Positions 1 through 64,000 of a DNA stretch of 64,000 bases are shown here, one piece after another. The notes beneath the pieces were generated by a model, which saw nothing but the letters and a program-made list of their open reading frames with translations, was not told the origin of the DNA and did not search any database. The number at the start of each line of letters is the position of its first letter. Positions within the stretch are counted from its first letter, which is position 1. The stretch lies in NCBI GenBank assembly GCA_021162745.1, contig JAGGYC010000113.1, positions 11,476 through 75,475 on the forward strand, written 5' to 3'. The translations under genes and the position numbers were made by a program. The DNA comes from Desulfuromonas sp. Its GTDB lineage: Bacteria; Desulfobacterota; Desulfuromonadia; Desulfuromonadales; Desulfuromonadaceae.

Positions 1-460
1 ATTGTTCCGGAAAACGCAAATCATAGCAGATGGCGAGGCCGAGGCGGCCGACGGAGGTGTCGGCAATTTTGCAGTGTTGACCAGCAGCGAGAAAACGATC
101 TTCTCCCATGTTTGAGAACAGGTGCAGCTTGCGATAAGACCCCGCCGGCTTCCCCTTGTCGATAACGTAGAGGGTGTTGTACAAAGCGTCTCCCTCAATT
201 TCCGGCAGACTACCCACAATCACCACCTCCTTTTCGAGCGAGAGTGTCTGTAGTGCCAGCAAGACGCGCGGAGTCTGCTCTGCCCACTGTGCGAGGTGAC
301 GGTAATCATAGCCACTGCTCCACATTTCTGGAAGTACAACCAGCTGCGCACCACGCGCGGCGGCACGTGTAATTCCGGCGCAGGCGGTTGCGAGGTTTTT
401 ATCGACGTCACCGAGGGTTATATTGAACTGGACGATGGCTGTGGTTAACGATTCGGTCAT
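1..460 (-). CDS. Carbon-nitrogen hydrolase (nitrilase/amidase family), 5' part only; runs off the window start
   Basis: Not in the ORF track. Manual translation from ATG at 460 gives MTESLTTAIVQFNITLGD...LVVLPEMW...YRKLHLF...GLAICYDLRFPE, containing the Glu-Lys-Cys triad motifs of the family. Confidence 0.9.
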   Translation of the reverse strand, partial: MTESLTTAIVQFNITLGDVDKNLATACAGITRAAARGAQLVVLPEMWSSGYDYRHLAQWAEQTPRVLLALQTLSLEKEVVIVGSLPEIEGDALYNTLYVIDKGKPAGSYRKLHLFSNMGEDRFLAAGQHCKIADTSVGRLGLAICYDLRFPEQ

Positions 461-488
461 GGTGTTTTATCCAATCATTGGTTAGCTG

Positions 489-648
489 TGATGGCGTTGC
501 AAAAAGTCCGCTCGGTAGAGTAGCGTTTTTTCAAGACCTCGACATACAACATGTATGCCTTCATCCTTGAAAAATACTACGCCCCACAAGTGTACTTGTC
601 GGTCGAAATTTTTGCTTAGCCATCTTATTTGTTTTTGCGAAACCATCA
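489..648. repeat. MITE-like structured intergenic element with imperfect terminal inverted repeats
   Basis: Left end (T)GATGGCGTTGCAAAAAG at 489. Two right-end-like copies read GATGGCTAAGCAAAAA (ends 624) and TGATGGTTTCGCAAAAA (ends 648) on the minus strand. Internal arms 520-535 and 566-580 pair imperfectly. Non-coding. Confidence 0.55.
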
Positions 649-1266
649 GCTATAAATCGAAGATAGTGCCCCTGTTTGTGGACATTGAGAGTTGCCTGAC
701 AGGCCAAGGGTTAAATGGTCGATTGCAGTATAGCTCAGGATAATTGCCTACTGCAAGCTGTAGAGGGCTTGTAAAGATGCAATGCGGTGTTGATTTGTTT
801 GCTCTTGTTTCTTCATGGGTTGATATTTTCATCACAAAAGCATCAGAAACTAACAAATAAGAGGTTCGGGCGGTTGACGCTCGGAAAGCACGGTGCTATA
901 AAGTGTGTGCTATTTTCATTGTTTCGGTACGCTAGTTCAAAACTATGGACTTTAGCTCAAGTTTTTAGTAGCTACTCATGTATACGGTTTTGTATGGTTT
1001 TGACTGTTGGCTTTGATCTTAGGGACTTTTAGTCCCGATTTGAACCTATGCACTTTAGTACATCAGTTGTTCAGTTAATCCTTGTTGCAAAGTAATAAGT
1101 GGTATGGGCAGCACTGTCAGTCGGAGGTGATTGTCTCGTTGGGGTAGAAATAACTGGTGGGTGAGAAACAGGTAACGTCGAACAGAAGCTGATTAAGTAT
1201 TATGTAAGTCTTGGACTTTATTTAGACTATGTTCGGCACAATTAAAACTCGGGGGAGATTTAGATT

Positions 1267-2592
1267 ATGGTTGAACATGATGCTGGGCATATGCCCTTAA
1301 TCATTTCATGTGTCATTTTTGTGATTACGTTTGCGCTTATTTTGACCGAGCGTATTCACAGGACTGTTATTGGATTGTTTGGTGCAGTAGTAATGGTTAG
1401 TGCGGGGATGATTTTTGATTTTTATCATCCTGCAAGTGCTCTCCATGCCATTGATTTTAACACGATTGGCTTGCTGCTGGGCATGATGATCATTGTTGCG
1501 ATATTGGAGCAAACGGGTTTCTTCCAATATTTAGCGATACTTGCAGCGAAAAAAACCAAGGGTGATCCCTGGAAGCTTGTGATTGTTATGGGTACCGTCA
1601 CCACGCTGGTTTCGTTGATTCTTGACAACGTAACGACGGTTGTCTTGATCGCTCCGGTAACAATTATCATTGCGCGTCTGCTCAAAATCAGTGCGGTTCC
1701 CATCCTGATGTCGGAAGCATTGCTCTCCGATACCGGTGGTGTTGCAACCCTGGTTGGTGATCCGCCAAACATCATGATTGGTAGCGCCGCGGGTTTTACC
1801 TTTAACGATTTTATCTTTCATATTACCCCGATTGTTATCGCTGCATGGTTTGTAACCCTGGTTGTTCTGAAGTTTGTTTTTAAGAAGGAACTCGCAATCC
1901 CTCCGAAGAATATTGACAAGCTGATGAAGATGAATGAAAAAGACGCCCTGACGGACATCAAAACCTGCAAGATTATTCTTGGGGTACTATGTTTGGTTAC
2001 CGGGCTGTTCTTTGTTCATCACACTTTCCACATGCCACCATCCATGGTGGCCCTTATTGGTGCGGCCTTGGCGTTGTTACTGGTTTCACCTAAAAAAGAT
2101 CCCCAGCCTATTCTCGAAAAAGTTGAGTGGAGCGTGCTGCTGTTCTTTGCCGCGCTGTTCATTATTGTCGGCGGTCTGGAGCACGCCGGCGTTATTGACA
2201 TCCTCGCTAACAAAATGGCGGGCCTTGCCAGCGGTAACATCGTGGTTGCGGCGATCTCCATTATGTGGATTTCCGCCATTGCATCGGCGGCGGTGGATAA
2301 TATCCCCTTCACTATGGCGATGATTCCGGTTATTGCACATTTGGAGACACAGGGTATTCCGACCAATATTCTGTGGTGGTCTCTGGCCCTTGGTGTTGGT
2401 TTCGGTGGCAATGGTACACCTATTGGTTCTACGGCAAATGTTGTCGTCGTTGCTAAGAGTGAGCAGACAGACGATCCCATCACCTTCATGCGCTGGTTCA
2501 AGTCGGGCAGTGCGGCGATGATCGCGACCTGTTTTGTTGCTATGGCAGCTATTGCCTTTTTCCCGCATTGGTTGGAAGGTCCTTATCGTTAA
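1267..2592 (+). CDS. ArsB/NhaD-family (IT superfamily, SLC13-like) membrane permease
   Basis: 441 aa, highly hydrophobic; repeat motifs LDNVTTV / ATLVGDPPNIMIG and VDNIPFT / GGNGTPIGSTANVV. Confidence 0.85.
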   Translation: MVEHDAGHMPLIISCVIFVITFALILTERIHRTVIGLFGAVVMVSAGMIFDFYHPASALHAIDFNTIGLLLGMMIIVAILEQTGFFQYLAILAAKKTKGDPWKLVIVMGTVTTLVSLILDNVTTVVLIAPVTIIIARLLKISAVPILMSEALLSDTGGVATLVGDPPNIMIGSAAGFTFNDFIFHITPIVIAAWFVTLVVLKFVFKKELAIPPKNIDKLMKMNEKDALTDIKTCKIILGVLCLVTGLFFVHHTFHMPPSMVALIGAALALLLVSPKKDPQPILEKVEWSVLLFFAALFIIVGGLEHAGVIDILANKMAGLASGNIVVAAISIMWISAIASAAVDNIPFTMAMIPVIAHLETQGIPTNILWWSLALGVGFGGNGTPIGSTANVVVVAKSEQTDDPITFMRWFKSGSAAMIATCFVAMAAIAFFPHWLEGPYR

Positions 2593-2688
2593 GGGAAATT
2601 GACGATGGGATTAAATGGGCATAAAATACAATATGTTGATTTTATGGATAGCTCCGAACCACAGCTGAACAACAGGAGGGACGAATAG

Positions 2689-4152
2689 ATGGATAGAAGA
2701 ATTCGGGACATAATGATAGAGCCTGTTCTTATAGGTAATGATGTATCGTTTATTGAAGTTTTAAGAAAAATGATATGCACCAAGACCAACTCACTGCTGG
2801 TTGTTAATAAATTGGGAGTTTTGGTTGGTCGGGTGCAATCCCTCGACCTGCTTTGGCAGATTAAGCCCGGCTATCTCGATTCAGAGTTTGCGGCACTCAC
2901 CGCGCACTTTGTTGATGAAGATAGCTTTAAAGATGCTTGTGTGGAATCACAGAACATTCCACTTGAGCAATTTATGGAGAAAAATCCTAAAACGGTTAGT
3001 CCGGATACCCCGTTGATGGAAGCGGCAATGATCGCCATTGAAGATAAGCACGCACGGATTCCGGTTGTTGATAAAAATAATGTTCCGGTAGGTATTGTAA
3101 CGCGGACCGAGTTGAAGAAAATGATGGGTTACTACCTGGAATTGGGTGATTGCGTTGAAGGTGTGCGCGAGACTTTTTCTCTTGGTACCGGTAAGTCGGA
3201 GCCTCTGACGACGCTGTTGTTGCCGTTGGCCGGCAATGATATTGACAAGCGAATTGTTAAGTTTGCCGGTTGTCTTGCTGCCGCTCTGGTCGATCGCGCC
3301 CAGAGTATGACGATGCTTCACGTAACAGGTGAAGGTTTCCTTAAGCGTCACCTCGACAAGGCAGCTAGTCGTCGAGTTAAGGGTGCCATTGTTGAGAGTG
3401 GTATTTTCCAGAATTCCCGCAAGCGGCAAATTGCTGAAGTTGTCCAACCGATGCTCGACAATACAGAAGCCGACTTGAAGGGCTACGGTGTCACCTGTCC
3501 TGTACGACAGAAGGTTGTTGATGGTGATTATGCGCAGCAGATTCTACAGGTCGCCCATGAGGGTGGTTTCTCAACGATTGTGATGGGTCGTCGTGGCCTC
3601 TCACTGGTCAGTGAGATTTTCAAAGGTAGCGTCAGTGCAGAGGTATTGCACCAGCCTTATGGCGGCGCTATTTACATTGTTGGCGAGAAGTTCACCGCTG
3701 AAGGGCAATGCCCGGTTTCCAAGATTTTGATTCCGGTGGATGGTTCATCCTATGCTCTGGCCGCTGTTCAGGAAGCTGCCGCTCTGTCTAGTCAGCTGGG
3801 TTCAAACATCGCTTCCATTGACCTGCTGCGGGTTATTGATATCAGCAAGAATCCTGAAAAAACAGCGGAGCTGGATCAGGACGCTGAGCGGGTACTCAAT
3901 GAGGCACGCCAGATTTTGTTGGATGCTGGTGTTGACGAGCAGAAGATTGTTTCTCGTGCGCATTATGGTACACCCGCTGACTCCATTCTGGCGACTTCTG
4001 TTGAAACCGACGCGAATCTGATTATGATTGGTCGTCGCGGTCGCTCTGCAGCCAAGGAGTTGTTGATGGGTAGCGTCAGTAGTGCTGTTCTCCATCGCTG
4101 TGGTGGCTCAACCGTGGCCATCATCTCCAGCCCGGTGGATCACGCTGAATAG
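2689..4152 (+). CDS. CBS-pair plus tandem universal stress protein (USP-USP) fusion
   Basis: N-terminal CBS motifs (LLVVNKLGVLVG; RIPVVDKNNVPVGIVT), then two USP domains, each with G-x-x-G-x9-G-S-V (MGRRG...KGSVS; IGRRG...MGSVS). Confidence 0.8.
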   Translation: MDRRIRDIMIEPVLIGNDVSFIEVLRKMICTKTNSLLVVNKLGVLVGRVQSLDLLWQIKPGYLDSEFAALTAHFVDEDSFKDACVESQNIPLEQFMEKNPKTVSPDTPLMEAAMIAIEDKHARIPVVDKNNVPVGIVTRTELKKMMGYYLELGDCVEGVRETFSLGTGKSEPLTTLLLPLAGNDIDKRIVKFAGCLAAALVDRAQSMTMLHVTGEGFLKRHLDKAASRRVKGAIVESGIFQNSRKRQIAEVVQPMLDNTEADLKGYGVTCPVRQKVVDGDYAQQILQVAHEGGFSTIVMGRRGLSLVSEIFKGSVSAEVLHQPYGGAIYIVGEKFTAEGQCPVSKILIPVDGSSYALAAVQEAAALSSQLGSNIASIDLLRVIDISKNPEKTAELDQDAERVLNEARQILLDAGVDEQKIVSRAHYGTPADSILATSVETDANLIMIGRRGRSAAKELLMGSVSSAVLHRCGGSTVAIISSPVDHAE

Positions 4153-4179
4153 TATTTTGGCTTCATAGCTGTATATATC

Positions 4180-4214
4180 AGGCGCCGACTGTGTCATTAT
4201 GGTCGGCGCCTTTT
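4180..4214 (+). terminator. Probable intrinsic terminator after the CBS-USP gene
   Basis: Stem AGGCGCCGAC / GTCGGCGCCT followed by TTTATTT. Confidence 0.6.
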
Positions 4215-4256
4215 ATTTGTTCCGTACCACTGATAAGAGAGAAGTTTGCCAAAGAG

Positions 4257-4745
4257 ATGCCTACAGTAAATGAAGATAAAAAAAGTGTTAAAAGATTATC
4301 CATCCTTTTGGTGTTGATTGCTGGAATCATTATCGGGCTGTACGCTACGTGGAATGTTTATCGTGGCTATGTGTCGCAATCATGGCCGGCGACAGAAGGT
4401 GTTATTGTCGATTCCTTTCTGGCGGGCAGCACCCGCATCATCGGTCGTAAAGCGTTTTTAAAGTATGCATATTCTGTCGATGAACAACGCTATATTGGCC
4501 GATTAATTTCTTATACTTGGAAATGCGTTGATTACCATGGCGCGATTGAAATTATGCGTGCTTATCCCATCGATCAACAGGTCTTAGTCTACTATGACCC
4601 CGATAATCCGGATAAAGCGGTGCTGCGCACTGAGCTGTCCGGGCGCATTGGCTGGTTATTTGTGCTCAGTACTTTGACTATTCTAATTGCTCTGCGGGGT
4701 TTGCAGTGGCAATCGTTGAAAAGTCAGGATCACTTGACGGAATAG
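4257..4745 (+). CDS. DUF3592-like membrane protein
   Basis: TM-WPATEGVIVDS...YAYSVDEQRY...VYYDPDNPDKAVL-TM pattern. ATG 4257 preferred over GTG 4191, which lies inside the terminator hairpin. Confidence 0.7.
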   Translation: MPTVNEDKKSVKRLSILLVLIAGIIIGLYATWNVYRGYVSQSWPATEGVIVDSFLAGSTRIIGRKAFLKYAYSVDEQRYIGRLISYTWKCVDYHGAIEIMRAYPIDQQVLVYYDPDNPDKAVLRTELSGRIGWLFVLSTLTILIALRGLQWQSLKSQDHLTE

Positions 4746-4872
4746 TTGAATGTTGCGGAGTTTTTGTGGCGCCGGTCTCCTTTTGGATTCCGGCGTTGTT
4801 ATATTTTGGCGTGTACTTTTCATCCGTTATGGAGTCGCCTGACGTGTCTTGGGCGTTAAGGGGCGGGGCTTG

Positions 4873-6003
4873 ATGTCTGCATTGTATCTACATATTCCCT
4901 TTTGTTTAAGCAAGTGTCCCTATTGCGACTTTTATTCGCGTATTCCGCAGTCTGGTGATATTGAGCGCTACGTTGACGCTCTTTGCTTAGATTTAGAGCG
5001 CAGTCGCGCCCACTATTTAGGTGGTAAATTTAGCAGCGTCTTTTTTGGTGGTGGCACGCCGTCACTGTTAAATGCGCATCAGGTTGCGCGTTTACTCAAG
5101 GTGGCTGAGCGTTGTTATGGTTTTGAACGTGAGGTGGAAATTACTCTGGAAGCGAACCCTGGAACCTTAACAGCTCAGCAACTGTCGGGTTTTCGTCAGG
5201 CAGGGGTGAACCGCTTGTCTCTGGGAGTGCAATCCCTTGATGACAAACAGTTGGCGTGGTTGGGTCGACGCCACAGTTCACAGCAGGCCATCGCCGCTGT
5301 CGAGATGGCGCGTTGCGCCGGTTTTGATCGATTAAGCCTGGATTTAATGTTTGCGCTGCCATTGCAAAGTTTGGCGGATTTAAAGGCACAATGTCAACGG
5401 ATACGGCAGTTGTCTCCCGAGCATTTATCTATTTATGGGTTGACGGTTGAGTCGGGAACACCATTCGCTGCGCAACAGCAAGCAGGGTTGTGGCAACTGC
5501 CGGATGAGGAAGCGTATCGCGACGCTTATCTGTATCTGCATGAGCAATTAACGTCATCCGCTTATGAACACTATGAAATCTCCAACTTTGCCCAATCGCA
5601 GCAGCGCTGTCGCCATAATTACAGTTACTGGCAACGTCAACCTTATCTTGGTGTCGGTGCCGGGGCGCATAGTTTTTTCGCTAACCGCTACGGCGAACGT
5701 TGGGCATGCACCGATTCTGTCGACGCATATTATTCGGCTATTGATGGGCAGGAATCGCCACGTTGGCGTATTGAGACTTTTACTAAGCCGCAGGCGATGG
5801 CTGAGGCTGTTTATCTGGCTTTACGCTGTAAGGATGGTCTCGATGTGCAGCGCTTTGAAAAGCGTTATGCAATGAACTTTGTACAGCATTTTAGCGGAGC
5901 GCTCAAGCGCTGCGGTGCGCATGTTACACTACGGGATGGGCGTTGCTCGCTGGATGTTGAAGGGTGGTTGCTGTTCAATTATTTGATAGAAGATTTTCTG
6001 TAA
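4873..6003 (+). CDS. hemW: Radical SAM heme chaperone HemW (HemN-like)
   Basis: LYLHIPFCLSKCPYCDF (CxxxCxxC), FGGGTPS, YEISNF; conserved position upstream of hrcA. ATG 4873 chosen as start. Confidence 0.9.
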   Translation: MSALYLHIPFCLSKCPYCDFYSRIPQSGDIERYVDALCLDLERSRAHYLGGKFSSVFFGGGTPSLLNAHQVARLLKVAERCYGFEREVEITLEANPGTLTAQQLSGFRQAGVNRLSLGVQSLDDKQLAWLGRRHSSQQAIAAVEMARCAGFDRLSLDLMFALPLQSLADLKAQCQRIRQLSPEHLSIYGLTVESGTPFAAQQQAGLWQLPDEEAYRDAYLYLHEQLTSSAYEHYEISNFAQSQQRCRHNYSYWQRQPYLGVGAGAHSFFANRYGERWACTDSVDAYYSAIDGQESPRWRIETFTKPQAMAEAVYLALRCKDGLDVQRFEKRYAMNFVQHFSGALKRCGAHVTLRDGRCSLDVEGWLLFNYLIEDFL

Positions 6004-6032
6004 TTGCAGGGTGTTTTTTGCAGCTGAGCCCC

Positions 6033-6061
6033 TTGACAAAGGGGGGGACCGTTGTTATCTT
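6033..6061 (+). promoter_or_regulatory. Sigma70-type promoter of the hrcA-grpE-dnaK-dnaJ operon
   Basis: TTGACA (6033-6038), 17 bp, TATCTT (6056-6061) with an extended -10 TG; immediately upstream of CIRCE. Confidence 0.75.
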
Positions 6062-6069
6062 CTCAATTG

Positions 6070-6096
6070 TTAGCACTCACGCATCAGGAGTGCTAA
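6070..6096 (+). promoter_or_regulatory. CIRCE element (HrcA operator)
   Basis: Exact consensus TTAGCACTC-N9(ACGCATCAG)-GAGTGCTAA. Confidence 0.97.
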
Positions 6097-6155
6097 GTGT
6101 GAATGTCAGCCGGCTTGTCCGGCTTGTTGTTTTTTTACCTGTTGGAGCGCTGGTC

Positions 6156-7193
6156 GTGGAACTTAATGAGCGCAGTCTGAGCATACTGGAAGCGATTGTC
6201 GAAGGGCATATTGCCTCCGGGGAACCGATGGGTTCACGCACCATTGCCAAGCAGCAGAAGTTGCCGCTGTCACCGGCCACCGTGCGTAATGTGATGTCCG
6301 ACCTGGAAGAGATGGGTTATATCGTCTCTCCCCATACCTCTGCCGGGCGGGTGCCGACGGACAAGGGTTATCGCTTTTATGTCGATACGCTGCTTCAGGT
6401 ACGCAATCTGAGCGCTCAGGAGCGCCATAATATCGAGAGTCACTGTCAGGGCGGTAATCTGCGCACCCAGGAACTGCTTAAGCAGGCCGGACGTATTTTG
6501 TCCAACATGTCCAGTTATACCGGCATTGTTCTGGCGCCGCGCTTTACCTCGACGGTTTTTCGTCATATTGAGTTTCTTCCTCTGTCTCAGGGGCGGTTGT
6601 TGGTGATTTTTGTGTCGCGTTCCGGGCTGGTGCAGAACAAGATTATCGAAGTCGATGGTGCCATGCCGACGGCCGGCGAACTGGAGCAGATTACCAACTA
6701 TCTCAACAACTCTTTGAATGGATTGACCATTCAGGAGGTGCGGTCACACATTGTCGATCAGATGTTGGAAGAACAGGCGCTGTATGACCAGATGCTCAGC
6801 CACGCCCTGACTTTTTCCAGTGAGATTTTCAGCGCTGATGTTGAGGACGATGTGATCATCGAAGGGGTGGCCAATGTTTTCAACCAACCGGAATTTTCCA
6901 ACATTGATTGCATGAAACGGTTGTTCAAGGCCTTTGAGCGTAAGCATGACCTGATCGATCTGCTGGATAAAAGCCAGCAGGCGGAAGGGGTACAGATATA
7001 TATCGGTAGTCAATCGGAGTATCAAGAGTTTGAGGGTTGTAGTTTAATTACGGCGAACTACTCGAATGGCAAGCAGACTCTTGGTAGTCTGGGAGTGATC
7101 GGTCCAAGTCGGATGGCGTATTCCCAGGTGGTTCCGGTGGTGGATTACACAGCGCGGCTGGTGAGCCGTGCCTTGGAAATAGAGTCAGAATAG
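6156..7193 (+). CDS. hrcA: Heat-inducible transcription repressor HrcA
   Basis: ERSLSILEAIVE...EPMGSRTI...SPATVRNVMSDLEEMGY..PHTSAGRVPTDKGYRFYVD. GTG 6156 with GGAG upstream; the ORF-track start at 5964 would overlap hemW and CIRCE. Confidence 0.95.
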   Translation: MELNERSLSILEAIVEGHIASGEPMGSRTIAKQQKLPLSPATVRNVMSDLEEMGYIVSPHTSAGRVPTDKGYRFYVDTLLQVRNLSAQERHNIESHCQGGNLRTQELLKQAGRILSNMSSYTGIVLAPRFTSTVFRHIEFLPLSQGRLLVIFVSRSGLVQNKIIEVDGAMPTAGELEQITNYLNNSLNGLTIQEVRSHIVDQMLEEQALYDQMLSHALTFSSEIFSADVEDDVIIEGVANVFNQPEFSNIDCMKRLFKAFERKHDLIDLLDKSQQAEGVQIYIGSQSEYQEFEGCSLITANYSNGKQTLGSLGVIGPSRMAYSQVVPVVDYTARLVSRALEIESE

Positions 7194-7200
7194 GAGAAAT

Positions 7201-7836
7201 TTGACGGTGTCAAAAATGAAAAATCCTGAAGTTAAAGAGCAGCAACCTGTAGAAGAGGCCATCGAGCGAGAAGTTGGGCAGGCTGTAGAGCAGGAACCGG
7301 TAGTGGCAGAGGAAACGACAGAAGAACCTTCGCCGGAAGCTGTGTTGCAGGCGGAGTTGACAGCGAGTCGCGAAGAGGCTGAGAAGCACAAGGATCTTTA
7401 TCTTCGTAATCGTGCCGAAAACGAAAATTTCCGTCGTCGCATGCAGCGTGAAAAAGAGGAGTTGTGCAAGTTTGCCAATGAATCGATTCTGCGTGAAGTG
7501 TTGCCGGTGATCGACAATCTGGAACGCGCTGTGGCCCATGCCCGTGAAAATGAGGGGGATGCCGCCAATCTGATCGAGGGTGTCGAAATGACCCTCAGTC
7601 AATTTCAGAGTGTGCTGGGTAAGTTTAATGTTACCCCTGTTGAGGCCAAGGGCCAGCCTTTCGATTCTGCCTGTCATGAGGCCATGGGGCAGTTGGAGAG
7701 CGATGAGTGCGCACCGAATACCGTTGTCGAGGTGCTGCAGGGCGGTTACATGTTCAACAATCGCCTGTTGCGTCCGGCACTGGTGATGGTGTCCAAGGCG
7801 GTAGCGGAAGCCGAAACTAAAACCGACGAAAATTAA
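7201..7836 (+). CDS. grpE: Nucleotide exchange factor GrpE
   Basis: AENENFRRR, LPVIDNLERA, FDSACHEA, GYMFNNRLLRPALVMV; between hrcA and dnaK. TTG start after AGGAG (alternative ATG 7216). Confidence 0.95.
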   Translation: MTVSKMKNPEVKEQQPVEEAIEREVGQAVEQEPVVAEETTEEPSPEAVLQAELTASREEAEKHKDLYLRNRAENENFRRRMQREKEELCKFANESILREVLPVIDNLERAVAHARENEGDAANLIEGVEMTLSQFQSVLGKFNVTPVEAKGQPFDSACHEAMGQLESDECAPNTVVEVLQGGYMFNNRLLRPALVMVSKAVAEAETKTDEN

Positions 7837-7869
7837 ACACATATTTCAACCCGATAAGGAGAAATTGTC

Positions 7870-9789
7870 ATGGGTAAAGTCATTGGAATCGATTTAGGAA
7901 CCACCAACTCTTGTGTCTCAGTTATGGAAGCCGGCGAGCCGACTGTTATTGCTAATGCCGAGGGATCACGCACTACCCCGTCAATGGTGGCTTTTGCTGA
8001 AAACGGCGAACGACTGGTTGGCCAACAGGCCAAGCGCCAAGCAGTCACCAACCCCGAAAACACTCTGTTTGCCATCAAGCGTCTCATCGGTCGCAAGTTT
8101 GACTCCGAGGCGGTAAAAAGAGATATCGAGATCAGCCCGTTCAATATTGTCAAGGCCGACAACGGCGATGCCTGGGTCGAAGCACGCGGCAAGCAGTACA
8201 GTGCGCCGGAGATCTCGGCTATGGTGCTGCAGAAGATGAAGCAGGCGGCCAGCGACTATCTGGGCGAGGATGTGACCGAAGCGGTTATTACCGTTCCTGC
8301 TTATTTCAACGATTCCCAGCGTCAAGCGACCAAGGATGCCGGTAAGATTGCCGGTCTTGAGGTGTTGCGTATCATCAACGAGCCGACGGCTGCTGCACTG
8401 GCTTACGGCATGGATAAAGAAGTCGAAGAGAAGATTGCTGTCTTTGACCTCGGCGGCGGTACGTTTGATGTGTCGATTCTTGAACTTGGCGATGGTGTGT
8501 TTGAGGTCAAATCCACCAACGGTGATACGTTTCTTGGTGGTGAGGACTTTGATCAACGTATCATTGATTACATTGCCGATGAGTTCAACAAAGAGCAGGG
8601 CATTGATCTGCGTGGCGACAAAATGGCTCTACAGCGGCTGAAAGAAGCGGCGGAAAAGGCCAAGTGTGAGTTGTCGACCTCCATGGAGACCGACATCAAC
8701 CTGCCATTCATCACTGCTGACCAAACCGGTCCCAAGCACATGAATCTGAAACTGAGCCGTGCCAAGCTGGAGAGTATTTGTGGCGATCTGTTGAGCAAGC
8801 TCGAAGCACCGTGCCGCACCGCTCTTAAGGATGCCGGCTTGTCCGCTTCCGATATCGACGAAGTGATCCTGGTTGGTGGTATGATTCGTATGCCTGCCGT
8901 TCAGGAGAAGGTTCAAGCGATCTTCGGCAAAGCGCCGAACAAGGGTGTTAACCCTGATGAGGTTGTTTCCATCGGTGCTGCCATTCAGGGTGGCGTTCTC
9001 AAAGGCGACGTTAAAGACGTGTTGTTGCTGGACGTTACGCCACTCTCTCTGGGGATCGAAACCCTCGGTGGCGTGTTGACCAAACTGATCGAAAAGAACA
9101 CCACCATCCCGTGCAAGAAGAGCCAGATCTTCTCCACTGCCGCTGACAATCAGCCGGCGGTATCGGTTCACGTTCTGCAAGGTGAGCGCGAGATGGCTAC
9201 GGACAACAAGACCATTGGTCGTTTCGAGTTGACCGACATTCCACCGGCACCACGCGGTGTGCCTCAGGTTGAGGTTACCTTTGACCTCGATGCCAACGGC
9301 ATCATTAGTGTTTCAGCTAAGGATATGGGTACCGGCAAAGAGCAGTCGATCAAGATTACCGCCTCCTCCGGTCTGAGCGATGACGAGATCGAAAAGATGG
9401 TCAAGGACGCTGAGCTGCACTCTGACGAGGACAAGAAGAAGCGTGAGCTGATCGAAGCTCGTAACCAGGCCGATAGCCTGGTGTACAGTACAGAGAAGTC
9501 TCTCAAGGATCATGGGGACAAAGTCGATGCTGAAACCAAGACCAACATCGAAGCCGCTCTAGAAGAGTTGAAGAAGGTGATGGAGGGTGATGACGCTGAA
9601 GCGATAAACAAGGCGGTTGAAGCCTTGGCTCAAGCGTCACACAAACTGGCCGAGGCGATGTACTCCCAAGCCCAGCAGGAAGCTGGTGCCGAGGGTAGTG
9701 AGGGCGCTGGCCCGGAAGCGGCTGCTGAAGGTGACGACGATGTTGTCGATGCTGAGTTCGAAGAAGTGGACGACGATAAAAAGAAATAA
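7870..9789 (+). CDS. dnaK: Chaperone DnaK (Hsp70)
   Basis: [37 protein letters not shown]; 639 aa. Confidence 0.99.
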
Positions 9790-9960
9790 TCACTGCTTAA
9801 GTGATTCATAAGTCGGGGCTGCCATGCAGCCCCGATACCATTTGACCGGGGCGTAATCGTCTCTGGTTTTTGTTGTAGCTTGGTTTTATGAGTAAACGGT
9901 GGATGAAGAGTGCTATTCGCCGCCGGGTACTAACGGATCCAGGTGTAAAGGAAACATATT

Positions 9961-11079
9961 TTGGCAAAACGCGACTACTATGAGGTGCTTGGCGTCCATC
10001 AAAACGCCAGCGAAGCCGAGATAAAAAAAGCCTATCGTCGGCTGGCGGTCAAGCACCATCCGGATAAAAATCCTGACGACAAAGTGGCTGAAGAGAAGTT
10101 CAAAGAGCTTTCTGAAGCCTATGTCGTGCTGGCCGATAACCAAAAGCGGGCCACCTATGATCAATTCGGTCATGCCGGAGTTGATGGTAGTGGCGGCGGA
10201 GGTTTCTCCTCCGGCGGCTTTGGCGGCAGTCCTTTTGAAGATATTTTCGGTGACATCTTTGGCGATATCTTTACCGGTGGTGGCGGATCGCGGCGTGGTC
10301 GTGGTCAGCGTGGCGATGATCTGCGTTATAATCTCGATATCAGTTTCGAGGATGCGGCTTTCGGCACCGAGACCGAGATAAAGCTTCCACGTCATCACAG
10401 CTGTGAGGCTTGCGGTGGCAGTGGCGCCAAGGCTGGTACCAGCCCGGAAACCTGTCCGACCTGTAACGGCGTCGGCCAGGTGCGTTACCAGCAGGGTTTT
10501 TTCCAGATGACCCGTCCTTGTCCTGATTGTGCCGGCACGGGCAGCAAGATTAAACATCCCTGCCCTGAATGTCGTGGCACCGGGCGAGTTAAAGAGAAGC
10601 GCAACCTGTCGTTACGTATTCCGGCCGGTGTTGAGACCGGAACGCGCCTCAAGTTGAGTGGTGAAGGGGAGAGTGGCATCCATGGTGGCCCGCCGGGTGA
10701 TCTGTATGTGGTGATAACCGTGGCCAGCCATCCGATTTTCCGTCGTGATGGCCGCAATGTGATCTGCGAAACGCCCCTCTCCTTTATCCAGGCGACACTC
10801 GGCTGTGAGCTGGAGGTGCCGACCCTCGATGGCCGTGTTAAGATTAAGGTTCCGGCGGGAACCCAGTCCGGCAAAATCCTTAAGCTGGCTGGCAAAGGGA
10901 TTCCTGATCTGCAGGGCTACCGTCGTGGTGACCAGTTGGTTGTATTGCGGGTCGAAACACCGACCAAGTTGACGTCGCGTCAGAAAGAACTCCTCGAGGA
11001 GTTTGCCCGTGAGGGCGGCGAAGAGGTCAATCCGATCGGTAAAGGCTTTTTCGAAAAAGTAAAAGAGATGTTTGATTAG
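9961..11079 (+). CDS. dnaJ: Chaperone DnaJ
   Basis: J-domain with HPD, G/F-rich linker, four CxxCxGxG repeats; TTG start. Confidence 0.98.
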
Positions 11080-11133
11080 AGAAGGCTCAACACAGCTGTG
11101 TGTTGTTGTTTTTTAGAATTGTGTTAATATACG

Positions 11134-11168
11134 CAGCTGTACTCTATTAGGGGTACAGCTGTTTTTTT
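11134..11168 (+). terminator. Intrinsic terminator after dnaJ
   Basis: Stem CAGCTGTAC / GTACAGCTG followed by T7. Confidence 0.75.
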
Positions 11169-11248
11169 GTATTTATGCTCTTGGTGAGCGTCTTGGACTC
11201 ACAGCATCAGGTTGTAGTTGTAGTTGTGGTTAATAAAAAGAGGTTCTC

Positions 11249-13183
11249 ATGTTAAAGCCGGTTTGTCGTGTCCTGATTTTGGTTGCTTTGCTGATGACCC
11301 TTGTTCCGGCCGTGTCCGTTGCTGTGGAGTTGATGGCGACCGCCGAATCGTCGTTGTCCATTGAGCCGGCACGTACCCTGTATCAGGGTGGTGAACCTGA
11401 TGCTGCACTCTCCTTTCTGCGTCGTTATCTGCTGGAACATCCCGATAGCCCCCATCTTAATGCTGCTCATCAGCTCATGGCGCGTATCCTTCTCGAAGAG
11501 CAACGTCAGCGTGATGCGTTGTTTTTTCTCCAGCGGATCGATCCACAACAACGCAGCAGCGAAGCGCAATTGCTCCAGGCTGCCGCGCTGCAGCAACTTG
11601 GTCAATTGGACGAGGCTGACCCACTGCTCGAATCGCTGTCGGGGGATGACTTTTTTGGCGCTGACCTGCCGTTGTATTATGGCTGTCGTGCCTGTTCACT
11701 CAGTGCCCGGAATGAATCTCTTCAAGCTCTGGTTATTCTCAGTCAGGCGTTTCGCTCAACAGATTTGCGCTATCATGATTTTCTCTATGCTCAGGTTCAG
11801 CAGATTCTGCAGAATCAGTCTGCAGAGATGGTGGCCGAAGCGGCGTTTATGTTTGCCGATACGCCGATCAGGGACGTGGTGATCCTGTATCAGGCTCAGC
11901 AGGCCATTGATATGGGTGATCGTGATCGTGCCCGTGTCTTGGCGCAGCCGCTGATCACCCAGGGGGAGATCATTGCCGTTCAGGTTGCCGCAGCGAAAAT
12001 TCTCGATCAGGTGGCCGGAATGCCATGGCACCAGCGTGCCATTGGCGTGGTTTTGCCGCTGAGCGGCCGCTATGCGCCGTTTGGTGAACTGGTTAAGCGG
12101 GGGATTGAACTGGCCGTCAGCCAGCAGCCACAGCCTCGCAGCCGAATGATCTATGTCGATAGTGCCGCTGACCCTCGGGTGGCTGCAGACGCGGTTCGAC
12201 GCCTGGTTCAGGTTCATCGCGTCATGGCCGTGATTGGGCCGTTGATCGGCGACGCTGCTGAACGGGGTGTTGTTGAGGCCGATAAAGCCCGGGTGCCGGT
12301 GTTGACCCTGTCACACCGGCAAGGATTGCCCCAATTGGGATCTTACGTTTTCCGCAATTCGTTAACGGCCCAGCAACAGGTCGATGCGCTGGCCGACTAT
12401 GCCATCAATACCTTGGGGATCAACAGCTATGCCGTGTTGTCTCCTGATAATCGGATGGGACAGGATTTTGCCGCCAAGTTCAGTGCCGCCATTGAAGAAC
12501 GCGGTGGCGATATGGAATATCGCTTGTCGTATGCCGATAAATCGACCGATTTTCGCCGTCAGCTAGTGCTGCTCAAAGGGGAAGATCCTGACGAGCCTGT
12601 GGATAAACAAGAGCCGCTGCCTGAGGAGGAAGCGGAAGAGGAGCCGATCCCCGGTTGGCCAACCGTTGAATTTGAAGCGCTGTTTATTCCTGACTATGCG
12701 GACACCATTGCGTTGTTGGCGCCGCAGCTGGCTTATTACGGTATCGAAAATGTTCAGCTGTTGGGTATCAATGGCTGGAATTCACCGACCCTGCTCAAGC
12801 AGGCGGGCCGTTATGCTCGCGGTGGTGTGTTCAGTGATGGTTTTTTCGCCCAGAGTCCTGATCCACAGGTGAAGGATTTTGTCCGTGATTATCAACAGCA
12901 GCTGGGCGAAGCTCCTTCAATTCTTGAAGCACAGGGCTATGACAGTGCCCGTCTGTTGCTGCAATTGCTCAATGATCCGGCTGTGACAACACCACAGCAA
13001 CTGTACTTACAGTTGATGAATCTTGAAAACTATCCCGGTGTGACCGGGTTGGCAGGTTTTGATGACCAGGGGGAAGCAGAGAGGATGATGTTTTTACTCC
13101 AGTTGGGTCGGCGCCGGATTTTACAGCTCCAGGGTTTGCCTTCCCCTCTGCCGCCTGTGACGCAGGATGAATTATTCGAGTGA
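11249..13183 (+). CDS. LpoA-like penicillin-binding protein activator / TPR + type I periplasmic binding fold protein
   Basis: Signal peptide, helical TPR-like N-terminus, then IGVVLPLSGRYAPFG...VIGPL...ALFIPDY...QGYDSARL typical of the LpoA/LppC C-terminal domain. Confidence 0.7.
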   Translation: MLKPVCRVLILVALLMTLVPAVSVAVELMATAESSLSIEPARTLYQGGEPDAALSFLRRYLLEHPDSPHLNAAHQLMARILLEEQRQRDALFFLQRIDPQQRSSEAQLLQAAALQQLGQLDEADPLLESLSGDDFFGADLPLYYGCRACSLSARNESLQALVILSQAFRSTDLRYHDFLYAQVQQILQNQSAEMVAEAAFMFADTPIRDVVILYQAQQAIDMGDRDRARVLAQPLITQGEIIAVQVAAAKILDQVAGMPWHQRAIGVVLPLSGRYAPFGELVKRGIELAVSQQPQPRSRMIYVDSAADPRVAADAVRRLVQVHRVMAVIGPLIGDAAERGVVEADKARVPVLTLSHRQGLPQLGSYVFRNSLTAQQQVDALADYAINTLGINSYAVLSPDNRMGQDFAAKFSAAIEERGGDMEYRLSYADKSTDFRRQLVLLKGEDPDEPVDKQEPLPEEEAEEEPIPGWPTVEFEALFIPDYADTIALLAPQLAYYGIENVQLLGINGWNSPTLLKQAGRYARGGVFSDGFFAQSPDPQVKDFVRDYQQQLGEAPSILEAQGYDSARLLLQLLNDPAVTTPQQLYLQLMNLENYPGVTGLAGFDDQGEAERMMFLLQLGRRRILQLQGLPSPLPPVTQDELFE

Positions 13184-13193
13184 TGGGTGACAA

Positions 13194-14300
13194 GTGATGG
13201 ACGGCTATTGGTTGATTATTATAACGGGCCTGGTCTCAGGTCTGATCGCCGGCTATGTCATGTATCGCTCTGACTATTGCCTGGTTGGGATGTTGCGTGA
13301 TCTGTTTATGTTTCGCAGTGGCACCATGGCTCGTTTTCTGGTGGTTCAGATTGCTGCCAGCCTGATTCTTCTCGAACTGGCGCGAGCCGCGGGTTGGTTG
13401 CCGTACTATCCGTCATTGCTGATGGGGCCGGCCAATTTGAGTAGTGTGATCGGTGGCGCACTCTTCGGTTTTGGCATGGTGCTGACCGGTAGTTGTGTGA
13501 TTGGCTGTGTGTACAGAACCGGGGCAGGTAATGCGCTGGGATTATGCACTCTGTTGGCGATGATTGGCGGCGCGACCCTGTTTGGCGAAATCGCTCCATG
13601 GTGGAAAGATGTCACCACGGAGCTTGGCGTGACAACGCAGGTGACCATCCCTCAGTCGCTGGGTATCAGCCCCGCTGTGGTGGTTTTTCCTCTTGCCGCC
13701 GTTCTGTTATTGTTGATCCGGCGCTGGTTCAAGGGGGGGCAGTTGATTCTGCCGGCGACGGCACGGGGCTATATTCAGCCGTGGAAAACGGCCGTGATTA
13801 TGGCCGTGATTACCCTTGGAGCCTGTGTCTTTACCGGCATGCCGTTGGGGATCACTACCAGCTATGTCAAAATAGGTGCCTGGCTGGAAAACTGGTTTAT
13901 CCCACAGCACGTGACAACAACGGCTTACTTTAACATTCAGGCGCTGGAATACATCCCACCTTTTACATCGACGGTCATTCGCGGTGGTACCATGCCCCAT
14001 TTTGATGCGATTGCAGCCTTGCAACTCTCCGTTATTCTAGGCATATTGGTTGGAGCATTTTTTTCAGCCAAGCGCTTAGGCGAGTTTCGTTGGGTTTTCC
14101 GGGTACCATTACGTCAGTATGGATTGGTGGTTGTCGGTGGTGTGCTGGTGGGATTAGCTGCCCGGATGGCGCCCGGCTGTAATGTCTGGCATCTGTTCGG
14201 TGGTGTGCCATTGTTGGCGTGGAATTCAATATTGTTTGCACTCGGGTTGTTGCCCGGTGTCTGGTTGGGCAGCAAAGTACTTTTGGCGCGGTTAGCGTAG
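13194..14300 (+). CDS. YeeE/YedE (TsuA) family sulfur-compound (thiosulfate) transporter
   Basis: Membrane protein with the three family Cys positions: RSDYCLVGMLRD, GMVLTGSC, RMAPGCN. Confidence 0.88.
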   Translation: MMDGYWLIIITGLVSGLIAGYVMYRSDYCLVGMLRDLFMFRSGTMARFLVVQIAASLILLELARAAGWLPYYPSLLMGPANLSSVIGGALFGFGMVLTGSCVIGCVYRTGAGNALGLCTLLAMIGGATLFGEIAPWWKDVTTELGVTTQVTIPQSLGISPAVVVFPLAAVLLLLIRRWFKGGQLILPATARGYIQPWKTAVIMAVITLGACVFTGMPLGITTSYVKIGAWLENWFIPQHVTTTAYFNIQALEYIPPFTSTVIRGGTMPHFDAIAALQLSVILGILVGAFFSAKRLGEFRWVFRVPLRQYGLVVVGGVLVGLAARMAPGCNVWHLFGGVPLLAWNSILFALGLLPGVWLGSKVLLARLA

Positions 14301-14311
14301 GCGGACTGTAA

Positions 14312-14548
14312 ATGGAAACAATCGAATTTGATATTTGTGGTCAGATTTGTCCGTCGGCGTTGTTGACAGCGCTACGGGAGATCAATGCTCATAAAAAAGG
14401 ACTGAAAGGGGGTACGTTGCAGCTGGTGATTAAAACCGACGCGCGCGACGCGACACGTACCATCCCTTCTGCTGTTGAAAATATGGGCTATCAGGTTGAT
14501 ATTGAACCGTTGGATGGATGCTACTGTATCCGAATTTTTGCAGGGTAA
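14312..14548 (+). CDS. TusA/YeeD-family sulfurtransferase
   Basis: 78 aa, FDICGQICPSAL (CPxP-like motif), directly after yeeE. Confidence 0.88.
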   Translation: METIEFDICGQICPSALLTALREINAHKKGLKGGTLQLVIKTDARDATRTIPSAVENMGYQVDIEPLDGCYCIRIFAG

Positions 14549-14557
14549 CCAATCGTT

Positions 14558-17239
14558 ATGGATGATGTGGACGTAACGTCTGAACAGCAGGTGCTTGAGA
14601 AACAGATTGCCCGGCTACAGCTGGAGAACAAGCAGCTGTTGCAACTGGAGCAGGAGGTCATTGGTTATGTTCGAGCCAAGGTTGACCAGCTGTTAAAAAT
14701 CATGGGCACCTTGCCGTTGCGTCAGGAGGAGCTGGATGATGAAACATTGCTGGCCCTCGACCCGATCGGTATTGTCGCTGAGAGTTTTGCTCAGATCCTT
14801 GAGCACCTGAAAGAAACCAACGATGACCTGGTGGTGGCCCGTGATGAGTTGGAAGCGATCTTTAATGCCACCGGTGCAGCGATTCTGGTGCTCGATGATG
14901 AGTTGACAATCCACTCCTGCAACCCCAAGGCCTTGGAGCGTTTTGGCATCGATCCATCCACCAGCATTGGTCATCATCTGTGCGATGCCATCCCCGCCTG
15001 TCATGATCTGCTCAGCGAAGAATTCCTGCATGATCTGTCTGCCTGTCGGGGTGGACAGATCGATCTGGAAACCTGTTTTCGCGATTACTGTTATCACCTG
15101 ATTGCCACTCCGGTTTGTGATTCCAACGACCATATTACCTTCTATGTGCTGATCTTCAGCGACATTACCGAGCGTAAAAAAACTGAAGACTCGCTGGTGG
15201 AGGCCGAAACACGCCTGACGGCAATCCTCAACACCATGATGGCCGGAATTGTCATTATCGATCCGGAAAGTCATTGTATTGTCGATGTCAACCATATGGC
15301 CGCCGAGTTGATCGGTGATCCACGCGATAAGATTATCGGTTCGGTCTGTCACCGCTATATCTGCCCGTCATCGGCGGGAAAATGTCCGCTGACCGACCTG
15401 AATCAGGTGATTGATAACTCCGACCGGATCCTGATCAATAGTAAAGGTGAACAGATCCCGATCCTTAAAACTGCGACCATTATTGAGCTGGCGGGCAAGA
15501 AATACATCCTTGAGAGCTTTATCGATATTCAAGGGCGTAAGCTTGCCGAGCAGGCTCTGCGAGAAAGTGAACAACGCTATCGCTCCCTGTATTCGGCGAT
15601 GAAAGAGGGGGTGGCGATCGGTGAGCTGATCTATGATGATCACGGCGTGGTGATCAACTATGTGCTGCATGACGTCAATCGGGCGAGTGCCCAGATATTG
15701 GAAAGCACTGTCGAAGAACTGATCGGTTCCCGGGCCTCTGAGCTGTATCAAGGTCAGGCTATTCCTCAGCTGCATATTCTCGATGAGGTGGTCCGTTACG
15801 GAGTGCCCAAGGAGTATGAGTTGCCGATTAAGCGTCTGGGCAAGGTGCTGCATGTCTCGGTGTCACGTCCGGAGTCAAATCGTTTTGCCGCCATTATCAA
15901 CGATGTAACGGCCAGTAAAAAAGCGCAAAAAGAGATTGAACGTCTCGCCTATTACGACACCCTGACCGGTTTGCCGAACCGGGTGCTGATTCGGGATCGT
16001 CTACAGCAGGCCATTGCCCAGGCCAAGCGCTCGCGCGCTTTGATCGGTGTTCTGGCTCTCGACCTTGACCACTTTAAGAAAATCAATGACTCGTTGGGGA
16101 TCGGCTGTGGTGATCGGATGCTTAAAGTCGTGGCTGAGCGACTTAAAAGCCATGTGCGGCAGGGGGATAGTGTTGCGCGTATGGGCGGTGACGAATTTGT
16201 TGTCCTGCTTACCGGCATCAACACTCAGAATGATATTGTTACCGCCGCCGGCAAGATTCTTGATCTGCTGGCCGAGCCGGTAAGCATTGACGAGCATGAG
16301 CTGGTCAGTACCGGTAGTCTGGGGATCTCCGTTTATCCGACCGATGCCGAAGATGTGGACCTGTTGCTCAAGCATGCCGATACCGCTATGTATCAGGCCA
16401 AAGAGACCGGTCGTAACCTCTATCAGTTCTATTCACCGGATATGAACGAGCGGGCCTTTGAGCGGCTGTTTCTCGACTCCGATCTACATCGGGCTCTTGA
16501 GCGGCAGGAGTTAGAACTCTATTATCAGCCGCAGATCAATCTAACCGATGGACAGGTGGTTGGTGTTGAAGCACTGTTGCGCTGGAATCATGTTCATAAA
16601 GGACAGATCTCGCCGGTGGTGTTTATTCCGCTGGCCGAGGAGTCGGATCTTATTCTTGATATTGGTCGTTGGGTGATGCAACAGGCCTGTCATCAGGCGC
16701 GTCGCTGGTACGACGCCGGTTATACCTCGTTGCGTGTTGCCGTAAACCTGTCTGCGCGTCAGTTCCGCAGCGATCTACCCGATATAGTGGCCCAGGTTCT
16801 ACGTGCGAGTCAGCTCCCTCCCCAGTTGCTGGAACTGGAGTTGACGGAAAGCCTGCTGATGGAAAAACCTGAGTTGGCGCGGATGATCCTCAATAAATTG
16901 CAGACTTTGGGCTGCAATTTGGCTATCGATGATTTTGGTACCGGTTATTCATCGCTGAGTTATCTGAAGCATTTCCCCCTCGACCGTCTGAAGATTGATC
17001 GCAGCTTTGTCAAGGATCTCAGCGTTGATCCCGATGATGCGATTATTGTTGAGGCGATTATCGCTCTGGCCCATGGCTTACGCCTGAAGGTGGTGGCCGA
17101 AGGGGTTGAAACCGTGGAACAGCTTGACTTCATGCGCGAGCACAGTTGCGATGAGGTTCAGGGTTTTATCATGGCCCGGCCCATGTCTGCCGATGATTTT
17201 ACCTGTTTTTTGCACCAATCCCGTCATAAGACCGATTGA
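14558..17239 (+). CDS. Multi-PAS diguanylate cyclase/phosphodiesterase (GGDEF-EAL), cytoplasmic
   Basis: About 100-aa helical N-terminus, three PAS-like segments, RQGD I-site + GGDEF, EAL and DDFGTGYSS intact; no TM segment seen. Confidence 0.93.
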   Translation: MDDVDVTSEQQVLEKQIARLQLENKQLLQLEQEVIGYVRAKVDQLLKIMGTLPLRQEELDDETLLALDPIGIVAESFAQILEHLKETNDDLVVARDELEAIFNATGAAILVLDDELTIHSCNPKALERFGIDPSTSIGHHLCDAIPACHDLLSEEFLHDLSACRGGQIDLETCFRDYCYHLIATPVCDSNDHITFYVLIFSDITERKKTEDSLVEAETRLTAILNTMMAGIVIIDPESHCIVDVNHMAAELIGDPRDKIIGSVCHRYICPSSAGKCPLTDLNQVIDNSDRILINSKGEQIPILKTATIIELAGKKYILESFIDIQGRKLAEQALRESEQRYRSLYSAMKEGVAIGELIYDDHGVVINYVLHDVNRASAQILESTVEELIGSRASELYQGQAIPQLHILDEVVRYGVPKEYELPIKRLGKVLHVSVSRPESNRFAAIINDVTASKKAQKEIERLAYYDTLTGLPNRVLIRDRLQQAIAQAKRSRALIGVLALDLDHFKKINDSLGIGCGDRMLKVVAERLKSHVRQGDSVARMGGDEFVVLLTGINTQNDIVTAAGKILDLLAEPVSIDEHELVSTGSLGISVYPTDAEDVDLLLKHADTAMYQAKETGRNLYQFYSPDMNERAFERLFLDSDLHRALERQELELYYQPQINLTDGQVVGVEALLRWNHVHKGQISPVVFIPLAEESDLILDIGRWVMQQACHQARRWYDAGYTSLRVAVNLSARQFRSDLPDIVAQVLRASQLPPQLLELELTESLLMEKPELARMILNKLQTLGCNLAIDDFGTGYSSLSYLKHFPLDRLKIDRSFVKDLSVDPDDAIIVEAIIALAHGLRLKVVAEGVETVEQLDFMREHSCDEVQGFIMARPMSADDFTCFLHQSRHKTD

Positions 17240-17240
17240 T

Positions 17241-18599
17241 ATGAGTGCAGACGATCCCTCTTTATTGCCGGTAGTGACGCCCGATCTGGTGCTGCATGGT
17301 GCTGTGGGTGGGCACTGGACCATTGCCGCTATCAGCCGCGGGGTGGTCGAGGGTCTTGATGGCGGACAGAGCTACTGTGGTGCCGCAGTGGATCGGGTGT
17401 TTGCCGATGTGCGTCCATCGCTGTGTGATCTGGCCGAAGAGGTGCTCAGCAGTCAGAACTCTCTGCAGGAGATTCCGATCCAGTTTGCCGATGGGCAGCG
17501 TTATCGGGCCGAGGTGGTTGAAGGTGGTCTCAGCGACGATTACCGCAGCCATACGGTGATGTTTTACTTGCACCCACTGCCCCATGATCAACGTCGCAGC
17601 GTTGAGTCGTTTCATGACATGATCGGCGCCAGTGTAGCGATGCAGGAGGTCTATCGTAAGATCGGTCTCTACGCGGCCTCCGATGCCGCCGTCGTGATTA
17701 CCGGCGAGACCGGTTCCGGCAAGGAACTGGTGGCGCGGGCGATTCATGCTGAAAGTGCGCGTCACGACAAGCCATATATTGCCCTTAATTGCAGTGCCAT
17801 TGCCGAAGACCTGCTCGAATCTGAGCTGTTTGGTCACGAAAAAGGAGCCTTTACCGGCGCGGTACGCAGTCATCGTGGTCGTTTTGAACGGGCTGACGGT
17901 GGCAGCCTGTTTCTCGATGAAATCGGTGATATGCCGCTGCACACCCAGACCCGGTTGTTGCGGGTACTCGAAGAGCGCAGCGTTGAGCCGGTCGGTTCAG
18001 AGCGGGTGCTGCCCATTGATGTGCGGATTATCTGTGCCACCAATGTCGGTCTGGAAGATGCGGTCGGCAAGGGGCTGTTTCGTAGTGATCTTTACCACCG
18101 GATCAGTGTATTGCGCATTCATTTGCCGCCGCTGCGCGAGCGTAGCGAGGATATCCCGTTGCTGGTTACTGCCTTTCTCGACCGGTTTAGCCACACTTAT
18201 CAGCGCCGGGTGGAAAAACTGACACCGGAAGCGATGACATTGTTGCAATCGTATCTATGGCCGGGAAATATTCGTGAGTTACGCAATGTGATGGAGCGCA
18301 TCTTTGTTGAAAACCATGCCGCGGTGATCGGCGTGCGTGCCTTTTCGGAATGGGTGCGCGAACGGCAGAATTTTATTACCCCGCGCTGGGAAGAATCGCC
18401 GGCGCTGTCTGATCCCCCCCTGATTCCCCCCTATCCTCTACCCGTGGCCGCGCCAAGGGAGCTGAGCGAAGAGCGGATTCGGCAAGCGTATACCGCCAGC
18501 AATGGCAATATCAGCGCTGCCGCACGTGCGCTAGGCGTCCATCGCGCCACCCTCTATCGCCACTTGAAACGCTTAGGCCTCGATCGCAGCCGCCTGTAA
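17241..18599 (+). CDS. Sigma54-dependent transcriptional activator (bEBP) with Fis-type HTH and no receiver domain
   Basis: GETGSGKE, ESELFGHEKGAFTGA, LFLDEIG, WPGNIREL, C-terminal HTH. ATG 17241 is 1 bp after the upstream stop. Confidence 0.93.
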   Translation: MSADDPSLLPVVTPDLVLHGAVGGHWTIAAISRGVVEGLDGGQSYCGAAVDRVFADVRPSLCDLAEEVLSSQNSLQEIPIQFADGQRYRAEVVEGGLSDDYRSHTVMFYLHPLPHDQRRSVESFHDMIGASVAMQEVYRKIGLYAASDAAVVITGETGSGKELVARAIHAESARHDKPYIALNCSAIAEDLLESELFGHEKGAFTGAVRSHRGRFERADGGSLFLDEIGDMPLHTQTRLLRVLEERSVEPVGSERVLPIDVRIICATNVGLEDAVGKGLFRSDLYHRISVLRIHLPPLRERSEDIPLLVTAFLDRFSHTYQRRVEKLTPEAMTLLQSYLWPGNIRELRNVMERIFVENHAAVIGVRAFSEWVRERQNFITPRWEESPALSDPPLIPPYPLPVAAPRELSEERIRQAYTASNGNISAAARALGVHRATLYRHLKRLGLDRSRL

Positions 18600-18624
18600 C
18601 CGAAAAACAATACCTCTATTGAGT

Positions 18625-21183
18625 TCAGGAAGAGCTCTTCGGCAGGGCAATATAGAAGGTCGTACCATGGTCCGGACAACTCTCCAGCCAAGCTTGGCCG
18701 TGATGGGCCAGAATGATCTCTTTGACCAGGGCCAGGCCCAGTCCGGTGCCACCAATGCGCCGACAGTCACTGTTATCGACCCGATAGAAATGGTCAAATA
18801 TCAACGGTTGATCCGCTTCGGCGATCCCCATTCCCTGATCTGTCACGGAGATTTGAATGGTCGCATCATGATCGCGGGCCGCCAGGGTGATCATGCCGCC
18901 AGCGGGGGAATATTTGATGGCGTTGCTTAGCAAGTTCTTCAGCACCTGCAATAATTGGTCGCGATCCCCCCGCAGTGCGGGCAGATCTTCGGGGCATTCC
19001 AGCGTGATCTGATGCCGCTCGGAGGCATGACTGAACAGATGGGTGGCATCCCTGAGCAGAGGATACACGATGACATCATCAATCTTGGGGCTTAGTTTTT
19101 TGGCCCTGAATTGCTGCAGGTTGAGCAGATTGTCAATTAACTCTTTCAATTTCAAGGTCTCGTCATACACGGTACTGAGGCACTCCCGTCGCATCGCCGG
19201 TTCAGGGTCGTTTTCGATGATGAATTCGGTAAAGCCCAGCATGGCGGTCAGAGGGGTGCGCATCTCATGACTGACCATTGACAGCATCTCATTTTTCAAC
19301 TGTTCGAGCTTGAGCCGCTCGCTGATGTCATGGGCCATCAATACATACACCCGCTCCCCTTCCAGCTCGGTCTGTTGCATATGAATCTCCACCGGGTAGG
19401 TGGTGGCATCGCGGCAGCGATGTTTACCGATGAAAACCAATGTTTTCTTCTCCCCCGTGTTGAGGGGGTGTACCAGCTGCTTAAAGGTTTCGAGGTTCTG
19501 GTCGGCCAGAATATCGGTAATCTTGAGTTGCAGGAGCTGCCCCTGGCGATATCCTAGCTTCTTTCGTGCACCGAGGGTGGTACGGAGCAATGTCAGACGG
19601 GTTCCATCAATCAGATAGATCTCCTCCAGCGACGAATCCAGAATACGACCAAAACGACTGGCCAGCTGCTGTGCTTTTTTCAGGTCGGTGATATCGAGCA
19701 TGGTGCCGACAACACCGGCAACAGCACCACAGCCATCATGAAACAGCGCCTTATGATAGATGACATTGCGTGGCTGGCCCAGGCTATTGATTACCGTATT
19801 TTCATAGCATTGCACACCGCCGTTGCGGATCAACTCCTCATCGGATTGTTTTGCTTTTTCAGCAAGATTTTTGGGAAACAGCTCATCATTGGTCTTGCCG
19901 ATCAGGTCGTGCTGGTCTTCAGCAAAACCAAAAAAATCAACTCCAGCCTTGTTGCTGCCAAGATACACCCCTTTAGTATCACGATAAAAAAGCGGAACGG
20001 CAATAGCATCGAGCAACTCTTCCGTGAACTCCTTTTTCTCCTTCAGAGCATGTTCTGCCTGCTGACGACGAAAATTGTTACGTGTCAACACCATCACCGT
20101 CGCCACCAGCCAACCGAAGATCAGGACCACCCCCCACACCCCATAGCGATAGCGATAATAAAATGTCTGTGGTTCATTGATGATCTCGCTGTCGGCGGGA
20201 AACTGATAGCGTGACAGTCCCAGTCGTTTCATCTCCTGATAATTGAACCGATAATTGATCTGACCGATAATGGGGCCCGTATAATCCCGAATACTGCCAT
20301 GCTGTAGCAACTCATCCACCAGACGAACCGCTGCGATCCCCTGGTGTCTGCTGCTGAGCACGAACCCACCCAGTACCCCGTCCGTAATGTAATCGTCCCA
20401 CAGGGTATAGACCGGGATTTCGCTGTGAGCCCGCACAATCTTTGGAGCCAGACTGAGGGGATAACTGACTCCGTCGCGGTCGCGCAGATAACTCAATAAC
20501 AGTACCAGGGAGTCTTGAGGCAGGCGTTGAAGTGCTGTTTCCAGCTCAGTGGCAGGCAGACCGACCAGCGGTGTAAAACGCACCCGTTCGCTGTAGTCCG
20601 GCACTGCCGCATTCAGCTGTTCCTGCATCAGTTGACCGGTCTGGGTGACATCGCTGATAACGGCGATCTGCCGTGTTGAAGGGTGGAGTGACAGCATCAA
20701 ATCCAGCGTGGCCTTGAGATCATGTTGCTCGATGACGCCGACAAAATCATCATTTCCTCCCAGCATGGCAGGGGTGAAGTCGGCGATACCGCAAAAAACC
20801 ACCGGACTATCGTGAAAAATTTGTCGACGGTACAACGCCATAAAATTCAAGGCGTTGTTATCACAAGCGATGATGGCGTCAAAGGTGATGGGTGCGTATT
20901 TTAGTTGGTAGAGGGGAGCCAGCAGCGGGAACATGGTTTCCCGATTGATCCGTTTGGTATCCATGTATTCGATGAACAGCTCAACATCCAAGCCGGTGCG
21001 GGCAAATTCATCTCGAATCCCCCGCGTGAGCTCATCGGACCAGGCATAGCCCTGATGGTAGGAATGAAGCACCAGTATCCGTTTAGGTGGTAATGATTGA
21101 GCAGACCACGCCACGCCAGCGCTACCCAGAGTCCAGCACAGCAGTAAGCCTGTTATTACCAATGCACGAGTTATCATAATCAC
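18625..21183 (-). CDS. Membrane sensor histidine kinase (periplasmic substrate-binding-like domain, PAS-PAS, HisKA, HATPase)
   Basis: RILVLHSYH periplasmic domain, one TM, two PAS, SHEMRTPLT, NLLSNAIKYS, GGTGLGL. Confidence 0.92.
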   Translation of the reverse strand: MIMITRALVITGLLLCWTLGSAGVAWSAQSLPPKRILVLHSYHQGYAWSDELTRGIRDEFARTGLDVELFIEYMDTKRINRETMFPLLAPLYQLKYAPITFDAIIACDNNALNFMALYRRQIFHDSPVVFCGIADFTPAMLGGNDDFVGVIEQHDLKATLDLMLSLHPSTRQIAVISDVTQTGQLMQEQLNAAVPDYSERVRFTPLVGLPATELETALQRLPQDSLVLLLSYLRDRDGVSYPLSLAPKIVRAHSEIPVYTLWDDYITDGVLGGFVLSSRHQGIAAVRLVDELLQHGSIRDYTGPIIGQINYRFNYQEMKRLGLSRYQFPADSEIINEPQTFYYRYRYGVWGVVLIFGWLVATVMVLTRNNFRRQQAEHALKEKKEFTEELLDAIAVPLFYRDTKGVYLGSNKAGVDFFGFAEDQHDLIGKTNDELFPKNLAEKAKQSDEELIRNGGVQCYENTVINSLGQPRNVIYHKALFHDGCGAVAGVVGTMLDITDLKKAQQLASRFGRILDSSLEEIYLIDGTRLTLLRTTLGARKKLGYRQGQLLQLKITDILADQNLETFKQLVHPLNTGEKKTLVFIGKHRCRDATTYPVEIHMQQTELEGERVYVLMAHDISERLKLEQLKNEMLSMVSHEMRTPLTAMLGFTEFIIENDPEPAMRRECLSTVYDETLKLKELIDNLLNLQQFRAKKLSPKIDDVIVYPLLRDATHLFSHASERHQITLECPEDLPALRGDRDQLLQVLKNLLSNAIKYSPAGGMITLAARDHDATIQISVTDQGMGIAEADQPLIFDHFYRVDNSDCRRIGGTGLGLALVKEIILAHHGQAWLESCPDHGTTFYIALPKSSS

Positions 21184-21519
21184 CTACAGCAGGGCTAAAA
21201 ATAGCGACGTTTAAACAAGTGTAACGGCCATTTCAGCTTGCGTCTAGCACAAGGTGTTTAGCTGTCTTTAATTAAGTAACGTTCGAAATGATCTTGGTCC
21301 GGTTTGCCGGTGTCAAAGTCGTTGTGCAACGTCGCAGTTGTCGCAGTTCCAGCGTCGCTGCGACGTTGCAATCATGGTGAAAATCGCTGCCAACATGCGC
21401 AACTGACTGAAATTTGGCATAGCTGGTCATTGGTACATCTTTTGATAGAGTAAAAGGGTAGAGCGATAGAGTATTCAAAGGCGGTACCGTGAAAATGATG
21501 AATAAGGAGACGTGAAGTC

Positions 21520-24111
21520 ATGAACAGAGATCAAATGACACGTAATAGCCAGCAGGCTTTGCAGCAGGCCAGGGAATTGGCCTTACAGCAAGGCCACGCT
21601 GAAATCGATAATGAGCATCTGTTGCTGGCCCTGCTGGATCAGGCCGATGGCTTGGTGCCGCGATTGCTGGAAAAGATGGCGTTGCCGGTGGCCCGGATAC
21701 GCCAACAGCTACAGGCGTTGCTGGACAAACGCTCTCAGGTCAGTGGCACAGGGCAGCAGTTATACCTGTCTCCGCGTCTGGATCGGATGTTGAGTAAAGC
21801 ACAACATGAGGCCGAGAGTTTAAAAGACGACTACATCAGTGTTGAACATCTGTTGCTGGCCCTGCTCGGTGAAGATAAAAACAGCGAACTGGGGCAGCTG
21901 TTTGCCGGCTATCAGCTGACGCCTTCTAAGTTGTTGACGGTTCTCGAAGAGGTGCGCGGTCACCAGCGCGTGACCAGTGAAGATCCCGAGTCCACCTATG
22001 AGGTGCTGGAAAAATATGGCCGCGATCTGGTTTCAGCCGTTCGCGAAGGCAAGCTCGATCCGGTGATTGGCCGAGATGAAGAGATTCGCCGCGTGATCCG
22101 CATCTTGTCGCGAAAAACCAAAAACAATCCGGTGCTGATCGGTGAACCGGGGGTGGGTAAAACCGCTATCGTTGAAGGACTGGCACAACGCATTGTGCGT
22201 GGAGACGTGCCCGACGGCATGAAAGACAAAACCATCTTTGCCCTCGATATGGGGGCGCTGATCGCCGGGGCCAAATATCGCGGTGAGTTTGAAGAGCGCT
22301 TGAAAGCGGTGCTCAACGAAATCAAAAACAGCGATGGTCGCATTCTGTTGTTTATCGACGAGTTGCACACCATCGTCGGTGCCGGCAAGACCGAAGGGTC
22401 CATGGATGCGGGCAACATGCTCAAGCCGTTGCTGGCCCGTGGTGAGTTGCACTGCATCGGTGCGACAACTTTGGATGAACATCGCAAGCATATTGAAAAG
22501 GATGCTGCTCTGGAGCGGCGTTTTCAGCCGGTGGTGGTCAGTCAGCCGACGGTGGAGGACAGCATCAGTATCCTGCGTGGACTTAAGGAGCGCTTCGAGG
22601 TCTACCATGGCGTCCAGATTCAGGATCAGGCCCTGGTGGCCGCAGCGACCCTGAGTCAACGTTATATCTCCGATCGCTTTTTGCCGGATAAAGCCATTGA
22701 CCTGATCGACGAAGCCTGTGCCATGATCCGCACCGAGATCGATTCGATGCCGGCGGCCATGGATACGGCAGCGCGGCGGGCGATGCAGTTGGAGATTGAA
22801 GAGGCGGCACTGCTCAAGGAATCCGATCCGGCCAGCAAGGAGCGGTTGAAGACACTACAGGCCGAGCTGGCGGAACAGAAGCACGTGGTGGATACCTGCA
22901 AGGCGCAGTGGGATGTTGAGAAAGCGGCCCTGCAGCAGGTGCAGCACGTGCGTGAGCAGATCGAACAGGCGGGAAATCAGTTGGAAGCCGCCGAGCGCGA
23001 TTACGACCTCAACACCGCTGCCGAGATTCGTCACGGTCGTCTGCCGCAGCTTGAGCAGCAGCTTAAGGAACTGGAAGTTGCCGCCGCCGAACGCCCTGAA
23101 GGGCAACGGCTGTTGCATGAACGTGTCGGTGTCGAAGAGATTGCCGGTATCGTCGCCCGCTGGACGGGGATTCCGGTCGAACGGATGCTCGAAGGGGAGC
23201 GGGAAAAACTGCTCAAACTCGATCAGCTGCTGCATCAGCGGGTGATCGGTCAGCATGAAGCAGTCCAGTTGGTCAGCGATGCCGTCATCCGCGCTCGGTC
23301 CGGTATCAAGGATCCACGCCGTCCCATGGGGTCGTTTATCTTTCTCGGTCCCACCGGTGTCGGCAAGACCGAGCTGGCCAAGGCTCTGGCTGCGGCGCTG
23401 TTTGACAGCGAAGAGCAGATGGTGCGACTCGACATGTCGGAATATATGGAGAAACACACGGTCAGTCGTCTGGTGGGGGCACCTCCCGGTTATATCGGTT
23501 ACGATGAAGGGGGCCAGCTCACCGAAGCGGTGCGCCGCCGCCCATACAGCGTGGTATTGTTCGATGAGATTGAAAAGGCCCATCCCGATATCTTCAATGT
23601 GTTGTTGCAGATCATGGACGATGGCCGGATTACCGATTCCCATGGCCGCACGGTGGATTTCAAGAATACGGTGATCATCATGACCTCGAATATCGGTGCT
23701 GAATATCTGCTTCAGGATGAAGGCGCTGAGGTCAGCGACTCCGCTCGTCAGGCAGTGATGGCGGAATTACGCCGCCGGTTCCGGCCGGAATTTCTCAACC
23801 GTGTTGACGATACCGTGTTGTTTCAGCCGCTGAGTCGTGAGCAATTGGCGCAGATTATCGATCTACAGCTCGAGGAGTTACAGCAGCGGCTGTCTGATCG
23901 ACGGATCAGCATTGTTCTCAGTGATGAAGCCAAACTGCTGGTGTGTGATCGGGCTTATGATCCCCATTATGGTGCGCGGCCCCTTAAGCGTTATCTGCAA
24001 CATCAGTTGGAAACGCGTATCGGTCGGGCGCTTATCGCCGGTGAGGTGATGGATGACAGCCGAATTGAGGTAGGGGTAGAAAATGGTGAATTAAGCCTGA
24101 AGATGGAATAG
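21520..24111 (+). CDS. clpB: ATP-dependent disaggregase ClpB
   Basis: Two AAA+ modules (GEPGVGKT; GPTGVGKT) and a long middle coiled coil; 863 aa. Confidence 0.97.
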
Positions 24112-24205
24112 GTGCAGCAGCCTGCCGATCAGGGCAGTTAAACAACAGGAGCCTCTCGATTGTCATGATCGAGAGGCTCCTGTTGTTGTGTTGTCAGCGC
24201 GGTGT

Positions 24206-25558
24206 CTATTCGTCCTGCTCGGCGCTCAGCATCTCACCGATCAGGTCATATTCGGTGGTGTCGGTGATGCGCAGATCGACGATATCACCGACGTTGGCAT
24301 TGCCGGAGGTGATATACACCAGGCCATCAATATCCGGGGCTTGGCTGCTGCTGCGGCCCTGCAATAACAGTTCGGTCTCTTCACTGTAGCCTTCGACGAG
24401 CACCGGCACCACCTGATCGAGCAGCGCACGGTGTTTGCGGAACGATACCCGGCTCTGGGCTTTCATCAGTTTTTCCTGACGATGCGTTTTGACCTCCTCA
24501 TCCACCTGTTTGTCTAAGGTGGCTGCCGCAGTACCCTCCTCACGGGAATAGCAGAACACGCCGACCCGTTCGAAATAGCCCTCTTCGACAAAGGCCAGCA
24601 GTTGCTGGAACTGGTCGTTGGTTTCACCGGGAAAGCCGACAATGAATGCGGTGCGCAGGGTGATGTCGGGCACTTTGTTGCGCAGACGCTGCACCAGTCG
24701 GCGCAGTCCCTGTTCGTCAATGCGACGATTCATCGCCGTCAGAATGCCGTCGGCAATGTGTTGCAGCGGCAGGTCGAGGTAGTTGCAGATCTTCTCTTCG
24801 TCAGCTATCAGATCAATCAATTCATTGCTGATACCGTCGGGATAGGCGTAGAGCAGGCGTAACCATTGCAAGTCTTCAATTTTTACCAGCTCGCGTAGCA
24901 GTGCTTCCAGGCTGGCGTCATCATTGCGATCTTTACCGAAGGCGGTAATATCCTGGGCAATGAGGTTGATCTCTTTGACCCCCTTGGCGACCAGCTCGCG
25001 TACCTCGGTAACGACGGAGGCGATGCTGCGTGAGCGCAACGCGCCGCGTAGCTGGGGAATGATGCAGTATGAGCAGTAGTTGGAGCAGCCCTCGGCAATC
25101 TTGACGTAGGCGGTGTAGAAGGGGGTGGCCTTCAGCTGGGGCGTGGTGTGATCATAGAGCGAGTCGGGCTGGCCGACCACATTGAGCTGCTGCTGACCCT
25201 GTTGCCAGTCGTCGATAAACTCGACGATTCGCGCTGCATCGGCGGTGCCCATGAACAGATCCACCTCGGGCAATTCTGCCGCCAACTCCTGCTGATAGCG
25301 TTGCGGCAGGCAGCCGCAGACAATCAACATTTTGCAGGCCCCATCCTCTTTCAACTGCGCGGCGTCGAGGATGGTCTCAATCGATTCCTCTTTGGCGTCG
25401 TTGATAAAGGCGCAGGTGTTGATGATGAGGATGTGGGCGTCCTCCTCATTGGAGGTGATCTCAAAGTGTTCCGGTGGCAGATGGCCGAGCATCACCTCGG
25501 CATCGACCAGATTTTTCGGGCAGCCGAGGCTGACCATGCATACTTTTTGTTTCAACAC
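24206..25558 (-). CDS. rimO: Ribosomal protein S12 methylthiotransferase RimO
   Basis: [33 protein letters not shown]-terminal TRAM domain. Confidence 0.96.
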
Positions 25559-25631
25559 AATTCGTTGTACTCCATCGCCGGATGGCGGTTGTGGCGCTGT
25601 TTTTCAGAGGTTCCGGCTCAGGCCGTGGTTT

Positions 25632-26117
25632 CTATGAACGCATATTGACGTATTGCAGTTCAATGTCGAGGTCTTTGCCTTTGAGCAATTGCATCACGTC
25701 CTGCAGATCGTCGATCTTTTTGCCGGAAACGCGAACCTCATCCTCCATAATCTGTGGTTGCACTTTCAGCTTTGTTTCTTTGATCATTTTGATGATCTCT
25801 TTACCCTTCTCTTTCGAGATCCCTTGCACCAGGGTGATGTGCTGACGCATCGCACCGGCCGATGCCGTTTCCGGTTTCCCAAAGTCGAGGCATTTGGCCG
25901 AGACGCCGCGGCGGGTCAGTTTACCCTTGAGGATATCGATGATCGCCTGCAGTTTGTAATCGTCGGCGGCCAGAATGTCGATCGCTTCTTTTTTAAGATT
26001 GATTTCGTTGTGGGTTCCCTTGAAGTCGTAACGTTGATCAACCTCTTTGCGGGTCTGGTTAACGGCATTATCGACCTCTTGCAGGTCTATCTTGGAAACA
26101 ATGTCAAAGCTGGGCAT
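25632..26117 (-). CDS. yajQ: YajQ family nucleotide/c-di-GMP-binding protein
   Basis: [21 protein letters not shown]...RYDFKG...[11 protein letters not shown]; 161 aa. Confidence 0.95.
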
Positions 26118-26158
26118 GAACGTTCTCCCTGGGTAGTTTGTGTGAAAAAACGGTTGGT

Positions 26159-26899
26159 TTATTTGAAGTTCAACTTTAAATCAGACGGTCGGACAATTTC
26201 AACTTTTTCGGGTAGTTCAAAGTGGAATTGTGCCAGCGGCGGCTGTTGATTAAGTGTCACGTTGCGGAATTCGAGTTCCGTGTTGTTGCCGCTGGGATCA
26301 AGGATTGCGGCGCGGCGTAACGGTAACCCGGCTGGCGGAGTTTTATCGCTGATCCAGTGGGGAACGGTCAGGGTCAGATTCTTGATATAGGTCGACGTTT
26401 TTTTCGGCGTCAACAATAGGCGGTAGTCCTGCTGATCGTTTTGAGCCGGATTGGCCCAACAGACATCAAAATACTGTTCCAGGCGGCCAAGGTTGCGTAA
26501 AAACAACATGGGATCGTTGCCCTGTTCCAGTGAATCCTCGACCGGTGAGATCATCACCTGATTATTGTCCGGCAGGTAAACCCACAGGGTTTGACCATCG
26601 GAGATAATCTGTTGGTTGCTTGGGACCTTGTAGATCCAGCGCAGCAGGGTTTTGGGCTCGGATGTCGAGGCTTGTTCGAAGCGCATGGAGATGGTGCCGC
26701 GACCCGTACGGGTGCGGCCGAGGCTGGCAATATGGGCTTTTTGATAAAATTCAGCATTAAAATCGTGGATGGCCGCTGGATGGTTAATGTCGGCAAAGCG
26801 CTGTTGAAGCGGTTTAAGTATGGCACTGGCCGCCATGGGCATAGCTGACGCCGTTAATGGCAGTAAAACAGATAAAACAAGAGTGAGAAGAGTGCGCAT
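26159..26899 (-). CDS. lolA: Outer-membrane lipoprotein carrier LolA-like protein
   Basis: Signal peptide; P[22 protein letters not shown] motif; next to yajQ-rimO. Confidence 0.75.
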
Positions 26900-26937
26900 G
26901 CACAGTTCCTTTCTTTAGGGAAAAAGCAACGAGAGGC

Positions 26938-27948
26938 TTAGCTTTTAAAATGATTAAATCCTTCGGCACAAACCTGGTGTTCGCTACCATTGAGTTGGAC
27001 GATATTCAACCTTTTTTCTGCTGGCAGTAGAGTGCCGATACGGGTCAGGGGCAGGTTGAGCTGAGAGGACAGCTGGTCAAGATCGTCGCCGCGCCGCGGC
27101 GGTGCGCTAAACAGGAGTTCATAGTCTTCGCCGCCGCGCAAAATTGTGGTTTCATCTTCGGGATGTTGTTGTAGATGGGCGCGAACCTCTGGTGAAAGGG
27201 GGATTTGTTGTTGATCGATATGAGCCCCCAGGCTGGATTTCTTCAGAATGTGACCGAGATCCGCCAGTAAACCGTCGGAAATGTCGATCATGCTGCTGGC
27301 TAATCCCTGCTCCGCCAGGGCGCGGCCCAGTGCCAGTCGCGGTGTCGGACGGTGGTGACGCTGGCTGAGATAGTCGCTGGGCGTCTCCCCTTTCTTCAGC
27401 AGTGCCAGAGCTAAGGCACTGTCGCCGAGAGTGCCGGAAACATAGAGCGCTTCACCCTCTTGAGCACCATCGCGTCGGATCATCTGTGTTGCTGAAACAC
27501 TGCCTTGAACGGTGACTGAAATCAGCAGCGAGTGGTTGCTGCGGCAGGTATCGCCACCGCATAGAGTTGTCTGCGCCGCCAGAGCTTCGTCTAAAAAACC
27601 GCGGCAGAAATTATCCAACTCGATTCCGGCCAGATCCGTTGGCAGCCCGACGCCAAGGTAAAAATGGTGTGGTGTTCCGCCCATGGCAGCGATATCACTC
27701 AAATTGACGGCGGCACTCTTGCGACCCAGACTGTACATATCAGTCCAGCAGCGGCGAAAGTGAACGTCTTCGATTAGCAAGTCCTTGCTGGTTAACAGCA
27801 GTTTGTCTTCAGGCAGGGTTACCGCCGCGCAGTCGTCACCGATTCCGCAGACAACGTCAGGGCTCTGTAGTACTTGGCGTTTGATTCGATCAATCAGTCC
27901 GAATTCGCCCAGCTCTGCCAGGGATTTAAAAGGGGTGGATTCACTCAT
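26938..27948 (-). CDS. thiL: Thiamine-monophosphate kinase
   Basis: GEFGLIDRI, GIGDDCA, NLSDIAAMGG, GGDT, IDISDGL, GGEDYELLF. Confidence 0.96.
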   Translation of the reverse strand: MSESTPFKSLAELGEFGLIDRIKRQVLQSPDVVCGIGDDCAAVTLPEDKLLLTSKDLLIEDVHFRRCWTDMYSLGRKSAAVNLSDIAAMGGTPHHFYLGVGLPTDLAGIELDNFCRGFLDEALAAQTTLCGGDTCRSNHSLLISVTVQGSVSATQMIRRDGAQEGEALYVSGTLGDSALALALLKKGETPSDYLSQRHHRPTPRLALGRALAEQGLASSMIDISDGLLADLGHILKKSSLGAHIDQQQIPLSPEVRAHLQQHPEDETTILRGGEDYELLFSAPPRRGDDLDQLSSQLNLPLTRIGTLLPAEKRLNIVQLNGSEHQVCAEGFNHFKS

Positions 27949-28392
27949 CCGTCCAGCTTATGCAAAGAACAGCAAAAAGTCCAGTCTAAGCCAGCTATGA
28001 CGAGCTGTCCTGGGACAATTAGCGTCGATTTGGGGGCTTTTGTACCTGAATCTATGTTGTCGGGGGCTTGTTTATGTCTGGTTGTGGTTTTTGGTGGTGG
28101 AAAAATGTCGATGGTACGGGCTTTGTGGTTTGTGGCATAAGTTATAGTTATTATAGCTTTTTTCATTTTGTAACAGCGTACACCTGTTGTGGACTTAGTG
28201 TGTTGTTGGTTTGCTGGCGACCGCAATCGATTTATGTGGGGAGATTTTTTTCTGTGTGAAAGATTGAACGACAATGTCGTGAAGGATAATAGCTGAGGGC
28301 TTTTTCATTTGTTTAATGTTGACGAATAGAGCTTTGATCTGTGATAAATGTAAGGAGGATAAAAAGCTGTTCTAAATTTGCCGGGGCTACCG

Positions 28393-29607
28393 ATGAACTG
28401 CATTCTCTCTTTTACTCTGTTCTTTTTAGTACTCAGTTGTAACGTAACACTGCCGGTGTGGGCTGCACAGCGATCTGCAGATGATATCGTCCTTGGCATG
28501 TCGACGGCGTTGAGCGGTCCGACCGCCGAACTTGGGCGACGCATGCGTGATGGTGTTCAGATCGGGCTGGATCGCATTAACCGTGAAGGCGGGATCCGGG
28601 GCCGCGCGTTACAGCTGCGGGTCTATGATGATGGTTATGAGCCCTTTCGCGTCGCGCCGAATATGCGGACACTGATCGAAGTGGATCAGGTGCTGGCCAT
28701 TATCGGTAATGTCGGCACACCGACAGCGATAGCCGCCTTACCCATTGCCAAAGCCAACAATACCCTTTTCTTTGCTCCATTTACCGGTGCCGGTCTGCTT
28801 CGCAAAATGCCGCCTGAGCGTTATGTCGTTAATTTTCGCGCCAGTTACGCTCAAGAGATCTCAGCCATGGTCGATGCCTTGATTGATCAGGGTGGTCTGG
28901 ATGTCGATCAAATTGCTTTTTTTACCCAGCGTGATGGCTATGGAGATGCCGGCTATATCGGCGGTGTCGCCGCCTTGAAACGCCATGGTGTAAAAGATGA
29001 TCGAAGAATTCTGCATGTCCGTTATGAACGGAACACGTTGGCGGTGGAAAATGCCCTGGCTGATCTTTTATTCTCTCGTAACGATATCCGGGCTGTAATC
29101 ATGGTCGGTGCCTATGCGCCCTGTGCTAAGTTTATCCGCCTGGCGCGTCAGTCTGGACTGGACGCCTTGTTCCTCAATGTATCGTTTGTCGGTAGTGAAC
29201 TGTTGTTACGCAAGCTTGGTAAGGATGGAGATGGTGTTCTGGTGACTCAGGTTGTGCCACCGCTGGAGAGTGCTGCAGTGCCGATCGTGCGTGAATACCT
29301 GAAGGATCATAAGGCGTTTAATCCAGAAACTGTCCCTGATTATGTCGGGTTGGAGGGTTATGTCGCGGCACGTTTGCTGACGCTGGCCTTGTCGCGAATT
29401 GAAGGGGAACTGACCCGCGAGAGTATTGTTCAGGCCCTGGAGGGTTTGGGCCGTTTTGATCTCGGTTTGGGGGCGCCATTGCATCTCGGTCCGTTACAGC
29501 ATCAAGCCAGTCAACATGTCTGGGTGACACGGTTTGACGATGGTGACATCGTCCCATTCCAGTGGGCGCAGATCCGCTCGCTCCTGAGTCAGGGGGGGGG
29601 GCGATGA
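28393..29607 (+). CDS. Periplasmic ligand-binding protein (type I, branched-chain amino acid-like), sensor-associated
   Basis: Signal peptide, LGMSTALSGP, YDDGYEP, IGNVGTPT, RASYAQE. No ABC permease or ATPase nearby; stop overlaps the next ATG (ATGA). Confidence 0.85.
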   Translation: MNCILSFTLFFLVLSCNVTLPVWAAQRSADDIVLGMSTALSGPTAELGRRMRDGVQIGLDRINREGGIRGRALQLRVYDDGYEPFRVAPNMRTLIEVDQVLAIIGNVGTPTAIAALPIAKANNTLFFAPFTGAGLLRKMPPERYVVNFRASYAQEISAMVDALIDQGGLDVDQIAFFTQRDGYGDAGYIGGVAALKRHGVKDDRRILHVRYERNTLAVENALADLLFSRNDIRAVIMVGAYAPCAKFIRLARQSGLDALFLNVSFVGSELLLRKLGKDGDGVLVTQVVPPLESAAVPIVREYLKDHKAFNPETVPDYVGLEGYVAARLLTLALSRIEGELTRESIVQALEGLGRFDLGLGAPLHLGPLQHQASQHVWVTRFDDGDIVPFQWAQIRSLLSQGGGR

Positions 29608-32465
29608 TCTCCGGTTCACAAAGCCGGTCAGTATTTACGCTGGTCTGGATATTGATTCTTACCGCAGTTATTGCGGTATCGATCGTGATCGGTATGGGAT
29701 ACCGGATTGTCAGCGATCTGAATGCACAGAAGGATGAGATCCGTACCGAACTGGTAGAAAATCGCGGCGTGGTTGAGCGGCTGCAGACCCTGGCCGCTCA
29801 AATTCGTTCTGAATCGCTGACGCTGTTCTATGAACCGGATCAGAATAACCTTCATAATGAAACGGTGCATCACTATTCGACCGTACTCCAGCCACTGCTG
29901 GCGAGGCTCGATGATGACTCCTCGCAGTCCCTTGTCGGGTCGCAACAGGCCATTGAAAAACTCAATCTGTTGACGGGTCAGGCCGATGACTGGCATTGCC
30001 GCTATCGCCAGGTCCAGCAGGATTATCTGCAGGGTGGGCAGCTGTCCCATGTGCGTGGGCTGTTGCAGCAACTGGGCTCGTCTGCCGATATTCTTCTCGG
30101 ACAACAACGGCTCAGTGAGGCGGTTCAGGTTCGGCGTTGGCGCTTGACGGCATCGACGGAGGCCAGAGACATTGCCGCTAAGATTCTTGAAAAGCGGGGG
30201 GAACGCTGGTTTCCATTGTTGGCTGAAGTGAAGGCCGAGGTTGATAGTTTGGCTCGGCAAGTTGAAATGCTGGCCAGTACCGCCCAGGTCGACCATCTTG
30301 CCGATATCCGCGATAATCTCCTTAAGCCGGGTCTGGAACATCTGGAGCGTAATCTGCTGATTATGGAAGAGGAACAGGTTCTGCCCGTCGGCAGTACCAG
30401 CCACGCTCTTGAAGATCTGAAAATTTCATTGTTTGGCGAAGGATATCGGATTGAACCGAAGCTCCAGACCGTTATTGCCGATGGCGGCTTCTATCAGCTA
30501 TGTCGCGATCGTCTGCAACTGCATCAACAGCGAATGGGTTTGGAAAAAGAGCTGCAGCAGAGTTATGTTGCGTTGGAGAACCTCAACGCCTATCTCTTAC
30601 AGTTAACCCAAAAGCGGATACAGACCCTGGCACAGCAAGCGGAACAACGTGTTGGACAGGTTTTTGAGCAGATAAAGATCGGTGGTGGCGTTGTGTTGCT
30701 GCTGTTTATCGGTCTCGGCGGGTTGATTTCGATATTGGTACGGCGTCAGATTCGCCAGTTGGCCCTGTTGCAGCGCCATAAGGAGTTGATCCTCCATGCT
30801 GCGGGTGATGGTATCGTCGGCTTGGATGGTCTGGGACGTACCACCTTTGTAAATCCGGCGGCGGCTCAGCTGCTGGGTTTTGAGGTCGATGAACTGATCG
30901 GCGAGAATTTCAGTGAGATGATGCCGGTGGTGCGCGAGGATGGTGATTTTCTGTCCGACGGCGAGCACCCGGTGCGCGAGTCGTTATGTTTAACCGCAGG
31001 TGAGGTCTGTCGTTCTGATCTGGAATATTTTCAGCGTCGCGACGGCTCATTGTTCTCAGCGCAGTATGTCTGTACCCCGTTGATCGATGAAAATGGTCAC
31101 AATGAGGGTGCGGTACTGATCTTTAAGGATATCACCGAACAACAGCAGGTTAAGCAGCGGTTACAAGAAAAAAAGCGCTTGCTTGACCATATGGCTAATC
31201 ACGATGTCCTGACCGGTTTGCCCAATCGACGTCTGTTTAAAGACCGTCTCTACCATGCCATTGAACGCGCAAAACGCATGTCCAGCAATATGTCGGTATT
31301 TTTTATCGATCTTGACCGGTTTAAAAAGATCAATGACTCCCTAGGCCATGAGGTGGGTGATAAGTTGCTGTCTGCTGTTGCTCAACGTCTCCAGCAGAAT
31401 ATCCGTCGCTCTGATACCCTGGCCCGGTTGGGCGGGGATGAATTTGTTGTTGTCCTTGAGGACTCGGCGGCAACACATCAGGCGGCGGTTCAGGCCCGTA
31501 CCTTGATGGATGAACTGGCAAAGGTGTTTGAGATCGACAGTCATCGGTTGTTCATGTCGGCGAGTATCGGTATCAGCCGCTATCCGCATGATGCTGAAGA
31601 TGCAACGGGGCTGATGACCAGTGCCGATGCGGCGATGTACTACGCCAAGGCGCATGGTAAAAATAACTTCCAGTTTTACACCCCGGAGATGAATGCGCGA
31701 GCGCAGGAGTTTTTGCAGCTGGAGACGCGGTTGCGCGATGCTGTTGCGCAAAAAGAATTTGTTCTACTCTACCAGCCGCAAATCGATATGCGTGACCGGT
31801 CTCTGGTCGGCGTTGAGGTGCTGCTGCGTTGGAATCATCCGGAATTGGGTGTTGTTTCTCCCGATGACTTTATTCCATTAGCGGAAGAAACCGGATTGAT
31901 TATTCCTATTGGTGAGTGGGTATTGCAGACGGTATGTGAACAAAATCAACAGTGGCTGGCACAGGGGATCACGCCGGTACGGGTTGCGGTGAATATTTCA
32001 GCGGTGCAATTTTATAGCGATTTGCAGGCGACGGTCGAGCGGGTACTGGAGCAGACGGCAATGTCTGCTGATCTGCTCGAACTGGAGATCACCGAAAGTA
32101 TGCTGATGGAAGACGATAGCCGGGCAACCTCCCTGCTCAACAGTCTTAAAGAGAAGGGGATTCATCTCTCGATTGATGATTTTGGTACCGGCTATTCATC
32201 CTTGAGCTACCTGAAACGGTTACCCGTGGATAAACTGAAGATTGATCGCTCCTTTGTCTGTGATATGACAGAGAATGATAACGATGCCGCCATTGTCACC
32301 TCGATTATCGCCCTGGGGGGAAATATGAACCTCGAGGTCATTGCCGAAGGGGTGGAGCTGATTGAGCAGGAGCATTTATTGCGTGAACATGGCTGCTATA
32401 TCGGTCAGGGCTATTTCTATGCGAAACCCATGAAGGCCGAGGAATTTGTTGAGTGGTTATGTTGA
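29604..32465 (+). CDS. Membrane-bound PAS-GGDEF-EAL protein with a large periplasmic domain
   Basis: TM1, about 330-aa helical periplasmic region, TM2, PAS, RRSD I-site + GGDEF, EVL (EAL variant) + DDFGTGYSS. Confidence 0.92.
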   Translation: MISGSQSRSVFTLVWILILTAVIAVSIVIGMGYRIVSDLNAQKDEIRTELVENRGVVERLQTLAAQIRSESLTLFYEPDQNNLHNETVHHYSTVLQPLLARLDDDSSQSLVGSQQAIEKLNLLTGQADDWHCRYRQVQQDYLQGGQLSHVRGLLQQLGSSADILLGQQRLSEAVQVRRWRLTASTEARDIAAKILEKRGERWFPLLAEVKAEVDSLARQVEMLASTAQVDHLADIRDNLLKPGLEHLERNLLIMEEEQVLPVGSTSHALEDLKISLFGEGYRIEPKLQTVIADGGFYQLCRDRLQLHQQRMGLEKELQQSYVALENLNAYLLQLTQKRIQTLAQQAEQRVGQVFEQIKIGGGVVLLLFIGLGGLISILVRRQIRQLALLQRHKELILHAAGDGIVGLDGLGRTTFVNPAAAQLLGFEVDELIGENFSEMMPVVREDGDFLSDGEHPVRESLCLTAGEVCRSDLEYFQRRDGSLFSAQYVCTPLIDENGHNEGAVLIFKDITEQQQVKQRLQEKKRLLDHMANHDVLTGLPNRRLFKDRLYHAIERAKRMSSNMSVFFIDLDRFKKINDSLGHEVGDKLLSAVAQRLQQNIRRSDTLARLGGDEFVVVLEDSAATHQAAVQARTLMDELAKVFEIDSHRLFMSASIGISRYPHDAEDATGLMTSADAAMYYAKAHGKNNFQFYTPEMNARAQEFLQLETRLRDAVAQKEFVLLYQPQIDMRDRSLVGVEVLLRWNHPELGVVSPDDFIPLAEETGLIIPIGEWVLQTVCEQNQQWLAQGITPVRVAVNISAVQFYSDLQATVERVLEQTAMSADLLELEITESMLMEDDSRATSLLNSLKEKGIHLSIDDFGTGYSSLSYLKRLPVDKLKIDRSFVCDMTENDNDAAIVTSIIALGGNMNLEVIAEGVELIEQEHLLREHGCYIGQGYFYAKPMKAEEFVEWLC

Positions 32466-32467
32466 TC

Positions 32468-33613
32468 TCATTTGCGTTGTTGTTGCGGCTCAGCGTCAAA
32501 CAGGCTGAGAAAGTTTTGCGTCAGACCGGGGTGGAGGTCGGAACCGGACATCTCCAGGAAAATTTTTTTGATCTCATCGGGTTCCAGGGCTTTTCGATAG
32601 GAACGAGAGGTGCGCAACGCATCAAATACGTCAGAGATAGCCGTCATCTGACTGCTGAGGTTTTGTGTCCATTCGCCATGAAGCCGTGGGTAGCCGCGTT
32701 GATCAAAACGCATGTGGTGCTCAAAGGCTGTAACCACGGCCAGACGCGGAACGCCCGGGTTTTCCAGTAAGTATAATGCACCGCGTTGCGGATGTTCCTG
32801 CATCAACTTCCATTCATCAGCGTCCAGTTTTCCCGGTTTGTTGAGAATTTCGCTTGGGATAAACTGTTTACCGACGTCATGTAACAGTGCAGCGATACCG
32901 ATATCGTGTAGTTGCGCTCCTTCAATCCCCAATGATCGGGCCTGGGCAATATTCAGCAGACAGACATTCGTTGAATGGACAAAGGTATAGTCGTCCATCT
33001 GTCGCAAAGGAGCCAGGGCGAGCAAGGGTTCGGCGTTGAATTGCAATGCGTCGATAAATGACGACACCATATCGCCTAATCCGACCATGTTGAGTTGCTG
33101 CTGATTTTTGACCGCAGCATAGATCTCCATAAACCGATCCAGTTCCTGTGCGGTGTAATTCTGTTCGAGCTGACTGTGTTGTTCGTTCGGTGCAAAGTCA
33201 GAATGATCTCCCGTTTCGTTGTAGCGTACGGTGACCGATCCGCAACGGATCCGTTCACAGTCGGGAGGTGGTTGAGTGGTTTCTGCACAGAGCCAGACGA
33301 CGAGCAGGGCCAGCTCTTGCGTTGTGAGCCCGCGGCGTAATTCGATATGACTTACTCCACAGTTGGCCATGGCTTTGCTCAGACGCTGTTGATGGAGGCT
33401 GGGGCTCAATGGCATATCGTCGATAATCAATTCACGGTGGATAATCATCAGGCGGATGCCACTTTGGTCCGCCAGTAGCGTCTGGTGAAGTTCCTGGGCT
33501 GTTTTGCACAGCTGAACCACCTGAGGATGGTGAACCGAATAGAGGTTGGCATTGGCCATGGCAATCGCCAGGGTGCGGATGAAATTCTGCAGTAGTGCTT
33601 GCCTGTCGTTCAT
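32468..33613 (-). CDS. HD-GYP domain protein (cyclic dinucleotide phosphodiesterase-like)
   Basis: LLHDVGK, ILNKPGKL, EHHMRFDQRGYP, DVFDAL. Confidence 0.9.
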   Translation of the reverse strand: MNDRQALLQNFIRTLAIAMANANLYSVHHPQVVQLCKTAQELHQTLLADQSGIRLMIIHRELIIDDMPLSPSLHQQRLSKAMANCGVSHIELRRGLTTQELALLVVWLCAETTQPPPDCERIRCGSVTVRYNETGDHSDFAPNEQHSQLEQNYTAQELDRFMEIYAAVKNQQQLNMVGLGDMVSSFIDALQFNAEPLLALAPLRQMDDYTFVHSTNVCLLNIAQARSLGIEGAQLHDIGIAALLHDVGKQFIPSEILNKPGKLDADEWKLMQEHPQRGALYLLENPGVPRLAVVTAFEHHMRFDQRGYPRLHGEWTQNLSSQMTAISDVFDALRTSRSYRKALEPDEIKKIFLEMSGSDLHPGLTQNFLSLFDAEPQQQRK

Positions 33614-35739
33614 CGCTTTTCCTCCCCTGTCTGTTGACTGCTGGTTGGATGCTCCTTGAGCGCTGTCGGCAGGAAAAGAGATAAGGCATCGAGGACCACT
33701 GAGCGCAACCGCTTATGGAGTAATGGATGACGGATGAGGTTGCTGCTGTGGCGCAGGCTCTCCAGCTCCGCTAGCGCCTGCGGGCTGGCTGAATTTGCCA
33801 GGGCATGGATGACGGCAATTTTGTGCTCAATGGTTTCTCGGCTCAAAGGTTGAGAGTGCAAAAGTTGGATCAGGGCGGTCATAGCGGCGGGGCTGGGGTT
33901 CTTACCGGCCAGTTGGATCGCTGTGTGGTGATGGAGGGCATTGCTGTCGGCCAGTTCCGTGAGCAGGGTTTGCTCGGCATGTGACGGTGCAATCTGCAGA
34001 TAGAGGCTAACCAGTTCCTGCCACACCCGTGGATGACAGTGCTTTTCCAGCGGAATAAGACTGTCGAGCATGATGGATGGATTGATGTGCTGCAGGATAA
34101 TCAGTAAGTTTCGTACGTAGTACCAGCGATGGTCATCAAGCTGTTCAACGACGGCTTGAACGCACAGGGAGCCAAAGTTCGATAATACCTGAATATAGTA
34201 GCGGCGCAGGGCAGGTGACGACTCGCCGGCCAGACGTTTAAGGAGCACTGGGATGGCCGGTTCCCCGATTCGTTGCAGAAGGTCTTGAACCTGGTCGTAG
34301 CTGGGTTTTCCCCATATCGTCAAGGCATTGAGCAGTTTGTCGATAAACAGGGGCTGATCGAAGCTGTCGAGTAGTTGATGACAAAATACGCCGTGATGAG
34401 GAGCCGTATTACATAGCTCGTTCAGTTGCTGATGACAACGACAGAGCAGCTGAAAATCACCGGTTTCCAGCGCGATATCCCAGAGTTCAGTGAGGTTGCT
34501 GTGGAAGGCATCGTATGGAGGGTCCGTGACCAGTTGGAGTAACATGAAAATAATATCGAGATTTTTCTGCTCAATGCTGGCGGCATCAAGGTCAGATTCA
34601 AGCTTTGCGCTGTACGGGGTGTCGGATGACGGCGGCGGTGATTTGATTATTCGCTCCATCAACTCCTGATAGGCCTGCGGAACATAGTTGTTGGAGCTGT
34701 CCTGACTGAGCAGCTTCTGCATACGCTGTTGCGTGTCGTCCTGCTGAAGCTGCGAGGTACCGCCGACGGTTGAGGATGATTGTTCGCCCTGTGACAGGTT
34801 GCTGAGAATCGACAGAACATTTGTCGGCAGTTGCTGGGTGTTCTGCGCCCCATCCGCAATGATCTCCATCAACTCGTTGCGGCTGAGTTTCCCCGCCAAT
34901 TGACCAGTCAGTTGCGGCAGGTCTGTTGTGGCCCGGAAAGCGCTGCGGAGGAACTGGCGGCGTAGAGGTTTGCTCAACCCTTTGATCAACGTATTGAACT
35001 GATGCAGCTCTTCGGGGTCAGGCTGATCTTCTTTGGCCAGCTCTTCGACAAATGAACTGATTGTGACGTCGTAATCATGTTTCCAAATCTGATCATTTTC
35101 TTCACCGCCTTGTTCATTGATCGCTGTTGCCAGCCAATTCGGGTCAACAGGGCAGCCATTGCCCTGACCGTCGCGGCTCAAGGTGCCCTCAATCATGCCG
35201 CTGATAAAACGTTGCCAGAGTGTACTTTGGTTCTTTTGAACCACCTGCTTGTTCAAGGTGGCCTCGCCCGTGATCTCCTGGCTGGAAAAAGCACCGTAGT
35301 CGATTAGAGTTAGAATGATGTTTGTTGCGCCCTGGTGGGCGAGAGCGGCGGATGCGCCACCGCGCTCGACGAGTTCGTCTCGGTCATAGGCCAGAACTTG
35401 ACAAAATGAACTGAGTTGGTCGCTGGTGACGCCCCAACTGATGCGTAGCGTGGCAATATGGTGAGAAAAAAGATTTTTGGCAAAATCTTTAAATACCGGG
35501 TTATGGCTGTCGAGGACACCGTTCCCCAGCAGCAGTTTGTCTTCGGCAATCCCCAACTCCAGAATCGGGTTGAATTCCAGCACCTGATTAAGATAGTGCA
35601 TCGCTTTATCGAGGGCCTGGTTGATGAGTGGATGGTGGGGAGGGTAGGCCGAAATCTGTCGACGGGTGATATTGAGTTCGTAGACAAACTTAGCCAATAC
35701 GCCAAGGTCGAAACTCTCTGTCATCGTCGAGTGGGTCAT
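33610..35739 (-). CDS. HEAT/ARM-repeat protein, translationally coupled to the HD-GYP gene
   Basis: C-terminal HEAT-like repeats (DHRWYYVRNLLIIL; HPRVWQE); 4-bp overlap with the HD-GYP start. Confidence 0.75.
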   Translation of the reverse strand: MTHSTMTESFDLGVLAKFVYELNITRRQISAYPPHHPLINQALDKAMHYLNQVLEFNPILELGIAEDKLLLGNGVLDSHNPVFKDFAKNLFSHHIATLRISWGVTSDQLSSFCQVLAYDRDELVERGGASAALAHQGATNIILTLIDYGAFSSQEITGEATLNKQVVQKNQSTLWQRFISGMIEGTLSRDGQGNGCPVDPNWLATAINEQGGEENDQIWKHDYDVTISSFVEELAKEDQPDPEELHQFNTLIKGLSKPLRRQFLRSAFRATTDLPQLTGQLAGKLSRNELMEIIADGAQNTQQLPTNVLSILSNLSQGEQSSSTVGGTSQLQQDDTQQRMQKLLSQDSSNNYVPQAYQELMERIIKSPPPSSDTPYSAKLESDLDAASIEQKNLDIIFMLLQLVTDPPYDAFHSNLTELWDIALETGDFQLLCRCHQQLNELCNTAPHHGVFCHQLLDSFDQPLFIDKLLNALTIWGKPSYDQVQDLLQRIGEPAIPVLLKRLAGESSPALRRYYIQVLSNFGSLCVQAVVEQLDDHRWYYVRNLLIILQHINPSIMLDSLIPLEKHCHPRVWQELVSLYLQIAPSHAEQTLLTELADSNALHHHTAIQLAGKNPSPAAMTALIQLLHSQPLSRETIEHKIAVIHALANSASPQALAELESLRHSSNLIRHPLLHKRLRSVVLDALSLFLPTALKEHPTSSQQTGEEKR

Positions 35740-36085
35740 CGTCAGCCTCTCTGCAAAACCGGCTCAGTTCATAGCGATGTAAATTCTAGCCACTGCTGGA
35801 TCATCGCCTTTAACTCTCCATGTTTTGATGCGTAAGCAAAAAAGGAGAGAGATCGAAGGCGGATGTGATCGCATACTGGGATTAAACATATCATAGAATG
35901 GTGGCAACACAGTAGCGGTGGGAACTTTTAATCGACATGAGGCTGGCGGAATTTCGAGAATTTAATCTCGAACAGCCCCCATCCGACAGTCTTGCGTCGA
36001 CAATGACTAAAGTGTACCAAAACTGTCATAATATGCTATGGTGCAGCTGGTTCAGAACATAATTAAATGAGCAAGGAGTGTAGAG

Positions 36086-36931
36086 GTGAAATATATTGGA
36101 GCTCATGTCAGTGCTGCTGGCGGGGTGTTTAATGCGCCGGCCAACGCTGCAGCCATTGGCGCAACGGCTTTTGCCCTGTTTACAAAAAATCAGAAACGGT
36201 GGAGTGCGCCTGCCTTGACGGATGAGGTGATTGCGCGGTTTAAGGCTGCCTGCCAAACCCATGGCTACCGGGCGGAACAGATTCTTCCCCATGACAGCTA
36301 TCTGATTAATCTCGGTCATCCTGAAACGGACAAATTGGAAAAATCGCGTCAGGCGTTTATCGATGAGATGCAGCGTTGCCAACAGCTGGGATTGATTCGT
36401 CTCAATTTTCATCCCGGTAGCCATCTCAAACAACTTAGCGAAGCAGATTGTTTGACCCGGATTGCCGAATCGATCAATCTGGCGTTGCGGCACAGTGATG
36501 GTGTGGCCGCGGTGATTGAGAACACCGCCGGACAGGGGACTAATCTTGGTTATTGTTTTGAGCACCTCGCGCAGATTATTGATCAGGTGGAAGACCAGAG
36601 CCGGGTCGGGGTTTGCCTTGATACCTGTCATACCTTTGTCGCCGGTTATGATTTACGCGGTCCACAGGCGTGTGAGCAAACTTTTGCCGAGTTTGAGCGA
36701 GTGGTGGGTTTTGACAAGTTGATGGGGATGCACCTCAACGACAGTAAGACGCCGTTCGGCAGTCGGGTGGATCGTCATGCCAGTCTGGGGCAAGGGGAGA
36801 TCGGCTGGGACTGTTTTGAATATATTATGGCCGATCCGCGTTTTGACGGCATACCGCTGATTCTGGAAACCACCGATCCCTCCTTGTGGCCGCAGGAGAT
36901 TGCGGCGTTGAAAGGGTTTGCCGGGCAGTAA
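36086..36931 (+). CDS. nfo: Endonuclease IV (AP endonuclease)
   Basis: [52 protein letters not shown]. Confidence 0.97.
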
Positions 36932-36957
36932 GTCGGGTTAGCGGAGCGTAACCCGAC
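36928..36957 (+). repeat. REP-like palindrome
   Basis: GTAA head (overlapping the nfo stop) then perfect stem GTCGGGTTA-(8 nt)-TAACCCGAC. Confidence 0.55.
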
Positions 36958-36972
36958 AATCTATGCTTAAGG

Positions 36973-37154
36973 TCAAGTTCGCGGGTTTCGTCCCGCAGCC
37001 GACGTACTTTTTTGAAGGGCCACAAAAAAGTAAGCAAAAAATGGCCTTGAAAATCAAGGCAACTAACGGTGGAGCTAACGGTTTCAGTGTGCGGACTACG
37101 TATCATCCCGAGCTGCGAAGGCGGGCCTGATCCCTTGCGGCCCGCTTAACTTGA
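36973..37154. repeat. MITE-like intergenic element (about 180 bp)
   Basis: Imperfect terminal inverted repeats TCAAGTT-CGCGGG vs TCAAGTTAAGCGGG (reverse complement of the right end); internal hairpins, including ACTTTTTTG...CAAAAAAGT. Confidence 0.5.
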
Positions 37155-37194
37155 TAGATGATATTTCATCATGGACAAATTGAACTCATTGTAC

Positions 37195-37231
37195 AAAAAA
37201 AGCGGTTACCCGACAGGGCAACCGCTTTTTT
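37195..37231. terminator. Bidirectional intrinsic terminator downstream of pckA
   Basis: A7-GCGGTT...AACCGC-T6. Confidence 0.8.
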
Positions 37232-37252
37232 GTTGTTTGTGGTTCAGGCTGA

Positions 37253-38842
37253 TTAACGAACCAGAGGACCCGCGTTACGAATCTCTTCGGTAACACCATC
37301 GGCAAACTTTTCAAAGTTGGCGTGGAACGCTTTGGCCAGACCCGTTGCCTTGGCATCGTAGGCTGCTTTGTCTTCCCAGGTGTTGCGTGGGTTGAGAATT
37401 TCAGCTGGTACGTCAGGGCAGCTTTGTGGGATATGCAGGCCGAAAATCGGATCCTGCTGATAGTCAACCTTGTCCAGTTTGCCTTCCAGTGCCGCATTGA
37501 GCATGGCGCGGGTGTAGCGGATCTTCATCCGTGAACCAACACCGTAAGGGCCGCCGCTCCAGCCGGTGTTGACCAGCCAGCAGGAAACCTCATGCTTGCG
37601 GATCTTTTCCTTGAGCAGATTACCGTACTCGGAGGGATGCAGTGGCATAAATGGTGCGCCAAAGCAGGCCGAGAAGGTGGTCTGGGGCTCGGTAACACCT
37701 TTTTCGGTTCCCGCCAATTTAGCGGTGTAGCCGGAGATGAAGTGGTACATGGCCTGTTCCGGAGTCAGCTTGGAGATCGGAGGCATAACACCAAACGCAT
37801 CAGCGGTGAGCATGATGATGTTTTTCGGATTGCCGGCCATCGCTTCGGGAACGATGTTGGGGATCTGGCTGGTCGGGTAAGCGGCGCGGGTGTTCTCGGT
37901 GATGCTGGCATCATCGAGATCGACAAAACGGGTGGTGGCGTCCATGCCGACATTTTCGAGGATAGTCCCGAACTTGCGGGTGCAGTTGAAAATTTCCGGC
38001 TCCGCTTCTTGGCTCAGGTTGATCACCTTGGCGTAGCAACCGCCTTCAAAGTTGAATACCCCGTTGTCGGTCCAGCCGTGCTCATCATCACCAATCAACT
38101 GGCGCTTTGGATCTGCCGACAGGGTGGTTTTACCCGTGCCGGACAGGCCGAAGAATACGGCGGTATCGCCGGCGCTACCGACATTGGCGCTGCAGTGCAT
38201 GGGCAATACGCCACGTTGTGGAAGCAGATAGTTGAGAACCGAGAAGACGCTTTTCTTGATCTCACCACTGTAGGCCGCCGTGGCAATCAGCACCACTTTG
38301 CGCTCAAAGTTAATGATGATGGCCGCTTCGGAACGGGTGCCATCAATCTCAGGAATCGTTTTAAAGTTAGGGGCGGCAATAACGGTGAAGCCAGGAGCAA
38401 AGTTTTCCAGCTCGGCATCGGTGGCCTTGATCAGCATGTTGCGGGCAAACAGGCTGTTCCAGGCTCGGGTGCTGATCACGCGCACCGGCAGCCGGTATTC
38501 CTTGTCGGCACCGGCGAAGCAGTCTTGAACAAACAGATCGCGCTCCTGCAAAAACGCCATCATGCGGTTGTACAACGCATCAAACTTGTCAGCATCGAAC
38601 GGGCGGTTTACGTCGCCCCACCAGATATCATCAGCGCTTTTGCCGCTTTTAACAATAAAGCGGTCGTTAGGAGAGCGGCCTGTGTAATCGCGGTTGGAGA
38701 CGACAATTGGTCCCTGGTAGGAGAGGTGACCTTCGCCACGACAGATGATCTCTTCGTACAGGGCGGGAGTGCATAGGTTGCGCTTGATGCTTTTTACGTT
38801 GGTGATGCCGTGCTGTTCCAAGAAGTTATCAGACTGACTCAT
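37253..38842 (-). CDS. pckA: Phosphoenolpyruvate carboxykinase (ATP)
   Basis: TGRSPNDRF, YSGEIKKSVF, FFGLSGTGKTTLS, IGDDEHGW, NFEGGCYAK, TENTRAAYP. Confidence 0.98.
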   Translation of the reverse strand: MSQSDNFLEQHGITNVKSIKRNLCTPALYEEIICRGEGHLSYQGPIVVSNRDYTGRSPNDRFIVKSGKSADDIWWGDVNRPFDADKFDALYNRMMAFLQERDLFVQDCFAGADKEYRLPVRVISTRAWNSLFARNMLIKATDAELENFAPGFTVIAAPNFKTIPEIDGTRSEAAIIINFERKVVLIATAAYSGEIKKSVFSVLNYLLPQRGVLPMHCSANVGSAGDTAVFFGLSGTGKTTLSADPKRQLIGDDEHGWTDNGVFNFEGGCYAKVINLSQEAEPEIFNCTRKFGTILENVGMDATTRFVDLDDASITENTRAAYPTSQIPNIVPEAMAGNPKNIIMLTADAFGVMPPISKLTPEQAMYHFISGYTAKLAGTEKGVTEPQTTFSACFGAPFMPLHPSEYGNLLKEKIRKHEVSCWLVNTGWSGGPYGVGSRMKIRYTRAMLNAALEGKLDKVDYQQDPIFGLHIPQSCPDVPAEILNPRNTWEDKAAYDAKATGLAKAFHANFEKFADGVTEEIRNAGPLVR

Positions 38843-39192
38843 GCTTCTATGTTCTCCTGATCGGGGGATTGTAGGATAATGACCTACATAGTAAAAGAAC
38901 AGAGGACAAAAGGCGGATACACGTTGTAAATCGCCTCTGCGATTTTTTTACCGTTATTGAAGATCCACTTCATATCTTTCCGTTTGCGAAGAGTCAAGTA
39001 AAACTCGCCAAAAGTCGACGGCATTCTGGCAAAACACTGTGATCATGGTGTTTGACGTCAAAATTACACAAAGGGTGTTATGTCCTATGTAGGGTAATGA
39101 TTCAGTGAGAGTGAAAAAATTGATGGCTGTCAGAGATGGGGGGGGAAGTTTTAAGCTTTGTTAGCAGAAATTAAGTGGTATTTTACCAGCGT

Positions 39193-39228
39193 AAAAAAAA
39201 GCCAGCCCGTTTGTTCGTGGGCTGGCTT
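39193..39228 (-). terminator. Intrinsic terminator after mrp
   Basis: Stem GCCAGCCC / GGGCTGGC followed by T8 on the minus strand. Confidence 0.75.
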
Positions 39229-39254
39229 GGTATTAAGCTTTCAGGGTGAAATGA

Positions 39255-40154
39255 TTATTCGCTGAGATCAGCCGTACCGCCACCGGGGTTCAGGCAACGC
39301 AGGGTCAGTTCTTGGGCGATCTCTAAAAGTGCTGTTGCCGTTGGTGAATCGGGATCGGACTCGACGATGGGAACCCCGGAGTCTCCGGCTTCAACCATGC
39401 GCGGATCCATGGGGATCGAGCCCAAAAACGGCACGGTCATGTCGGCGGCCATTTTTTGGCCACCACCTTTTTTAAAGATATCGACCACCTCGTTGCAATG
39501 GGGGCAGACGAAGCCGCTCATGTTTTCGATAATACCGAAAATGGGCAGATCCATCTTGCGGCAGAAGGTGACCGACTTGCGTACGTCAACCAGCGCCACT
39601 TTTTGCGGTGTTGTCACCAGCACTGCACCACTGTTTTCACCGAGGAGTTGGACAATGGACAGCGGTTCGTCACCGGTGCCGGGGGGGCAGTCGACCACCA
39701 GGTAGTCGAGTTCGCCCCATTGTACGTCTTTGACAAATTGCTGGATTACTCCCGCTTTGGCCGGGCCGCGCCAGATCAGGGCATCGTCATTGCTTTTGAT
39801 GAGAAAGCCGATGGACATCACCTTGAGGTTGCCGCGTTCAACGGGGAGCATTGAATCTTCGCCGACACCCGGACGCTGTCCTTCCATGCCGAGCAGGGTC
39901 GGGACACTGGGACCATGCAGGTCGATATCCAGCAGGCCGACTTTGGCGCCCTGCTGTGACAGAGCCAAGGCGATGTTGGTTGCCGTGGAGCTTTTACCGA
40001 CGCCACCCTTGCCGGACATGACGACAATCTTGTGCTTGATGGCCGCCAGGTTATTGGCCAGTTTCTCTTCGGCTTGCTGTTTGTCACACGCTTGCTTGTC
40101 GTTGTCGGAACAGTTCCCATTCTTGGAACAGCTGTTACAGGCGTCGTTTGCCAT
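39255..40154 (-). CDS. Mrp/ApbC/NBP35 family Fe-S cluster carrier ATPase
   Basis: MSGKGGVGKS deviant Walker A, DIDLHGPS, VDCPPGTGD, ENMS-x-x-x-CPHC. Confidence 0.93.
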   Translation of the reverse strand: MANDACNSCSKNGNCSDNDKQACDKQQAEEKLANNLAAIKHKIVVMSGKGGVGKSSTATNIALALSQQGAKVGLLDIDLHGPSVPTLLGMEGQRPGVGEDSMLPVERGNLKVMSIGFLIKSNDDALIWRGPAKAGVIQQFVKDVQWGELDYLVVDCPPGTGDEPLSIVQLLGENSGAVLVTTPQKVALVDVRKSVTFCRKMDLPIFGIIENMSGFVCPHCNEVVDIFKKGGGQKMAADMTVPFLGSIPMDPRMVEAGDSGVPIVESDPDSPTATALLEIAQELTLRCLNPGGGTADLSE

Positions 40155-40431
40155 GTGAGTTCTCCTTTTTGTCGCTTATATCGATTAATATATGTATGTA
40201 AGAAAATATCGAATGCCACATGGAGACTAATCCCACAGGGTATGGCTTGTCAATTTAGAATCTTTGTCATGGAACGGGACAATAAAATTTCGTCGTATTA
40301 TCGCAATGTTTAGTTTCATTAAACATCCGTATAACCCCGTTTTATTTTTCTTGACGAGCGATATTGCTGACTGTTAGGTTCAGCAATTGATTTAATCTGC
40401 CACGTACAATCTATTTTAAAACCAGGAGGAA

Positions 40432-41838
40432 ATGATGAAACGACTGTTCATGCTGGTTGCCGTGCTGGTCGCGGTAGCACTGGCTGCGCCAAGTTGGGCG
40501 GCTATTGAGTTCTTTGGTACGGCCAAGGTCAAGCCGACCTACTATGATGATTTCGACTTTAATGACGATGCAAATGATGGATTAACTATCAACGAAGGGG
40601 GGCTGACCAAGGGCGCACATATGCGCGCCGAGCTGCGTCTGGGCTGGAAAGCCCAGGGCGATAAGTGGTCGGTGAAGATGATCACCGAGGCCGACGTGAT
40701 CATGCAGAAGGATACCGCTGATCGTAGCTACTATGTAGGTTCTGACAAATATGAAAATCCGAATACGGGCGGTGAGTTCGGTATCGAGCGTGTTGAGCTG
40801 CTTTACAAATTCAATCCGGCATTCGAACTGCAGACCGGTTGGGATATCCGTGCCCTGGATATCAAGACTGGTGGCCTACTCTACGGCGATGATCATCCGT
40901 TCATCGGTTTCCGCGGCCAACTGGCCGCGAATACTAAGTACGAGTTGCTCTACATCCCGGTTCAAAACTATGTCGATGTAAAGTCTCAGCTGGAAGACAA
41001 ATATCTAGATGCAGTAGATAGTAATGACTGGCGTGTCTATTCACTGAAGCTTAATCGGAAAGTTGGCGGTTTTAACCTCAGCCCATTTGTCGCTTACAGC
41101 GACAATGATGCTCGAGAAGCAGAAGTTGCTTACTACGGTTTTGAAATGACCGGCAAAGCCGGCAAGTTTAAGCCGTCGTTTGAGATCGTGTTTGCTGATG
41201 GTGAGTTCGATGCTGGTAGTGACATCTCCTCCATGGCCGCCTTTGCCGGTATCGAAATGGATGTGTGCAAGGCCTTTACCCCCTATGTCGCTCTGCGTTA
41301 CACCCAAGGCGATGACGATGCGACAGATGACGATGTCGAGGGCTGGGTTGGTATTACCGACATCGGTCGCTTCACTCCGCTGATGGGGATGGACGGCGGC
41401 ATTCTCAGTGAAGATCTCGGTCAGAGCTATGGCGCAACCCTCTACTCCTATTCACCAGAGCGTTTCTCCTCCGTCAATAAGGCTAACTTCTATGGTGGAA
41501 TTGGCAACGGTGGATCTGGTAATAACCCAGGTCAGATTCTGGCTGCGATTGGTGCCAAGGGTGATCTGTCCTCGGTTGTCGACAAGCTGAGCTACAAAAC
41601 CCAAGTGTTCTTCATTTGGTACGATGAGACAGATAATCTGGTCAATGCTAAGGATTCGAGCAAGGATGTTGACGACTATGCTGGTACTACCTTCGATCTG
41701 CAGTTGAAGTATGCTCTCGATAAAAACTTCAGCATCGATTACATCTTTGGTGTCTTTGTGCCGGGTGACGGTATCGAAGATCAATACGGTGACGATGTAG
41801 CGATGACCAACTGTCTGACTCTGGCCTGGACCTATTAA
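40432..41838 (+). CDS. Outer-membrane beta-barrel protein (porin-like)
   Basis: Cleavable signal peptide (APSWA), amphipathic beta-strand pattern, Asp/Gly-rich loops, aromatic C-terminus (LTLAWTY). Confidence 0.75.
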   Translation: MMKRLFMLVAVLVAVALAAPSWAAIEFFGTAKVKPTYYDDFDFNDDANDGLTINEGGLTKGAHMRAELRLGWKAQGDKWSVKMITEADVIMQKDTADRSYYVGSDKYENPNTGGEFGIERVELLYKFNPAFELQTGWDIRALDIKTGGLLYGDDHPFIGFRGQLAANTKYELLYIPVQNYVDVKSQLEDKYLDAVDSNDWRVYSLKLNRKVGGFNLSPFVAYSDNDAREAEVAYYGFEMTGKAGKFKPSFEIVFADGEFDAGSDISSMAAFAGIEMDVCKAFTPYVALRYTQGDDDATDDDVEGWVGITDIGRFTPLMGMDGGILSEDLGQSYGATLYSYSPERFSSVNKANFYGGIGNGGSGNNPGQILAAIGAKGDLSSVVDKLSYKTQVFFIWYDETDNLVNAKDSSKDVDDYAGTTFDLQLKYALDKNFSIDYIFGVFVPGDGIEDQYGDDVAMTNCLTLAWTY

Positions 41839-41870
41839 ACTGTAGTAAAAAGATCCGGAGAGTACTGCTG

Positions 41871-41905
41871 AAAACCCCGGTTCTTGATGGGCCGGGGTTT
41901 TTTTT
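41871..41905 (+). terminator. Intrinsic terminator after the porin gene
   Basis: AAAACCCCGG...CCGGGGTTTT plus T-tract. Confidence 0.8.
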
Positions 41906-41983
41906 GTGTGCGCCCGGCAGGGCGCGTGGCGCGTAAGCGCCATCTGTTCAGTTTGAACAATCTGAAAAGAAAAGGAGGAGCGG

Positions 41984-43483
41984 ATGCGTTGTCGAACACG
42001 CTTGGCTCAGGTGGTGGGCTTGGTGCTGATGCTTTTGTTGTCTTCCGCAGTGCTGGCGGCCAACTGGCCGCAGTTGGAGAAGCGGCTGCAACAGTGGCCG
42101 GGGGAAAAAGAGGTGACGTTGCCGGCGGGGGTCGATCCCTTTGATGACCCGCTGTACGCTTCTGTGGTTGATCTGTTGTTGGAACAGGGTTTTGCCATTT
42201 TGCCGACTGCCGGTGAGGCAAAGGGCGGTCTGGTGCTGAACTTCCGTACCACAAGTCGCGGTCAGATGCTGTTGCTCAAACGGGCTAGCGATGGTGCACT
42301 GCTGGCTATGGAAAAACTGGAGACGGTTACGGTACCGCAAATGAATCCGTTGACCAGTGGGCCGATCACTGAACCGATCGTATTGCGTACGGCACCACGT
42401 CACTCTTCTGCGCAGTTGATCGTTCCGACTCCGGCTATGACGACGGCCTCTGTCCTTTCGGTGCAGCATCCGGTCCAACCCTCGGTTGCCGGTGAAGTGT
42501 TGTTTGAACTCAATGGTGCGCCGCTACAAGTTGTGGTGTGGTCGACAGCCGACGAAGGGCTTGATCTGTACCTGATGTATGATGGTTATGTGCAACGTAT
42601 GCACAGTAATGGTCAAAGCCTGCAGCTGCTTGAACGCTTTACGCCGCCGCTTTCAGTCTCACGGGCATTGCATCTGGAGATCGGCGATTTGAACAGCGAC
42701 GGTCAACCGGAGCTGGCAGCGGTGTGGGCTGAAGATGTGCGCGGCGTGGCCGATGGCACCAATTCGCTGCTGCATAGCTGGGTGTTGACGGTTTCCAGTC
42801 CGGGAATCAAAGCGGTTAGTGATGATCTTGGCGGTTATATTGATTTGGCCGCAGGCCAGGGCCGCCTGCAAAAGCGTGAAGAGTATCGCTCCTTTGCTCC
42901 AGAAGTCTATGCCCTGTCCATGGATAACGGCAGTGTTGCCGTCAGTGGGCAGCCGATTGCGATCGGAACACGGTTGTTGTTCGATCAGCTTGAATGGCCG
43001 GACAGCCAGAGGGCGCTGGTGTGGAACGATGAACAGCGCCTGATGCTGGTCGCTACTTCAGCTAAAACCCGGATTCCGGGATCGACACTGTTGACTGATT
43101 TTGGCCAATACCGCGGTCCGGTGGTGTCTATCCCTCTGGAGGAGCCGGAGTATCGCAGTGGTTTTTCAGCAAATGATCAAGTGTTAGCTCGTGAAGTTTC
43201 ACTGGCGCGGCGTATGGTACGTCGTCAGGATGATGTATTTACGCTGGTGCGTGGACGTTCGGAGGGGATGGCTCTGATTGGGCGTGCTCATGGCGCGGAT
43301 CGCCTGGTGGCGATCAGTAGTGTCGGAAACAGCTTGCAGGCCAGCTATCCGTTTGCAGCCATCGAAGCCTTTATTGTTGATTTTGGCCTCTATGGTGCGC
43401 AGGTGCCGCAGGCGGCAGTGCTCCTCAACGAGAAGGCCGACGGCAGTGGTCGCAGTTACTTGCGGTTGCAGAAGCAGCTGTAG
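41984..43483 (+). CDS. Secreted hypothetical protein with one FG-GAP/VCBS-like motif
   Basis: Signal peptide (AVLA-ANW), GDLNSDGQPELA motif, beta-rich C-terminal half; AGGAGG upstream. Confidence 0.6.
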   Translation: MRCRTRLAQVVGLVLMLLLSSAVLAANWPQLEKRLQQWPGEKEVTLPAGVDPFDDPLYASVVDLLLEQGFAILPTAGEAKGGLVLNFRTTSRGQMLLLKRASDGALLAMEKLETVTVPQMNPLTSGPITEPIVLRTAPRHSSAQLIVPTPAMTTASVLSVQHPVQPSVAGEVLFELNGAPLQVVVWSTADEGLDLYLMYDGYVQRMHSNGQSLQLLERFTPPLSVSRALHLEIGDLNSDGQPELAAVWAEDVRGVADGTNSLLHSWVLTVSSPGIKAVSDDLGGYIDLAAGQGRLQKREEYRSFAPEVYALSMDNGSVAVSGQPIAIGTRLLFDQLEWPDSQRALVWNDEQRLMLVATSAKTRIPGSTLLTDFGQYRGPVVSIPLEEPEYRSGFSANDQVLAREVSLARRMVRRQDDVFTLVRGRSEGMALIGRAHGADRLVAISSVGNSLQASYPFAAIEAFIVDFGLYGAQVPQAAVLLNEKADGSGRSYLRLQKQL

Positions 43484-43530
43484 CTTCGGCTTAGTAACCG
43501 TGTTTGAATTGTGTTGATAGCAGGTCTAAG

Positions 43531-43570
43531 CAAACGGGGGATGGTCACATGACCATCCCCCGTTTGTATT
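43531..43570 (+). repeat. 40-bp palindromic repeat, left copy
   Basis: CAAACGGGGGATGGTCA-CA-TGACCATCCCCCGTTTG-TATT; exact reverse complement of 45460-45499. Confidence 0.95.
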
Positions 43571-43645
43571 TGAACAAAAGGAAAGGGGGCAGGGTTGTCA
43601 AAATACAAGGCTTAACAAGCGGACGTATTTCCCTTCCTTTCTCAT

Positions 43646-44908
43646 TCACAGTTCAAGTGAAAATGGATTTAGGAACTGACGCCCCCAAAGCAGTTTTTTG
43701 TCAATCTCATTGAACTTAGCCTCCCTGCAAACCTCGTCCCAGTGTTGTTCAATGACCATTTTCAGATGCGCAAAAATAGCTCGGGCTTCATCGCTGGAAA
43801 TTAAAAAATGATGCGCGGTTTCGAGGCAGATTTTAAGCTGGCTGAGATTATTGTTGTTTGAAATCAGCATCGCCTGGGAAGCTTCGTTTCCGGTTCGTCC
43901 CTGTGGACAGATGTCGTAGGCTGGCGTAAGTGTCAACTTTTTTCCATCCCAAAAAGCTGCATGGTTTCGTGCGTGATCATCCGTATTGCCGCATAAAATA
44001 TTGAAAACAAGACGTGTAAACAGTTCTTTGAGATTTTTTTTTGGATCGGTAAAACGGTGACGGATGATTTCTGCTAAATCTTCGTAGCTGGCATAACGCG
44101 CCATCATGTCATCAAGGCCTAAAAGGGTAAGTGCTGAAACCATGCACTTTCGCGACCAGCCTTGATTTGAACGTTCGCGATCAAAACGTTTAACCAGCAA
44201 TACGTCTCTACCTGCTGTTCTTGTCAATTTGATCGGTGCAACATCCAGTCCGGCCAAGGCGGCCAGCCTCATGGCGATAAACTCGGCTTTAACGATACTG
44301 TAAAGATCGCTGTTGGAAGAAAACTTGGCCACATATTTTATGCCCTGATCTTCAATCAATGCCTTTGGGCGTGCTCCGCCGATGGAGCTGCCATGAAAAA
44401 GTGCCAGATCCAACTCTGGTGTGAGAGGAACACCTTGTTCAACGCGTTCTGCGGAGTCAAGGAGTTCTGTCAAACTTACATTGTCGGCTGAACGGGGTAT
44501 GTATTCAGATGGCGAATGCTGAAAGTCCAGAGCACCGATACGGTCGGAGCCTGACTCCAGAAAATAGGTTAACTCGTCTAGATCGGCGGTGTCCGTATCT
44601 GTGCCCTTCAGCCCAAGCTTTCTATTGATGATGACCCGCCGTCCCCAAGCATCGGGCGCGGCATCACGAATACAGCCGGGCATATTCAACCCTTGAGGTA
44701 GGGGTAATCTTCCTGCTTTCAGGGGCAACTCCGGTTCGTAAATGGAAATTGCCGGATTTATGTTACTGGTTCGTTCAAGGTAGCTTTTGCCGTAATTGAA
44801 CAGAAGATAACCGTTGTCTGCCTCAAGCTTCCCGGCAACAACTGGCTTGGTGTCGCCGGGCAACCATATCCAGACATAAGCTTCCTTGTTGTTGTGACTA
44901 GAAGTCAT
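43646..44908 (-). CDS. hipA: HipA-family kinase toxin (with HipA N-terminal domain)
   Basis: SIGGARPKA, AKFS, AEFIAM, LVKRFDR, NTDDHARNH, PAYDI. Confidence 0.9.
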   Translation of the reverse strand: MTSSHNNKEAYVWIWLPGDTKPVVAGKLEADNGYLLFNYGKSYLERTSNINPAISIYEPELPLKAGRLPLPQGLNMPGCIRDAAPDAWGRRVIINRKLGLKGTDTDTADLDELTYFLESGSDRIGALDFQHSPSEYIPRSADNVSLTELLDSAERVEQGVPLTPELDLALFHGSSIGGARPKALIEDQGIKYVAKFSSNSDLYSIVKAEFIAMRLAALAGLDVAPIKLTRTAGRDVLLVKRFDRERSNQGWSRKCMVSALTLLGLDDMMARYASYEDLAEIIRHRFTDPKKNLKELFTRLVFNILCGNTDDHARNHAAFWDGKKLTLTPAYDICPQGRTGNEASQAMLISNNNNLSQLKICLETAHHFLISSDEARAIFAHLKMVIEQHWDEVCREAKFNEIDKKLLWGRQFLNPFSLEL

Positions 44909-45236
44909 CGTCTATTACTTTGGTTGATTTGCGTATAGATTTTGGTAACAGAGCCAGCTTTTCATCGGTGTGACGCAGGTGGGTGGCCAATGTTGTTTCG
45001 TCGGCATCGAATAATTTTACTCCGACGATAGTCGCAACTTCAAACACGGCTCCGATTTCACATTTCAGGTCACCTTTTTCAATTCGTTGTAATAGTCCCC
45101 TGGATATTCCGGCGCGATTGGCCACTTCTTGGGCAGTTAGCTTACGTTCCTTGCGCGCGGCGCGAATGAGTCCTCCGAGGAGGGTAACCGCAGTGCGACT
45201 AAAGCGGGAATATGTGCGCGTAATAGATTTCGGCAT
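44898..45236 (-). CDS. XRE-family HTH protein, HipB-like antitoxin
   Basis: IRAARKERKLTAQEVANRAGISRGLLQRIEKG; upstream of and overlapping hipA by 11 bp. Confidence 0.85.
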   Translation of the reverse strand: MPKSITRTYSRFSRTAVTLLGGLIRAARKERKLTAQEVANRAGISRGLLQRIEKGDLKCEIGAVFEVATIVGVKLFDADETTLATHLRHTDEKLALLPKSIRKSTKVIDDDF

Positions 45237-45271
45237 TGGCTGTTTGATCCATATGTAGAGCGTAAGGTGCC

Positions 45272-45321
45272 ATTGTGAGCTTTGTGTGGATCACAATAGG
45301 TGTAATTTGTGGAGTTGTCAA
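45272..45321 (-). promoter_or_regulatory. Sigma70 promoter and operator-like inverted repeat of the TA operon
   Basis: Minus strand TTGACA (45321-45316), 17 bp, TATTGT (45298-45293); inverted repeat ATTGTGA-N12-TCACAAT (45272-45297) overlaps the -10. Confidence 0.65.
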
Positions 45322-45459
45322 GAGAGTGGGGAATGAATGTGTTTTATAAATCCATCAAGGTGGCTGTATACGAATACGTGCTGTAGCAAGAAGTTGGTTG
45401 ACTGAGGGTGGACTTTCGTAGGTTTGAGTTTTGCCGGGTGCCTTGCCGCTTTCAGTTTG

Positions 45460-45499
45460 AATACAAACGGGGGATGGTCATGTGACCATCCCCCGTTTG
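45460..45499 (-). repeat. 40-bp palindromic repeat, right copy (inverted); may also act as the tkt terminator
   Basis: Reverse complement is identical to 43531-43570; locally forms a 21-bp perfect stem (45460-45503). Confidence 0.95.
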
Positions 45500-45533
45500 T
45501 ATTTATAGCGTTATTTATGTGTTGCTTAAGCGC

Positions 45534-47522
45534 TTATTTCGCCAACAGCTGTTGGGCTACTTTCAAAACATTGTCGGCGGTGAAGCCGAAGTGCTCCATC
45601 AGCTGACCACCGGGGGCGCTGGCACCGAAGCCGGTCATGCCGATGACGTCGCCGTCGAGGCCGGTGTAGCGTTCCCAACCGAAGGTGGACGCTGCTTCCA
45701 CCGCCAGCCGCTTGCGGCAGCTGTTGGGGAATACCTGCTCCTTGTAGGCCGCATCCTGTTGCTCAAACAGCTCCCAGCATGGCATGGAGACGACGCGGGT
45801 ACCGACACCCTGCTGTTGCAGTTGCTCGCGGGCGGCGAGGGCATGTTGTACCTCGGAACCACTGGCCATCAGAATCAGTTGCAGTTCACCTTGCTCTTTA
45901 GCCAGCACGTAAGCGCCTTGTTGCAGCCCTTCGGCAGCACCAAACATCGTGCGGTCGAGGGTCGGCAGATTTTGGCGGGTAAAGATCAGTGCGGTGGGGC
46001 CACTACGGGTCAGCAGGGCTGCTTTCCAGGCCTGGGCGGTCTCGTTGGCGTCACAGGGACGGATAACATTGAGGTTTGGTACACTGCGCATGCCGGTCAA
46101 TTGCTCAACGGGCTGATGGGTGGGACCATCCTCGCCGACACCGATGGAATCGTGGGTGAAGACGTAGATGGGTGCGATCCCCATCAATGCAGCCATCCGC
46201 ATCGGCGGGCGCATGTAGTCGGAGAAGATCATGAAGGTGGCACCGAACGGCAGCAGCCCTTGAGTATGGCACAGGCCGTTGAGGATGGAACCCATGGCGT
46301 GTTCACGAATACCGAAGTGGATGTTGCGGTCAGCCGCTTCGGCGCTGAACGCCCCTTCGCCATTGAGGTGGGTATTATTGGACGGTGCCAGGTCGGCACT
46401 GCCACCCATCATCATCGGCAGCCCTGCGGCGAGGGTGTTGAGTACTTGACCGCTGGAGGAGCGAGTCGCCATGGAACCACCGGTCTCAAAGGTGGGCAGC
46501 AGGGCATCGACAGTTTCAGCCGTCAGGGGCTTGTCGGCACACCAGTCGGCCAGGGCGCTGTTGGTCGCTGCTTTGGCATCGCATTGGCCTTGCCACTGTT
46601 GCTCCAGTTCGGCACCGCGCTGTTTTAGCCCGGCCATGTGACTGTACACCGCCTCGGGAACCACGAAACTCTGCTCGGGGTCGAAACCCAGTGCCTGCTT
46701 GGTCAGCTTTAGCTCGTCGCCACCTAGCGGTGCACCGTGAGCGGCTGCGGTGCCCTGCTTGTTTGGGGAGCCTTGACCGATGTTGGTACGGGTGATGATC
46801 ATCGATGGGCGCGGATCACGCTTGGCGCGTTCGATGGCGGCATCGACTTCGGCCAGGTTCTCGCCGGTAACACGCTCGACGTGCCAGCCGTAAGAGAGGT
46901 AACGGGTGGCCACCTCTTCACTGAACGCCAGCGAGGTATCGCCTTCGATGGTGATTTTGTTGTCGAGGTAGAGGTAGACCAGATTGCCCAGTTGCAGATG
47001 GCCGGCCAGGGAGGCGGCCTCGGCGGAAACCCCTTCCATCAGGTCGCCGTCGGAGCAGATGGCATAGGTGGTGTAATCAAACAGTTCCTGATCCAGCTTG
47101 TCTGCCAGGAAGCGGGCGCCCATGGCCATGCCGACGCCAACAGCGATACCTTGACCCAGCGGGCCGGTGGTGGTTTCAACACCTTGAGTATGGCCAAATT
47201 CGGGGTGACCAGGCGTTTTGCTGTCGAACTGACGGAAATTTTTCAGATCGTCGAGGCTGAGATCGTAGCCGCTCAGATGCAGGGTGCTGTAGAGCAGCAT
47301 CGAGGCGTGGCCGCAGGAAAGGATAAAGCGGTCGCGACCGGGCCAGTCCGGGTTGGCCGGGTTGTGGCGCATGTGCTTGGTATAGAGCAGGTAAGCCAGA
47401 GGAGCCCCTTCCATCGGGGTGCCGGGGTGACCGGAATTGGCTTGTTGAACCGCATCCGCAGACAGCAGGCGAATGGTATCAATGGTTTTTTGGGCGAGAA
47501 CAGGGTCGATCTGTGCGTACAT
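45534..47522 (-). CDS. tkt: Transketolase
   Basis: [27 protein letters not shown]-like [30 protein letters not shown]. Confidence 0.98.
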
Positions 47523-47696
47523 AGTTGAGGCTCCTTTGGGGGATTGGTAATGTTAGCCCCTAATTCAAGCAGGAATGGCGGTTTTTTGCAAGGAGTGATG
47601 TGGTTGTTGGCGGTCTGTCGCTATTTATGCTGATTTCTGCTACATACATGCGCGATGATGGAAACTGTTTCAGTTGTTAAGATGGTGAGGTGAGAG

Positions 47697-48887
47697 ATGG
47701 ACAGGGTTGATATGGTTGATGTTGTCATTATTGGTGCCGGTGCTTCGGGGTTGATGTGTGCCGCCGCTGCCGGTCAGCGTGGACGGCGGGTGGTTGTGGT
47801 TGATGCCGGTAAACAGGCTGGGCGCAAGGTTCTGATGTCCGGTGGTGGGCGCTGTAATTTCAGTAACTACCACCTTGAGGCCCAACATTTTCTCTCCCAT
47901 AATCACCATTTTTGCAAGTCAGCGCTCAAGCGGTTTTCGCAGTGGGATGTGATCGACATGATGCAGCGCCATCATGTCGCTTATGCCGAGCGCGATCATG
48001 GCCAGCTGTTCTGTGTTGACAGTGCCAAAGATATCCTCGATCTGTTGCTGAAAGAGTGTCGGGACAGTGGCGTTGAGATCCGCCTGGGGCAGAAGATTGT
48101 GACTGTCGAGCGCTGTGCTGACGGTATTTTTGAACTGGAAACAAAAGGTGGCGTGCTGCACTGTCGGTCTCTGGTTGTGGCAACGGGGGGCTTGTCGATC
48201 CCGTCGGCCGGTGCCAGCCCATTCGGCTATCAGTTGGCTGAGCAGTTCGGTATTAAGGTCTGGCCGACACGTCCAGGTCTGGTGCCGTTGACCTTGCAAT
48301 CTGACGATAAGGCGCAGCTCTCGGCTCTGTCCGGTATCGCTGTTGATGCCGAGGTGACAGTGGCCGGCATCAGCTTTCGTGAAAACCTGCTCTTTACCCA
48401 TCGCGGCTTAAGTGGCCCGGTGATCCTGCAGATTTCATCCTACTGGCAACCGGGCCAGCCGATTGTCATCAATCTGTTGCCGGAGCTGGAGATTGTCTCC
48501 TATCTGGAGACAGTGCGTAGTGAGCATCCGAAACGTCAGTTGCGTTCGATATTGGGCCAATTGCTGCCAAAGCGGGTTGTCACCGCCGTTGTGCCGGAGT
48601 TGCTGGGAGATAAGGCTGTTGGTCAATTGTCTGTATCACATCTTGAGCAGCTCAACGAGCTGCTGCACAGCTGGCGGATTGTGCCGAATGGCACCGAGGG
48701 CTACCGCACGGCAGAGGTGACCCTCGGCGGCGTGGACTGCAATGCCCTGTCATCAAAAACCTTTGAGTCGCGTCAGGTGGGTGGTTTGTTCTTTGTCGGT
48801 GAAGTGGTGGATGTCGTTGGCTGGCTGGGGGGCTATAACCTGCAATGGGCGTGGTCGTCGGGCTGGTGTGCCGGGCAATACGTTTAA
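47697..48887 (+). CDS. HI0933/YhiN(BaiN)-family flavoprotein oxidoreductase
   Basis: IGAGASG, GRKVLMSGGGRCNFSN, LFTHRGLSGP, GEVVDVVGWLGGYNLQWAWSSG. Confidence 0.93.
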   Translation: MDRVDMVDVVIIGAGASGLMCAAAAGQRGRRVVVVDAGKQAGRKVLMSGGGRCNFSNYHLEAQHFLSHNHHFCKSALKRFSQWDVIDMMQRHHVAYAERDHGQLFCVDSAKDILDLLLKECRDSGVEIRLGQKIVTVERCADGIFELETKGGVLHCRSLVVATGGLSIPSAGASPFGYQLAEQFGIKVWPTRPGLVPLTLQSDDKAQLSALSGIAVDAEVTVAGISFRENLLFTHRGLSGPVILQISSYWQPGQPIVINLLPELEIVSYLETVRSEHPKRQLRSILGQLLPKRVVTAVVPELLGDKAVGQLSVSHLEQLNELLHSWRIVPNGTEGYRTAEVTLGGVDCNALSSKTFESRQVGGLFFVGEVVDVVGWLGGYNLQWAWSSGWCAGQYV

Positions 48888-48924
48888 AAAAACGGCCCGC
48901 TGTCATCCATGACAGCGGGCCGTT
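48886..48924. terminator. Terminator between convergent genes
   Basis: Perfect 16-bp stem AACGGCCCGCTGTCAT / ATGACAGCGGGCCGTT preceded by an A-tract. Confidence 0.8.
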
Positions 48925-48944
48925 GGTTTGTTCGGTATTAAATT

Positions 48945-50249
48945 TCAAGATGCCAGATAGGCTTTGATGCTTTCGGCAATAGTCTTGAAAATTTTTGTAA
49001 ATTCCTTCTCGTCCCGCTCCAGCAGGGTGATGCGAAAGCCTTGCTCAGCTGTTGAAAACGACGACAGCGGCACAACACAGATTCCGGTAGAGGCCAGCAG
49101 GTAGTAGACAAAGCGTTTGTCATCTGATGTGTCGGGCTTGGCGACCAGTTCTTCGATCATCTCTTTAACCTGGTTGTTAGCGATGGGCAGCGACTGTGTC
49201 TGGTTCAAGCGATCGTTTTTGAAGGCAATACTCATATAAAAAGCACCGTTGGTGCGGTTGACCTTGATCCCCGGAACTTTTTTCAACAGGTCGTAGGCGA
49301 TGTTGGAAAACTTCTCATAGCGTTGGGTGCGCTCTTTGAGGTAGACCGGATATTCCGGGTGGCTCAAGATGGATGGAATCGCCTTTTGCGGCAGCGTTGT
49401 TGAACACACCTCAACCATTTTTGAGTCAATAATCGACTGGATGTAGCGGGCAAACAGGGGATCTTTGTCGTAGTTGTACACTTCGATCCAGCCGCAGCGT
49501 GAACCGGGCCACGGGAGCTCTTTGCTGATCCCCTTCATGGCGATGGCCGGAACATCACCGATCAGGTCTGAGATCGGTTTGGTTGATTCGCCATTGTAGA
49601 TGATGTTGTGGTAGATCTCGTCGCAGATGATGAACAGGTCATACTCTTTGGCGATCTTGATCATCTCAACCAGCACCCGTTCGGGGTAGACTGCGCCGGT
49701 GGGGTTGTCGGGGTTGATAATCAGCAGTCCACAGATCGCTGGATTATATTTGATTGACAGGCGCAAATCATCGAGGTCAGGATACCAGTTATTATCCGGA
49801 TCGAGACGATAGGAGACCGGAGCTTGACCGGCATGGGCCGCTTCACCGGACGAGTGGGTTGAATAGGTTGGTGAGGGACCGATGACGCGGGCTTCACGCT
49901 TGAGTAGGCCATAGACTTTCTGGATGGCATCGCCCAGGCCGTTAAAGAAGATGATATCTTCAGCGGAGATCTGTGCTTTGCCGCGTTTGTTGGTCAGCTC
50001 AGCGAGGAACTCACGTGTTTCGAGAATTCCCTTGGTCGCACAGTAGCCGTAGGAGCAGTCCTTCATCGCCATATCGGCGACAATCTGTTTCATCCAATCG
50101 GGAATCTTTTCCCCTTTGGCAATAGGATCACCAATGTTTTCCATGTTGGTTTTGATCCCCAACTTGGCGAGGGTTTCAGCAATCTCGACAATCGCACGGA
50201 TCTCATAGGTGAGCTCACCGGCACCGATATGGACAATGTTGTTTCTCAT
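48945..50249 (-). CDS. PLP-dependent class I/II aminotransferase (AlaA-like)
   Basis: ENIGDP, INPDNPTG, CDEIY, GISKELPWPGSRCGW (PLP Lys). ATG 50249 chosen as start. Confidence 0.88.
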   Translation of the reverse strand: MRNNIVHIGAGELTYEIRAIVEIAETLAKLGIKTNMENIGDPIAKGEKIPDWMKQIVADMAMKDCSYGYCATKGILETREFLAELTNKRGKAQISAEDIIFFNGLGDAIQKVYGLLKREARVIGPSPTYSTHSSGEAAHAGQAPVSYRLDPDNNWYPDLDDLRLSIKYNPAICGLLIINPDNPTGAVYPERVLVEMIKIAKEYDLFIICDEIYHNIIYNGESTKPISDLIGDVPAIAMKGISKELPWPGSRCGWIEVYNYDKDPLFARYIQSIIDSKMVEVCSTTLPQKAIPSILSHPEYPVYLKERTQRYEKFSNIAYDLLKKVPGIKVNRTNGAFYMSIAFKNDRLNQTQSLPIANNQVKEMIEELVAKPDTSDDKRFVYYLLASTGICVVPLSSFSTAEQGFRITLLERDEKEFTKIFKTIAESIKAYLAS

Positions 50250-50680
50250 AGTGTTATTTCTTTCTTGAAAACGTTGGATCTTGCGTGTGCGCTCCTGCTG
50301 CATAAAGCAAATGTGGTTAGCATAGCCCTTGGGTTAAGTCAAACGAATTAGGCTCCTGGCAGGGGAGGAGAAGGGGCGTTTATGTATGGATTTGACGTAT
50401 AAACACATAGTGTAAACTGTATACAGTATTCAACAGAAGTTTGAGAAATAAATGTGGCTGGCTGTGAAGTGTGAGTCAAAACAGCTGGTTACATCTGTAG
50501 CGCTTTTGCCTGAGGGGAGATCTTCTAATAAATTCTTGACAAGATGAGGCCATTCCGATAGAAAATACAAGGTTTTTTATGTTGGATGTAATGCGTGTAA
50601 AAGCACGTTTATGACTTGAAACTGTGCACGGTTGCAATGTGGGCCTGTGTACGAATTTTCCCTCTAGGGAGGCGTGAGGT

Positions 50681-51073
50681 ATGGCCGAACAGTATTTGGT
50701 CGATTATATGTATGTGTTGGTGCTCTTGCTCGCGGGTATTGCCTGCGGCTTGGGTCCTCTGGTGATCTCCAGAATTTTTGCACCGCGGGAGTTGTATCGT
50801 AAGACTCTGGAACCATATGAGTGTGGTATGGATCCTTACGGGACGGCATGGAATATCCGTTTTGATATTTCCTACTACCTGTACGCGTTGATCTTTCTGG
50901 CGTTCGATGTTGATGTTCTGTATCTGTTTCCTGTCGCCACAGCCTTCGACAAGGTGTCGGCGGTAAGGGGGATTTCTGAACTGCTAATCTTTGTTGGTAT
51001 TTTGGCGCTGGCGATTGTTTATGCCTGGGCCAAGGGAGTATTTACGTGGCCGAACAGAAGAAAAGTCTGCTAA
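50681..51073 (+). CDS. nuoA: Complex I-like subunit A
   Basis: [27 protein letters not shown]; GGAGG RBS. Confidence 0.93.
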
Positions 51074-51639
51074 ACGTCCACTCCTATTCCAAGGAGTGTC
51101 TGGAGCGCTATGATGGCGCTCTTCCGCAGAGAACCAAGACCTCAGAAGATGGGCCTTTGCTTGAGATGAAGTTGTCTGACACGATTTTCAATCTGTGTCG
51201 GGCAAACTCGCTGTGGCCGATGACCTTCGGATTGGCGTGCTGTGCAATCGAAATGATGTGCTGTGGTATGGCCCGTTTCGATATGGCGCGTTATGGTGCC
51301 GAGGTGTTTCGTCCTTCACCGCGACAATCGGACCTGTTGATTGTTGCTGGTACTGTTAATCGCAAGATGGCTCCGGCTGTTGTTACCCTGTACGAGCAAA
51401 TGCCGGCGCCTCGCTATGTTATTGCTCTGGGTAACTGTGCAATTTCCGGTGGTCCGTTTGCGGTTGAAGCGAATTATGATGTCGTTCTCGGTGTGGATCA
51501 GCTGATCCCGGTCGATGTCTATGTCCCCGGTTGTCCGCCTCGCCCGGAAGCCTTGATCGAAGGAATCCTGCAACTGCAGGAGCAGATCACCGGCAAGCGC
51601 TTTCCGTTCCCGCAGAACAAGATGCCGGAGGGAGCTTAG
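51046..51639 (+). CDS. nuoB: Complex I-like subunit B (N2 cluster)
   Basis: [10 protein letters not shown] (tandem CC, complex I type), [23 protein letters not shown]. Confidence 0.95.
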
Positions 51640-51643
51640 CATT

Positions 51644-52159
51644 ATGGACGTTAAAAACGTTGTACAACAATGGCAGAATATGGCGACCTCGGTTGAAGAG
51701 GTTGACTACTCTGTCAGTGGCTATGATTACAGTGTCTGCCTGGAAGGGGAGAAACTGTCTGCTTTTGCCGGGCTGATGCTCAACGAGGGCTTCTATCTGG
51801 TGGATCTGATGGCGGTGCACGTTGAACCCGCTATCGAAGTGGTCTACCAGTTTGCCCATTTTAAAACCCGGTGTCGGGTGATGGCACGGGCCTTTGTCGA
51901 TGGCAAGGGTGAAATTCCGACCATTTCAGACATTTACCAGGGTGCGAACTGGCATGAACGTGAGACCCGTGATTTCCACGGTGTTGTATTCACTGGTCAT
52001 CCCAATCTGGAACCGCTGATTCTGGCGGAAGAAGATGTGGATCTGAAGCCGCTGCTCAAGGACGAGAAAAAGCTCAAGGGTGTTGCCGCCGTACGGCGTG
52101 TACAGCCTGAGCCTGAAGCAGCGAAACCTGAAGCAGTCAAGAGTCCGGAGCAGAGCTGA
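51644..52159 (+). CDS. nuoC: Complex I-like subunit C
   Basis: ANWHERETRDFHGVVFTGHPNL. Confidence 0.9.
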   Translation: MDVKNVVQQWQNMATSVEEVDYSVSGYDYSVCLEGEKLSAFAGLMLNEGFYLVDLMAVHVEPAIEVVYQFAHFKTRCRVMARAFVDGKGEIPTISDIYQGANWHERETRDFHGVVFTGHPNLEPLILAEEDVDLKPLLKDEKKLKGVAAVRRVQPEPEAAKPEAVKSPEQS

Positions 52160-52164
52160 TTGTC

Positions 52165-53286
52165 ATGAATGTAGATGTTTTAGAAGATGAAAGACATCAC
52201 CGCTTCGTTCTGAATATGGGGCCCCAGCATCCCAGTACCCACGGGGTATTGCGTGTGCTGTTGGAGCTTGAAGGCGAGTATGCTATGAGCCTTCAACCCG
52301 TACTCGGATACGGACACCGGTGTCACGAGAAGATCGCTGAGTATAAGCCTGCCAAGTCGTTTATGCCTAACACGGCTCGCATGGATTACCTCGGTGCATT
52401 GATTTATAACCATGGTTACGCTCAGCTGCTGGAGAAGGCAACGGGTATTGAGGCGCCGCAGCGTGCCGAGTATATTCGTGTCATCACCTCCGAGCTCAAC
52501 CGTATTCAGAGCCACTTGCTGTGGTACGGTGCCTACCTGCTGGACCTCGGGGCATTTACCCCCATCATGTACTCTTTTGATGATCGTGAACATATCCTCG
52601 ATATCCTCGAAGATGTTACCGGTTCACGGCTGACCTATTGCTACTATAGGGTCGGCGGGGTGTGCAGGGATATCGACGATAAATTTATTGCCGGCACCCG
52701 TCAGTTTATTGATCGTTTGCGTAGCCGTTTCCCCATGTACGAGGATCTGGTCAATGGTAATGTGATTCTTCAGAATCGCTTGAATGGTATTGGTGATCTG
52801 ACGCCACAGACCTGCGCTCGTTATGGTGTCACTGGGCCGTTACTGCGTGGAACCGGTGTTGCCTACGACATGCGTCGTGCTGAGCCTTACTCTGTTTATC
52901 CTGAATTTGACTTCGAGATCCCGACGGAGACCAAGGGTGATTGTATGGCGTCGTTTTTGGTTCGTTTCCGTGAGATGGAGCAGAGTTTGCGCATCATCGA
53001 ACAGGCGCTGGATCGATTGCCCGAAGGGCCGATAATGGCGGCCAAGGTGCCTAAGAAATTGAAGATCCCGGCCGGAGATTACAACAGTTCGGTTGAGGCA
53101 CCACGTGGTGAGTTGTCTTACTATCTGGTTGCTGACGGTTCTGATACTCCATACCGCCTCAAGGTGAGAACGCCATCCTATTCCAATCTGAGCGTTGTCT
53201 CCGAACAGTGTGCGGGGATGTTGCTTTCTGACGTGGTATCAGCCATGGGTTCTCTGGACCTGGTTATTCCCGAGATTGACAGGTAG
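52165..53286 (+). CDS. nuoD: Complex I-like subunit D (quinone-site type, no NiFe motifs)
   Basis: LNMGPQHPSTHGVLR, RMDYL, EAPRGE, DLVIPEIDR; no CxxC nickel ligands. Confidence 0.95.
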   Translation: MNVDVLEDERHHRFVLNMGPQHPSTHGVLRVLLELEGEYAMSLQPVLGYGHRCHEKIAEYKPAKSFMPNTARMDYLGALIYNHGYAQLLEKATGIEAPQRAEYIRVITSELNRIQSHLLWYGAYLLDLGAFTPIMYSFDDREHILDILEDVTGSRLTYCYYRVGGVCRDIDDKFIAGTRQFIDRLRSRFPMYEDLVNGNVILQNRLNGIGDLTPQTCARYGVTGPLLRGTGVAYDMRRAEPYSVYPEFDFEIPTETKGDCMASFLVRFREMEQSLRIIEQALDRLPEGPIMAAKVPKKLKIPAGDYNSSVEAPRGELSYYLVADGSDTPYRLKVRTPSYSNLSVVSEQCAGMLLSDVVSAMGSLDLVIPEIDR

Positions 53287-53291
53287 ATCAT

Positions 53292-54278
53292 ATGGAAATC
53301 TTAAATAGTATTCTCCCGGAGTTGATTCGGATTGTTATCTGTGCGGTCTGTGGAGCTGTGATTGTTTTCGGCAATGCGCTGGTGATGGGTTATGCCGAGC
53401 GTAAATTGGCCGGACACTTCATGTTGCGTCCCGGTCCGATGGAAGTTGGATTTCACGGTATTATTCAGTTGGTTGTCGACGGCTTGAAGTTGATGGGTAA
53501 GCAATTGGTAGTTCCGGCCAAGGCCGATAAGCCGTTGTTCATGTTGGCACCTATCCTGGCTTTTGCACCGGTTTTCATTCCGCTGCTGGTGATCCCGTTC
53601 AGTGATAAGCTGCAAGGCTTTGATTTGGATGTTGGCTTGTTGCTGATACTGGCCGTTGCATCAATTAACGTTCTGGCCATTCTGATTGGTGGTTGGGGCT
53701 CGAACAACAAGTATTCATTGTTTGGTGCCTTCCGTTCTGTTGCTCAGAATGTTGCTTACGAAATCCCCATGCTGATTTCACTGTTGGCCATTGTATTCAT
53801 GACCAACACCTTCAGCTTGCGTGAGATCGCTGCCGCTCAAAGTCCGGTATGGTTTGTCATCCTTCAGCCGCTGGCATTTTTAATCTATATCGTTGCCATG
53901 GTCGCTGAAACCAACCGCGCACCTTTTGACCTCCCCGAGGCCGAGAGTGAGCTGACCGCCGGTTTCCATACCGAGTATAGTGGTATGAGCTTCAGTCTGT
54001 TCGTGTTGGGCGAGTATGCCAACATGTTCATCGTCTGTAGTATTGCGACGGTCTTTTTCCTCGGCGGTGATTCTGGAATCCCACTGCCATACTTTGAGTA
54101 TAGCGGCGCGATCTGGTTCTTGGCCAAGGTGTATGCTCTGATGTTCTTCCTGGTCTGGATCCGTTGGACATACCCACGGACCCGATTCGATCAGTTGATG
54201 AACTTCTGCTGGAAGTACCTGATTCCATTTTCGCTGGTTAATCTGTTAATTACTGTCGTGATGGTGAAGCTGATATGA
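53292..54278 (+). CDS. nuoH: Complex I-like subunit H
   Basis: ERK...RPGP, DGLKLMGK, YEIP, AETNRAPFDLPEAESEL, RTRFDQLM. Confidence 0.95.
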   Translation: MEILNSILPELIRIVICAVCGAVIVFGNALVMGYAERKLAGHFMLRPGPMEVGFHGIIQLVVDGLKLMGKQLVVPAKADKPLFMLAPILAFAPVFIPLLVIPFSDKLQGFDLDVGLLLILAVASINVLAILIGGWGSNNKYSLFGAFRSVAQNVAYEIPMLISLLAIVFMTNTFSLREIAAAQSPVWFVILQPLAFLIYIVAMVAETNRAPFDLPEAESELTAGFHTEYSGMSFSLFVLGEYANMFIVCSIATVFFLGGDSGIPLPYFEYSGAIWFLAKVYALMFFLVWIRWTYPRTRFDQLMNFCWKYLIPFSLVNLLITVVMVKLI

Positions 54279-54715
54279 AATCCTATTTCTCAGAATTGTT
54301 TACGGGAGGATGGAGCCTTATCCTTGGCCTGAAGGTCACTATCAAGTCTCTGTTTTCTCCTATTGTTACGGTACAGTATCCACGCGAAAAGCTGGAAATT
54401 ACACCGAATTACCGTGGTCACATCGATCTGGTCAAAGATCCAGAGAATGGTAGCCATAAATGTATCACCTGTGGCAGCTGCATGCGTGAGTGTCCGTCCG
54501 ATTGTATTGTTATCGAAGGCGAAAAGCGCGAAGGGGTCAAAGGCAAGGTATTAACGGTGTTTACCCTCGATTTTACCAAGTGCAGCCTGTGCGGTGCTTG
54601 TGTTGAGGCTTGTCCTACCGACGCACTGGATTATTCCAATGAGTATGAGCTGGCGGGTGAAGCGCGTTCGGATTTCTACTTTGATATTTTAAAAAGAGTG
54701 GAGGAACGGAAATGA
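54275..54715 (+). CDS. nuoI: Complex I-like subunit I (2x[4Fe-4S])
   Basis: CITCGSCMRECP and CSLCGACVEACP. Confidence 0.93.
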   Translation: MKSYFSELFTGGWSLILGLKVTIKSLFSPIVTVQYPREKLEITPNYRGHIDLVKDPENGSHKCITCGSCMRECPSDCIVIEGEKREGVKGKVLTVFTLDFTKCSLCGACVEACPTDALDYSNEYELAGEARSDFYFDILKRVEERK

Positions 54716-55236
54716 TAGTTTATAAGTACATCGCCGAAATCCTCTTTTATGCCTTTATGATCTTGACGTTCATGGGCGGGTTTATGGCAGTTCGATCCAA
54801 AATGCTGATGCATGCGGTGTTGGGCTTGGCCGTTTCGCTGTTTGGTGTGGCTGGTTTGTATTTCCACCTCGGCAGCCCTTTTCTGGCTATGATGCAGATC
54901 CTGATCTATGTCGGTGCGGTCTGTATCATGATTGTCCTCGGGGTTATGCTCGGCAATACACCGGATCAACTGGCGGTCAAGAATTTCTCCGGTCGCAATA
55001 CGCTGCTGGCTTTGTTGGCTTGTGCAACAGGTTTCTTTACTTTGTTTGTTGCCATTGGCCAGACAAAGTTTGTTCCGGCGGCAGAAAGAATCGGCGACAT
55101 GTCGATCCGTTTTGTCGGTGAGAACCTGTTGTTCAAGTATTGCCTGGCCTTTGAATTGATTTCAGTTGTCTTGTTGACAGCTATTATCGGTGCCATCATT
55201 CTGGCACGCGGCGGTCGGGAGGAAGTGGCAAAATGA
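54712..55236 (+). CDS. nuoJ: Complex I-like subunit J
   Basis: QILIYVGAVCIM, FELISVVLL; hydrophobic. Confidence 0.9.
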   Translation: MIVYKYIAEILFYAFMILTFMGGFMAVRSKMLMHAVLGLAVSLFGVAGLYFHLGSPFLAMMQILIYVGAVCIMIVLGVMLGNTPDQLAVKNFSGRNTLLALLACATGFFTLFVAIGQTKFVPAAERIGDMSIRFVGENLLFKYCLAFELISVVLLTAIIGAIILARGGREEVAK

Positions 55237-55550
55237 TGATCAGCGGTGAATTAAATACGTACCTGATTATTTCAGCGATTCTGCTGGTAATCGGTCTATA
55301 CGGCATGGTGCAACATCGTTCTTTGATCGGCATGCTGATTTCAAGTGAATTTATCCTCAACGGTGCCGCGCTGAACTTTATGGCGTTTAATCGTTTTATT
55401 GCGCCGAACCCTGCGGTTGGTCAGATCTACACCCTGTTTATCATGGGTATTGCCGCAGCTGAAGCGGCGATTGTGGTTAGTATTATCATCGCGGTGTACC
55501 GCAAGTATCGCAGTGAAGATCCTGAGCAGGTTCAGGACCTGAAAATGTGA
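55233..55550 (+). CDS. nuoK: Complex I-like subunit K
   Basis: EFILNG, AAAEAAI; 105 aa, 3 TM. Confidence 0.92.
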   Translation: MMISGELNTYLIISAILLVIGLYGMVQHRSLIGMLISSEFILNGAALNFMAFNRFIAPNPAVGQIYTLFIMGIAAAEAAIVVSIIIAVYRKYRSEDPEQVQDLKM

Positions 55551-55636
55551 TATCGCTTTGCTGACGGTTATGAAATCTATAACGGCGGTCACGCGGCTTA
55601 AGCTAGCGCGACACACCACTTGAGAAAGTACTTGCA

Positions 55637-57130
55637 ATGAACACAATTATCACCAGCAAGATTCTTATAACAATGTTGATCCCGATGATTACGGGTCTGC
55701 TTGTTATGTTTTCGGGGAAGAAGCCGAATCTGCGCGACAGCTGGTCGACGCTCGGCGCTATCCTTACCTTTGCCTCGGTACTGAGTTTTCTCCCTGTCAT
55801 TCAGGCGGGAGATCAGCTTAAGTACACACTGTTTGAACTCTATCCGGGTATCTCGGTCACCTTGAACCTTGATCCCCTGGGCGTGATTTTTGCGATGGTC
55901 GCATCCTTTTTGTGGATTCTGGCCAGTCTCTACTGCGTCGGGTACATGCGCGGTCTGGATGAGCATGCTCAAACCCGTTTTTATGTCTGCTATGCGGTTT
56001 CCGTTGGCGCAGCCATGGGAGCGGCGTTCGCGGGTAACCTGTTTACCCTCTATCTGTTCTACGAGATCGTTTCGATCTTCACCTACCCACTGGTTATGCA
56101 CCACCAGGATGAAGAGGGTTACGCCGGAGCGAAGAAATACATCGTTTACCTGATGTTTACCTCCAAGGCGTTTTTGCTGCCGGCCATGATTATGATCTAT
56201 GTGCTGTGCGGTACCCTGGACTTTAACACCGCCAGTATTGCACAGGGTATTTTCCCCGCCGAAGCCGATCGCTTCGTCGTTGGTATTACCTACTTCCTGT
56301 GTCTGTTCGGTTTCGCTAAAGCGGGTATCATGCCGTTTCATAACTGGTTACCGGATGCGATGGTTGCACCGACACCGGTATCGGCACTGCTTCATGCCGT
56401 GGTTGTTGTTAAGGTTGGTGTGTTCTCTGTCTGTCGTGTCATGTTGTCGATTTATGGTACGAACCTGTTACACGAAACGGGGTTGGGACTATTTACGGCC
56501 TACTTTGTTTCATTTACCATCCTGACGGCATCAGTCATTGCGTTGACCAAGACGAATCTCAAAGCGCGTCTGGCATATTCAACGGTCAGCCAGTTGTCCT
56601 ACATCATTCTCGGTGTGGCGATGCTGACGCCGAATTCGATTACCGGTGGTTTGATCCATATTGCTAACCATGCGTTGGCCAAGATCACATTGTTCTTCGC
56701 GGCCGGTTGTATCTTTGTCGCCAGCGGCAAGAAGGATATCTCAGAGATGGGTGGCCTCGGCAAACGGATGCCGTTCACAATGCTTGCTTTTGGTGTGGCA
56801 TCTCTGGGTATGATTGGCGCACCACCGGTAGGCGGTTTTGTAACGAAATGGTATTTAGCTTTAGGTACCATGGATATTCATAATTATATTCTGCTGGGCG
56901 TCTTGTTACTCAGTAGCTTGCTTAATGCCGGTTATTTTGTCCCCATCTTCCTGACGGCATTTTTTGGCAAGCCACTCCCTGCCGATGAAGGCTTAACAAG
57001 TAGCCTTGAGACGAAGCCGTTGATAATGTTTATGGTTGTTCCTCTGGTAATTACCGGAACACTTTCGGCGCTTATTGGTGTTTATCCCGATCTGTTCCTG
57101 AACCTCATTAATCTGTTGGTGAAGCCATGA
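55637..57130 (+). CDS. MrpD-like antiporter-type subunit
   Basis: 497 aa; FYE, PFHNWLPDAMVAPTPVSALLHAV, LAYSTVSQL; no C-terminal lateral helix. Confidence 0.85.
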   Translation: MNTIITSKILITMLIPMITGLLVMFSGKKPNLRDSWSTLGAILTFASVLSFLPVIQAGDQLKYTLFELYPGISVTLNLDPLGVIFAMVASFLWILASLYCVGYMRGLDEHAQTRFYVCYAVSVGAAMGAAFAGNLFTLYLFYEIVSIFTYPLVMHHQDEEGYAGAKKYIVYLMFTSKAFLLPAMIMIYVLCGTLDFNTASIAQGIFPAEADRFVVGITYFLCLFGFAKAGIMPFHNWLPDAMVAPTPVSALLHAVVVVKVGVFSVCRVMLSIYGTNLLHETGLGLFTAYFVSFTILTASVIALTKTNLKARLAYSTVSQLSYIILGVAMLTPNSITGGLIHIANHALAKITLFFAAGCIFVASGKKDISEMGGLGKRMPFTMLAFGVASLGMIGAPPVGGFVTKWYLALGTMDIHNYILLGVLLLSSLLNAGYFVPIFLTAFFGKPLPADEGLTSSLETKPLIMFMVVPLVITGTLSALIGVYPDLFLNLINLLVKP

Positions 57131-57375
57131 TTGTACAATTTCTAACTTATTTGCGGGAGAGACCTACAATGCTCAAATGGCTTTTTATGGCCATCTTGGC
57201 TTTTTGTCTCGTATTTGATTTCTTTGCTGAGCGTCACCATGCTCACTTCTGGGGCGATCATGTGGTTGAGTTCTGGGCGATGTTTGGTTTGGCGGGTTGT
57301 ATGGGAATGATTGTATTTTGTAAAGGGCTGTCGCACGTATGGCTGGAAAGGGATACGGATCATTATGACAAGTAG
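57127..57375 (+). CDS. Small 2-TM membrane protein of the complex I-like cassette
   Basis: 82 aa; 4-bp overlap with the upstream gene and 11-bp overlap with the downstream gene; two hydrophobic segments around a HHAHFW loop. Confidence 0.75.
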   Translation: MIVQFLTYLRERPTMLKWLFMAILAFCLVFDFFAERHHAHFWGDHVVEFWAMFGLAGCMGMIVFCKGLSHVWLERDTDHYDK

Positions 57376-59131
57376 TATCTTTATGCATCCGGCCGTTTTG
57401 TTTATTTTCGGCGCGATGCTGTTACCATTATTCAAGAAGTTTAACGCCCAAAAGATCTGGCTGGTAGTTGTACCGCTGCTGGCATTTATTCAGATCAAGT
57501 ATCTGCCATCATCTTTTGGTTGCGTTGAGTGGTTGGGCTTCAAGTTGCAGTTCGGTCGTGTTGACCAGTTGACCATGGTTTTTTTGCATGTCTTCACCTT
57601 GATGGCGTTGATCGGCAGTATCTTTGGTTTACATGTCAAGGAAAGTGGCCAGCATGCTGCGGCATGGCTTTACGTAGCAGGTTCTCTGGGTACCACCCTT
57701 GCTGGTGATTATCTGGTGGTATTCATTTTCTGGGAGCTGATGGCATTCGCTTCGGTATTCCTGGTATGGTATCGCAAGCGTAAGCGCTCGATAGAGGCTG
57801 GTTATCGCTACCTTCTGGTTCATACAGCAGGCGGATTGATATTGCTGGGTGGGATTTTCCTCCATTATCAACGTGTGCATGATCTTAGTTTTGTTGCCGT
57901 GTCACCGGACAGTGCTACGTTGGCAGAATACCTGATTATGATCGGGTTTATGCTTAATGCAGCTGTGCCACCAATTCATGCCTGGTTGCCTGATGCCTAT
58001 CCTGAAGCAACAGTGACCGGCGCGGTGTTCATGTGTGCCTTTACCACCAAGACAGCTGTCTATGTGTTGGCACGCGGTTTCGCCGGCTTTGAAACACTGG
58101 CAATCATGGGTGCGATCATGACCCTGTATGGGGTTTTCTACGCGGTTATCGAGAATGACGCCCGGCGCATTCTCGCCTATCATATTGTCAGTCAGGTCGG
58201 TTACATGGTGTGCGGTGTTGGTATCGGTACAGAGATGGCGGTAAATGGCGCCTGTGCTCATGCTTATGCTCATATTCTTTATAAGGCGTTGCTGTTCATG
58301 GGCATCGGTAGTGTCCTTGAGATGACCGGACGCTCTAAACTGAGCGAATTGGGCGGCTTATATAAGTATATGCCTTTTACCATGATCTTTACCGTTATCG
58401 GCGGTATCTCAATCTCTGGGTTCCCGCTCACCAGCGGTTTTATCAGTAAATCGATGATTATTTCTGCCGCTGGTGCTGATCACCGCTTGATTATCATGAG
58501 TATGCTGGCTCTGGCCGCCGTAGGTACCTTCCTCTCGGTTGGTATCAAACTGCCATATTTCGTGTTCTTCGGACCAAAGGATAGTGGGATAAAGCCAAAA
58601 GAGGCGCATTGGAATATGCAACTGGGTATGTTCATGGGCGCATTTATGTGTATCTTCTTGGGTGTCTACCCCGAGTACCTCTATAATATGCTTCCATATG
58701 CTGTTCATTATCATCCTTACAATAGTTATCACTTGGCGGAGACGTTCCATCTGCTAGGTTTTACTGCCCTTGGTTTTTATCTGATGGTCAGATATCTGAC
58801 TCCGCACGATGTCTCCAACCTCGACCTCGACTGGTTCTATCGTCGTGGTGCCGGTTGGTTCATGTGGACTGCTCGTAATCCGATTTCTGCAACGAATGAA
58901 TGGGTGAGCAATATCTATCAGAATGTAGGTCTGCGCTTTACCATGGCTCTGGCTCGTGCTCTTTCCTGGTTTGACTGGGAAGGGATCGACTGGGCTCTTG
59001 ATGGTAGCGCCAAGGGTGTTGTTAAGGGTGGTGAGCAAGTACGTCAGTTCCAGACAGGTAAACTTCAGCACTATATCGGTGCCGCAGTGGCCTTGTTGTT
59101 CTTGGTGCTGATTGTTGTTGTTCTGATCTGA
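57365..59131 (+). CDS. MrpA/NuoL-like antiporter-type subunit with C-terminal lateral helix
   Basis: FWE, PIHAWLPDAYPEA, LAYHIVSQVG, then DWFY...QTGKLQHY and a terminal TM as in NuoL. ATG 57365 chosen as start. Confidence 0.85.
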   Translation: MTSSIFMHPAVLFIFGAMLLPLFKKFNAQKIWLVVVPLLAFIQIKYLPSSFGCVEWLGFKLQFGRVDQLTMVFLHVFTLMALIGSIFGLHVKESGQHAAAWLYVAGSLGTTLAGDYLVVFIFWELMAFASVFLVWYRKRKRSIEAGYRYLLVHTAGGLILLGGIFLHYQRVHDLSFVAVSPDSATLAEYLIMIGFMLNAAVPPIHAWLPDAYPEATVTGAVFMCAFTTKTAVYVLARGFAGFETLAIMGAIMTLYGVFYAVIENDARRILAYHIVSQVGYMVCGVGIGTEMAVNGACAHAYAHILYKALLFMGIGSVLEMTGRSKLSELGGLYKYMPFTMIFTVIGGISISGFPLTSGFISKSMIISAAGADHRLIIMSMLALAAVGTFLSVGIKLPYFVFFGPKDSGIKPKEAHWNMQLGMFMGAFMCIFLGVYPEYLYNMLPYAVHYHPYNSYHLAETFHLLGFTALGFYLMVRYLTPHDVSNLDLDWFYRRGAGWFMWTARNPISATNEWVSNIYQNVGLRFTMALARALSWFDWEGIDWALDGSAKGVVKGGEQVRQFQTGKLQHYIGAAVALLFLVLIVVVLI

Positions 59132-59182
59132 CCCTGCCTGCTTGTTAACGGATAGGCAATTACTCTTAGACAGTAGGAAGTC

Positions 59183-60778
59183 ATGGAAAAGTATCTAATC
59201 CTGAACACATTGAATTTCCCGATCTTATCGATGCTGCTGATCGTACCGGTAGTCGGGGCTATTGTTGCCATGTTTTTACGTGGCGATACGTTGCTGAAAT
59301 TCTGGGGTCTGGCAGTGACCCTGGCCACTGCAGTGATCTCTCTGCCGTTGTGGACATGTTTTGACCAGACAACGGCCAAGTATCAGTTTGTCGAACTGCG
59401 GCACTGGTTCCCGGCACTGAATCTTGAGTATGTGATTGGTGTCGATGGTATCAGTGTACTGCTGGTGCTGCTGACAACATTTGTGATGCCGTTGTGTGTC
59501 CTGTGCTCCTGGACCTACATCAAAATCCGGATGAAAGAGTTCATCATCGTCACATTGTTGATGGAAACCGCCATGCTTGGTGTTTTCATGAGCATGAACA
59601 CGGTCTTGTTCTACATCTTCTGGGAAGGGATGCTGGTTCCCATGTACCTGATCATTGCGATCTGGGGTGGGGCGCGCAAAGACTACGCATCGATCAAGTT
59701 TTTCCTCTACACCTTTGCCGGCAGTATCTTTCTGTTGGTCGCGATCATTGCTATGTACATCAAAACGGGGACCTTCTTCATTCCTGAGTTGATGGATCAT
59801 AGCTTCACTTTTGCATTCCAGTTGTGGGTGTTCCTGGCTTGTGCCATCGGTTTTGCCATCAAGATGCCGATGTTCCCATTCCACACCTGGTTGCCTGCAG
59901 CGCACGTTGAGGCCCCGGTGGCCGGTTCCGTTATTCTGGCCAGTATCCTGTTGAAGATGGGTGGCTACGGATTTTTGCGCTTCTGTCTGCCCATGGCACC
60001 TGCGGCAACATTATACTGTGTACCTTACCTGCTTGTTATGTCGCTGATCAGTATCATTGTCGGCGGTTATCTGGCCTTGGGCCAGTCTGATATCAAGAAA
60101 CTGATCGCTTATTCTTCAGTCGGTCACATGGGTTTTGTTACCTTGGGTATCTTCCTGCTCAATGATGCCGGTATCAAAGGCGCCATGTTGCAGATGCTCA
60201 ATCACGGTGTAACAACCGGCGCACTGTTTATCCTGATCGGTATCATTTACGAGCGGACACATAGTCGTGAGATCTCGGACAACAACAAGCTTGGTATGTT
60301 TATGCCAATCTATGTAACGTTCCTCGGCATCTTCTCACTGTCGTCGTTGGCGTTCCCCGGAACGAACAGCTTTGTCGGTGAGTTCTTGGTGTTGTTCGGT
60401 GCATTTGACAAGTACCCATTGGTCGGTGCGGTGTCGATCCTTGGTGCAGTCCTGGCTGCTGCTTACATGCTGCGTCTGTTGCAGAAAATGGTCTGGGATG
60501 ACTCTGACGGTCATGCCCACCATGGCGACGATCACGGTGATGATGAGCACCACCTTTTCGATTGTAACTTCCGTGAATTTATTCAGCTGGCGTTCTTGAC
60601 CGTATTCGTATTCTGGATCGGCCTCCATCCGACGCCGTTATTGGATATGATGGACACTAGTGTGGCCCACCTGATTCATCAGGTAGATGCAGGCAGCGCT
60701 GTTCAAGAAGCTGTCCATCATGGTGAGCACCATGCCCTGTTAAACAACGCAGGTGCCTGGGTCAAGAACCTCTTCTAA
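59183..60778 (+). CDS. nuoM: Complex I-like subunit M
   Basis: GVDGISV, FWEGMLVPMY, PFHTWLPAAHVEAP, LLKMGGYG, AYSSVGHMG, AFPGTNSFVGE. Confidence 0.93.
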   Translation: MEKYLILNTLNFPILSMLLIVPVVGAIVAMFLRGDTLLKFWGLAVTLATAVISLPLWTCFDQTTAKYQFVELRHWFPALNLEYVIGVDGISVLLVLLTTFVMPLCVLCSWTYIKIRMKEFIIVTLLMETAMLGVFMSMNTVLFYIFWEGMLVPMYLIIAIWGGARKDYASIKFFLYTFAGSIFLLVAIIAMYIKTGTFFIPELMDHSFTFAFQLWVFLACAIGFAIKMPMFPFHTWLPAAHVEAPVAGSVILASILLKMGGYGFLRFCLPMAPAATLYCVPYLLVMSLISIIVGGYLALGQSDIKKLIAYSSVGHMGFVTLGIFLLNDAGIKGAMLQMLNHGVTTGALFILIGIIYERTHSREISDNNKLGMFMPIYVTFLGIFSLSSLAFPGTNSFVGEFLVLFGAFDKYPLVGAVSILGAVLAAAYMLRLLQKMVWDDSDGHAHHGDDHGDDEHHLFDCNFREFIQLAFLTVFVFWIGLHPTPLLDMMDTSVAHLIHQVDAGSAVQEAVHHGEHHALLNNAGAWVKNLF

Positions 60779-60797
60779 CTCAAGAATCGGATCAATT

Positions 60798-62216
60798 ATG
60801 TTAAACACAGTTTTTTTGCCGGAATTGGCACTGATGTTAACGGTCCTGGTCTTGTTCTTCATGACCTTGGGCAAATTTCGCACAGGAACGGTGCAAGCCG
60901 TTAGTTTACTGCTTGCAGCGGTTACGTTGGTTGCAACGTTTGCCAGCTATGGCCAGCAGGGTAGTTTGTTTTTTGATGCCTATCAGATAGACAACCTGTC
61001 CCAACTGTTTAAAATGGCGATTGTTGGTGGCCTGTTTCTGATTTTCTTTCTCGGGCGTGGCTTGGTTGGTATTCAGGGAAAACTTCATTCTGAATACAAT
61101 ATGTTCCTTGCCATCAGTGCGATGGGATTGGTATTCCTCAGTAGCTCCGTGGAATTACTGACCATCCTGCTGAGCCTGGAGATCTCTTCGTATGCGTTGT
61201 ACGTCGTGATTCCATTCCGTCGTGGTCAGGGTCGTATGCATGTTGAAGCAGGCATTAAATATGTACTGTTTGGTGCGGCATCAACCGGTCTTACATTGTA
61301 CGGCATGAGCTATGTCTACGGTTTAACCGGCACTACATACCTCAATGAGCTGGCGACCTTGATGCCATCACTCATTGCGACTCAGCCACTGGCCATTATT
61401 GCTATGGTGCTGGTTATGACGGCATTCTTCTACAAACTGGCCATGTTCCCGATGCATTTCTGGACTCCTGATGTTTATCAGGGTGCATCCAATGAAACAT
61501 CCAGCTTTGTTGCGACCTTGCCCAAGGCAGGTGCAGTGCTGTTGTTGTTACGCTTTGTTAACGTCGCCGGTGTTGATGTCACTCAGTTCACCTGGGTGCT
61601 GGCTACAATTGCCGTATTCTCCATGACGTTGGGTAACTTGACGGCGCTGGTACAAACAGATCTGAAGCGCCTGTTGGCCTATTCAAGTATTGCTCATGCC
61701 GGTTACGTCATGATCGGTATCTTGACTTCGGATGAGATGGGTATGGCTGCGGCTGTATTTTATGTCATCGGTTATCTGTTGATGAACCTCGGTTGCTTCT
61801 ATGTTATCTACAACATTGCTCCTGATGGTCAGAATGTTTCCTTTGATGATCTTAAAGGGCTGTCGCGTCGTTCACCGTTGCTCGCACTGACTCTGATGGT
61901 TTCTGCCTTCGGTATGGCAGGTATTCCGCCGACAATCGGATTTATTGGTAAATTTATGATCTTTACCGGCGCGATCCACAAAGGGTTCTATGCTCTGGTT
62001 ATCATCGCGGTAATGAACGCAGCCGTTGCAGCGTTCTACTACCTGAAGATGGCTCGTGCCGCCTACTGCGGTGCTGATGATGATCAAGACGCAATTGCGC
62101 TGCCTTTGGGTGCCAAATTGCTGGGTACGTTCTTTATCCTCTCGATTATCATCGTCGGGGCGATGCCTCAGAGTTTGCTTGCTGTTGCAAAAGAAGCGGT
62201 AGCGACGATACTCTAA
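60798..62216 (+). CDS. nuoN: Complex I-like subunit N
   Basis: EAGIKY, FPMHFWTPDVYQGA, KRLLAYSSIAHAGY, AGIPPTIGFIGK, YYLK. Confidence 0.93.
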   Translation: MLNTVFLPELALMLTVLVLFFMTLGKFRTGTVQAVSLLLAAVTLVATFASYGQQGSLFFDAYQIDNLSQLFKMAIVGGLFLIFFLGRGLVGIQGKLHSEYNMFLAISAMGLVFLSSSVELLTILLSLEISSYALYVVIPFRRGQGRMHVEAGIKYVLFGAASTGLTLYGMSYVYGLTGTTYLNELATLMPSLIATQPLAIIAMVLVMTAFFYKLAMFPMHFWTPDVYQGASNETSSFVATLPKAGAVLLLLRFVNVAGVDVTQFTWVLATIAVFSMTLGNLTALVQTDLKRLLAYSSIAHAGYVMIGILTSDEMGMAAAVFYVIGYLLMNLGCFYVIYNIAPDGQNVSFDDLKGLSRRSPLLALTLMVSAFGMAGIPPTIGFIGKFMIFTGAIHKGFYALVIIAVMNAAVAAFYYLKMARAAYCGADDDQDAIALPLGAKLLGTFFILSIIIVGAMPQSLLAVAKEAVATIL

Positions 62217-62236
62217 AGGTTGAAATAGAGAATTGC

Positions 62237-62265
62237 AAAAAGGCCCACCTCTGGTGGGCCTTTTT
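62237..62265 (+). terminator. Intrinsic terminator closing the nuo-like operon
   Basis: AAAAAGGCCCACC-TCT-GGTGGGCCTTTTT. Confidence 0.85.
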
Positions 62266-62472
62266 GTTTTTACAGTGATCAATAACCCGCAGTTCTCACA
62301 AGCAATCTGCTGCGAAGCTCGGAAGTACCATGTCTGCTGCGTTACGCTTGAAAAATATTCTCGACAGACTGAAAGTATGCCTGCAAATATTTTCTGTGCG
62401 TGCCTTGCATCCACGACACTTCCAAGCTTCTCGCGACGATCTTTGTGAGAAAAGCGCGATAGAGGAAATATT

Positions 62473-63096
62473 GTGAAAATAGGCAGAAACGATCTTTGTC
62501 CATGTGGAAGTGGTGTTAAGTATAAAAAATGTTGTTTAAATGGCCGCCGTTTTCCTGTTCAGCGTACGATGCTAAAGACCCCTTTGTCTGTCGTGGCAAA
62601 TCATCCAGGCACCAATAGCAGAACATCTACTGTCTCACAGGTACGGCAAGCGGTTCAAAAGGTGATCGCTGAGAAAAATAATCAAGCTGATGAGGGTGCT
62701 GAAACCATCTCCACGGCGAAAAATGATGATATGTGGCAATGTCATGCCATGACGATACTTCTGGATCTTCACGAAAATAATGGTGTTAAAGCGACCGCTA
62801 CCGGCAAGTTCGCGCGCCCCTTTTGTCAGCAGCATGCACCTGTAATGCTGGCTGAATATAGTCCGGAGGGAAAAATCATCCGTGGTGAAGCAGATATCCC
62901 TGTTCTCGGGCGAATTCGCGAAAATGCTGAGGCGTCGGGGTTGATTACCCTCAAAAAAGGGAAATACGTTACCACGGAGATCGCCGCCGGTTTGTTGTCA
63001 ACCAAGCAGTATCAACAGCTTTATTCCAAACTCGTTGATATGGCAAACATGACGGCAGCGGATGAGTTAAATCTGTTTGGACTGGAGTGCGTCTAG
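62473..63096 (+). CDS. SEC-C (zinc-binding) motif protein with unknown C-terminal domain
   Basis: [21 protein letters not shown] at the N-terminus; GAGG RBS. Confidence 0.8.
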
Positions 63097-63166
63097 AATA
63101 CGGGCTATGAGGCTCTCCCGTTGTCGGAGAGCCTTCAGTAGATCGACTGAATGGTGAGGTGACACT

Positions 63167-63727
63167 GTGGATATGATTCCTGTTCGATTGGTTCTTTTTA
63201 TTCTCCTTACATGTATATTGCTCGGCTTTTCGTGGCGGTCTCTGGGGACCCTTTGTGCGCATGGCTTTTATCGGTTTTTTGTTTTCGAGGGAGTTCTTTT
63301 CCTGTTGTTGCATAATCATCCGTACTGGTTTGATCACCCCTTCTCGTCGCTGCAATGTTTATCATGGTTCCTGTTGGCCATGTCGATTCTTTTTGTGATT
63401 CTCGGTTTTTCATTGCTTAAACGCTGCGGTGGATCACAACCACGTTGTGACTTCCCGGCTAATCACACCTTTGAAAATACCGTCAATCTGGTCGAGCATG
63501 GGGTGTACCGTTATGTGCGCCATCCCATGTACAGTTCACTGTTGTTTTTGGCCTGGGGGGCGTGTCTAAAACAGCTCACAACATTGACACTGAGCATCAG
63601 TATTGCCGTTACATTGCTGTTGTTTGTCACCGCCCGCGTTGAGGAAGGGGAGAATTGCGATTTCTTTGGTGAGCGTTATCATTGTTACATCAAGAATTCC
63701 AAAATGTTTATCCCATACTTTTTTTAA
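63167..63727 (+). CDS. Isoprenylcysteine carboxyl methyltransferase (ICMT/PEMT)-like membrane protein
   Basis: Hydrophobic; GVYRYVRHPMYSS and EE...FG..Y..Y motifs. Confidence 0.82.
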   Translation: MDMIPVRLVLFILLTCILLGFSWRSLGTLCAHGFYRFFVFEGVLFLLLHNHPYWFDHPFSSLQCLSWFLLAMSILFVILGFSLLKRCGGSQPRCDFPANHTFENTVNLVEHGVYRYVRHPMYSSLLFLAWGACLKQLTTLTLSISIAVTLLLFVTARVEEGENCDFFGERYHCYIKNSKMFIPYFF

Positions 63728-64000
63728 ACGATCTATTTGATCAGATTGTTGTGGCTTAATTCAACCGGACACCTCGAAGAGGCGCCTGTTTTGTTCAAAT
63801 GATCATGGCAGCACAATGCTTGAATTTATGACTAATTTTTACTTGCAGACCGTTCATCCATATTGAACGCATGAGTAAGAGTGAACGGTCTGCTGTGGGT
63901 TGTTGAAAAAATGGTAACTGAATTGCAGTTATAACATCTCCGTGCAAGAGGCACGGTCACAGAGGGTGAGTAGTTGCTGGATTGATAAGCGTGGGATCAT

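Follow-up and report, generated by a model that had tools for sequence, protein, structure and literature searches.

Gene content of the locus

The window (the whole stretch of DNA analysed here, 64,000 nucleotides) carries a tight cluster of genes encoding a YeeE-like channel, a TusA/YeeD-like carrier, a large PAS/GGDEF/EAL protein, hereafter called the sensor, and a sigma-54 activator, with clpB lying further downstream (Table 1). ORF calls confirmed what an earlier note on this DNA had described, namely four same-strand genes separated by gaps of 11, 9 and 1 bp; as it had also remarked, there are no sulfur-assimilation genes close to the YeeE/YeeD pair. The four genes are real but they are not the full extent of the cluster, a fifth gene of the same strand having been overlooked immediately upstream. 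Its product has a signal peptide, TPR repeats and a Peripla_BP_6 domain (Pfam, 1.2e-41), and its PDB relatives are LivJ-type binding proteins. Because this gene ends 10 bp before the start of yeeE and is preceded by a strong terminator (positions 11133-11162), the transcription unit likely comprises five genes, including that of the TPR-binding protein. The terminator, whose stem (ACAGCTGTAC/GTACAGCTGT) is kept in 7 genomes, bounds the operon on its 5' side. The TPR-binding-protein gene is a lineage-specific add-on to the yeeE operon: it is present 5' of yeeE in the loci of family f1 only, and relatives were not found in a metagenome scan with its product.

Identical gene order is found in at least 7 related genomes. 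D. acetoxidans shares this order, and its sensor is 88% identical in the N-terminal module described below. The arrangement is not due to chance, given its repeated occurrence in these genomes and the presence of the YeeE-YeeD-sensor core in different phyla. The PAS-PAS histidine kinase gene that lies between the activator gene and clpB is missing from the corresponding position in the relatives; it is specific to the source genome and stands outside both of the units proposed below. A search of Rfam over positions 10900-21600 returned zero matches at E values up to 1.

Table 1. Features of the locus, with positions counted from the first letter of the window.
Feature	Position	Strand	Basis or remarks
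Intrinsic terminator-like hairpin and T-run 3' of dnaJ	11133-11170	+	13-bp stem, 6 GC pairs, T7 tail
Secreted TPR and type-I periplasmic binding protein (Leu/Ile/Val-binding-like)	11249-13183	+	Pfam
YeeE-like channel gene	13194-14300	+	GTG start; ATG also at 13197
TusA/YeeD-like carrier gene	14312-14548	+	ORF call and Pfam
PAS/GGDEF/EAL sensor gene	14558-17239	+	ORF call and Pfam
N-module, sensor residues 35-104	14660-14869	+	Cys-free helical hairpin, no annotation
PAS1, sensor residues 105-205	14870-15172	+	Cys121, Cys142, Cys148
Sigma-54 activator gene	17241-18599	+	In-frame ATG within longer TTG ORF 17106-18599
PAS-PAS histidine kinase between activator and clpB	18625-21183	-	Pfam
Two 12-bp palindromes, TGCAACGTCGCA and TGCGACGTTGCA	21325-21370	+	Putative enhancer for the activator
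-24/-12 box, TGGTACATCTTTTGA	21431-21445	+	Sigma-54-type, upstream of clpB ATG 21520
clpB	21520-24111	+	Pfam; activator synteny with clpB or hsp20

The channel scores 162.5 bits with the Sulf_transp profile (PF04143), whose cut-off is 27, and the match spans the whole profile (positions 1-310). Its cysteines, C29, C101 and C329, lie in motifs that pair in an alignment with the Cys-bearing motifs of Spirochaeta thermophila YeeE (6LEO), for which C22, C91 and C293 were taken as the reference channel cysteines, and all three are 94-97% conserved among 78 sensor-linked homologues. Similarity to 6LEO is low (E 2.4e-16), and the protein scores below the cut-offs of the NCBIfam TsuA equivalogs (108.2 bits against 400 for NF052577 and 70.4 against 645 for NF041049). 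Judged by these profile scores, the sensor-linked channel is a subfamily distinct from the TsuA equivalogs; as it falls outside them, its substrate is not transferable by homology. The carrier matches TusA (PF01206, 38.1 bits against a cut-off of 28.6) and reaches 19 bits with the TsuB equivalog, the cut-off of which is 147.5; its Cys13, in the motif D-I-x-G-Q-I-C-P-S-x-L-L, is present in 80/80 homologues. The pair thus shares with TsuA/TsuB of E. coli and Spirochaeta thermophila (6LEO, 8J4C) the fold family, the three channel cysteines and an adjacent TusA-like partner with a catalytic Cys, but it departs from them by its low similarity, by the carrier motif GQICPS, by the lack of nearby assimilation genes and by being locked to a sensor gene.

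The sensor is a soluble protein made of an N-terminal helical module (the N-module), a Cys-rich PAS1, PAS2, PAS3, a GGDEF and an EAL domain; Pfam recovers at least two of the PAS domains and strong GGDEF (171.6 bits) and EAL (245.7 bits) matches. The catalytic motifs GGDEF, RxxD (I-site), EALLR, DDFGTGYS, KIDRSF and EGVE are all intact in the translation, so the earlier description of an intact DGC/PDE stands, and by motif criteria the sensor is predicted to be a bifunctional GGDEF-EAL c-di-GMP enzyme. Across the family, the GGDEF motif is intact in 45/46 and the EAL motif in 39/43 members.

The N-module gave no match to Pfam over its whole stretch. A pair of long helices, with the loop GTLPLRxEELDDETLxxLDPIGI between them, makes up the module, and an AF2 model (pLDDT 89, helices 5-48 and 69-104) folds it as a hairpin leading into PAS1. 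When a specific structural relative of the module was sought with Foldseek, only generic PAS-plus-helix matches were obtained, the NifL-NifA complex 9QQ6 being among the fold matches. In an alignment of 75 sequences, of which the window sequence is the first row, 14 residues are invariant and none of them is a Cys; the window sensor, being itself part of the alignment, carries all 14. The resulting signature reads Y-x-R-x-K...GTLPL-x2-EELDD...LDPIGI, then PAS, in a gene directly 3' of YeeE-YeeD. PAS1 is Cys-rich in every clade, with a C-x5-C-x8-C triad in many of them, and the Cys positions vary by clade. A universal acceptor Cys in PAS1 is thereby ruled out, and the acceptor site, if any, must therefore have been relocated between clades. 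PAS2 of the window sensor contains a metal-site-like C-H-x3-C-P-x5-C-P motif and weakly matches PF24820.

Distribution of the channel-carrier-sensor trio

Conservation of the neighbourhood, which the earlier note had put forward as a check, was borne out for the YeeE-YeeD-sensor part: in 27/27 evaluable loci from relatives of the same order as the source, YeeE and YeeD are followed by a protein matching the first ~250 residues of the sensor. The outputs attached to these residues are GGDEF-EAL in 15 loci and a histidine kinase in 10, the remaining 2 being cut by contig ends. A search with the N-module only retrieved 79 proteins, including members of Thioalkalivibrio, Thiobacillus, Rhodocyclaceae and Geothermincolia; the three matches examined all had the arrangement Sulf_transp-TusA-sensor, with gaps of at most 16 bp. 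When one genome per species was scanned for the N-module, 221 loci were obtained, and among the best 80 of these 221, which were inspected, 76/80 have the canonical YeeE-YeeD-sensor order, in at least six phyla. YeeD adjoins the sensor in three further loci among these best 80, one of which is cut by a contig edge, one is without a detected YeeE and one reads sensor-YeeE-YeeD. The N-module loci span Desulfuromonadota, Gamma- and Betaproteobacteria, Nitrospirota, Desulfobulbales and a Geothermincolia (Actinomycetota) MAG; one MAG contig each from Chloroflexota and Rokubacteria adds to these.

The output domain of the sensor has been swapped between lineages, being GGDEF-EAL, a histidine kinase or none, and kinase-type sensors often have a receiver-containing sigma-54 activator as the next gene downstream. 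The N-module is found almost exclusively directly 3' of a YeeE-YeeD pair, which supports the earlier suggestion of a coupling in which YeeE/YeeD provide the PAS/GGDEF/EAL protein with its sensory input. We propose that the N-module is a docking site for YeeD or YeeE; binding of YeeE, or dimerisation alone, could also be its role. Literature searches for the N-module trio found no paper describing a YeeE-YeeD-sensor module and, in agreement with the earlier note, no characterised system with the layout YeeE-YeeD-PAS/GGDEF/EAL-activator.

The sigma-54 activator and the putative clpB promoter

The activator has the hallmarks of a bEBP, with Sigma54_activat (229.4 bits), AAA_lid_14 and HTH_8 (35.4 bits) domains in Pfam and an intact GAFTGA motif, and rpoN is present in the genome. 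Pfam gave no Response_reg match, so that the protein is indeed receiver-less, as had been claimed, and is not of the NtrC response-regulator type. Its N-domain (~residues 10-115) is a divergent PAS-like domain: the AF2 model has PAS topology (pLDDT 80.6), all top Foldseek matches are PAS or LOV domains and hhalign against PAS1 of the sensor gave a probability of 54%. The sequence profile built for this domain retained AAA+ columns, which made its 202,610 matches uninformative, and about a dozen top matches covering the N-domain were used; word-based searches for the domain returned 3 and 5 proteins only.

The N-domain has two cysteines, C46 and C62; as 8 orthologues do not conserve them, the activator was rejected as a FisR-like Cys sensor. 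FisR of Cupriavidus and Acinetobacter, which responds to sulfide/persulfide (PMC7315123), resembles the activator in setting, the context being sulfur-related in both cases, and in build, both bEBPs having a regulatory domain at the N-terminus and no receiver. However, a comparison of domains, cysteines and targets sets the two apart: FisR drives the sqr and pdo detoxification genes, whereas the probable conserved target of the window activator is hsp20/clpB. Of the features that define the FisR type, neither a conserved regulatory Cys nor sqr/pdo targets are found here, the Cys being a weak criterion since A. baumannii FisR is also without the Cupriavidus-type Cys (PMC7315123).

Two palindromes and a sigma-54-type box that starts 89 nt and ends 75 nt before the clpB ATG lie in the region upstream of this gene (Table 1). 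In the 2.9-Mb genome this is the only place where two exact palindrome copies stand beside a sigma-54-like box. In 9 genomes belonging to 3 families, clpB or hsp20 is preceded by paired TGCGACGTCGCA palindromes and, after them, a TGGYAY-N5-TTGA box, with constant geometry, and this arrangement accompanies the activator wherever the latter is found; in place of the canonical TTGC, the -12 element has TTGA or TTGT. The box is decayed or absent in 3 relatives without the activator, two of which have TG or AG instead of its GG. A metagenome scan for double palindromes covered at least 120 stretches; among the 80 matches listed, most are chance occurrences with no sigma-54 box, and those with such a box lie only before hsp20-hsp20-clpB. 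Autoregulation was rejected, both palindrome and box being absent upstream of the yeeE operon in 12/12 loci.

Orthologues of the activator are also found where YeeE, YeeD and the sensor are all missing from the neighbourhood, flanked by pst-phoU on one side and csp/hsp20-clpB on the other; one such locus bears the same enhancer. Because the enhancer and the box precede clpB or hsp20 and orthologues adjoin hsp20-clpB where YeeE is absent, the most likely role of the activator is to turn on clpB nearby, as a chaperone regulator and not as an output for sulfur respiration. The earlier note had presented it as an output of sulfur sensing through YeeE/YeeD, plausibly controlling attachment or sulfur respiration, a view that finds no support here. 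The combination of a PAS-type activator, palindromes and a sigma-54 box before hsp20/clpB suggests that Desulfuromonadales have a sigma-54-dependent chaperone regulon, of which literature searches found no report. In Myxococcus xanthus, the heat-shock gene lonD is under the control of HsfA and HsfB; HsfA is a response regulator that receives its phosphate from a kinase. The two cases are alike in that a sigma-54 activator would act on a gene for a heat-shock protease or a chaperone, and in that both organisms are former Deltaproteobacteria. The window activator differs from HsfA in having a PAS domain, no receiver and another target.

Two proposed joined units and competing readings

On balance, we favour the reading that the cluster consists of two functional units joined end to end, a sulfur-sensor trio and a chaperone-regulating activator, and consider it fairly probable. 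The trio probably reports sulfur supply. From the gene order, domain content, conservation and DNA motifs described above, we infer the following scheme. The channel would let in small amounts of a sulfur species from outside, which may be thiosulfate, polysulfide or persulfide, and Cys13 of the carrier would pick up sulfane sulfur at the cytoplasmic face of the channel, as has been demonstrated for TsuA/TsuB. The sensor would dock through its conserved Cys-free N-terminal hairpin and read the loading of the carrier, most likely via a transfer of sulfur from the carrier onto the PAS1 cysteines; this reading would shift the balance between GGDEF and EAL activities and hence change c-di-GMP, in one direction or the other. 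The secreted TPR-binding protein, added in family f1, may present the ligand. The activator, a PAS-AAA+-HTH protein with its own PAS input, would bind the TGCGACGTCGCA-type palindromes, which lie in pairs 60-105 bp before the TGGYAY-N5-TTGA sigma-54 promoter, and drive clpB here and hsp20-clpB in other families. In the source family the second unit would be co-transcribed with the first, 1 bp apart.

This short distance is also an argument for a single linear pathway, put forward by the earlier note and considered unlikely by us, leading from YeeE/YeeD to the DGC/PDE and on to the activator (through binding of c-di-GMP or, via its PAS domain, of the sensor), with clpB as the output under sulfur stress. 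The sensor-activator gap is -11 to +2 bp in six relatives, the adjacency is retained in three families, sigma-54 regulators recur as partners of the sensor family in its kinase-type versions, and the PAS fold of the activator N-domain could accept a ligand or a protein partner. The gap of 1 bp here and junctions of -4 to +2 bp in relatives hint at a functional tie between sensor and activator that two separate units do not explain. Several observations nevertheless argue against one pathway: (i), activator orthologues with the same enhancer are present at hsp20-clpB with neither YeeE/YeeD nor the sensor, (ii), three relatives have kept the sensor and lost the activator, (iii), in families f16 and f24 a stretch of 90-150 bp separates the sensor gene from the activator gene, (iv), the activator N-domain has no conserved Cys and, (v), c-di-GMP-binding residues of the FleQ type appear to be absent. 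FleQ contacts c-di-GMP through the motifs LFRS, R-N after Walker A, and ExxxR; the activator reads SFHD and VARAIH at the places that would correspond to LFRS and VARNLH of FleQ, which would speak against a FleQ-like c-di-GMP binder. In NifL-NifA, too, a PAS sensor gene is translationally coupled to the gene of a receiver-less sigma-54 activator, but the activator orthologues studied here would work with no neighbouring sensor and the N-domain is a PAS, not a GAF. It is conceivable, if rather doubtful, that the trio is a protein-to-protein sulfur relay for signalling, in which sulfur would pass, by analogy with a phosphorelay, from a channel-loaded TusA-type carrier to the cysteines of a docked PAS sensor, and that in the source lineage c-di-GMP or the sensor also modulates the activator, thereby linking reactive sulfur to ClpB. 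If so, exposure to reactive sulfur would induce the ClpB disaggregase.

The preferred reading of two joined units takes YeeE/YeeD as the input of the sensor. That they are instead its clients or helpers, supplying sulfur for the assembly or repair of a metal-sulfur cofactor in the Cys-rich PAS domains or forming a transporter gated by the sensor, is quite improbable. The PAS1 triad of many clades and the metal-like PAS2 motif with its weak PF24820 match would suit such a role, but the Cys patterns vary across the family while the Cys-free N-module is constant, and the trio is the same with a kinase output or no output, which fits a common input better than a common target; moreover, sensors of this kind are normally supplied by general Fe-S machineries. 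There is likewise little to recommend co-expression only, with the sensor answering another cue (redox, oxygen) and sharing a promoter with a sulfur-uptake pair: its three PAS domains have no assigned ligand, but the N-module is nearly restricted to YeeE-YeeD neighbourhoods in at least six phyla and stays fixed there while outputs swap, so that mere co-expression is unlikely to maintain the arrangement.

To our knowledge, bacterial perception of external inorganic sulfur is poorly understood, and we know of no transporter-linked sulfur sensing described other than SoxT1B-SoxR, besides a few thiol-based repressors. SoxT1B-(TusA)-SoxR/sHdrR of Hyphomicrobium denitrificans is the closest known case to the trio (Li et al. 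2024, PMC11582611). YeeD persulfidation and the pairing of YeeE with YeeD are precedents, as is the signalling role of SoxT1B (PMC11582611). In both systems a YeeE-family membrane protein would serve signalling, not bulk import, a TusA-type intermediate is proposed and a cytoplasmic regulator would be the receiver. This receiver is an ArsR-type repressor with two sensing cysteines in the SoxT1B system, whereas in the trio its place is taken by a large PAS protein that has the unique N-module and acts through c-di-GMP or kinase outputs; the SoxT1B paper makes no mention of kinases or diguanylate cyclases (PMC11582611). ORF calls and Pfam found no ArsR or HTH_5-type gene between 11249 and 18599, which sets the operon apart from SoxT1B-SoxR, and the two may nonetheless work in a similar way. 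If it operates as proposed, the trio connects a sulfur channel and its carrier with c-di-GMP and with histidine kinases, the two outputs on which bacterial signalling chiefly relies, and constitutes a defined and testable system, with one invariant carrier Cys, one 70-residue module as the putative dock and enzymatic read-outs. It is found in sulfur oxidisers and sulfur reducers alike, in at least 221 species-level genomes.

Conservation of the channel, carrier and sensor

The YeeE-like channel, the YeeD/TusA-like carrier and the PAS sensor encoded in the window form a conserved core (the trio) whose output is swapped among relatives and across species. A YeeE orthologue was found in 30 of the 61 related genomes searched, from which 28 loci were retrieved. 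In all 27 loci reaching past YeeD, the next gene product matches the window sensor over its first ~250 residues, while its C-terminal output is GGDEF-EAL (15 loci), HisKA-HATPase (10) or cut off by the contig end (2). The shared stretch, Y-[IV]-R-x-K-[VI]-D-Q-L-L-x2-M-G-T-L-P-L-R-x-E-E-L-D-D-E-T-L-x2-L-D-P-I-G-I, leads into a long helix and then a PAS domain; no Pfam model covers it. The neighbourhood conservation on which the earlier note's four-gene operon depends holds for the trio (27/27 evaluable relatives). Orthologues of the sigma-54 activator occur elsewhere without YeeE, YeeD or the sensor.

The association extends well beyond close relatives. Sensor residues 30-115 alone, searched against a set of 5.8 billion proteins, retrieved 79 proteins with GGDEF-EAL, kinase or hybrid kinase outputs, from sources including Desulfuromonas acetoxidans (88% identity), Thioalkalivibrio denitrificans, Thiobacillus sedimenti, Rhodocyclaceae and a Geothermincolia MAG. 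Three distant loci were looked up, and each has Sulf_transp, TusA and sensor genes in that order with gaps of at most 16 bp. An alignment (A1) of the N-module, a helical hairpin at the sensor N-terminus (residues 35-104), scanned over one genome per prokaryotic species, gave 221 loci. Among the best 80 of these 221, 76 carry YeeE, YeeD and sensor in canonical order, and the other four comprise a contig-edge locus with YeeD, a YeeD without detected YeeE, a sensor-YeeE-YeeD arrangement and a locus with neither. Outputs in the same best 80 of 221 are GGDEF-EAL (43), GGDEF at contig ends (3), kinase (26) and none or truncated (8). Most hosts either oxidise sulfur (Thiobacillus, Chromatiales, Thioalkalivibrio, Sulfuritalea) or reduce sulfur or sulfate or are disproportionators (Desulfuromonas, Desulfuromusa, Desulfurivibrio, Thermodesulfovibrionales).

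In a close relative (G009, L034 ~10400-11709) an insert of ~1.3 kb that is probably a mobile element breaks the sensor gene after ~residue 197; the genes for YeeE, YeeD and the activator are unbroken. Two Geobacter-type trios (L100, L128) have sensors of only 335 aa, with N-module and PAS and no output domain, which suggests action via a partner protein. Seven Nitrospirota loci (L108, L111, L113, L127, L129, L134, L138) have a kinase-type trio, then a sigma-54 activator and, 3-4 kb beyond, a second, longer YeeE-like gene (466-468 aa) that may encode a bulk importer under the trio's control. The window's own genome has a second Sulf_transp locus (contig C134:3661-4757), divided between two half-size genes of 190 and 174 aa; it adjoins a gene for a PAS protein on the other strand, with no N-module sensor there.

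A putative sulfur relay

YeeD Cys13 (motif GQICPS) is kept in 80/80 homologues, and the three YeeE cysteines, 94-97% conserved, lie in motifs that can be aligned to those of S. thermophila YeeE, whose structure is solved. NCBIfam scores of both window proteins fall far under the TsuA and TsuB equivalog cut-offs; they therefore belong to a separate subfamily, and the substrate is not transferable by homology. The N-module has 14 invariant residues and no Cys. Its AlphaFold2 model (75 sequences, pLDDT 89) consists of a helix (5-48), a conserved loop, a short helix and a helix (69-104) that continues into PAS1 (108-202); Foldseek returned only generic PAS-plus-helix matches for it. PAS1 is rich in Cys in every clade, at positions that vary between clades: C-x5-C-x8-C in many kinase and Desulfuromonadales members, D-C-N with C-x-C in beta- and gammaproteobacterial members, and H-S-C-N with I-P-x-C in the window's genus. 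GGDEF is intact in 45/46 sensor-family members and EAL in 39/43.

The most economical reading, all three steps of which we infer, is that the channel would let in a sulfur species, that the carrier would be loaded on Cys13, by analogy with TsuB, whose sulfur loading was shown in biochemical work cited in PMC11582611, and that the sensor would dock via its N-module and read the loaded carrier, probably via PAS1 thiols. With the trio conserved and the output swapped, the earlier proposal that YeeE/YeeD serve as sensory input to the c-di-GMP enzyme is probably right.

As the earlier note supposed, the layout seems to have no characterised counterpart: our literature search found no paper describing the trio, nor any in which YeeE and YeeD appear with a histidine kinase or GGDEF appears with YeeE and TusA. 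The nearest parallel is SoxT1B-(TusA)-SoxR/sHdrR, where a YeeE-like protein acts as a signalling unit that serves an ArsR-type repressor (PMC11582611). Common to both is the idea that a transporter provides the sensory input, but the receivers are of different families. NreBC of B. licheniformis has no YeeE partner; this PAS kinase, encoded in a sulfur cluster along with a TusA homologue, is thought to sense sulfide via heme (PMC9918477). We regard the trio as a new form of transporter-coupled sulfur sensing, well suited to experiment.

A second Cys motif, C-H-x3-C-P-x5-C-P, lies in PAS2 (15347-15388, sensor residues 264-277); conserved in the window's family, and in part also in L043, L052 and L055, it may give the sensor a further input of metal or redox type. 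The region scores below threshold against PF24820 (26.8 bits, cut-off 28.1).

The activator and the chaperone genes

Domain searches bear out that the activator is receiver-less, and its GAFTGA motif is unbroken in translation. Pfam has no match for its first 120 residues, whose two Cys are not conserved. The predicted fold (AlphaFold2 pLDDT 80.6) has a beta2-alpha3-beta3 PAS topology, the top Foldseek matches are all PAS or LOV domains, and profile comparison aligns it in register with sensor PAS1 (54% probability).

In every relative that has it, the activator adjoins clpB or hsp20-clpB. Alignment of the relatives' clpB upstream regions revealed a box, TGG[CT]A[CT]-N5-TTG[AT], 89-126 nt 5' of the clpB start in 7/7 genomes of the window's family with the activator; in six of the seven, at least one copy of a palindrome (TGCAACGTTGCA/TGCGACGTCGCA) lies 70-106 bp 5' of the box, the seventh (L042) having a TGTCGCA/TGCGACA variant. 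Among relatives without the activator, the GG of the box is TG or AG in two, and the motifs are wholly absent in a third. Palindrome and box also precede hsp20 in two other families; across the 18-kb loci they occur together only 5' of clpB/hsp20, not 5' of the yeeE operon. In the window's 2.9-Mb genome, where rpoN is present, only the clpB upstream region combines two exact palindromes with an adjacent box of this type. When metagenomes were scanned for the double palindrome, the matches listed were mostly due to chance; the four listed with the box (L154, L180, L193, L211) all lie 5' of hsp20-hsp20-clpB and have no YeeE module.

Orthologous PAS-activators in other Desulfuromonadales are flanked by pstCAB-phoU on one side and by csp or hsp20-hsp20-clpB on the other, and at one such locus both palindromes recur together with the box, here TGGCACGGGGTTTGA. 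The orthologues' company and the shared enhancer and box therefore argue that activator, putative enhancer, putative sigma-54 promoter and chaperone genes constitute an autonomous regulon, the occurrence of orthologues outside YeeE neighbourhoods being the decisive evidence. From its sequence context, the activator is most likely a chaperone regulator, and in the window's family a chaperone regulon is joined onto the end of the sulfur-sensor operon. The earlier view of the sigma-54 arm as a sulfur-sensing output was most likely mistaken, given this hsp20/clpB company. FisR, a sulfur-responsive sigma-54 activator that likewise lacks a receiver, drives sqr and pdo (PMC7315123), whereas the company here is clpB/hsp20. 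A single pathway, in which the activator PAS would take c-di-GMP or the sensor as partner, appears unlikely: the sensor-activator junctions (1 bp here, -11 to +2 bp in six relatives) suggest co-transcription, perhaps more, but within 6-9 kb of the orthologues beside hsp20-clpB there is neither YeeE nor YeeD nor sensor.

At L146/L147 and L148, from other Desulfuromonadales, the PAS-type chaperone activator is directly 3' of pstCAB-phoU; L146/L147 have a cold-shock (CSD) gene between activator and clpB, and L052 a cold-shock-like ORF between activator and hsp20 enhancer.

Gene layout in the window

Re-reading returned the same gaps (11, 9 and 1 bp) from yeeE to the activator, and the DGC/PDE reported as intact has GGDEF, RxxD, EAL and DDFGTG unbroken.

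Features of the window around the trio and the activator
Feature	Position	Strand	Remark
dnaK	7870-9789	+	
dnaJ	9961-11079	+	
Terminator-like hairpin, strong	11133-11162 + T-run	+	3' of dnaJ
Signal peptide, TPR repeats, type-I periplasmic binding domain	11249-13183	+	644 aa
YeeE-like protein	13194-14300	+	
TusA/YeeD-like protein	14312-14548	+	
PAS-GGDEF-EAL protein (sensor)	14558-17239	+	893 aa
Sigma-54 activator	17241-18599	+	452 aa
PAS histidine kinase	18625-21183	-	between activator and clpB
clpB	21520-24111	+	

The earlier note missed the TPR-binding-protein gene, whose stop lies 10 bp 5' of yeeE; among loci from relatives it occupies this place only in the window's family, and a metagenome scan with the protein itself gave no relatives.

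The minus-strand kinase (852 aa, PAS-PAS-HisKA-HATPase, with a ~380-residue N-terminus without assigned domain) occurs there only in the window's genome; in relatives the place is empty or taken by a HAMP-PAS-GGDEF-EAL gene. The spacer that separates dnaJ from the binding-protein gene contains, at 11110-11170, a conserved box, TTGTGTTA(T/A)A(G/T)T, that runs directly into the hairpin and T-run, with no Rfam match for either. The 10-bp stem, ACAGCTGTAC...GTACAGCTGT, is perfectly conserved; box and hairpin are kept in 7 Desulfuromonadaceae genomes, the remaining spacer not being conserved, and may represent the terminator of dnaKJ or else a promoter with a leader or attenuator.

Follow-up and report, generated by a model that had tools for sequence, protein, structure and literature searches.

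A hipBA toxin–antitoxin module between two copies of a hairpin in the hyp–tkt spacer of a Desulfuromonas genome

Type II toxin–antitoxin (TA) modules are found in plastic intergenic loci of bacterial chromosomes, such as ccdO157 in the folA–apaH interval of E. coli, which also contains REP sequences, and parDE and mazEF in the relA–mazG interval (PMC7167474, PMC3184786). The hipBA locus described here is like these loci in that a bare TA operon without a mobility gene lies in a short spacer between housekeeping genes. Furthermore, in both cases the content of the spacer varies by strain or species, and a palindromic element lies within it (PMC7167474, PMC3184786).

The locus is part of a stretch of 64,000 nucleotides of Desulfuromonas sp. 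(hereafter, the window), on a contig of about 110 kb from a metagenome-assembled genome of 163 contigs, 2.9 Mb and 97% completeness. A preliminary description of the locus had taken the two hairpins that bracket hipBA to be the ends of a non-autonomous mobile cassette or of an invertible segment, or alternatively two copies of a genome-wide repeat or terminator family around an independent insertion.

The hipBA module and its two hairpins

The features of the locus are as follows (window coordinates):

41984–43483, plus strand: hyp, an open reading frame, upstream flank, convergent with tkt
43531–43571, no strand: left hairpin, 17-bp perfect stem with centre CA, then TATTT
43646–44908, minus strand: hipA, intact 420-aa HipA-family Ser/Thr kinase toxin (HipA_C, PF07804, E = 3e-50)
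44898–45236, minus strand: hipB, 112-aa Xre-type HTH antitoxin with HTH_31 and HTH_3 matches
45321–45293, minus strand: promoter-like site of hipBA, sigma-70-like TTGACA-17-TATTGT with 10/12 consensus positions, inside the bracket
45356–45428, plus strand: MITE fragment, the 73-nt truncated left part of a TIR MITE of ~165 nt
45460–45503, no strand: right hairpin, 21-bp perfect stem with centre TG
45534–47522, minus strand: tkt (transketolase), downstream flank, convergent with hyp (Transketolase_N, E = 2.7e-129, and further domains)

The PF07804 match on HipA covers the full profile and is joined by an N-terminal match to PF13657 (E = 5.7e-6). An alignment with the solved structure of HipT(Lp), 8ezr, matches the DxHxxN catalytic loop (GNTDDHARNH with GNEDMHLKNF) as well as the PAYD motif (PAYD with PAYD), such that the catalytic-loop and the Mg-binding Asp are kept. 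Judging from its family, HipA would be a kinase that halts translation by phosphorylating an aminoacyl-tRNA synthetase, while HipB would be expected both to neutralise the toxin and to act as repressor of the operon. The hipB gene lies upstream of hipA with an overlap of 11 nt, and the same pairing is found in homologous loci. HipA proteins named from several distant bacterial lineages share 77–81% identity with this HipA, a sign of horizontal spread, and the antitoxins paired with its nearest homologues are 79–82% identical to this HipB. Nucleotide homology to one homologous hipBA locus (L040) reaches about 63 nt upstream of hipB.

The cargo is of foreign composition, in keeping with the earlier remark that the bracketed sequence is more AT-rich than tkt: the GC content is 47.2% inside the bracket as compared to 56.6% in hyp, 60.4% in tkt and 51.6% in the whole genome. 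The data thus support the view that hipBA is an inserted, AT-richer and horizontally acquired TA module without a transposase. The bracket had been said to hold only an HTH antitoxin, a HipA kinase and their promoter, and all three are present, but it contains the MITE fragment as well. This fragment is 78% identical to a copy on another contig (C54:33382-33454) and belongs to a family with at least 22 copies in the genome, which is also found in congeners. Full copies of this MITE end in TA, and the window copy diverges from the family after GGTTTGAG.

On the side of the flanking genes, hyp gave no Pfam match, and its homologues (best identity 66%) occur only in Desulfuromonas-like genomes, where one of them is named an FG-GAP repeat protein in a source. 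The 3′ end of hyp adjoins tkt in relatives. Rfam searches of the locus and the repeat copies returned sub-threshold chance matches only.

The geometry of the hairpins is largely as had been reported. The sequence at 45460–45499 is the exact reverse complement of 43531–43570 (40/40 nt), each copy has a perfect stem of 17 bp around a 2-nt centre (CA in the left copy, 43531–43566; TG in the right copy, 45464–45499), and the similarity extends a few bases inward, to 45 nt at 96%. The right stem reaches 21 bp (45460–45503), and the AATA that extends it is absent from the left copy. None of the shuffled versions of the window matched this hairpin-pair pattern. The copies had furthermore been considered to be truly inverted rather than direct repeats. 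The exact inverted match and the CA/TG loops stand, but the argument itself is weak, since a direct alignment of 43531–43571 with 45464–45504 fits equally well, over 41 nt and with two mismatches that both fall in the 2-nt loop. The argument from the loop is also weakened because AA/TT flips occur among orthologous hairpins (see below), and the flanks decide nothing: when those of the two copies were compared in direct and in inverted register against shuffles, no similarity was detected beyond the palindrome.

The RNA folds of both copies on either strand are far more stable than those of shuffled sequence, with −34.9 kcal/mol (plus strand) and −32.2 kcal/mol (minus strand) for the left copy (z about −6.5 to −6.9), and −41.1 and −39.0 kcal/mol for the right copy (z −8.5 and −9.4). 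The tails beside the hairpins are GUUUGUAUUU and GUUUGUAUUC. A simple consensus terminator scan called neither hairpin because of its rules for the loop (3–8 nt) and the T-run (five T in the eight positions after the stem); some of the U-tract is base-paired within the stem. We take the left hairpin to terminate hyp on the plus strand and hipA on the minus strand, and the right one to be a bidirectional terminator that serves tkt on the minus strand.

A resident hairpin in an insertion hot spot

In the 2.9-Mb genome, the hairpin is present exactly twice, both times at the hipBA locus. Its exact core had one match in public genome contigs, in a Caldilineaceae genome assembled from metagenomes, which we take as a chance match, and none in metagenome contigs. 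A genome-wide scan identified the hipBA hairpins as the only locus-specific identical hairpin pair that flanks genes. One further locus-specific pair, on contig C87, is 170 nt apart with a gene-free interval and represents a small hairpin family, and all other hairpin pairs in the genome are members of abundant repeat families. A match of 14 nt between the hairpin arm and sequence next to a REPtron on contig C19 was judged to be due to chance.

Eight congeners (G008, G007, G003, G001, G011, G009, G002 and G010) carry one homologous hairpin between hyp and tkt. In all eight it is built as A-run, stem and T-run, with 23–31 nt between it and the neighbouring stop codon(s), and most probably it is the bidirectional terminator shared by hyp and tkt, which are convergent. 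In G008, G001, G011 and G010, the hairpin stands alone in a spacer of 85–86 nt, which is the empty site. These empty sites come from congeners and none of them is recent, the closest hyp homologue being 66% identical. The G008 hairpin reads GGGGATGACCA-AA-TGGTCATCCCC as compared to GGGGGATGGTCA-CA-TGACCATCCCCC at the hipBA locus, and the tkt-side flank of the right hairpin has TGTGTTGCT in common with the G008 empty site. One species has AA as the loop of the orthologous hairpin, and two others have TT. The hyp–tkt spacer is an insertion hot spot, with other cargo in three congeners: phd with a truncated parE in G007, an ORF-less group II intron in G009 and a GGDEF/EAL gene in G003.

Flanking hairpins were found at none of the 39 homologous hipBA loci inspected (10 plus 29). 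With only two copies in the genome, a single one in congeners, none around hipBA elsewhere and a REP hairpin of a different kind in the same genome (see below), the hairpins therefore are the resident hairpin, a probable terminator, in duplicate. The suggestion of terminator copies around an independent insertion was closer to this evidence than the mobile cassette, but the hairpin does not form a genome-wide family. Neither is it an abundant repeat of which both copies persist without the TA module, given that the genome holds two and relatives lacking hipBA keep one.

We consider it probable that hipBA landed in the spacer and that the palindrome was duplicated in the event. A horizontally acquired hipBA operon would have landed once in the short hyp–tkt spacer, bringing its own promoter and, at landing or later, the MITE fragment, and the landing would have duplicated the palindrome of ~40 nt, leaving one copy on each side of hipBA. 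In the outcome, a strong terminator would still end hyp, tkt and hipA alike, and the TA operon would be shielded from read-through on both sides. As to the route, we tentatively favour an insertion at breaks staggered across the palindrome, followed by a flip of the 2-nt loop. For instance, an extruded cruciform may have been nicked at its base, and the fill-in of these breaks would yield a target duplication of the size of the palindrome. For the later flip, one possibility is a template switch inside the palindrome, and another is that the two copies paired in inverted register and underwent gene conversion. It is the inverted loops (CA/TG) that speak against a plain target duplication and require this extra step. 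The AATA missing from the left copy and the negative terminator scan likewise count against the proposed explanation. An 8-nt repeat, GTTTGAAT (43503–43510 and 45455–45462), was also considered as a target duplication, but it is not significant and would leave the hairpin copy inside the cargo unexplained.

Other origins of the hairpin pair

An unlikely alternative is a Campbell-type integration, in which a hipBA circle with its own hairpin copy recombined with the resident terminator by homologous or site-specific recombination. This would leave direct repeats like attL and attR, and the copies do align in direct orientation (41 nt) no less well than in inverted orientation; the difference in the loop would then reflect the donor's version together with a crossover on its right-hand side. 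When the inner flanks are joined, they give GTTTGAATA-hairpin-TATTTGAAC, a near-perfect longer palindrome (inverted pair I1, 45 nt, 96%). Furthermore, there is a precedent in another genome (G283, locus L049), where a hipBA of the same family lies between direct repeats of 208 nt (85% identity) that consist of a 5′-truncated ssb fragment on one side and the intact ssb on the other, which is the classical signature of a single crossover, and another homologue (L039) adjoins a gene with a weak Phage_integrase match. However, the donor hairpin would have to equal one that is specific to the tkt terminator of this species, and the argument thus becomes circular unless the donor was a sibling strain. 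Also, there is no integrase in or beside the cargo, and outside the genes no conservation was detected among the homologous loci compared, except for a short stretch just upstream of hipB. The window contains no tRNA or tmRNA gene as a possible att site.

A non-autonomous cassette with the hairpins as its terminal inverted repeats, on which an HUH enzyme (RAYT/IS200-type) or another recombinase would act in trans, is a very improbable explanation, and the proposal is largely refuted. It had drawn on the identical palindromes in inverted orientation around a transposase-free cargo, and the genome does encode seven proteins of the Y1_Tnp family as well as a RAYT gene, on C19, that lies between inverted REPs with reverse-complementary loops, i.e., in the same flip/flop geometry. 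However, the REP of this genome, GTAG-GTCGGGTTA-N8-TAACCCGAC, has at least 31 copies as opposed to two for the hipBA hairpin, which lacks the GTAG tetranucleotide. Such ends are missing from all 39 homologous hipBA loci, and no copy was found in the public contig collections beyond the chance match mentioned above. The preliminary description had proposed to look for the same ends around other cargo, of which we found none in the genome or in public contigs, and to compare the empty site, which in relatives keeps one homologous hairpin.

A programmed inversion, with the palindromes and their asymmetric CA/TG core as crossover sites for an invertase acting in trans, is just as improbable. The hix and gix sites are near-palindromes with a 2-bp core in inverted orientation, and the inverted near-palindromic sites at hipBA, with their asymmetric 2-bp core and 17-bp arms, resemble them in form only; ordinary homologous recombination at the 40-bp inverted repeats could also flip the segment. 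However, a search of the 97%-complete assembly for serine recombinases of the Resolvase family (PF00239) gave no match, there is no recombinase ORF in or beside the segment, and the single-copy orthologues are read as plain terminators. Since an inversion would turn the promoter together with both genes, all of which are internal to the segment, it would moreover switch nothing obvious.

An assembly artefact, i.e., a chimeric join or a misoriented segment at the palindromic repeat, is hardly credible: a 40-nt inverted repeat in a 163-contig assembly can leave the orientation of the inner segment ambiguous at short k-mer sizes, but the contig is about 110 kb long, the flanks are unique at 4/4 junctions and within ordinary read length of the 36–44-nt repeat, and such an error could account for a flipped segment but not for the insertion itself. 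Two further kinds of site were discarded, integron attC sites, as no GTTRRRY/RYYYAAC core is seen by eye at the hairpin borders, and a protelomerase-type site, because the centre is asymmetric.

Meaning of the locus and comparison with known systems

It is tempting to extend the duplication of the resident palindrome to a structure-directed integration, in which TA cassettes lacking mobility genes would be captured at extruded terminator cruciforms or hairpins, with the palindrome duplicated and its loop flipped. For this generalisation we have a single case of hipBA between hairpins, in one metagenome-assembled genome, and we regard it as unlikely. If true, it would be one explanation for the entry of "naked" TA modules into chromosomes, and the terminator-bearing hyp–tkt spacer would be a hot spot because of its palindrome. 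Should the pattern recur, terminators could be landing pads, which would explain the transcriptional insulation of inserted TA operons. Features of the locus in this regard are its unusually clean junctions, an empty site that is identifiable in related species, limits of the duplication that match the palindromic terminator, and the other mobile elements that sister species hold at the same spot. With one case only, the locus is a curiosity, albeit a well-documented one, and no new kind of element; what it shows is an uncommon footprint left at the junctions by the insertion of a "naked" TA module.

Among the known systems, the dif modules of Acinetobacter likewise have a small recombinase-free cargo, often a TA pair, between inverted near-palindromic sites (pdif, XerC/XerD). 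The pdif sites are laid out as 11-6-11 and occur in many copies on plasmids, whereas the hipBA site has a 2-nt spacer, exists in two copies only and is itself the resident terminator. The dif-like site of the genome itself, on contig C116 (TCGCATAA-GATACA-TTATGTAAA), shows no similarity to the hipBA hairpin. A REPtron also has identical inverted hairpins with reverse-complementary loops around a gene, and a genuine one is found in this genome (C19:10537-11143). However, its REPs carry GTAG, number 31 or more and lie on either side of their own HUH enzyme, none of which applies to the hipBA hairpin.

The target-derived repeat around the cargo is reminiscent of genomic islets with att-like direct repeats of the Campbell type, for which the hipBA between ssb repeats in G283 is a parallel. 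The hipBA locus differs from such islets in the lack of an integrase, in a repeat that corresponds exactly to a palindromic terminator and in the flip of the loop between the copies. Group IIC introns insert just after intrinsic terminators and thus use the same target structure, as with the terminator that is followed by the ORF-less group II intron in G009. These introns are not known to duplicate the hairpin or to carry protein cargo of the hipBA kind.

This leads back to the ccdO157, parDE and mazEF loci, to whose variable spacers the hyp–tkt spacer is the counterpart, holding hipBA, phd–parE, a group II intron or nothing. In the papers on these loci that we consulted, we found no description of a palindrome on both sides of the cargo. 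Unlike them, the hipBA locus has its resident palindrome twice, with one copy on each side of the cargo.

Contents of the hipBA segment

Between the convergent genes hyp (hypothetical, upstream; 41984..43483, + strand) and tkt (transketolase, 45534..47522, - strand) lie the following features:

43531-43566, left hairpin, CAAACGGGGGATGGTCA-CA-TGACCATCCCCCGTTTG
43646-44908, - strand, hipA, encoding a complete HipA_C domain plus the HipA N-terminal domain
44898-45236, - strand, hipB, a 112-aa HTH protein, overlapping hipA by 11 nt
45321-45293, - strand, promoter-like site TTGACA-17-TATTGT upstream of hipB/hipA
45356-45428, MITE fragment, the first 73 nt of a MITE of ~165 nt with terminal inverted repeats
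45464-45499, right hairpin, stem identical to that of the left copy, centre TG

The DxHxxN and PAYD motifs of HipA align with those of a solved HipT, and the GC content of the cargo is 47%, as compared to 57% for hyp, 60% for tkt and 51.6% for the whole genome. The preliminary description saw only a toxin-antitoxin (TA) module and its promoter between the hairpins; both are there, but so is the MITE fragment, which breaks off after GGTTTGAG. Its family, with terminal repeats AGGAGGCTGTCGGAC...GTCCGACAGCCTCCT, has at least 22 copies in the source genome, G000 (C54:33384-33548, C62:53976-54141, C68:3820-3978 and about 20 more, besides that in the window), and also occurs in the congeners G005-G009, G002 and G003 and in G032. 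The TA at the end of full copies points to the IS630/mariner type. G000 carries a second hipBA locus (C68:2991-4553), adjoined by a RelE/ParE-like pair, in whose hipA frame an in-frame MITE insertion of 159 nt (C68:3820-3978) separates the N-terminal and kinase domains.

The window's HipA shares 77-81% identity with HipA proteins attributed by name to several distant lineages of bacteria, a pattern that, as far as sequence goes, is consistent with frequent horizontal transfer. Nucleotide homology between hipBA loci is limited to the coding regions and ~63 nt upstream of hipB, and a flanking repeat like the window hairpins was found at none of the 39 homologous loci searched (10 + 29). Flanking hairpins do not characterize the hipBA family in question.

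The hairpin between hyp and tkt

The hairpins themselves are as first described, in that 45460-45499 is the exact reverse complement of 43531-43570, with CA and TG at the centres; the inverted match covers 45 nt at 96%, and the stem of the right copy reaches 21 bp (45460-45503). No shuffled version of the window matched the hairpin-pair pattern, and on either strand the folds of both copies are far better than those of shuffled sequence.

The reading of these hairpins as ends of a mobile element has been abandoned in favor of a resident terminator. Checked as a repeated element, the 40-nt hairpin occurs exactly twice in G000 (a metagenome-assembled genome of 2.9 Mb in 163 contigs, 97% complete), namely around hipBA; its 26-nt core gave one match in public genome contigs, judged to be chance, and none in metagenome contigs. 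The closest hyp homologue is only 66% identical. In Desulfuromonas, the genus to which homologue names point, the hyp/tkt pair is separated by one hairpin that is clearly homologous in sequence to that of the window. It has the form of a classical bidirectional terminator (A-run, GC stem, T-run), reading AAAAAAGGGGATGACCA-AA-TGGTCATCCCCTTTTTT in G008 and similarly in G007, G003, G001, G011, G009, G002 and G010. We also compared the site lacking hipBA: in G008, G001, G011 and G010, the spacer is 85-86 nt long in all and keeps one hairpin copy. A simple terminator scan calls neither window hairpin, owing to its loop and T-run rules, and we thus infer terminator function from position and orthology.

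The hyp-tkt spacer is an insertion hot spot. In G007 (C24:16300-18000), a Phd/YefM antitoxin gene and then a truncated ParE toxin gene lie between hyp and the hairpin; parE is shortened and runs into the terminator hairpin, leaving a TA module in decay. A GGDEF/EAL gene occupies the spacer in G003, and G004 and G012 have two different hairpins, spaced by about 330 nt. In G009 (C1:846200-848100), an ORF-less group II intron of ~640 nt directly follows the orthologous hairpin, with the Rfam models RF02001, RF01998 and RF00029 (D1-D4 and domain V/VI) all above the gathering threshold. This position agrees with the tendency of class C introns to target terminators.

Origin of the duplicated hairpin

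We consider it probable that hipBA arrived by a one-off insertion at the resident terminator, in which the palindrome was duplicated. The preliminary interpretation is supported in part, for the inserted TA module; the hairpins, however, are host terminators duplicated on site rather than termini of a new mobile element. Foreign hipBA would have entered the hyp-tkt spacer once, and the tentatively favored route is through staggered breaks spanning the palindrome, e.g., cleavage at a cruciform base with subsequent fill-in, which would yield a target duplication of palindrome length. The loop flip would come after duplication. As a result, a strong terminator would end hyp, tkt and hipA alike, and the TA operon would be insulated.

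That the copies are truly inverted, as originally proposed, is favored by their loop bases, but a direct alignment is equally good (43531-43571 with 45464-45504, 41 nt, mismatched only in the loop dinucleotide). These two bases alone tell the registers apart. The evidence for an inverted duplication is weak, because the flanks show no significant similarity in either register, the extended palindrome accounts for the TATT that follows both copies on the right and for the AATA on the left side of the right-hand one, and orthologous loops flip in evolution, being AA in G008 and TT in G007 and G003 in common orientation. Chloroplast non-coding DNA provides known cases of loop inversion in hairpins with long stems, and in bacterial quasipalindromes cross-fork template switching can yield spacer inversion. 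Gene conversion between copies paired in inverted register would likewise flip the loop.

The main rival, which we hold to be unlikely, is Campbell-type integration of a circle already bearing the hairpin; in its favor, a longer and near-perfect palindrome (the 45-nt inverted repeat pair I1) results when the inner flanks are joined. A mobile cassette with hairpin ends is very improbable: the copy number, the empty site and the relatives of the cargo all speak against it, and the REPs of this genome (GTAG-GTCGGGTTA-N8-TAACCCGAC, at least 31 copies) bear no relation to the hipBA hairpin. Equally improbable is a programmed invertible segment: its sites have the right geometry, but a search of the assembly for a Resolvase-family gene found none, and flipping would bring about no obvious change in output. 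The least probable reading of all, an assembly artefact, could at most flip the segment.

Other repeats, and the place of the locus among TA islets

G000 has seven Y1_Tnp matches in all. At C19:10537-11143 it carries a textbook REPtron, a RAYT (Y1 HUH) gene between two inverted REP hairpins with reverse-complementary loops; upstream of the left REP, at a distance of ~30 nt, a stretch of 14 nt agrees with the arm of the hipBA hairpin (CATCCCCCGTTTGT), a resemblance at chance level. A second abundant repeat family of ~280 nt (reference C54:34313-34597) occupies about 70 sites, includes hairpins such as CACACTTTCTTTG-N8-CAAAGAAAGTGTG, and has one partial copy in the window at about 36974-37052 (C36:48449-48527). 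The sole dif-like site found lies on C116, - strand, near 2361 (TCGCATAA-GATACA-TTATGTAAA). Low-copy local repeats might mark small islands: 44-nt direct repeats 4.6 kb apart (C133:4205-4248 and 8823-8866), 45-nt direct repeats 7 kb apart (C13:1926-1970 and 9031-9075), and 34-nt inverted repeats on either side of a Y1_Tnp gene (C161:567-600 and 2694-2727).

The hipBA insertion, seen once and in a metagenome-assembled genome, has an unusual junction footprint that may be informative. Another hipBA from this family, with a HipA 74% identical (G283:C339:1-2662, a contig of only 2.7 kb), has an ssb fragment truncated at its 5' end on one side and an intact ssb gene on the other. The ssb copies form a 208-nt direct repeat, 85% identical, which makes this a second hipBA-only islet flanked by a target-type repeat; its sequence resembles the product of a single-crossover (Campbell-type) insertion. 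A review (PMC7167474) describes the loci of TA insertion as plastic and their mechanism of integration as unknown. The window's hipBA locus belongs to a known class, that of chromosomal TA islets at plastic intergenic sites.

Follow-up and report, generated by a model that had tools for sequence, protein, structure and literature searches.

[quoted passage not shown] (2018, ISME J) are said to have described the 2M complex I found in Nitrospira among others. In green complex I, which is credited to the former authors in PMC9040806 and PMC7415380, NuoL is replaced by two MrpD-like subunits (PMC9040806); in 2M complex I, according to PMC9040806, PMC6606698 and PMC7784846, NuoL is kept, a second NuoM serves as the fourth pump and the lateral helix of the distal subunit carries an insertion reported as 26 aa. 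The 11-subunit headless complexes (cyanobacterial NDH-1, Fpo-like and NUO11) have no NuoEFG, are usually assumed to take electrons from ferredoxin and possess three antiporter-like subunits including a true NuoL/NdhF (PMC3144371, PMC4758237), and "NUO11+M" operons of deltaproteobacteria already appear in PMC4758237. The window analysed here, a stretch of 64,000 nucleotides from Desulfuromonas sp., contains at 50681-62216 thirteen ORFs, all intact and all on the + strand, in the order nuoA-B-C-D-H-I-J-K, X, s, L', nuoM, nuoN, where X denotes a 497-aa antiporter-like gene, s an 82-aa two-helix gene and L' a 588-aa NuoL-like gene (Table 1). The explanation that we favour, and regard as moderately probable, is a 13-subunit headless enzyme of the green complex I type with the membrane arm and electron donor proposed below. 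The layout as such has already been published from genomes under the name green complex I, and the statement of an earlier, sequence-only reading of this DNA that four-pump cassettes are known genomically and largely uncharacterised biochemically agrees with the literature searched, in which biochemistry of this operon type was absent.

Table 1. Coordinates of the thirteen genes and of the flanking signals.
Feature	Position	Strand	Basis
Possible sigma-70 promoter, ~120 nt 5' of nuoA	50536..50564	+	TTGACA, 17 nt, TAGAAA; read by eye
nuoA (130 aa)	50681..51073	+	PF00507, E 7e-30
nuoB (197 aa from GTG; real start possibly further in)	51046..51639	+	PF01058
nuoC (171 aa)	51644..52159	+	PF00329
nuoD (373 aa), quinone type, FpoD-like length	52165..53286	+	PF00346
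nuoH (328 aa)	53292..54278	+	PF00146, E 1.5e-114
nuoI (146 aa), two 4Fe-4S motifs	54275..54715	+	Fer4 families; alignment
nuoJ (174 aa)	54712..55236	+	PF00499
nuoK (105 aa)	55233..55550	+	PF00420
X (497 aa), antiporter-like, without lateral helix; first gene of the cassette	55637..57130	+	NF006236; PF00361
s (82 aa), two transmembrane helices	57127..57375	+	Conservation between X and L'
L' (588 aa), TM15 + lateral helix + TM16; in the place of NuoL	57365..59131	+	NF009310
nuoM (531 aa), canonical	59183..60778	+	TIGR01972, 575 bits
nuoN (487 aa), canonical	60753..62216	+	TIGR01770, 349 bits
Intrinsic terminator	62237..62271	+	A-tract, 8-bp G+C stem, 3-nt loop, T-tract; read by eye

The gene order given by the sequence-only reading was borne out by the intact ORFs and by identification of the subunits with Pfam and NCBIfam models: NuoA, B, C, D, H, I, J and K each matched their Pfam family, and four Proton_antipo_M proteins lie in the one operon, as that reading had claimed of four antiporter-type subunits forming one unit. 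Within the cassette there are overlaps of 4 nt between X and s and of 11 nt between s and L', which suggest translational coupling, and for L' the ATG at 57365 (588 aa) is the most likely start, in preference to the TTG at 57311. The terminator that the sequence-only reading had placed at the end reads GGCCCACC-TCT-GGTGGGCC, then TTTTTGTTTTT, and is plain by eye though absent from the list of the consensus scanner; the candidate promoter, a weak match to consensus only, is likewise missing from that list. Among 80 related loci, from Desulfuromonadales, Desulfobacterales, Desulfobulbales, Syntrophorhabdaceae, Desulfovibrionales and one Verrucomicrobiota MAG, all that extend far enough share the order A-B-C-D-H-I-J-K-X-s-L'-M-N, and because of this recurrence the arrangement is not a chance feature; the design is common in the phylum and the operon is an ordinary representative of it.

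The redox part of the operon is that of a quinone-reducing complex I, with NuoA, B, C, D, H, I, J, K, M and N present together with N2 cysteines and the quinone-site His and Tyr. NuoB has the tandem CC and two further N2-cluster cysteines, all four of which align with those of E. coli NuoB, while NuoD keeps HPSTHG and the tyrosine of DY, lacks the NiFe cysteines in the alignment and matches the FpoD model end to end, being without a segment of approximately 20 aa seen in E. coli NuoCD and in the second NuoD of the genome. A group 4 [NiFe] hydrogenase (Mbh, Ech, Hyf) was rejected on the HPSTHG at the N-terminal and the missing cysteine at the C-terminal site of NuoD, and the earlier assignment to a quinone-type complex rather than a hydrogenase therefore stands. 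The quinone-reducing module is a normal one, made up of NuoB, C, D and I, and the proximal membrane arm, consisting of NuoH, A, J, K, N and M, is equally normal. The operon is a complex I without the NADH-binding module: none of its 13 ORFs is nuoE, nuoF or nuoG, and since nuoH starts 5 nt past nuoD there is no E/F/G between these two genes. Profile searches of the genome, which is 97% complete, gave zero matches to PF01257 (NuoE) and a sole match to PF01512 in RnfC, leaving no NuoF; a canonical 14-subunit complex I, with its NADH/FMN module of NuoE, F and G, was rejected on these grounds, and the headless character proposed from the sequence was upheld. In the absence of NuoEFG, in the canonical Q-module and proximal arm and in the FpoD-like length of NuoD the operon resembles the 11-subunit headless complexes, from which it differs by its fourth antiporter-like subunit and its lack of a true NuoL/NdhF (PMC3144371, PMC4758237). 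The search for a separate nuo operon that the sequence-only reading had suggested found just such a complex, an ordinary, 11-subunit headless one, 30 kb away.

What sets the operon apart is that NuoL is replaced by X-s-L', a cassette that also occurs in Mrp-type cation/proton antiporter clusters, one of them in the source genome. X was assigned to NF006236 (744 bits, cut-off 663), with a match to PF00361 and weakly to PF00662, and L' to NF009310 (743 bits, cut-off 564). In the phylogeny of the four antiporter subunits, an analysis likewise proposed in the earlier reading, X grouped with rhizobial X and Mrp-type X' in a separate clade, L' with its rhizobial and Mrp-type copies in a clade of its own (support 100/100 for each), M inside NuoM and N inside NuoN. 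Describing X as MrpD-like is correct as regards the name of the curated NCBIfam model, but among solved structures it is closest to MbhH, MrpA and NuoL, and its clade is separate. The s protein, which has no match in Pfam, NCBIfam or PDB sequences, carries a conserved loop HxHFWGD and a C-terminal EDYYD, and homologues separate X from L' in every related locus and on S. meliloti pSymA, with a paralogue in the Mrp cluster of the genome; its role may be that of a small structural component of the distal module. These findings place the operon beside rhizobial green complex I, in which the X-s-L' cassette also substitutes for NuoL with the local order X-s-L'-M-N: there is no NuoL but two Mrp-like subunits, the second with a lateral helix (NCBIfam, tree, AF2 model and fold search), X and L' are 52% and 51% identical to the pSymA proteins and share their 100/100 clades, the pSymA s homologue has 84 aa, and the NuoM of the operon is sister to that of rhizobial green complex I. 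The pSymA operon is, however, rearranged (nuoJ-K-X-s-L'-M-N-A-(B)-C-D-E-F), with J-K to N ahead of A-D, and the rhizobial complex is an NADH enzyme since nuoE and nuoF lie within the operon, whereas here A-D precede H-N, no N-module is found anywhere in the genome and the acceptor is likely menaquinone. Complex_I_3 of "Ca. Manganitrophaceae" has the same two MrpD-like subunits for NuoL, but differs in an additional second NuoM, giving five pumps, and in a further 26-aa helix insertion (PMC9040806). With 2M complex I the operon shares a fourth antiporter-like subunit, yet here the extra subunit comes from a separate Mrp-linked family and NuoL is replaced; X falls outside the NuoM clade and no NuoL-clade protein is encoded, on which grounds a 2M assignment was rejected.

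The ties of the cassette to Mrp raise two further explanations. Paralogues of X, s and L' end mrpE-F-G-(B)-C-D clusters in the source genome and six others, in likeness to group 3 Mrp antiporters with several MrpD-like genes (PMC5703873, PMC7784846), but the operon differs from these in lacking MrpE, F, G and B and in being joined to a redox module, and with MrpE, F, G and B (or the MrpA C-terminal domain) absent an identity as a Mrp cation/proton antiporter was rejected; these components are present in the separate cluster on contig C144. It is barely credible that X and s work outside complex I, whether joined to a separate Mrp antiporter, a case that had been named earlier as one that would overturn the four-pump proposal, or as a free-standing transporter: curated models do name X and L' Mrp subunit D, but X is unlikely to serve a separate Mrp because that Mrp-type cluster, which is complete, already contains the paralogues X', s' and L''. 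Moreover, nuoK and nuoM enclose X-s-L' in every locus, the operon would be left with no NuoL if L' were taken away, and in the loci examined L' was always accompanied by X and s. Na+ transport conferred on the complex by its Mrp-derived cassette, in place of or alongside that of H+, is very unlikely; the cassette is common to Mrp-type clusters, cyanobacterial group 3 Mrp is a Na+/H+ antiporter (PMC5703873) and many holders of the cassette are marine, but the Mrp-specific small subunits are lacking and X, M and N carry the ordinary Lys, Glu and His of the proton path with no readable Na+ site, so the earlier suggestion of Na+ transport found no support.

The favoured reading places all four large subunits in a single membrane arm, N-M-X-L' being the most likely order, and L' may clamp this arm with its lateral and terminal anchor helices. 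Judged by its residues X is a complete antiporter-like subunit: E143, K228, H253, K259, H341, H345, K349 and K404 are all in place, K259 being found in at least 90% of 19 orthologues and the other seven residues in all; NuoM has E148, K227, K258 and E400, and NuoN E143, K228, K258 and K400. In L', however, the position of the TM7 lysine is occupied by Asn198, which is invariant in 23 orthologues, recurs in the rhizobial and Mrp-type copies and is shared by 95 of 127 full-length family representatives, whereas lysine is retained in every canonical antiporter-like subunit and in the closest relatives of known structure, MbsH' and Dietzia MrpA. Because of this Asn L' may not pump in the usual way and four subunits need not mean five ions, so that the extra ion per cycle proposed in the sequence-only reading became uncertain, albeit the extra subunit may lift the ratio from four to five per two electrons. 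An arm that moves no extra ion, in which L', its channel altered or inactive, is chiefly a clamp and X pumps in the stead of NuoL at about four per two electrons, is a possible if somewhat unlikely alternative; the Asn and the complete L/MrpA-type residue set of X speak for it, but L' retains TM5 Glu, TM8 Lys, TM11 His/His/Lys and TM12 Lys almost universally and is, with X, the best conserved of the 13 proteins in the 80-locus set, beyond the need of a mere clamp. We would put forward only tentatively the fuller proposal of X-s-L' as a portable distal pump module for Mrp and complex I, with an undescribed, obligatory s, an L' working without the TM7 lysine and a five-ion stoichiometry suited to the step from ferredoxin to menaquinone.

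For this 13-subunit enzyme the most likely electron source would be reduced ferredoxin, acting directly or via an unlinked partner, because NuoE and NuoF are absent and the genome has many ferredoxin-reducing enzymes (six 2-oxoacid:ferredoxin oxidoreductase, POR_N, genes) as well as Rnf; the electrons would leave to menaquinone. The ferredoxin or flavodoxin donor named in the earlier reading is accordingly plausible on the genomic side, but no donor-binding feature was found in the operon and no donor gene linked to it. It is distinctly unlikely that the donor is instead NAD(P)H or another substrate acting through an unlinked module (an SfrAB-like pair, a hydrogenase or a formate dehydrogenase); a candidate pair does exist on contig C24, where an 859-aa NuoG/FdhA-like protein adjoins a 671-aa GltD-like flavoprotein, yet the operon has no gene of this kind linked to it and the NADH-using rhizobial relatives have nuoE and nuoF within theirs. 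By arithmetic from standard textbook potentials the ferredoxin-menaquinone span would fit five protons (~0.35 V x 2 / 5, or ~140 mV per proton), and such a ratio would make the enzyme reversible near the physiological proton-motive force. Mainly reverse operation, with proton-motive force pushing electrons from menaquinol to ferredoxin for biosynthesis, appears unlikely. Five protons at ~140-150 mV would, by our own arithmetic, be about enough for it, the second nuo operon could run the forward reaction and this role was proposed for other four- and five-pump complexes including that of Nitrospira 2M (PMC9040806, PMC7784846), but direction is not readable from sequence and Rnf could already supply reduced ferredoxin from NADH. 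Should the tentative portable-module proposal hold, Desulfuromonadales, in which any NuoEF is lacking, would gain a reversible ferredoxin:menaquinone coupling site acting in concert with Rnf.

The lateral helix was found in L' alone among the subunits of the operon, the AF2 model giving TM15 at 454-477, the helix at 490-560 and TM16 at 568-587, with MrpA, NdhF and NuoL nearest in a fold search. Between the motifs DWFY and FD..DG, which in E. coli flank the L/M boundary (PMC3274701), L' has 48 residues as compared to 23 in the canonical NuoL of the genome and 21 in E. coli, that is 25 extra residues relative to the former, set against the 26-aa insertion reported for 2M complex I, while past the second motif the lengths are equal (28 and 28). 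In total, however, the helix of L' spans 71 aa (at a low pLDDT of 45-67) as compared to 75 aa predicted by the same method for this canonical NuoL of the genome (563-637), and so is no longer than the latter. The length of the helix is no counter of subunits, because long forms occur in four of seven Mrp-type paralogues, each with only two subunits to span.

The claim of the sequence-only reading that this operon encodes a headless complex I, i.e. one without the NADH module NuoE/F/G, with four antiporter-like large subunits proved right: its 13 genes are intact and tightly packed on a single strand, their families could be assigned and their order is conserved. Pfam matches were obtained for NuoA, B, C, D, H, I, J and K and for four proteins with a Proton_antipo_M domain, two of which were identified by NCBIfam models as NuoM (TIGR01972, 575 bits) and NuoN (TIGR01770, 349 bits). 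The other two belong to a three-gene cassette between nuoK and nuoM, where they flank s, an 82-aa product with two hydrophobic helices. X (497 aa) matches NF006236 at 744 bits against a cut-off of 663, and the NuoL-like L' (588 aa) matches NF009310 at 743 bits against a cut-off of 564, both models being labelled Mrp subunit D; the NCBIfam NuoL model reaches just 168-183 bits on X or L'. The X and s genes overlap by 4 nt, and ATG 57365, most likely the start of L', overlaps the s stop by 11 nt. The gap between nuoD and nuoH is 5 nt, so that no E/F/G genes lie between them. The operon is real and, by its sequence, looks functional.

A search of one genome per species retrieved 144 relatives of X, and among the 80 loci kept every one that was long enough has the order A-B-C-D-H-I-J-K-X-s-L'-M-N. 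These loci stem from Desulfuromonadales, Desulfobacterales, Desulfobulbales, Syntrophorhabdaceae and Desulfovibrionales, together with one Verrucomicrobiota MAG, and X and L' are the most conserved of the 13 proteins (e.g. 76% identity, as against 57% for NuoA and 51% for NuoC). An X-family gene was found at E <= 1e-80 in 66 of 150 other genomes sampled evenly across the phylum. The operon is conserved rather than a local oddity, and the four-pump arm is widespread. No NADH module accompanies it, and its holders include the culturable Desulfuromusa kysingii DSM 7343, Pelovirga terrestris and Desulfoluna butyratoxydans/limicola. A Nuo cluster of 13 genes in Desulfurivibrio dismutans, which probably belongs to this type, is reported to be strongly upregulated in sulfur disproportionation (PMC12142623).

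Features of the operon, of the window around it and of related clusters in the genome
Feature	Location	Strand	Remarks
Studied nuo operon	window 50681-62216	+	13 genes
HHQD motif of X	window 56099-56110	+	residues 155-158
Asn198 codon of L'	window 57956-57958	+	TM7 position
Intrinsic terminator	window 62237-62271		read from sequence, textbook form; missed by consensus scanner
Second nuo operon	contig C36:92495-102715		A-B-C-D-H-I-J-K-L-M-N; ~30 kb downstream of studied operon
Mrp-type cluster	contig C144:4686-12294		complete; MrpE, F, G, MbhD-MbhE-MnhB fusion, MrpC, MrpD, then X', s', L''
s' gene	contig C144:~10260-10516		85 aa
Hyf/Ehr-like cluster	contig C42:7167-16468		two HyfB-like proteins and HyfC-, HyfE-, HyfF-, HyfG- and HyfI-like proteins
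rnfABCDGE cluster	contig C57:33758-38794		RnfC is the genome's only Complex1_51K protein
NuoG/FdhA-like protein and adjoining GltD-like iron-sulfur flavoprotein	contig C24:1465-6117	-	859 aa and 671 aa
HipA-like kinase gene	window 43646-44908	-	HipA_C and Couple_hipA domains
Long ORF	window 40432-41838	+	468 aa, without Pfam match
Long ORF	window 41984-43483	+	499 aa, without Pfam match

The redox module is that of a quinone enzyme and not of a hydrogenase: in NuoB the four cysteines of the N2 cluster are complete, the tandem CC among them, and NuoD carries HPSTHG and the tyrosine of its DY motif and is devoid of the NiFe cysteines. The FpoD model covers this NuoD end to end, and it is without a segment of about 20 aa that both E. 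coli NuoCD and the other NuoD of the genome possess. The window belongs to contig C36 of an assembly of 2.9 Mb that is 97% complete, and a domain search of this assembly returned no NuoE-type domain. A check for a separate canonical nuo operon and for free nuoEFG, proposed along with the sequence-only reading, turned up a second nuo operon and no NuoE, and the sole Complex1_51K domain is that of RnfC. The single NuoG-type domain of the genome resides in the 859-aa protein of contig C24, which with its GltD-like neighbour is unlinked to nuo and resembles SfrAB of Geobacter. On these domain searches the enzyme is headless at the level of the whole genome. Six 2-oxoacid:ferredoxin oxidoreductase genes are present in the genome. 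A linked electron-input gene was also considered; the flanks of the operon encode an aminotransferase, an HI0933-like flavoprotein, a transketolase, a SEC-C protein and a methyltransferase, none of which is a candidate.

Two known types of complex I with a fourth pump have been described, the 2M complex of Nitrospira, in which NuoM is present twice, and green complex I (PMC9040806), and "NUO11+M" operons have already been listed in deltaproteobacteria (PMC4758237). With X as query against plasmid proteins 152 records were matched, chiefly from Sinorhizobium, Rhizobium and Ensifer, the holders of green complex I, in which two MrpD-like subunits take the place of NuoL. On pSymA of S. meliloti, a species whose laboratory strain 1021 carries the cassette, nuoJ-K is followed by genes for an MrpD-family protein (487 aa), a hypothetical protein (84 aa) and an antiporter D protein (586 aa), and then by M-N-A-(B)-C-D-E-F; the two large proteins are 52% and 51% identical to X and L', respectively, and the 84-aa protein aligns with s. 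The studied operon thus shares with rhizobial green complex I the gene run X-s-L'-M-N, with orthologous X, s and L', but differs from it in two respects, its canonical gene order and its lack of NuoE/F. A maximum-likelihood phylogeny of the four large subunits against NuoL/M/N and MrpA/D, as the sequence-only reading had suggested, united X, rhizobial X and the Mrp-type paralogue X' in one clade, and L', rhizobial L' and the Mrp-type paralogue L'' in another, each with support of 100/100 and both distinct from NuoL+MrpA, NuoM, NuoN and MrpD; the NuoM of the operon is sister to rhizobial NuoM. As the deep nodes among the antiporter families have support of 68/35 and their branching order is not settled, no claim is made on the source family of X or L'. 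A structure or stoichiometry of any four-pump complex was not found in the literature searched, and the operon adds one more case, with nothing new in kind, to a class that is already published, widely distributed and biochemically unstudied.

The genome holds 13 antiporter-like genes in four clusters, namely the studied operon, the second nuo operon, an Mrp-type cluster and a Hyf/Ehr-like cluster. The second nuo operon is an ordinary 11-subunit one with a nuoD-nuoH gap of 96 nt, and because it encodes a true NuoL (659 aa) and is likewise without E/F/G, the genome combines two headless forms of complex I, one with three pumps and one with four. In the Mrp-type cluster X' and L'' are 46% and 38% identical to X and L', respectively, and s', a paralogue of s, has two helices and a C-terminal EEFYD. 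Six further genomes of the phylum (loci L089-L094) show the gene order mrpE-F-G-(B)-C-D-X'-L'', an s-like ORF being recovered in one of the six, and this order corresponds to the published Mrp clusters of the irregular "group 3" (PMC5703873, PMC7784846). By these gene orders the X-s-L' cassette is common to Mrp-type clusters and the Nuo operon. That the MrpD-like protein of the nuo operon serves a separate Mrp system encoded elsewhere, the case that had been named as speaking against the four-pump reading, is very unlikely, because the Mrp-type cluster carries its own X', s' and L''. The large subunit of the Hyf/Ehr-like cluster has AGDTTIGH where NiFe hydrogenases have CxxC, and this cluster may for that reason encode a hydrogenase-related complex without a metal site.

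Pumping by antiporter-like subunits is taken to require their TM7 lysine. Alignment of X, L', NuoM and NuoN with E. coli NuoL, M and N for channel residues gave canonical pump residues for NuoM and NuoN, and for X the TM5 Glu, TM7 Lys, TM8 His and Lys, TM11 His/His/Lys and TM12 Lys, which are invariant in 19 orthologues save K259 (at least 90%). L' retains the TM5 Glu, TM8 Lys, TM11 His/His/Lys and TM12 Lys, but Asn198 replaces the TM7 lysine of every canonical subunit. This Asn is present in 23 of 23 orthologues and also in the rhizobial and Mrp-type copies, and it is the majority residue among 127 full-length family representatives (Asn in 95, Lys in 24); among relatives with solved structures the closest, MbsH' (6u8y) and Dietzia MrpA (7d3u), have Lys at this position. 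Because of this substitution, the translocation of five ions would not be an automatic consequence of four antiporter-like subunits. An HHQD motif after TM5 of X is likewise invariant (19/19 orthologues), and Lys177 of X aligns opposite Asp178 of E. coli NuoL.

Modelled by AF2 with a pLDDT of 79 overall and 45-67 in the lateral helix, L' comprises TM15 at 454-477, a single helix at 490-560 and TM16 at 568-587, its closest folds being MrpA, NdhF and NuoL. Another sequence-only reading had drawn attention to this lateral helix, and its observation held: in every L' orthologue the stretch from DWFY to QTG comprises 78 residues, as against 49 in E. coli NuoL and 53 in the canonical NuoL of the genome. 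The whole excess lies between the first motif and FD..DG (48 residues in L' as against 23 in the canonical NuoL and 21 in E. coli), beyond which the lengths do not differ (28). In the E. coli enzyme the L/M boundary follows directly on the first motif, and the second sits where NuoM is contacted (PMC3274701); the 25 extra residues (~37 Å) at this boundary would suit an additional subunit between L' and M. As a measure of how many subunits are spanned, helix length was, however, undone on three counts. The same prediction method gave a helix of 75 residues (563-637) in the canonical NuoL as against 71 in L', so that the helix of L' is not longer in total and lacks the part over the L subunit itself; in Mrp-type paralogues the part that begins with the first motif and runs to the C-terminus measures 76-111 residues, and four of seven have equally long tails despite only two subunits to span; and 73 family representatives form two length groups, of about 75-84 and 100-109, which do not match Mrp versus Nuo context. 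The modelled helix is compatible with an N-M-X-L' order, though no proof of it.

Two motifs are conserved in the s family, HxHFWGD in a loop on the periplasmic side and EDYYD at the C-terminus; searches of PDB sequences, Pfam and NCBIfam returned no match to it. A TM15/TM16 remnant of a split NuoL-like protein was rejected as its origin, as profile-profile comparison with C-terminal L' gave 0.1% probability. Its strict linkage to X and L' suggests that s may have a structural role in the distal module.

With the subunit set, its conservation and its kinship to green complex I and Mrp established, the enzyme may be pictured as one membrane arm with four large subunits, into which electrons would enter from reduced ferredoxin and from which they would exit to menaquinone; given Rnf and the lack of NuoEF, NADH could reach menaquinone via ferredoxin. 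The standard potentials of ferredoxin and menaquinone differ by ~0.35 V, and those of NADH and menaquinone by ~0.25 V. By arithmetic on standard potentials, the former couple affords ~173 mV per proton at 4 H+/2e- and ~138 mV at 5, and the latter just ~123 mV at 4, on account of which a five-proton enzyme would be sensible only with a low-potential donor and would be near equilibrium either way. For the question of what sets the ion/electron ratio of complex I, forms with more than three pump subunits are the clearest experiment that nature offers, and the spread of this one, its absent NADH module, its culturable holders and the missing lysine of L' make it a good target for structural and stoichiometric work. 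The L' Asn, the undescribed s, the cassette shared by Mrp and Nuo and culturable holders for purification are the points to carry forward.

Elsewhere in the window two long ORFs and a HipA-like kinase gene were recorded, and the kinase is, from its domains, probably the toxin of a toxin-antitoxin pair.
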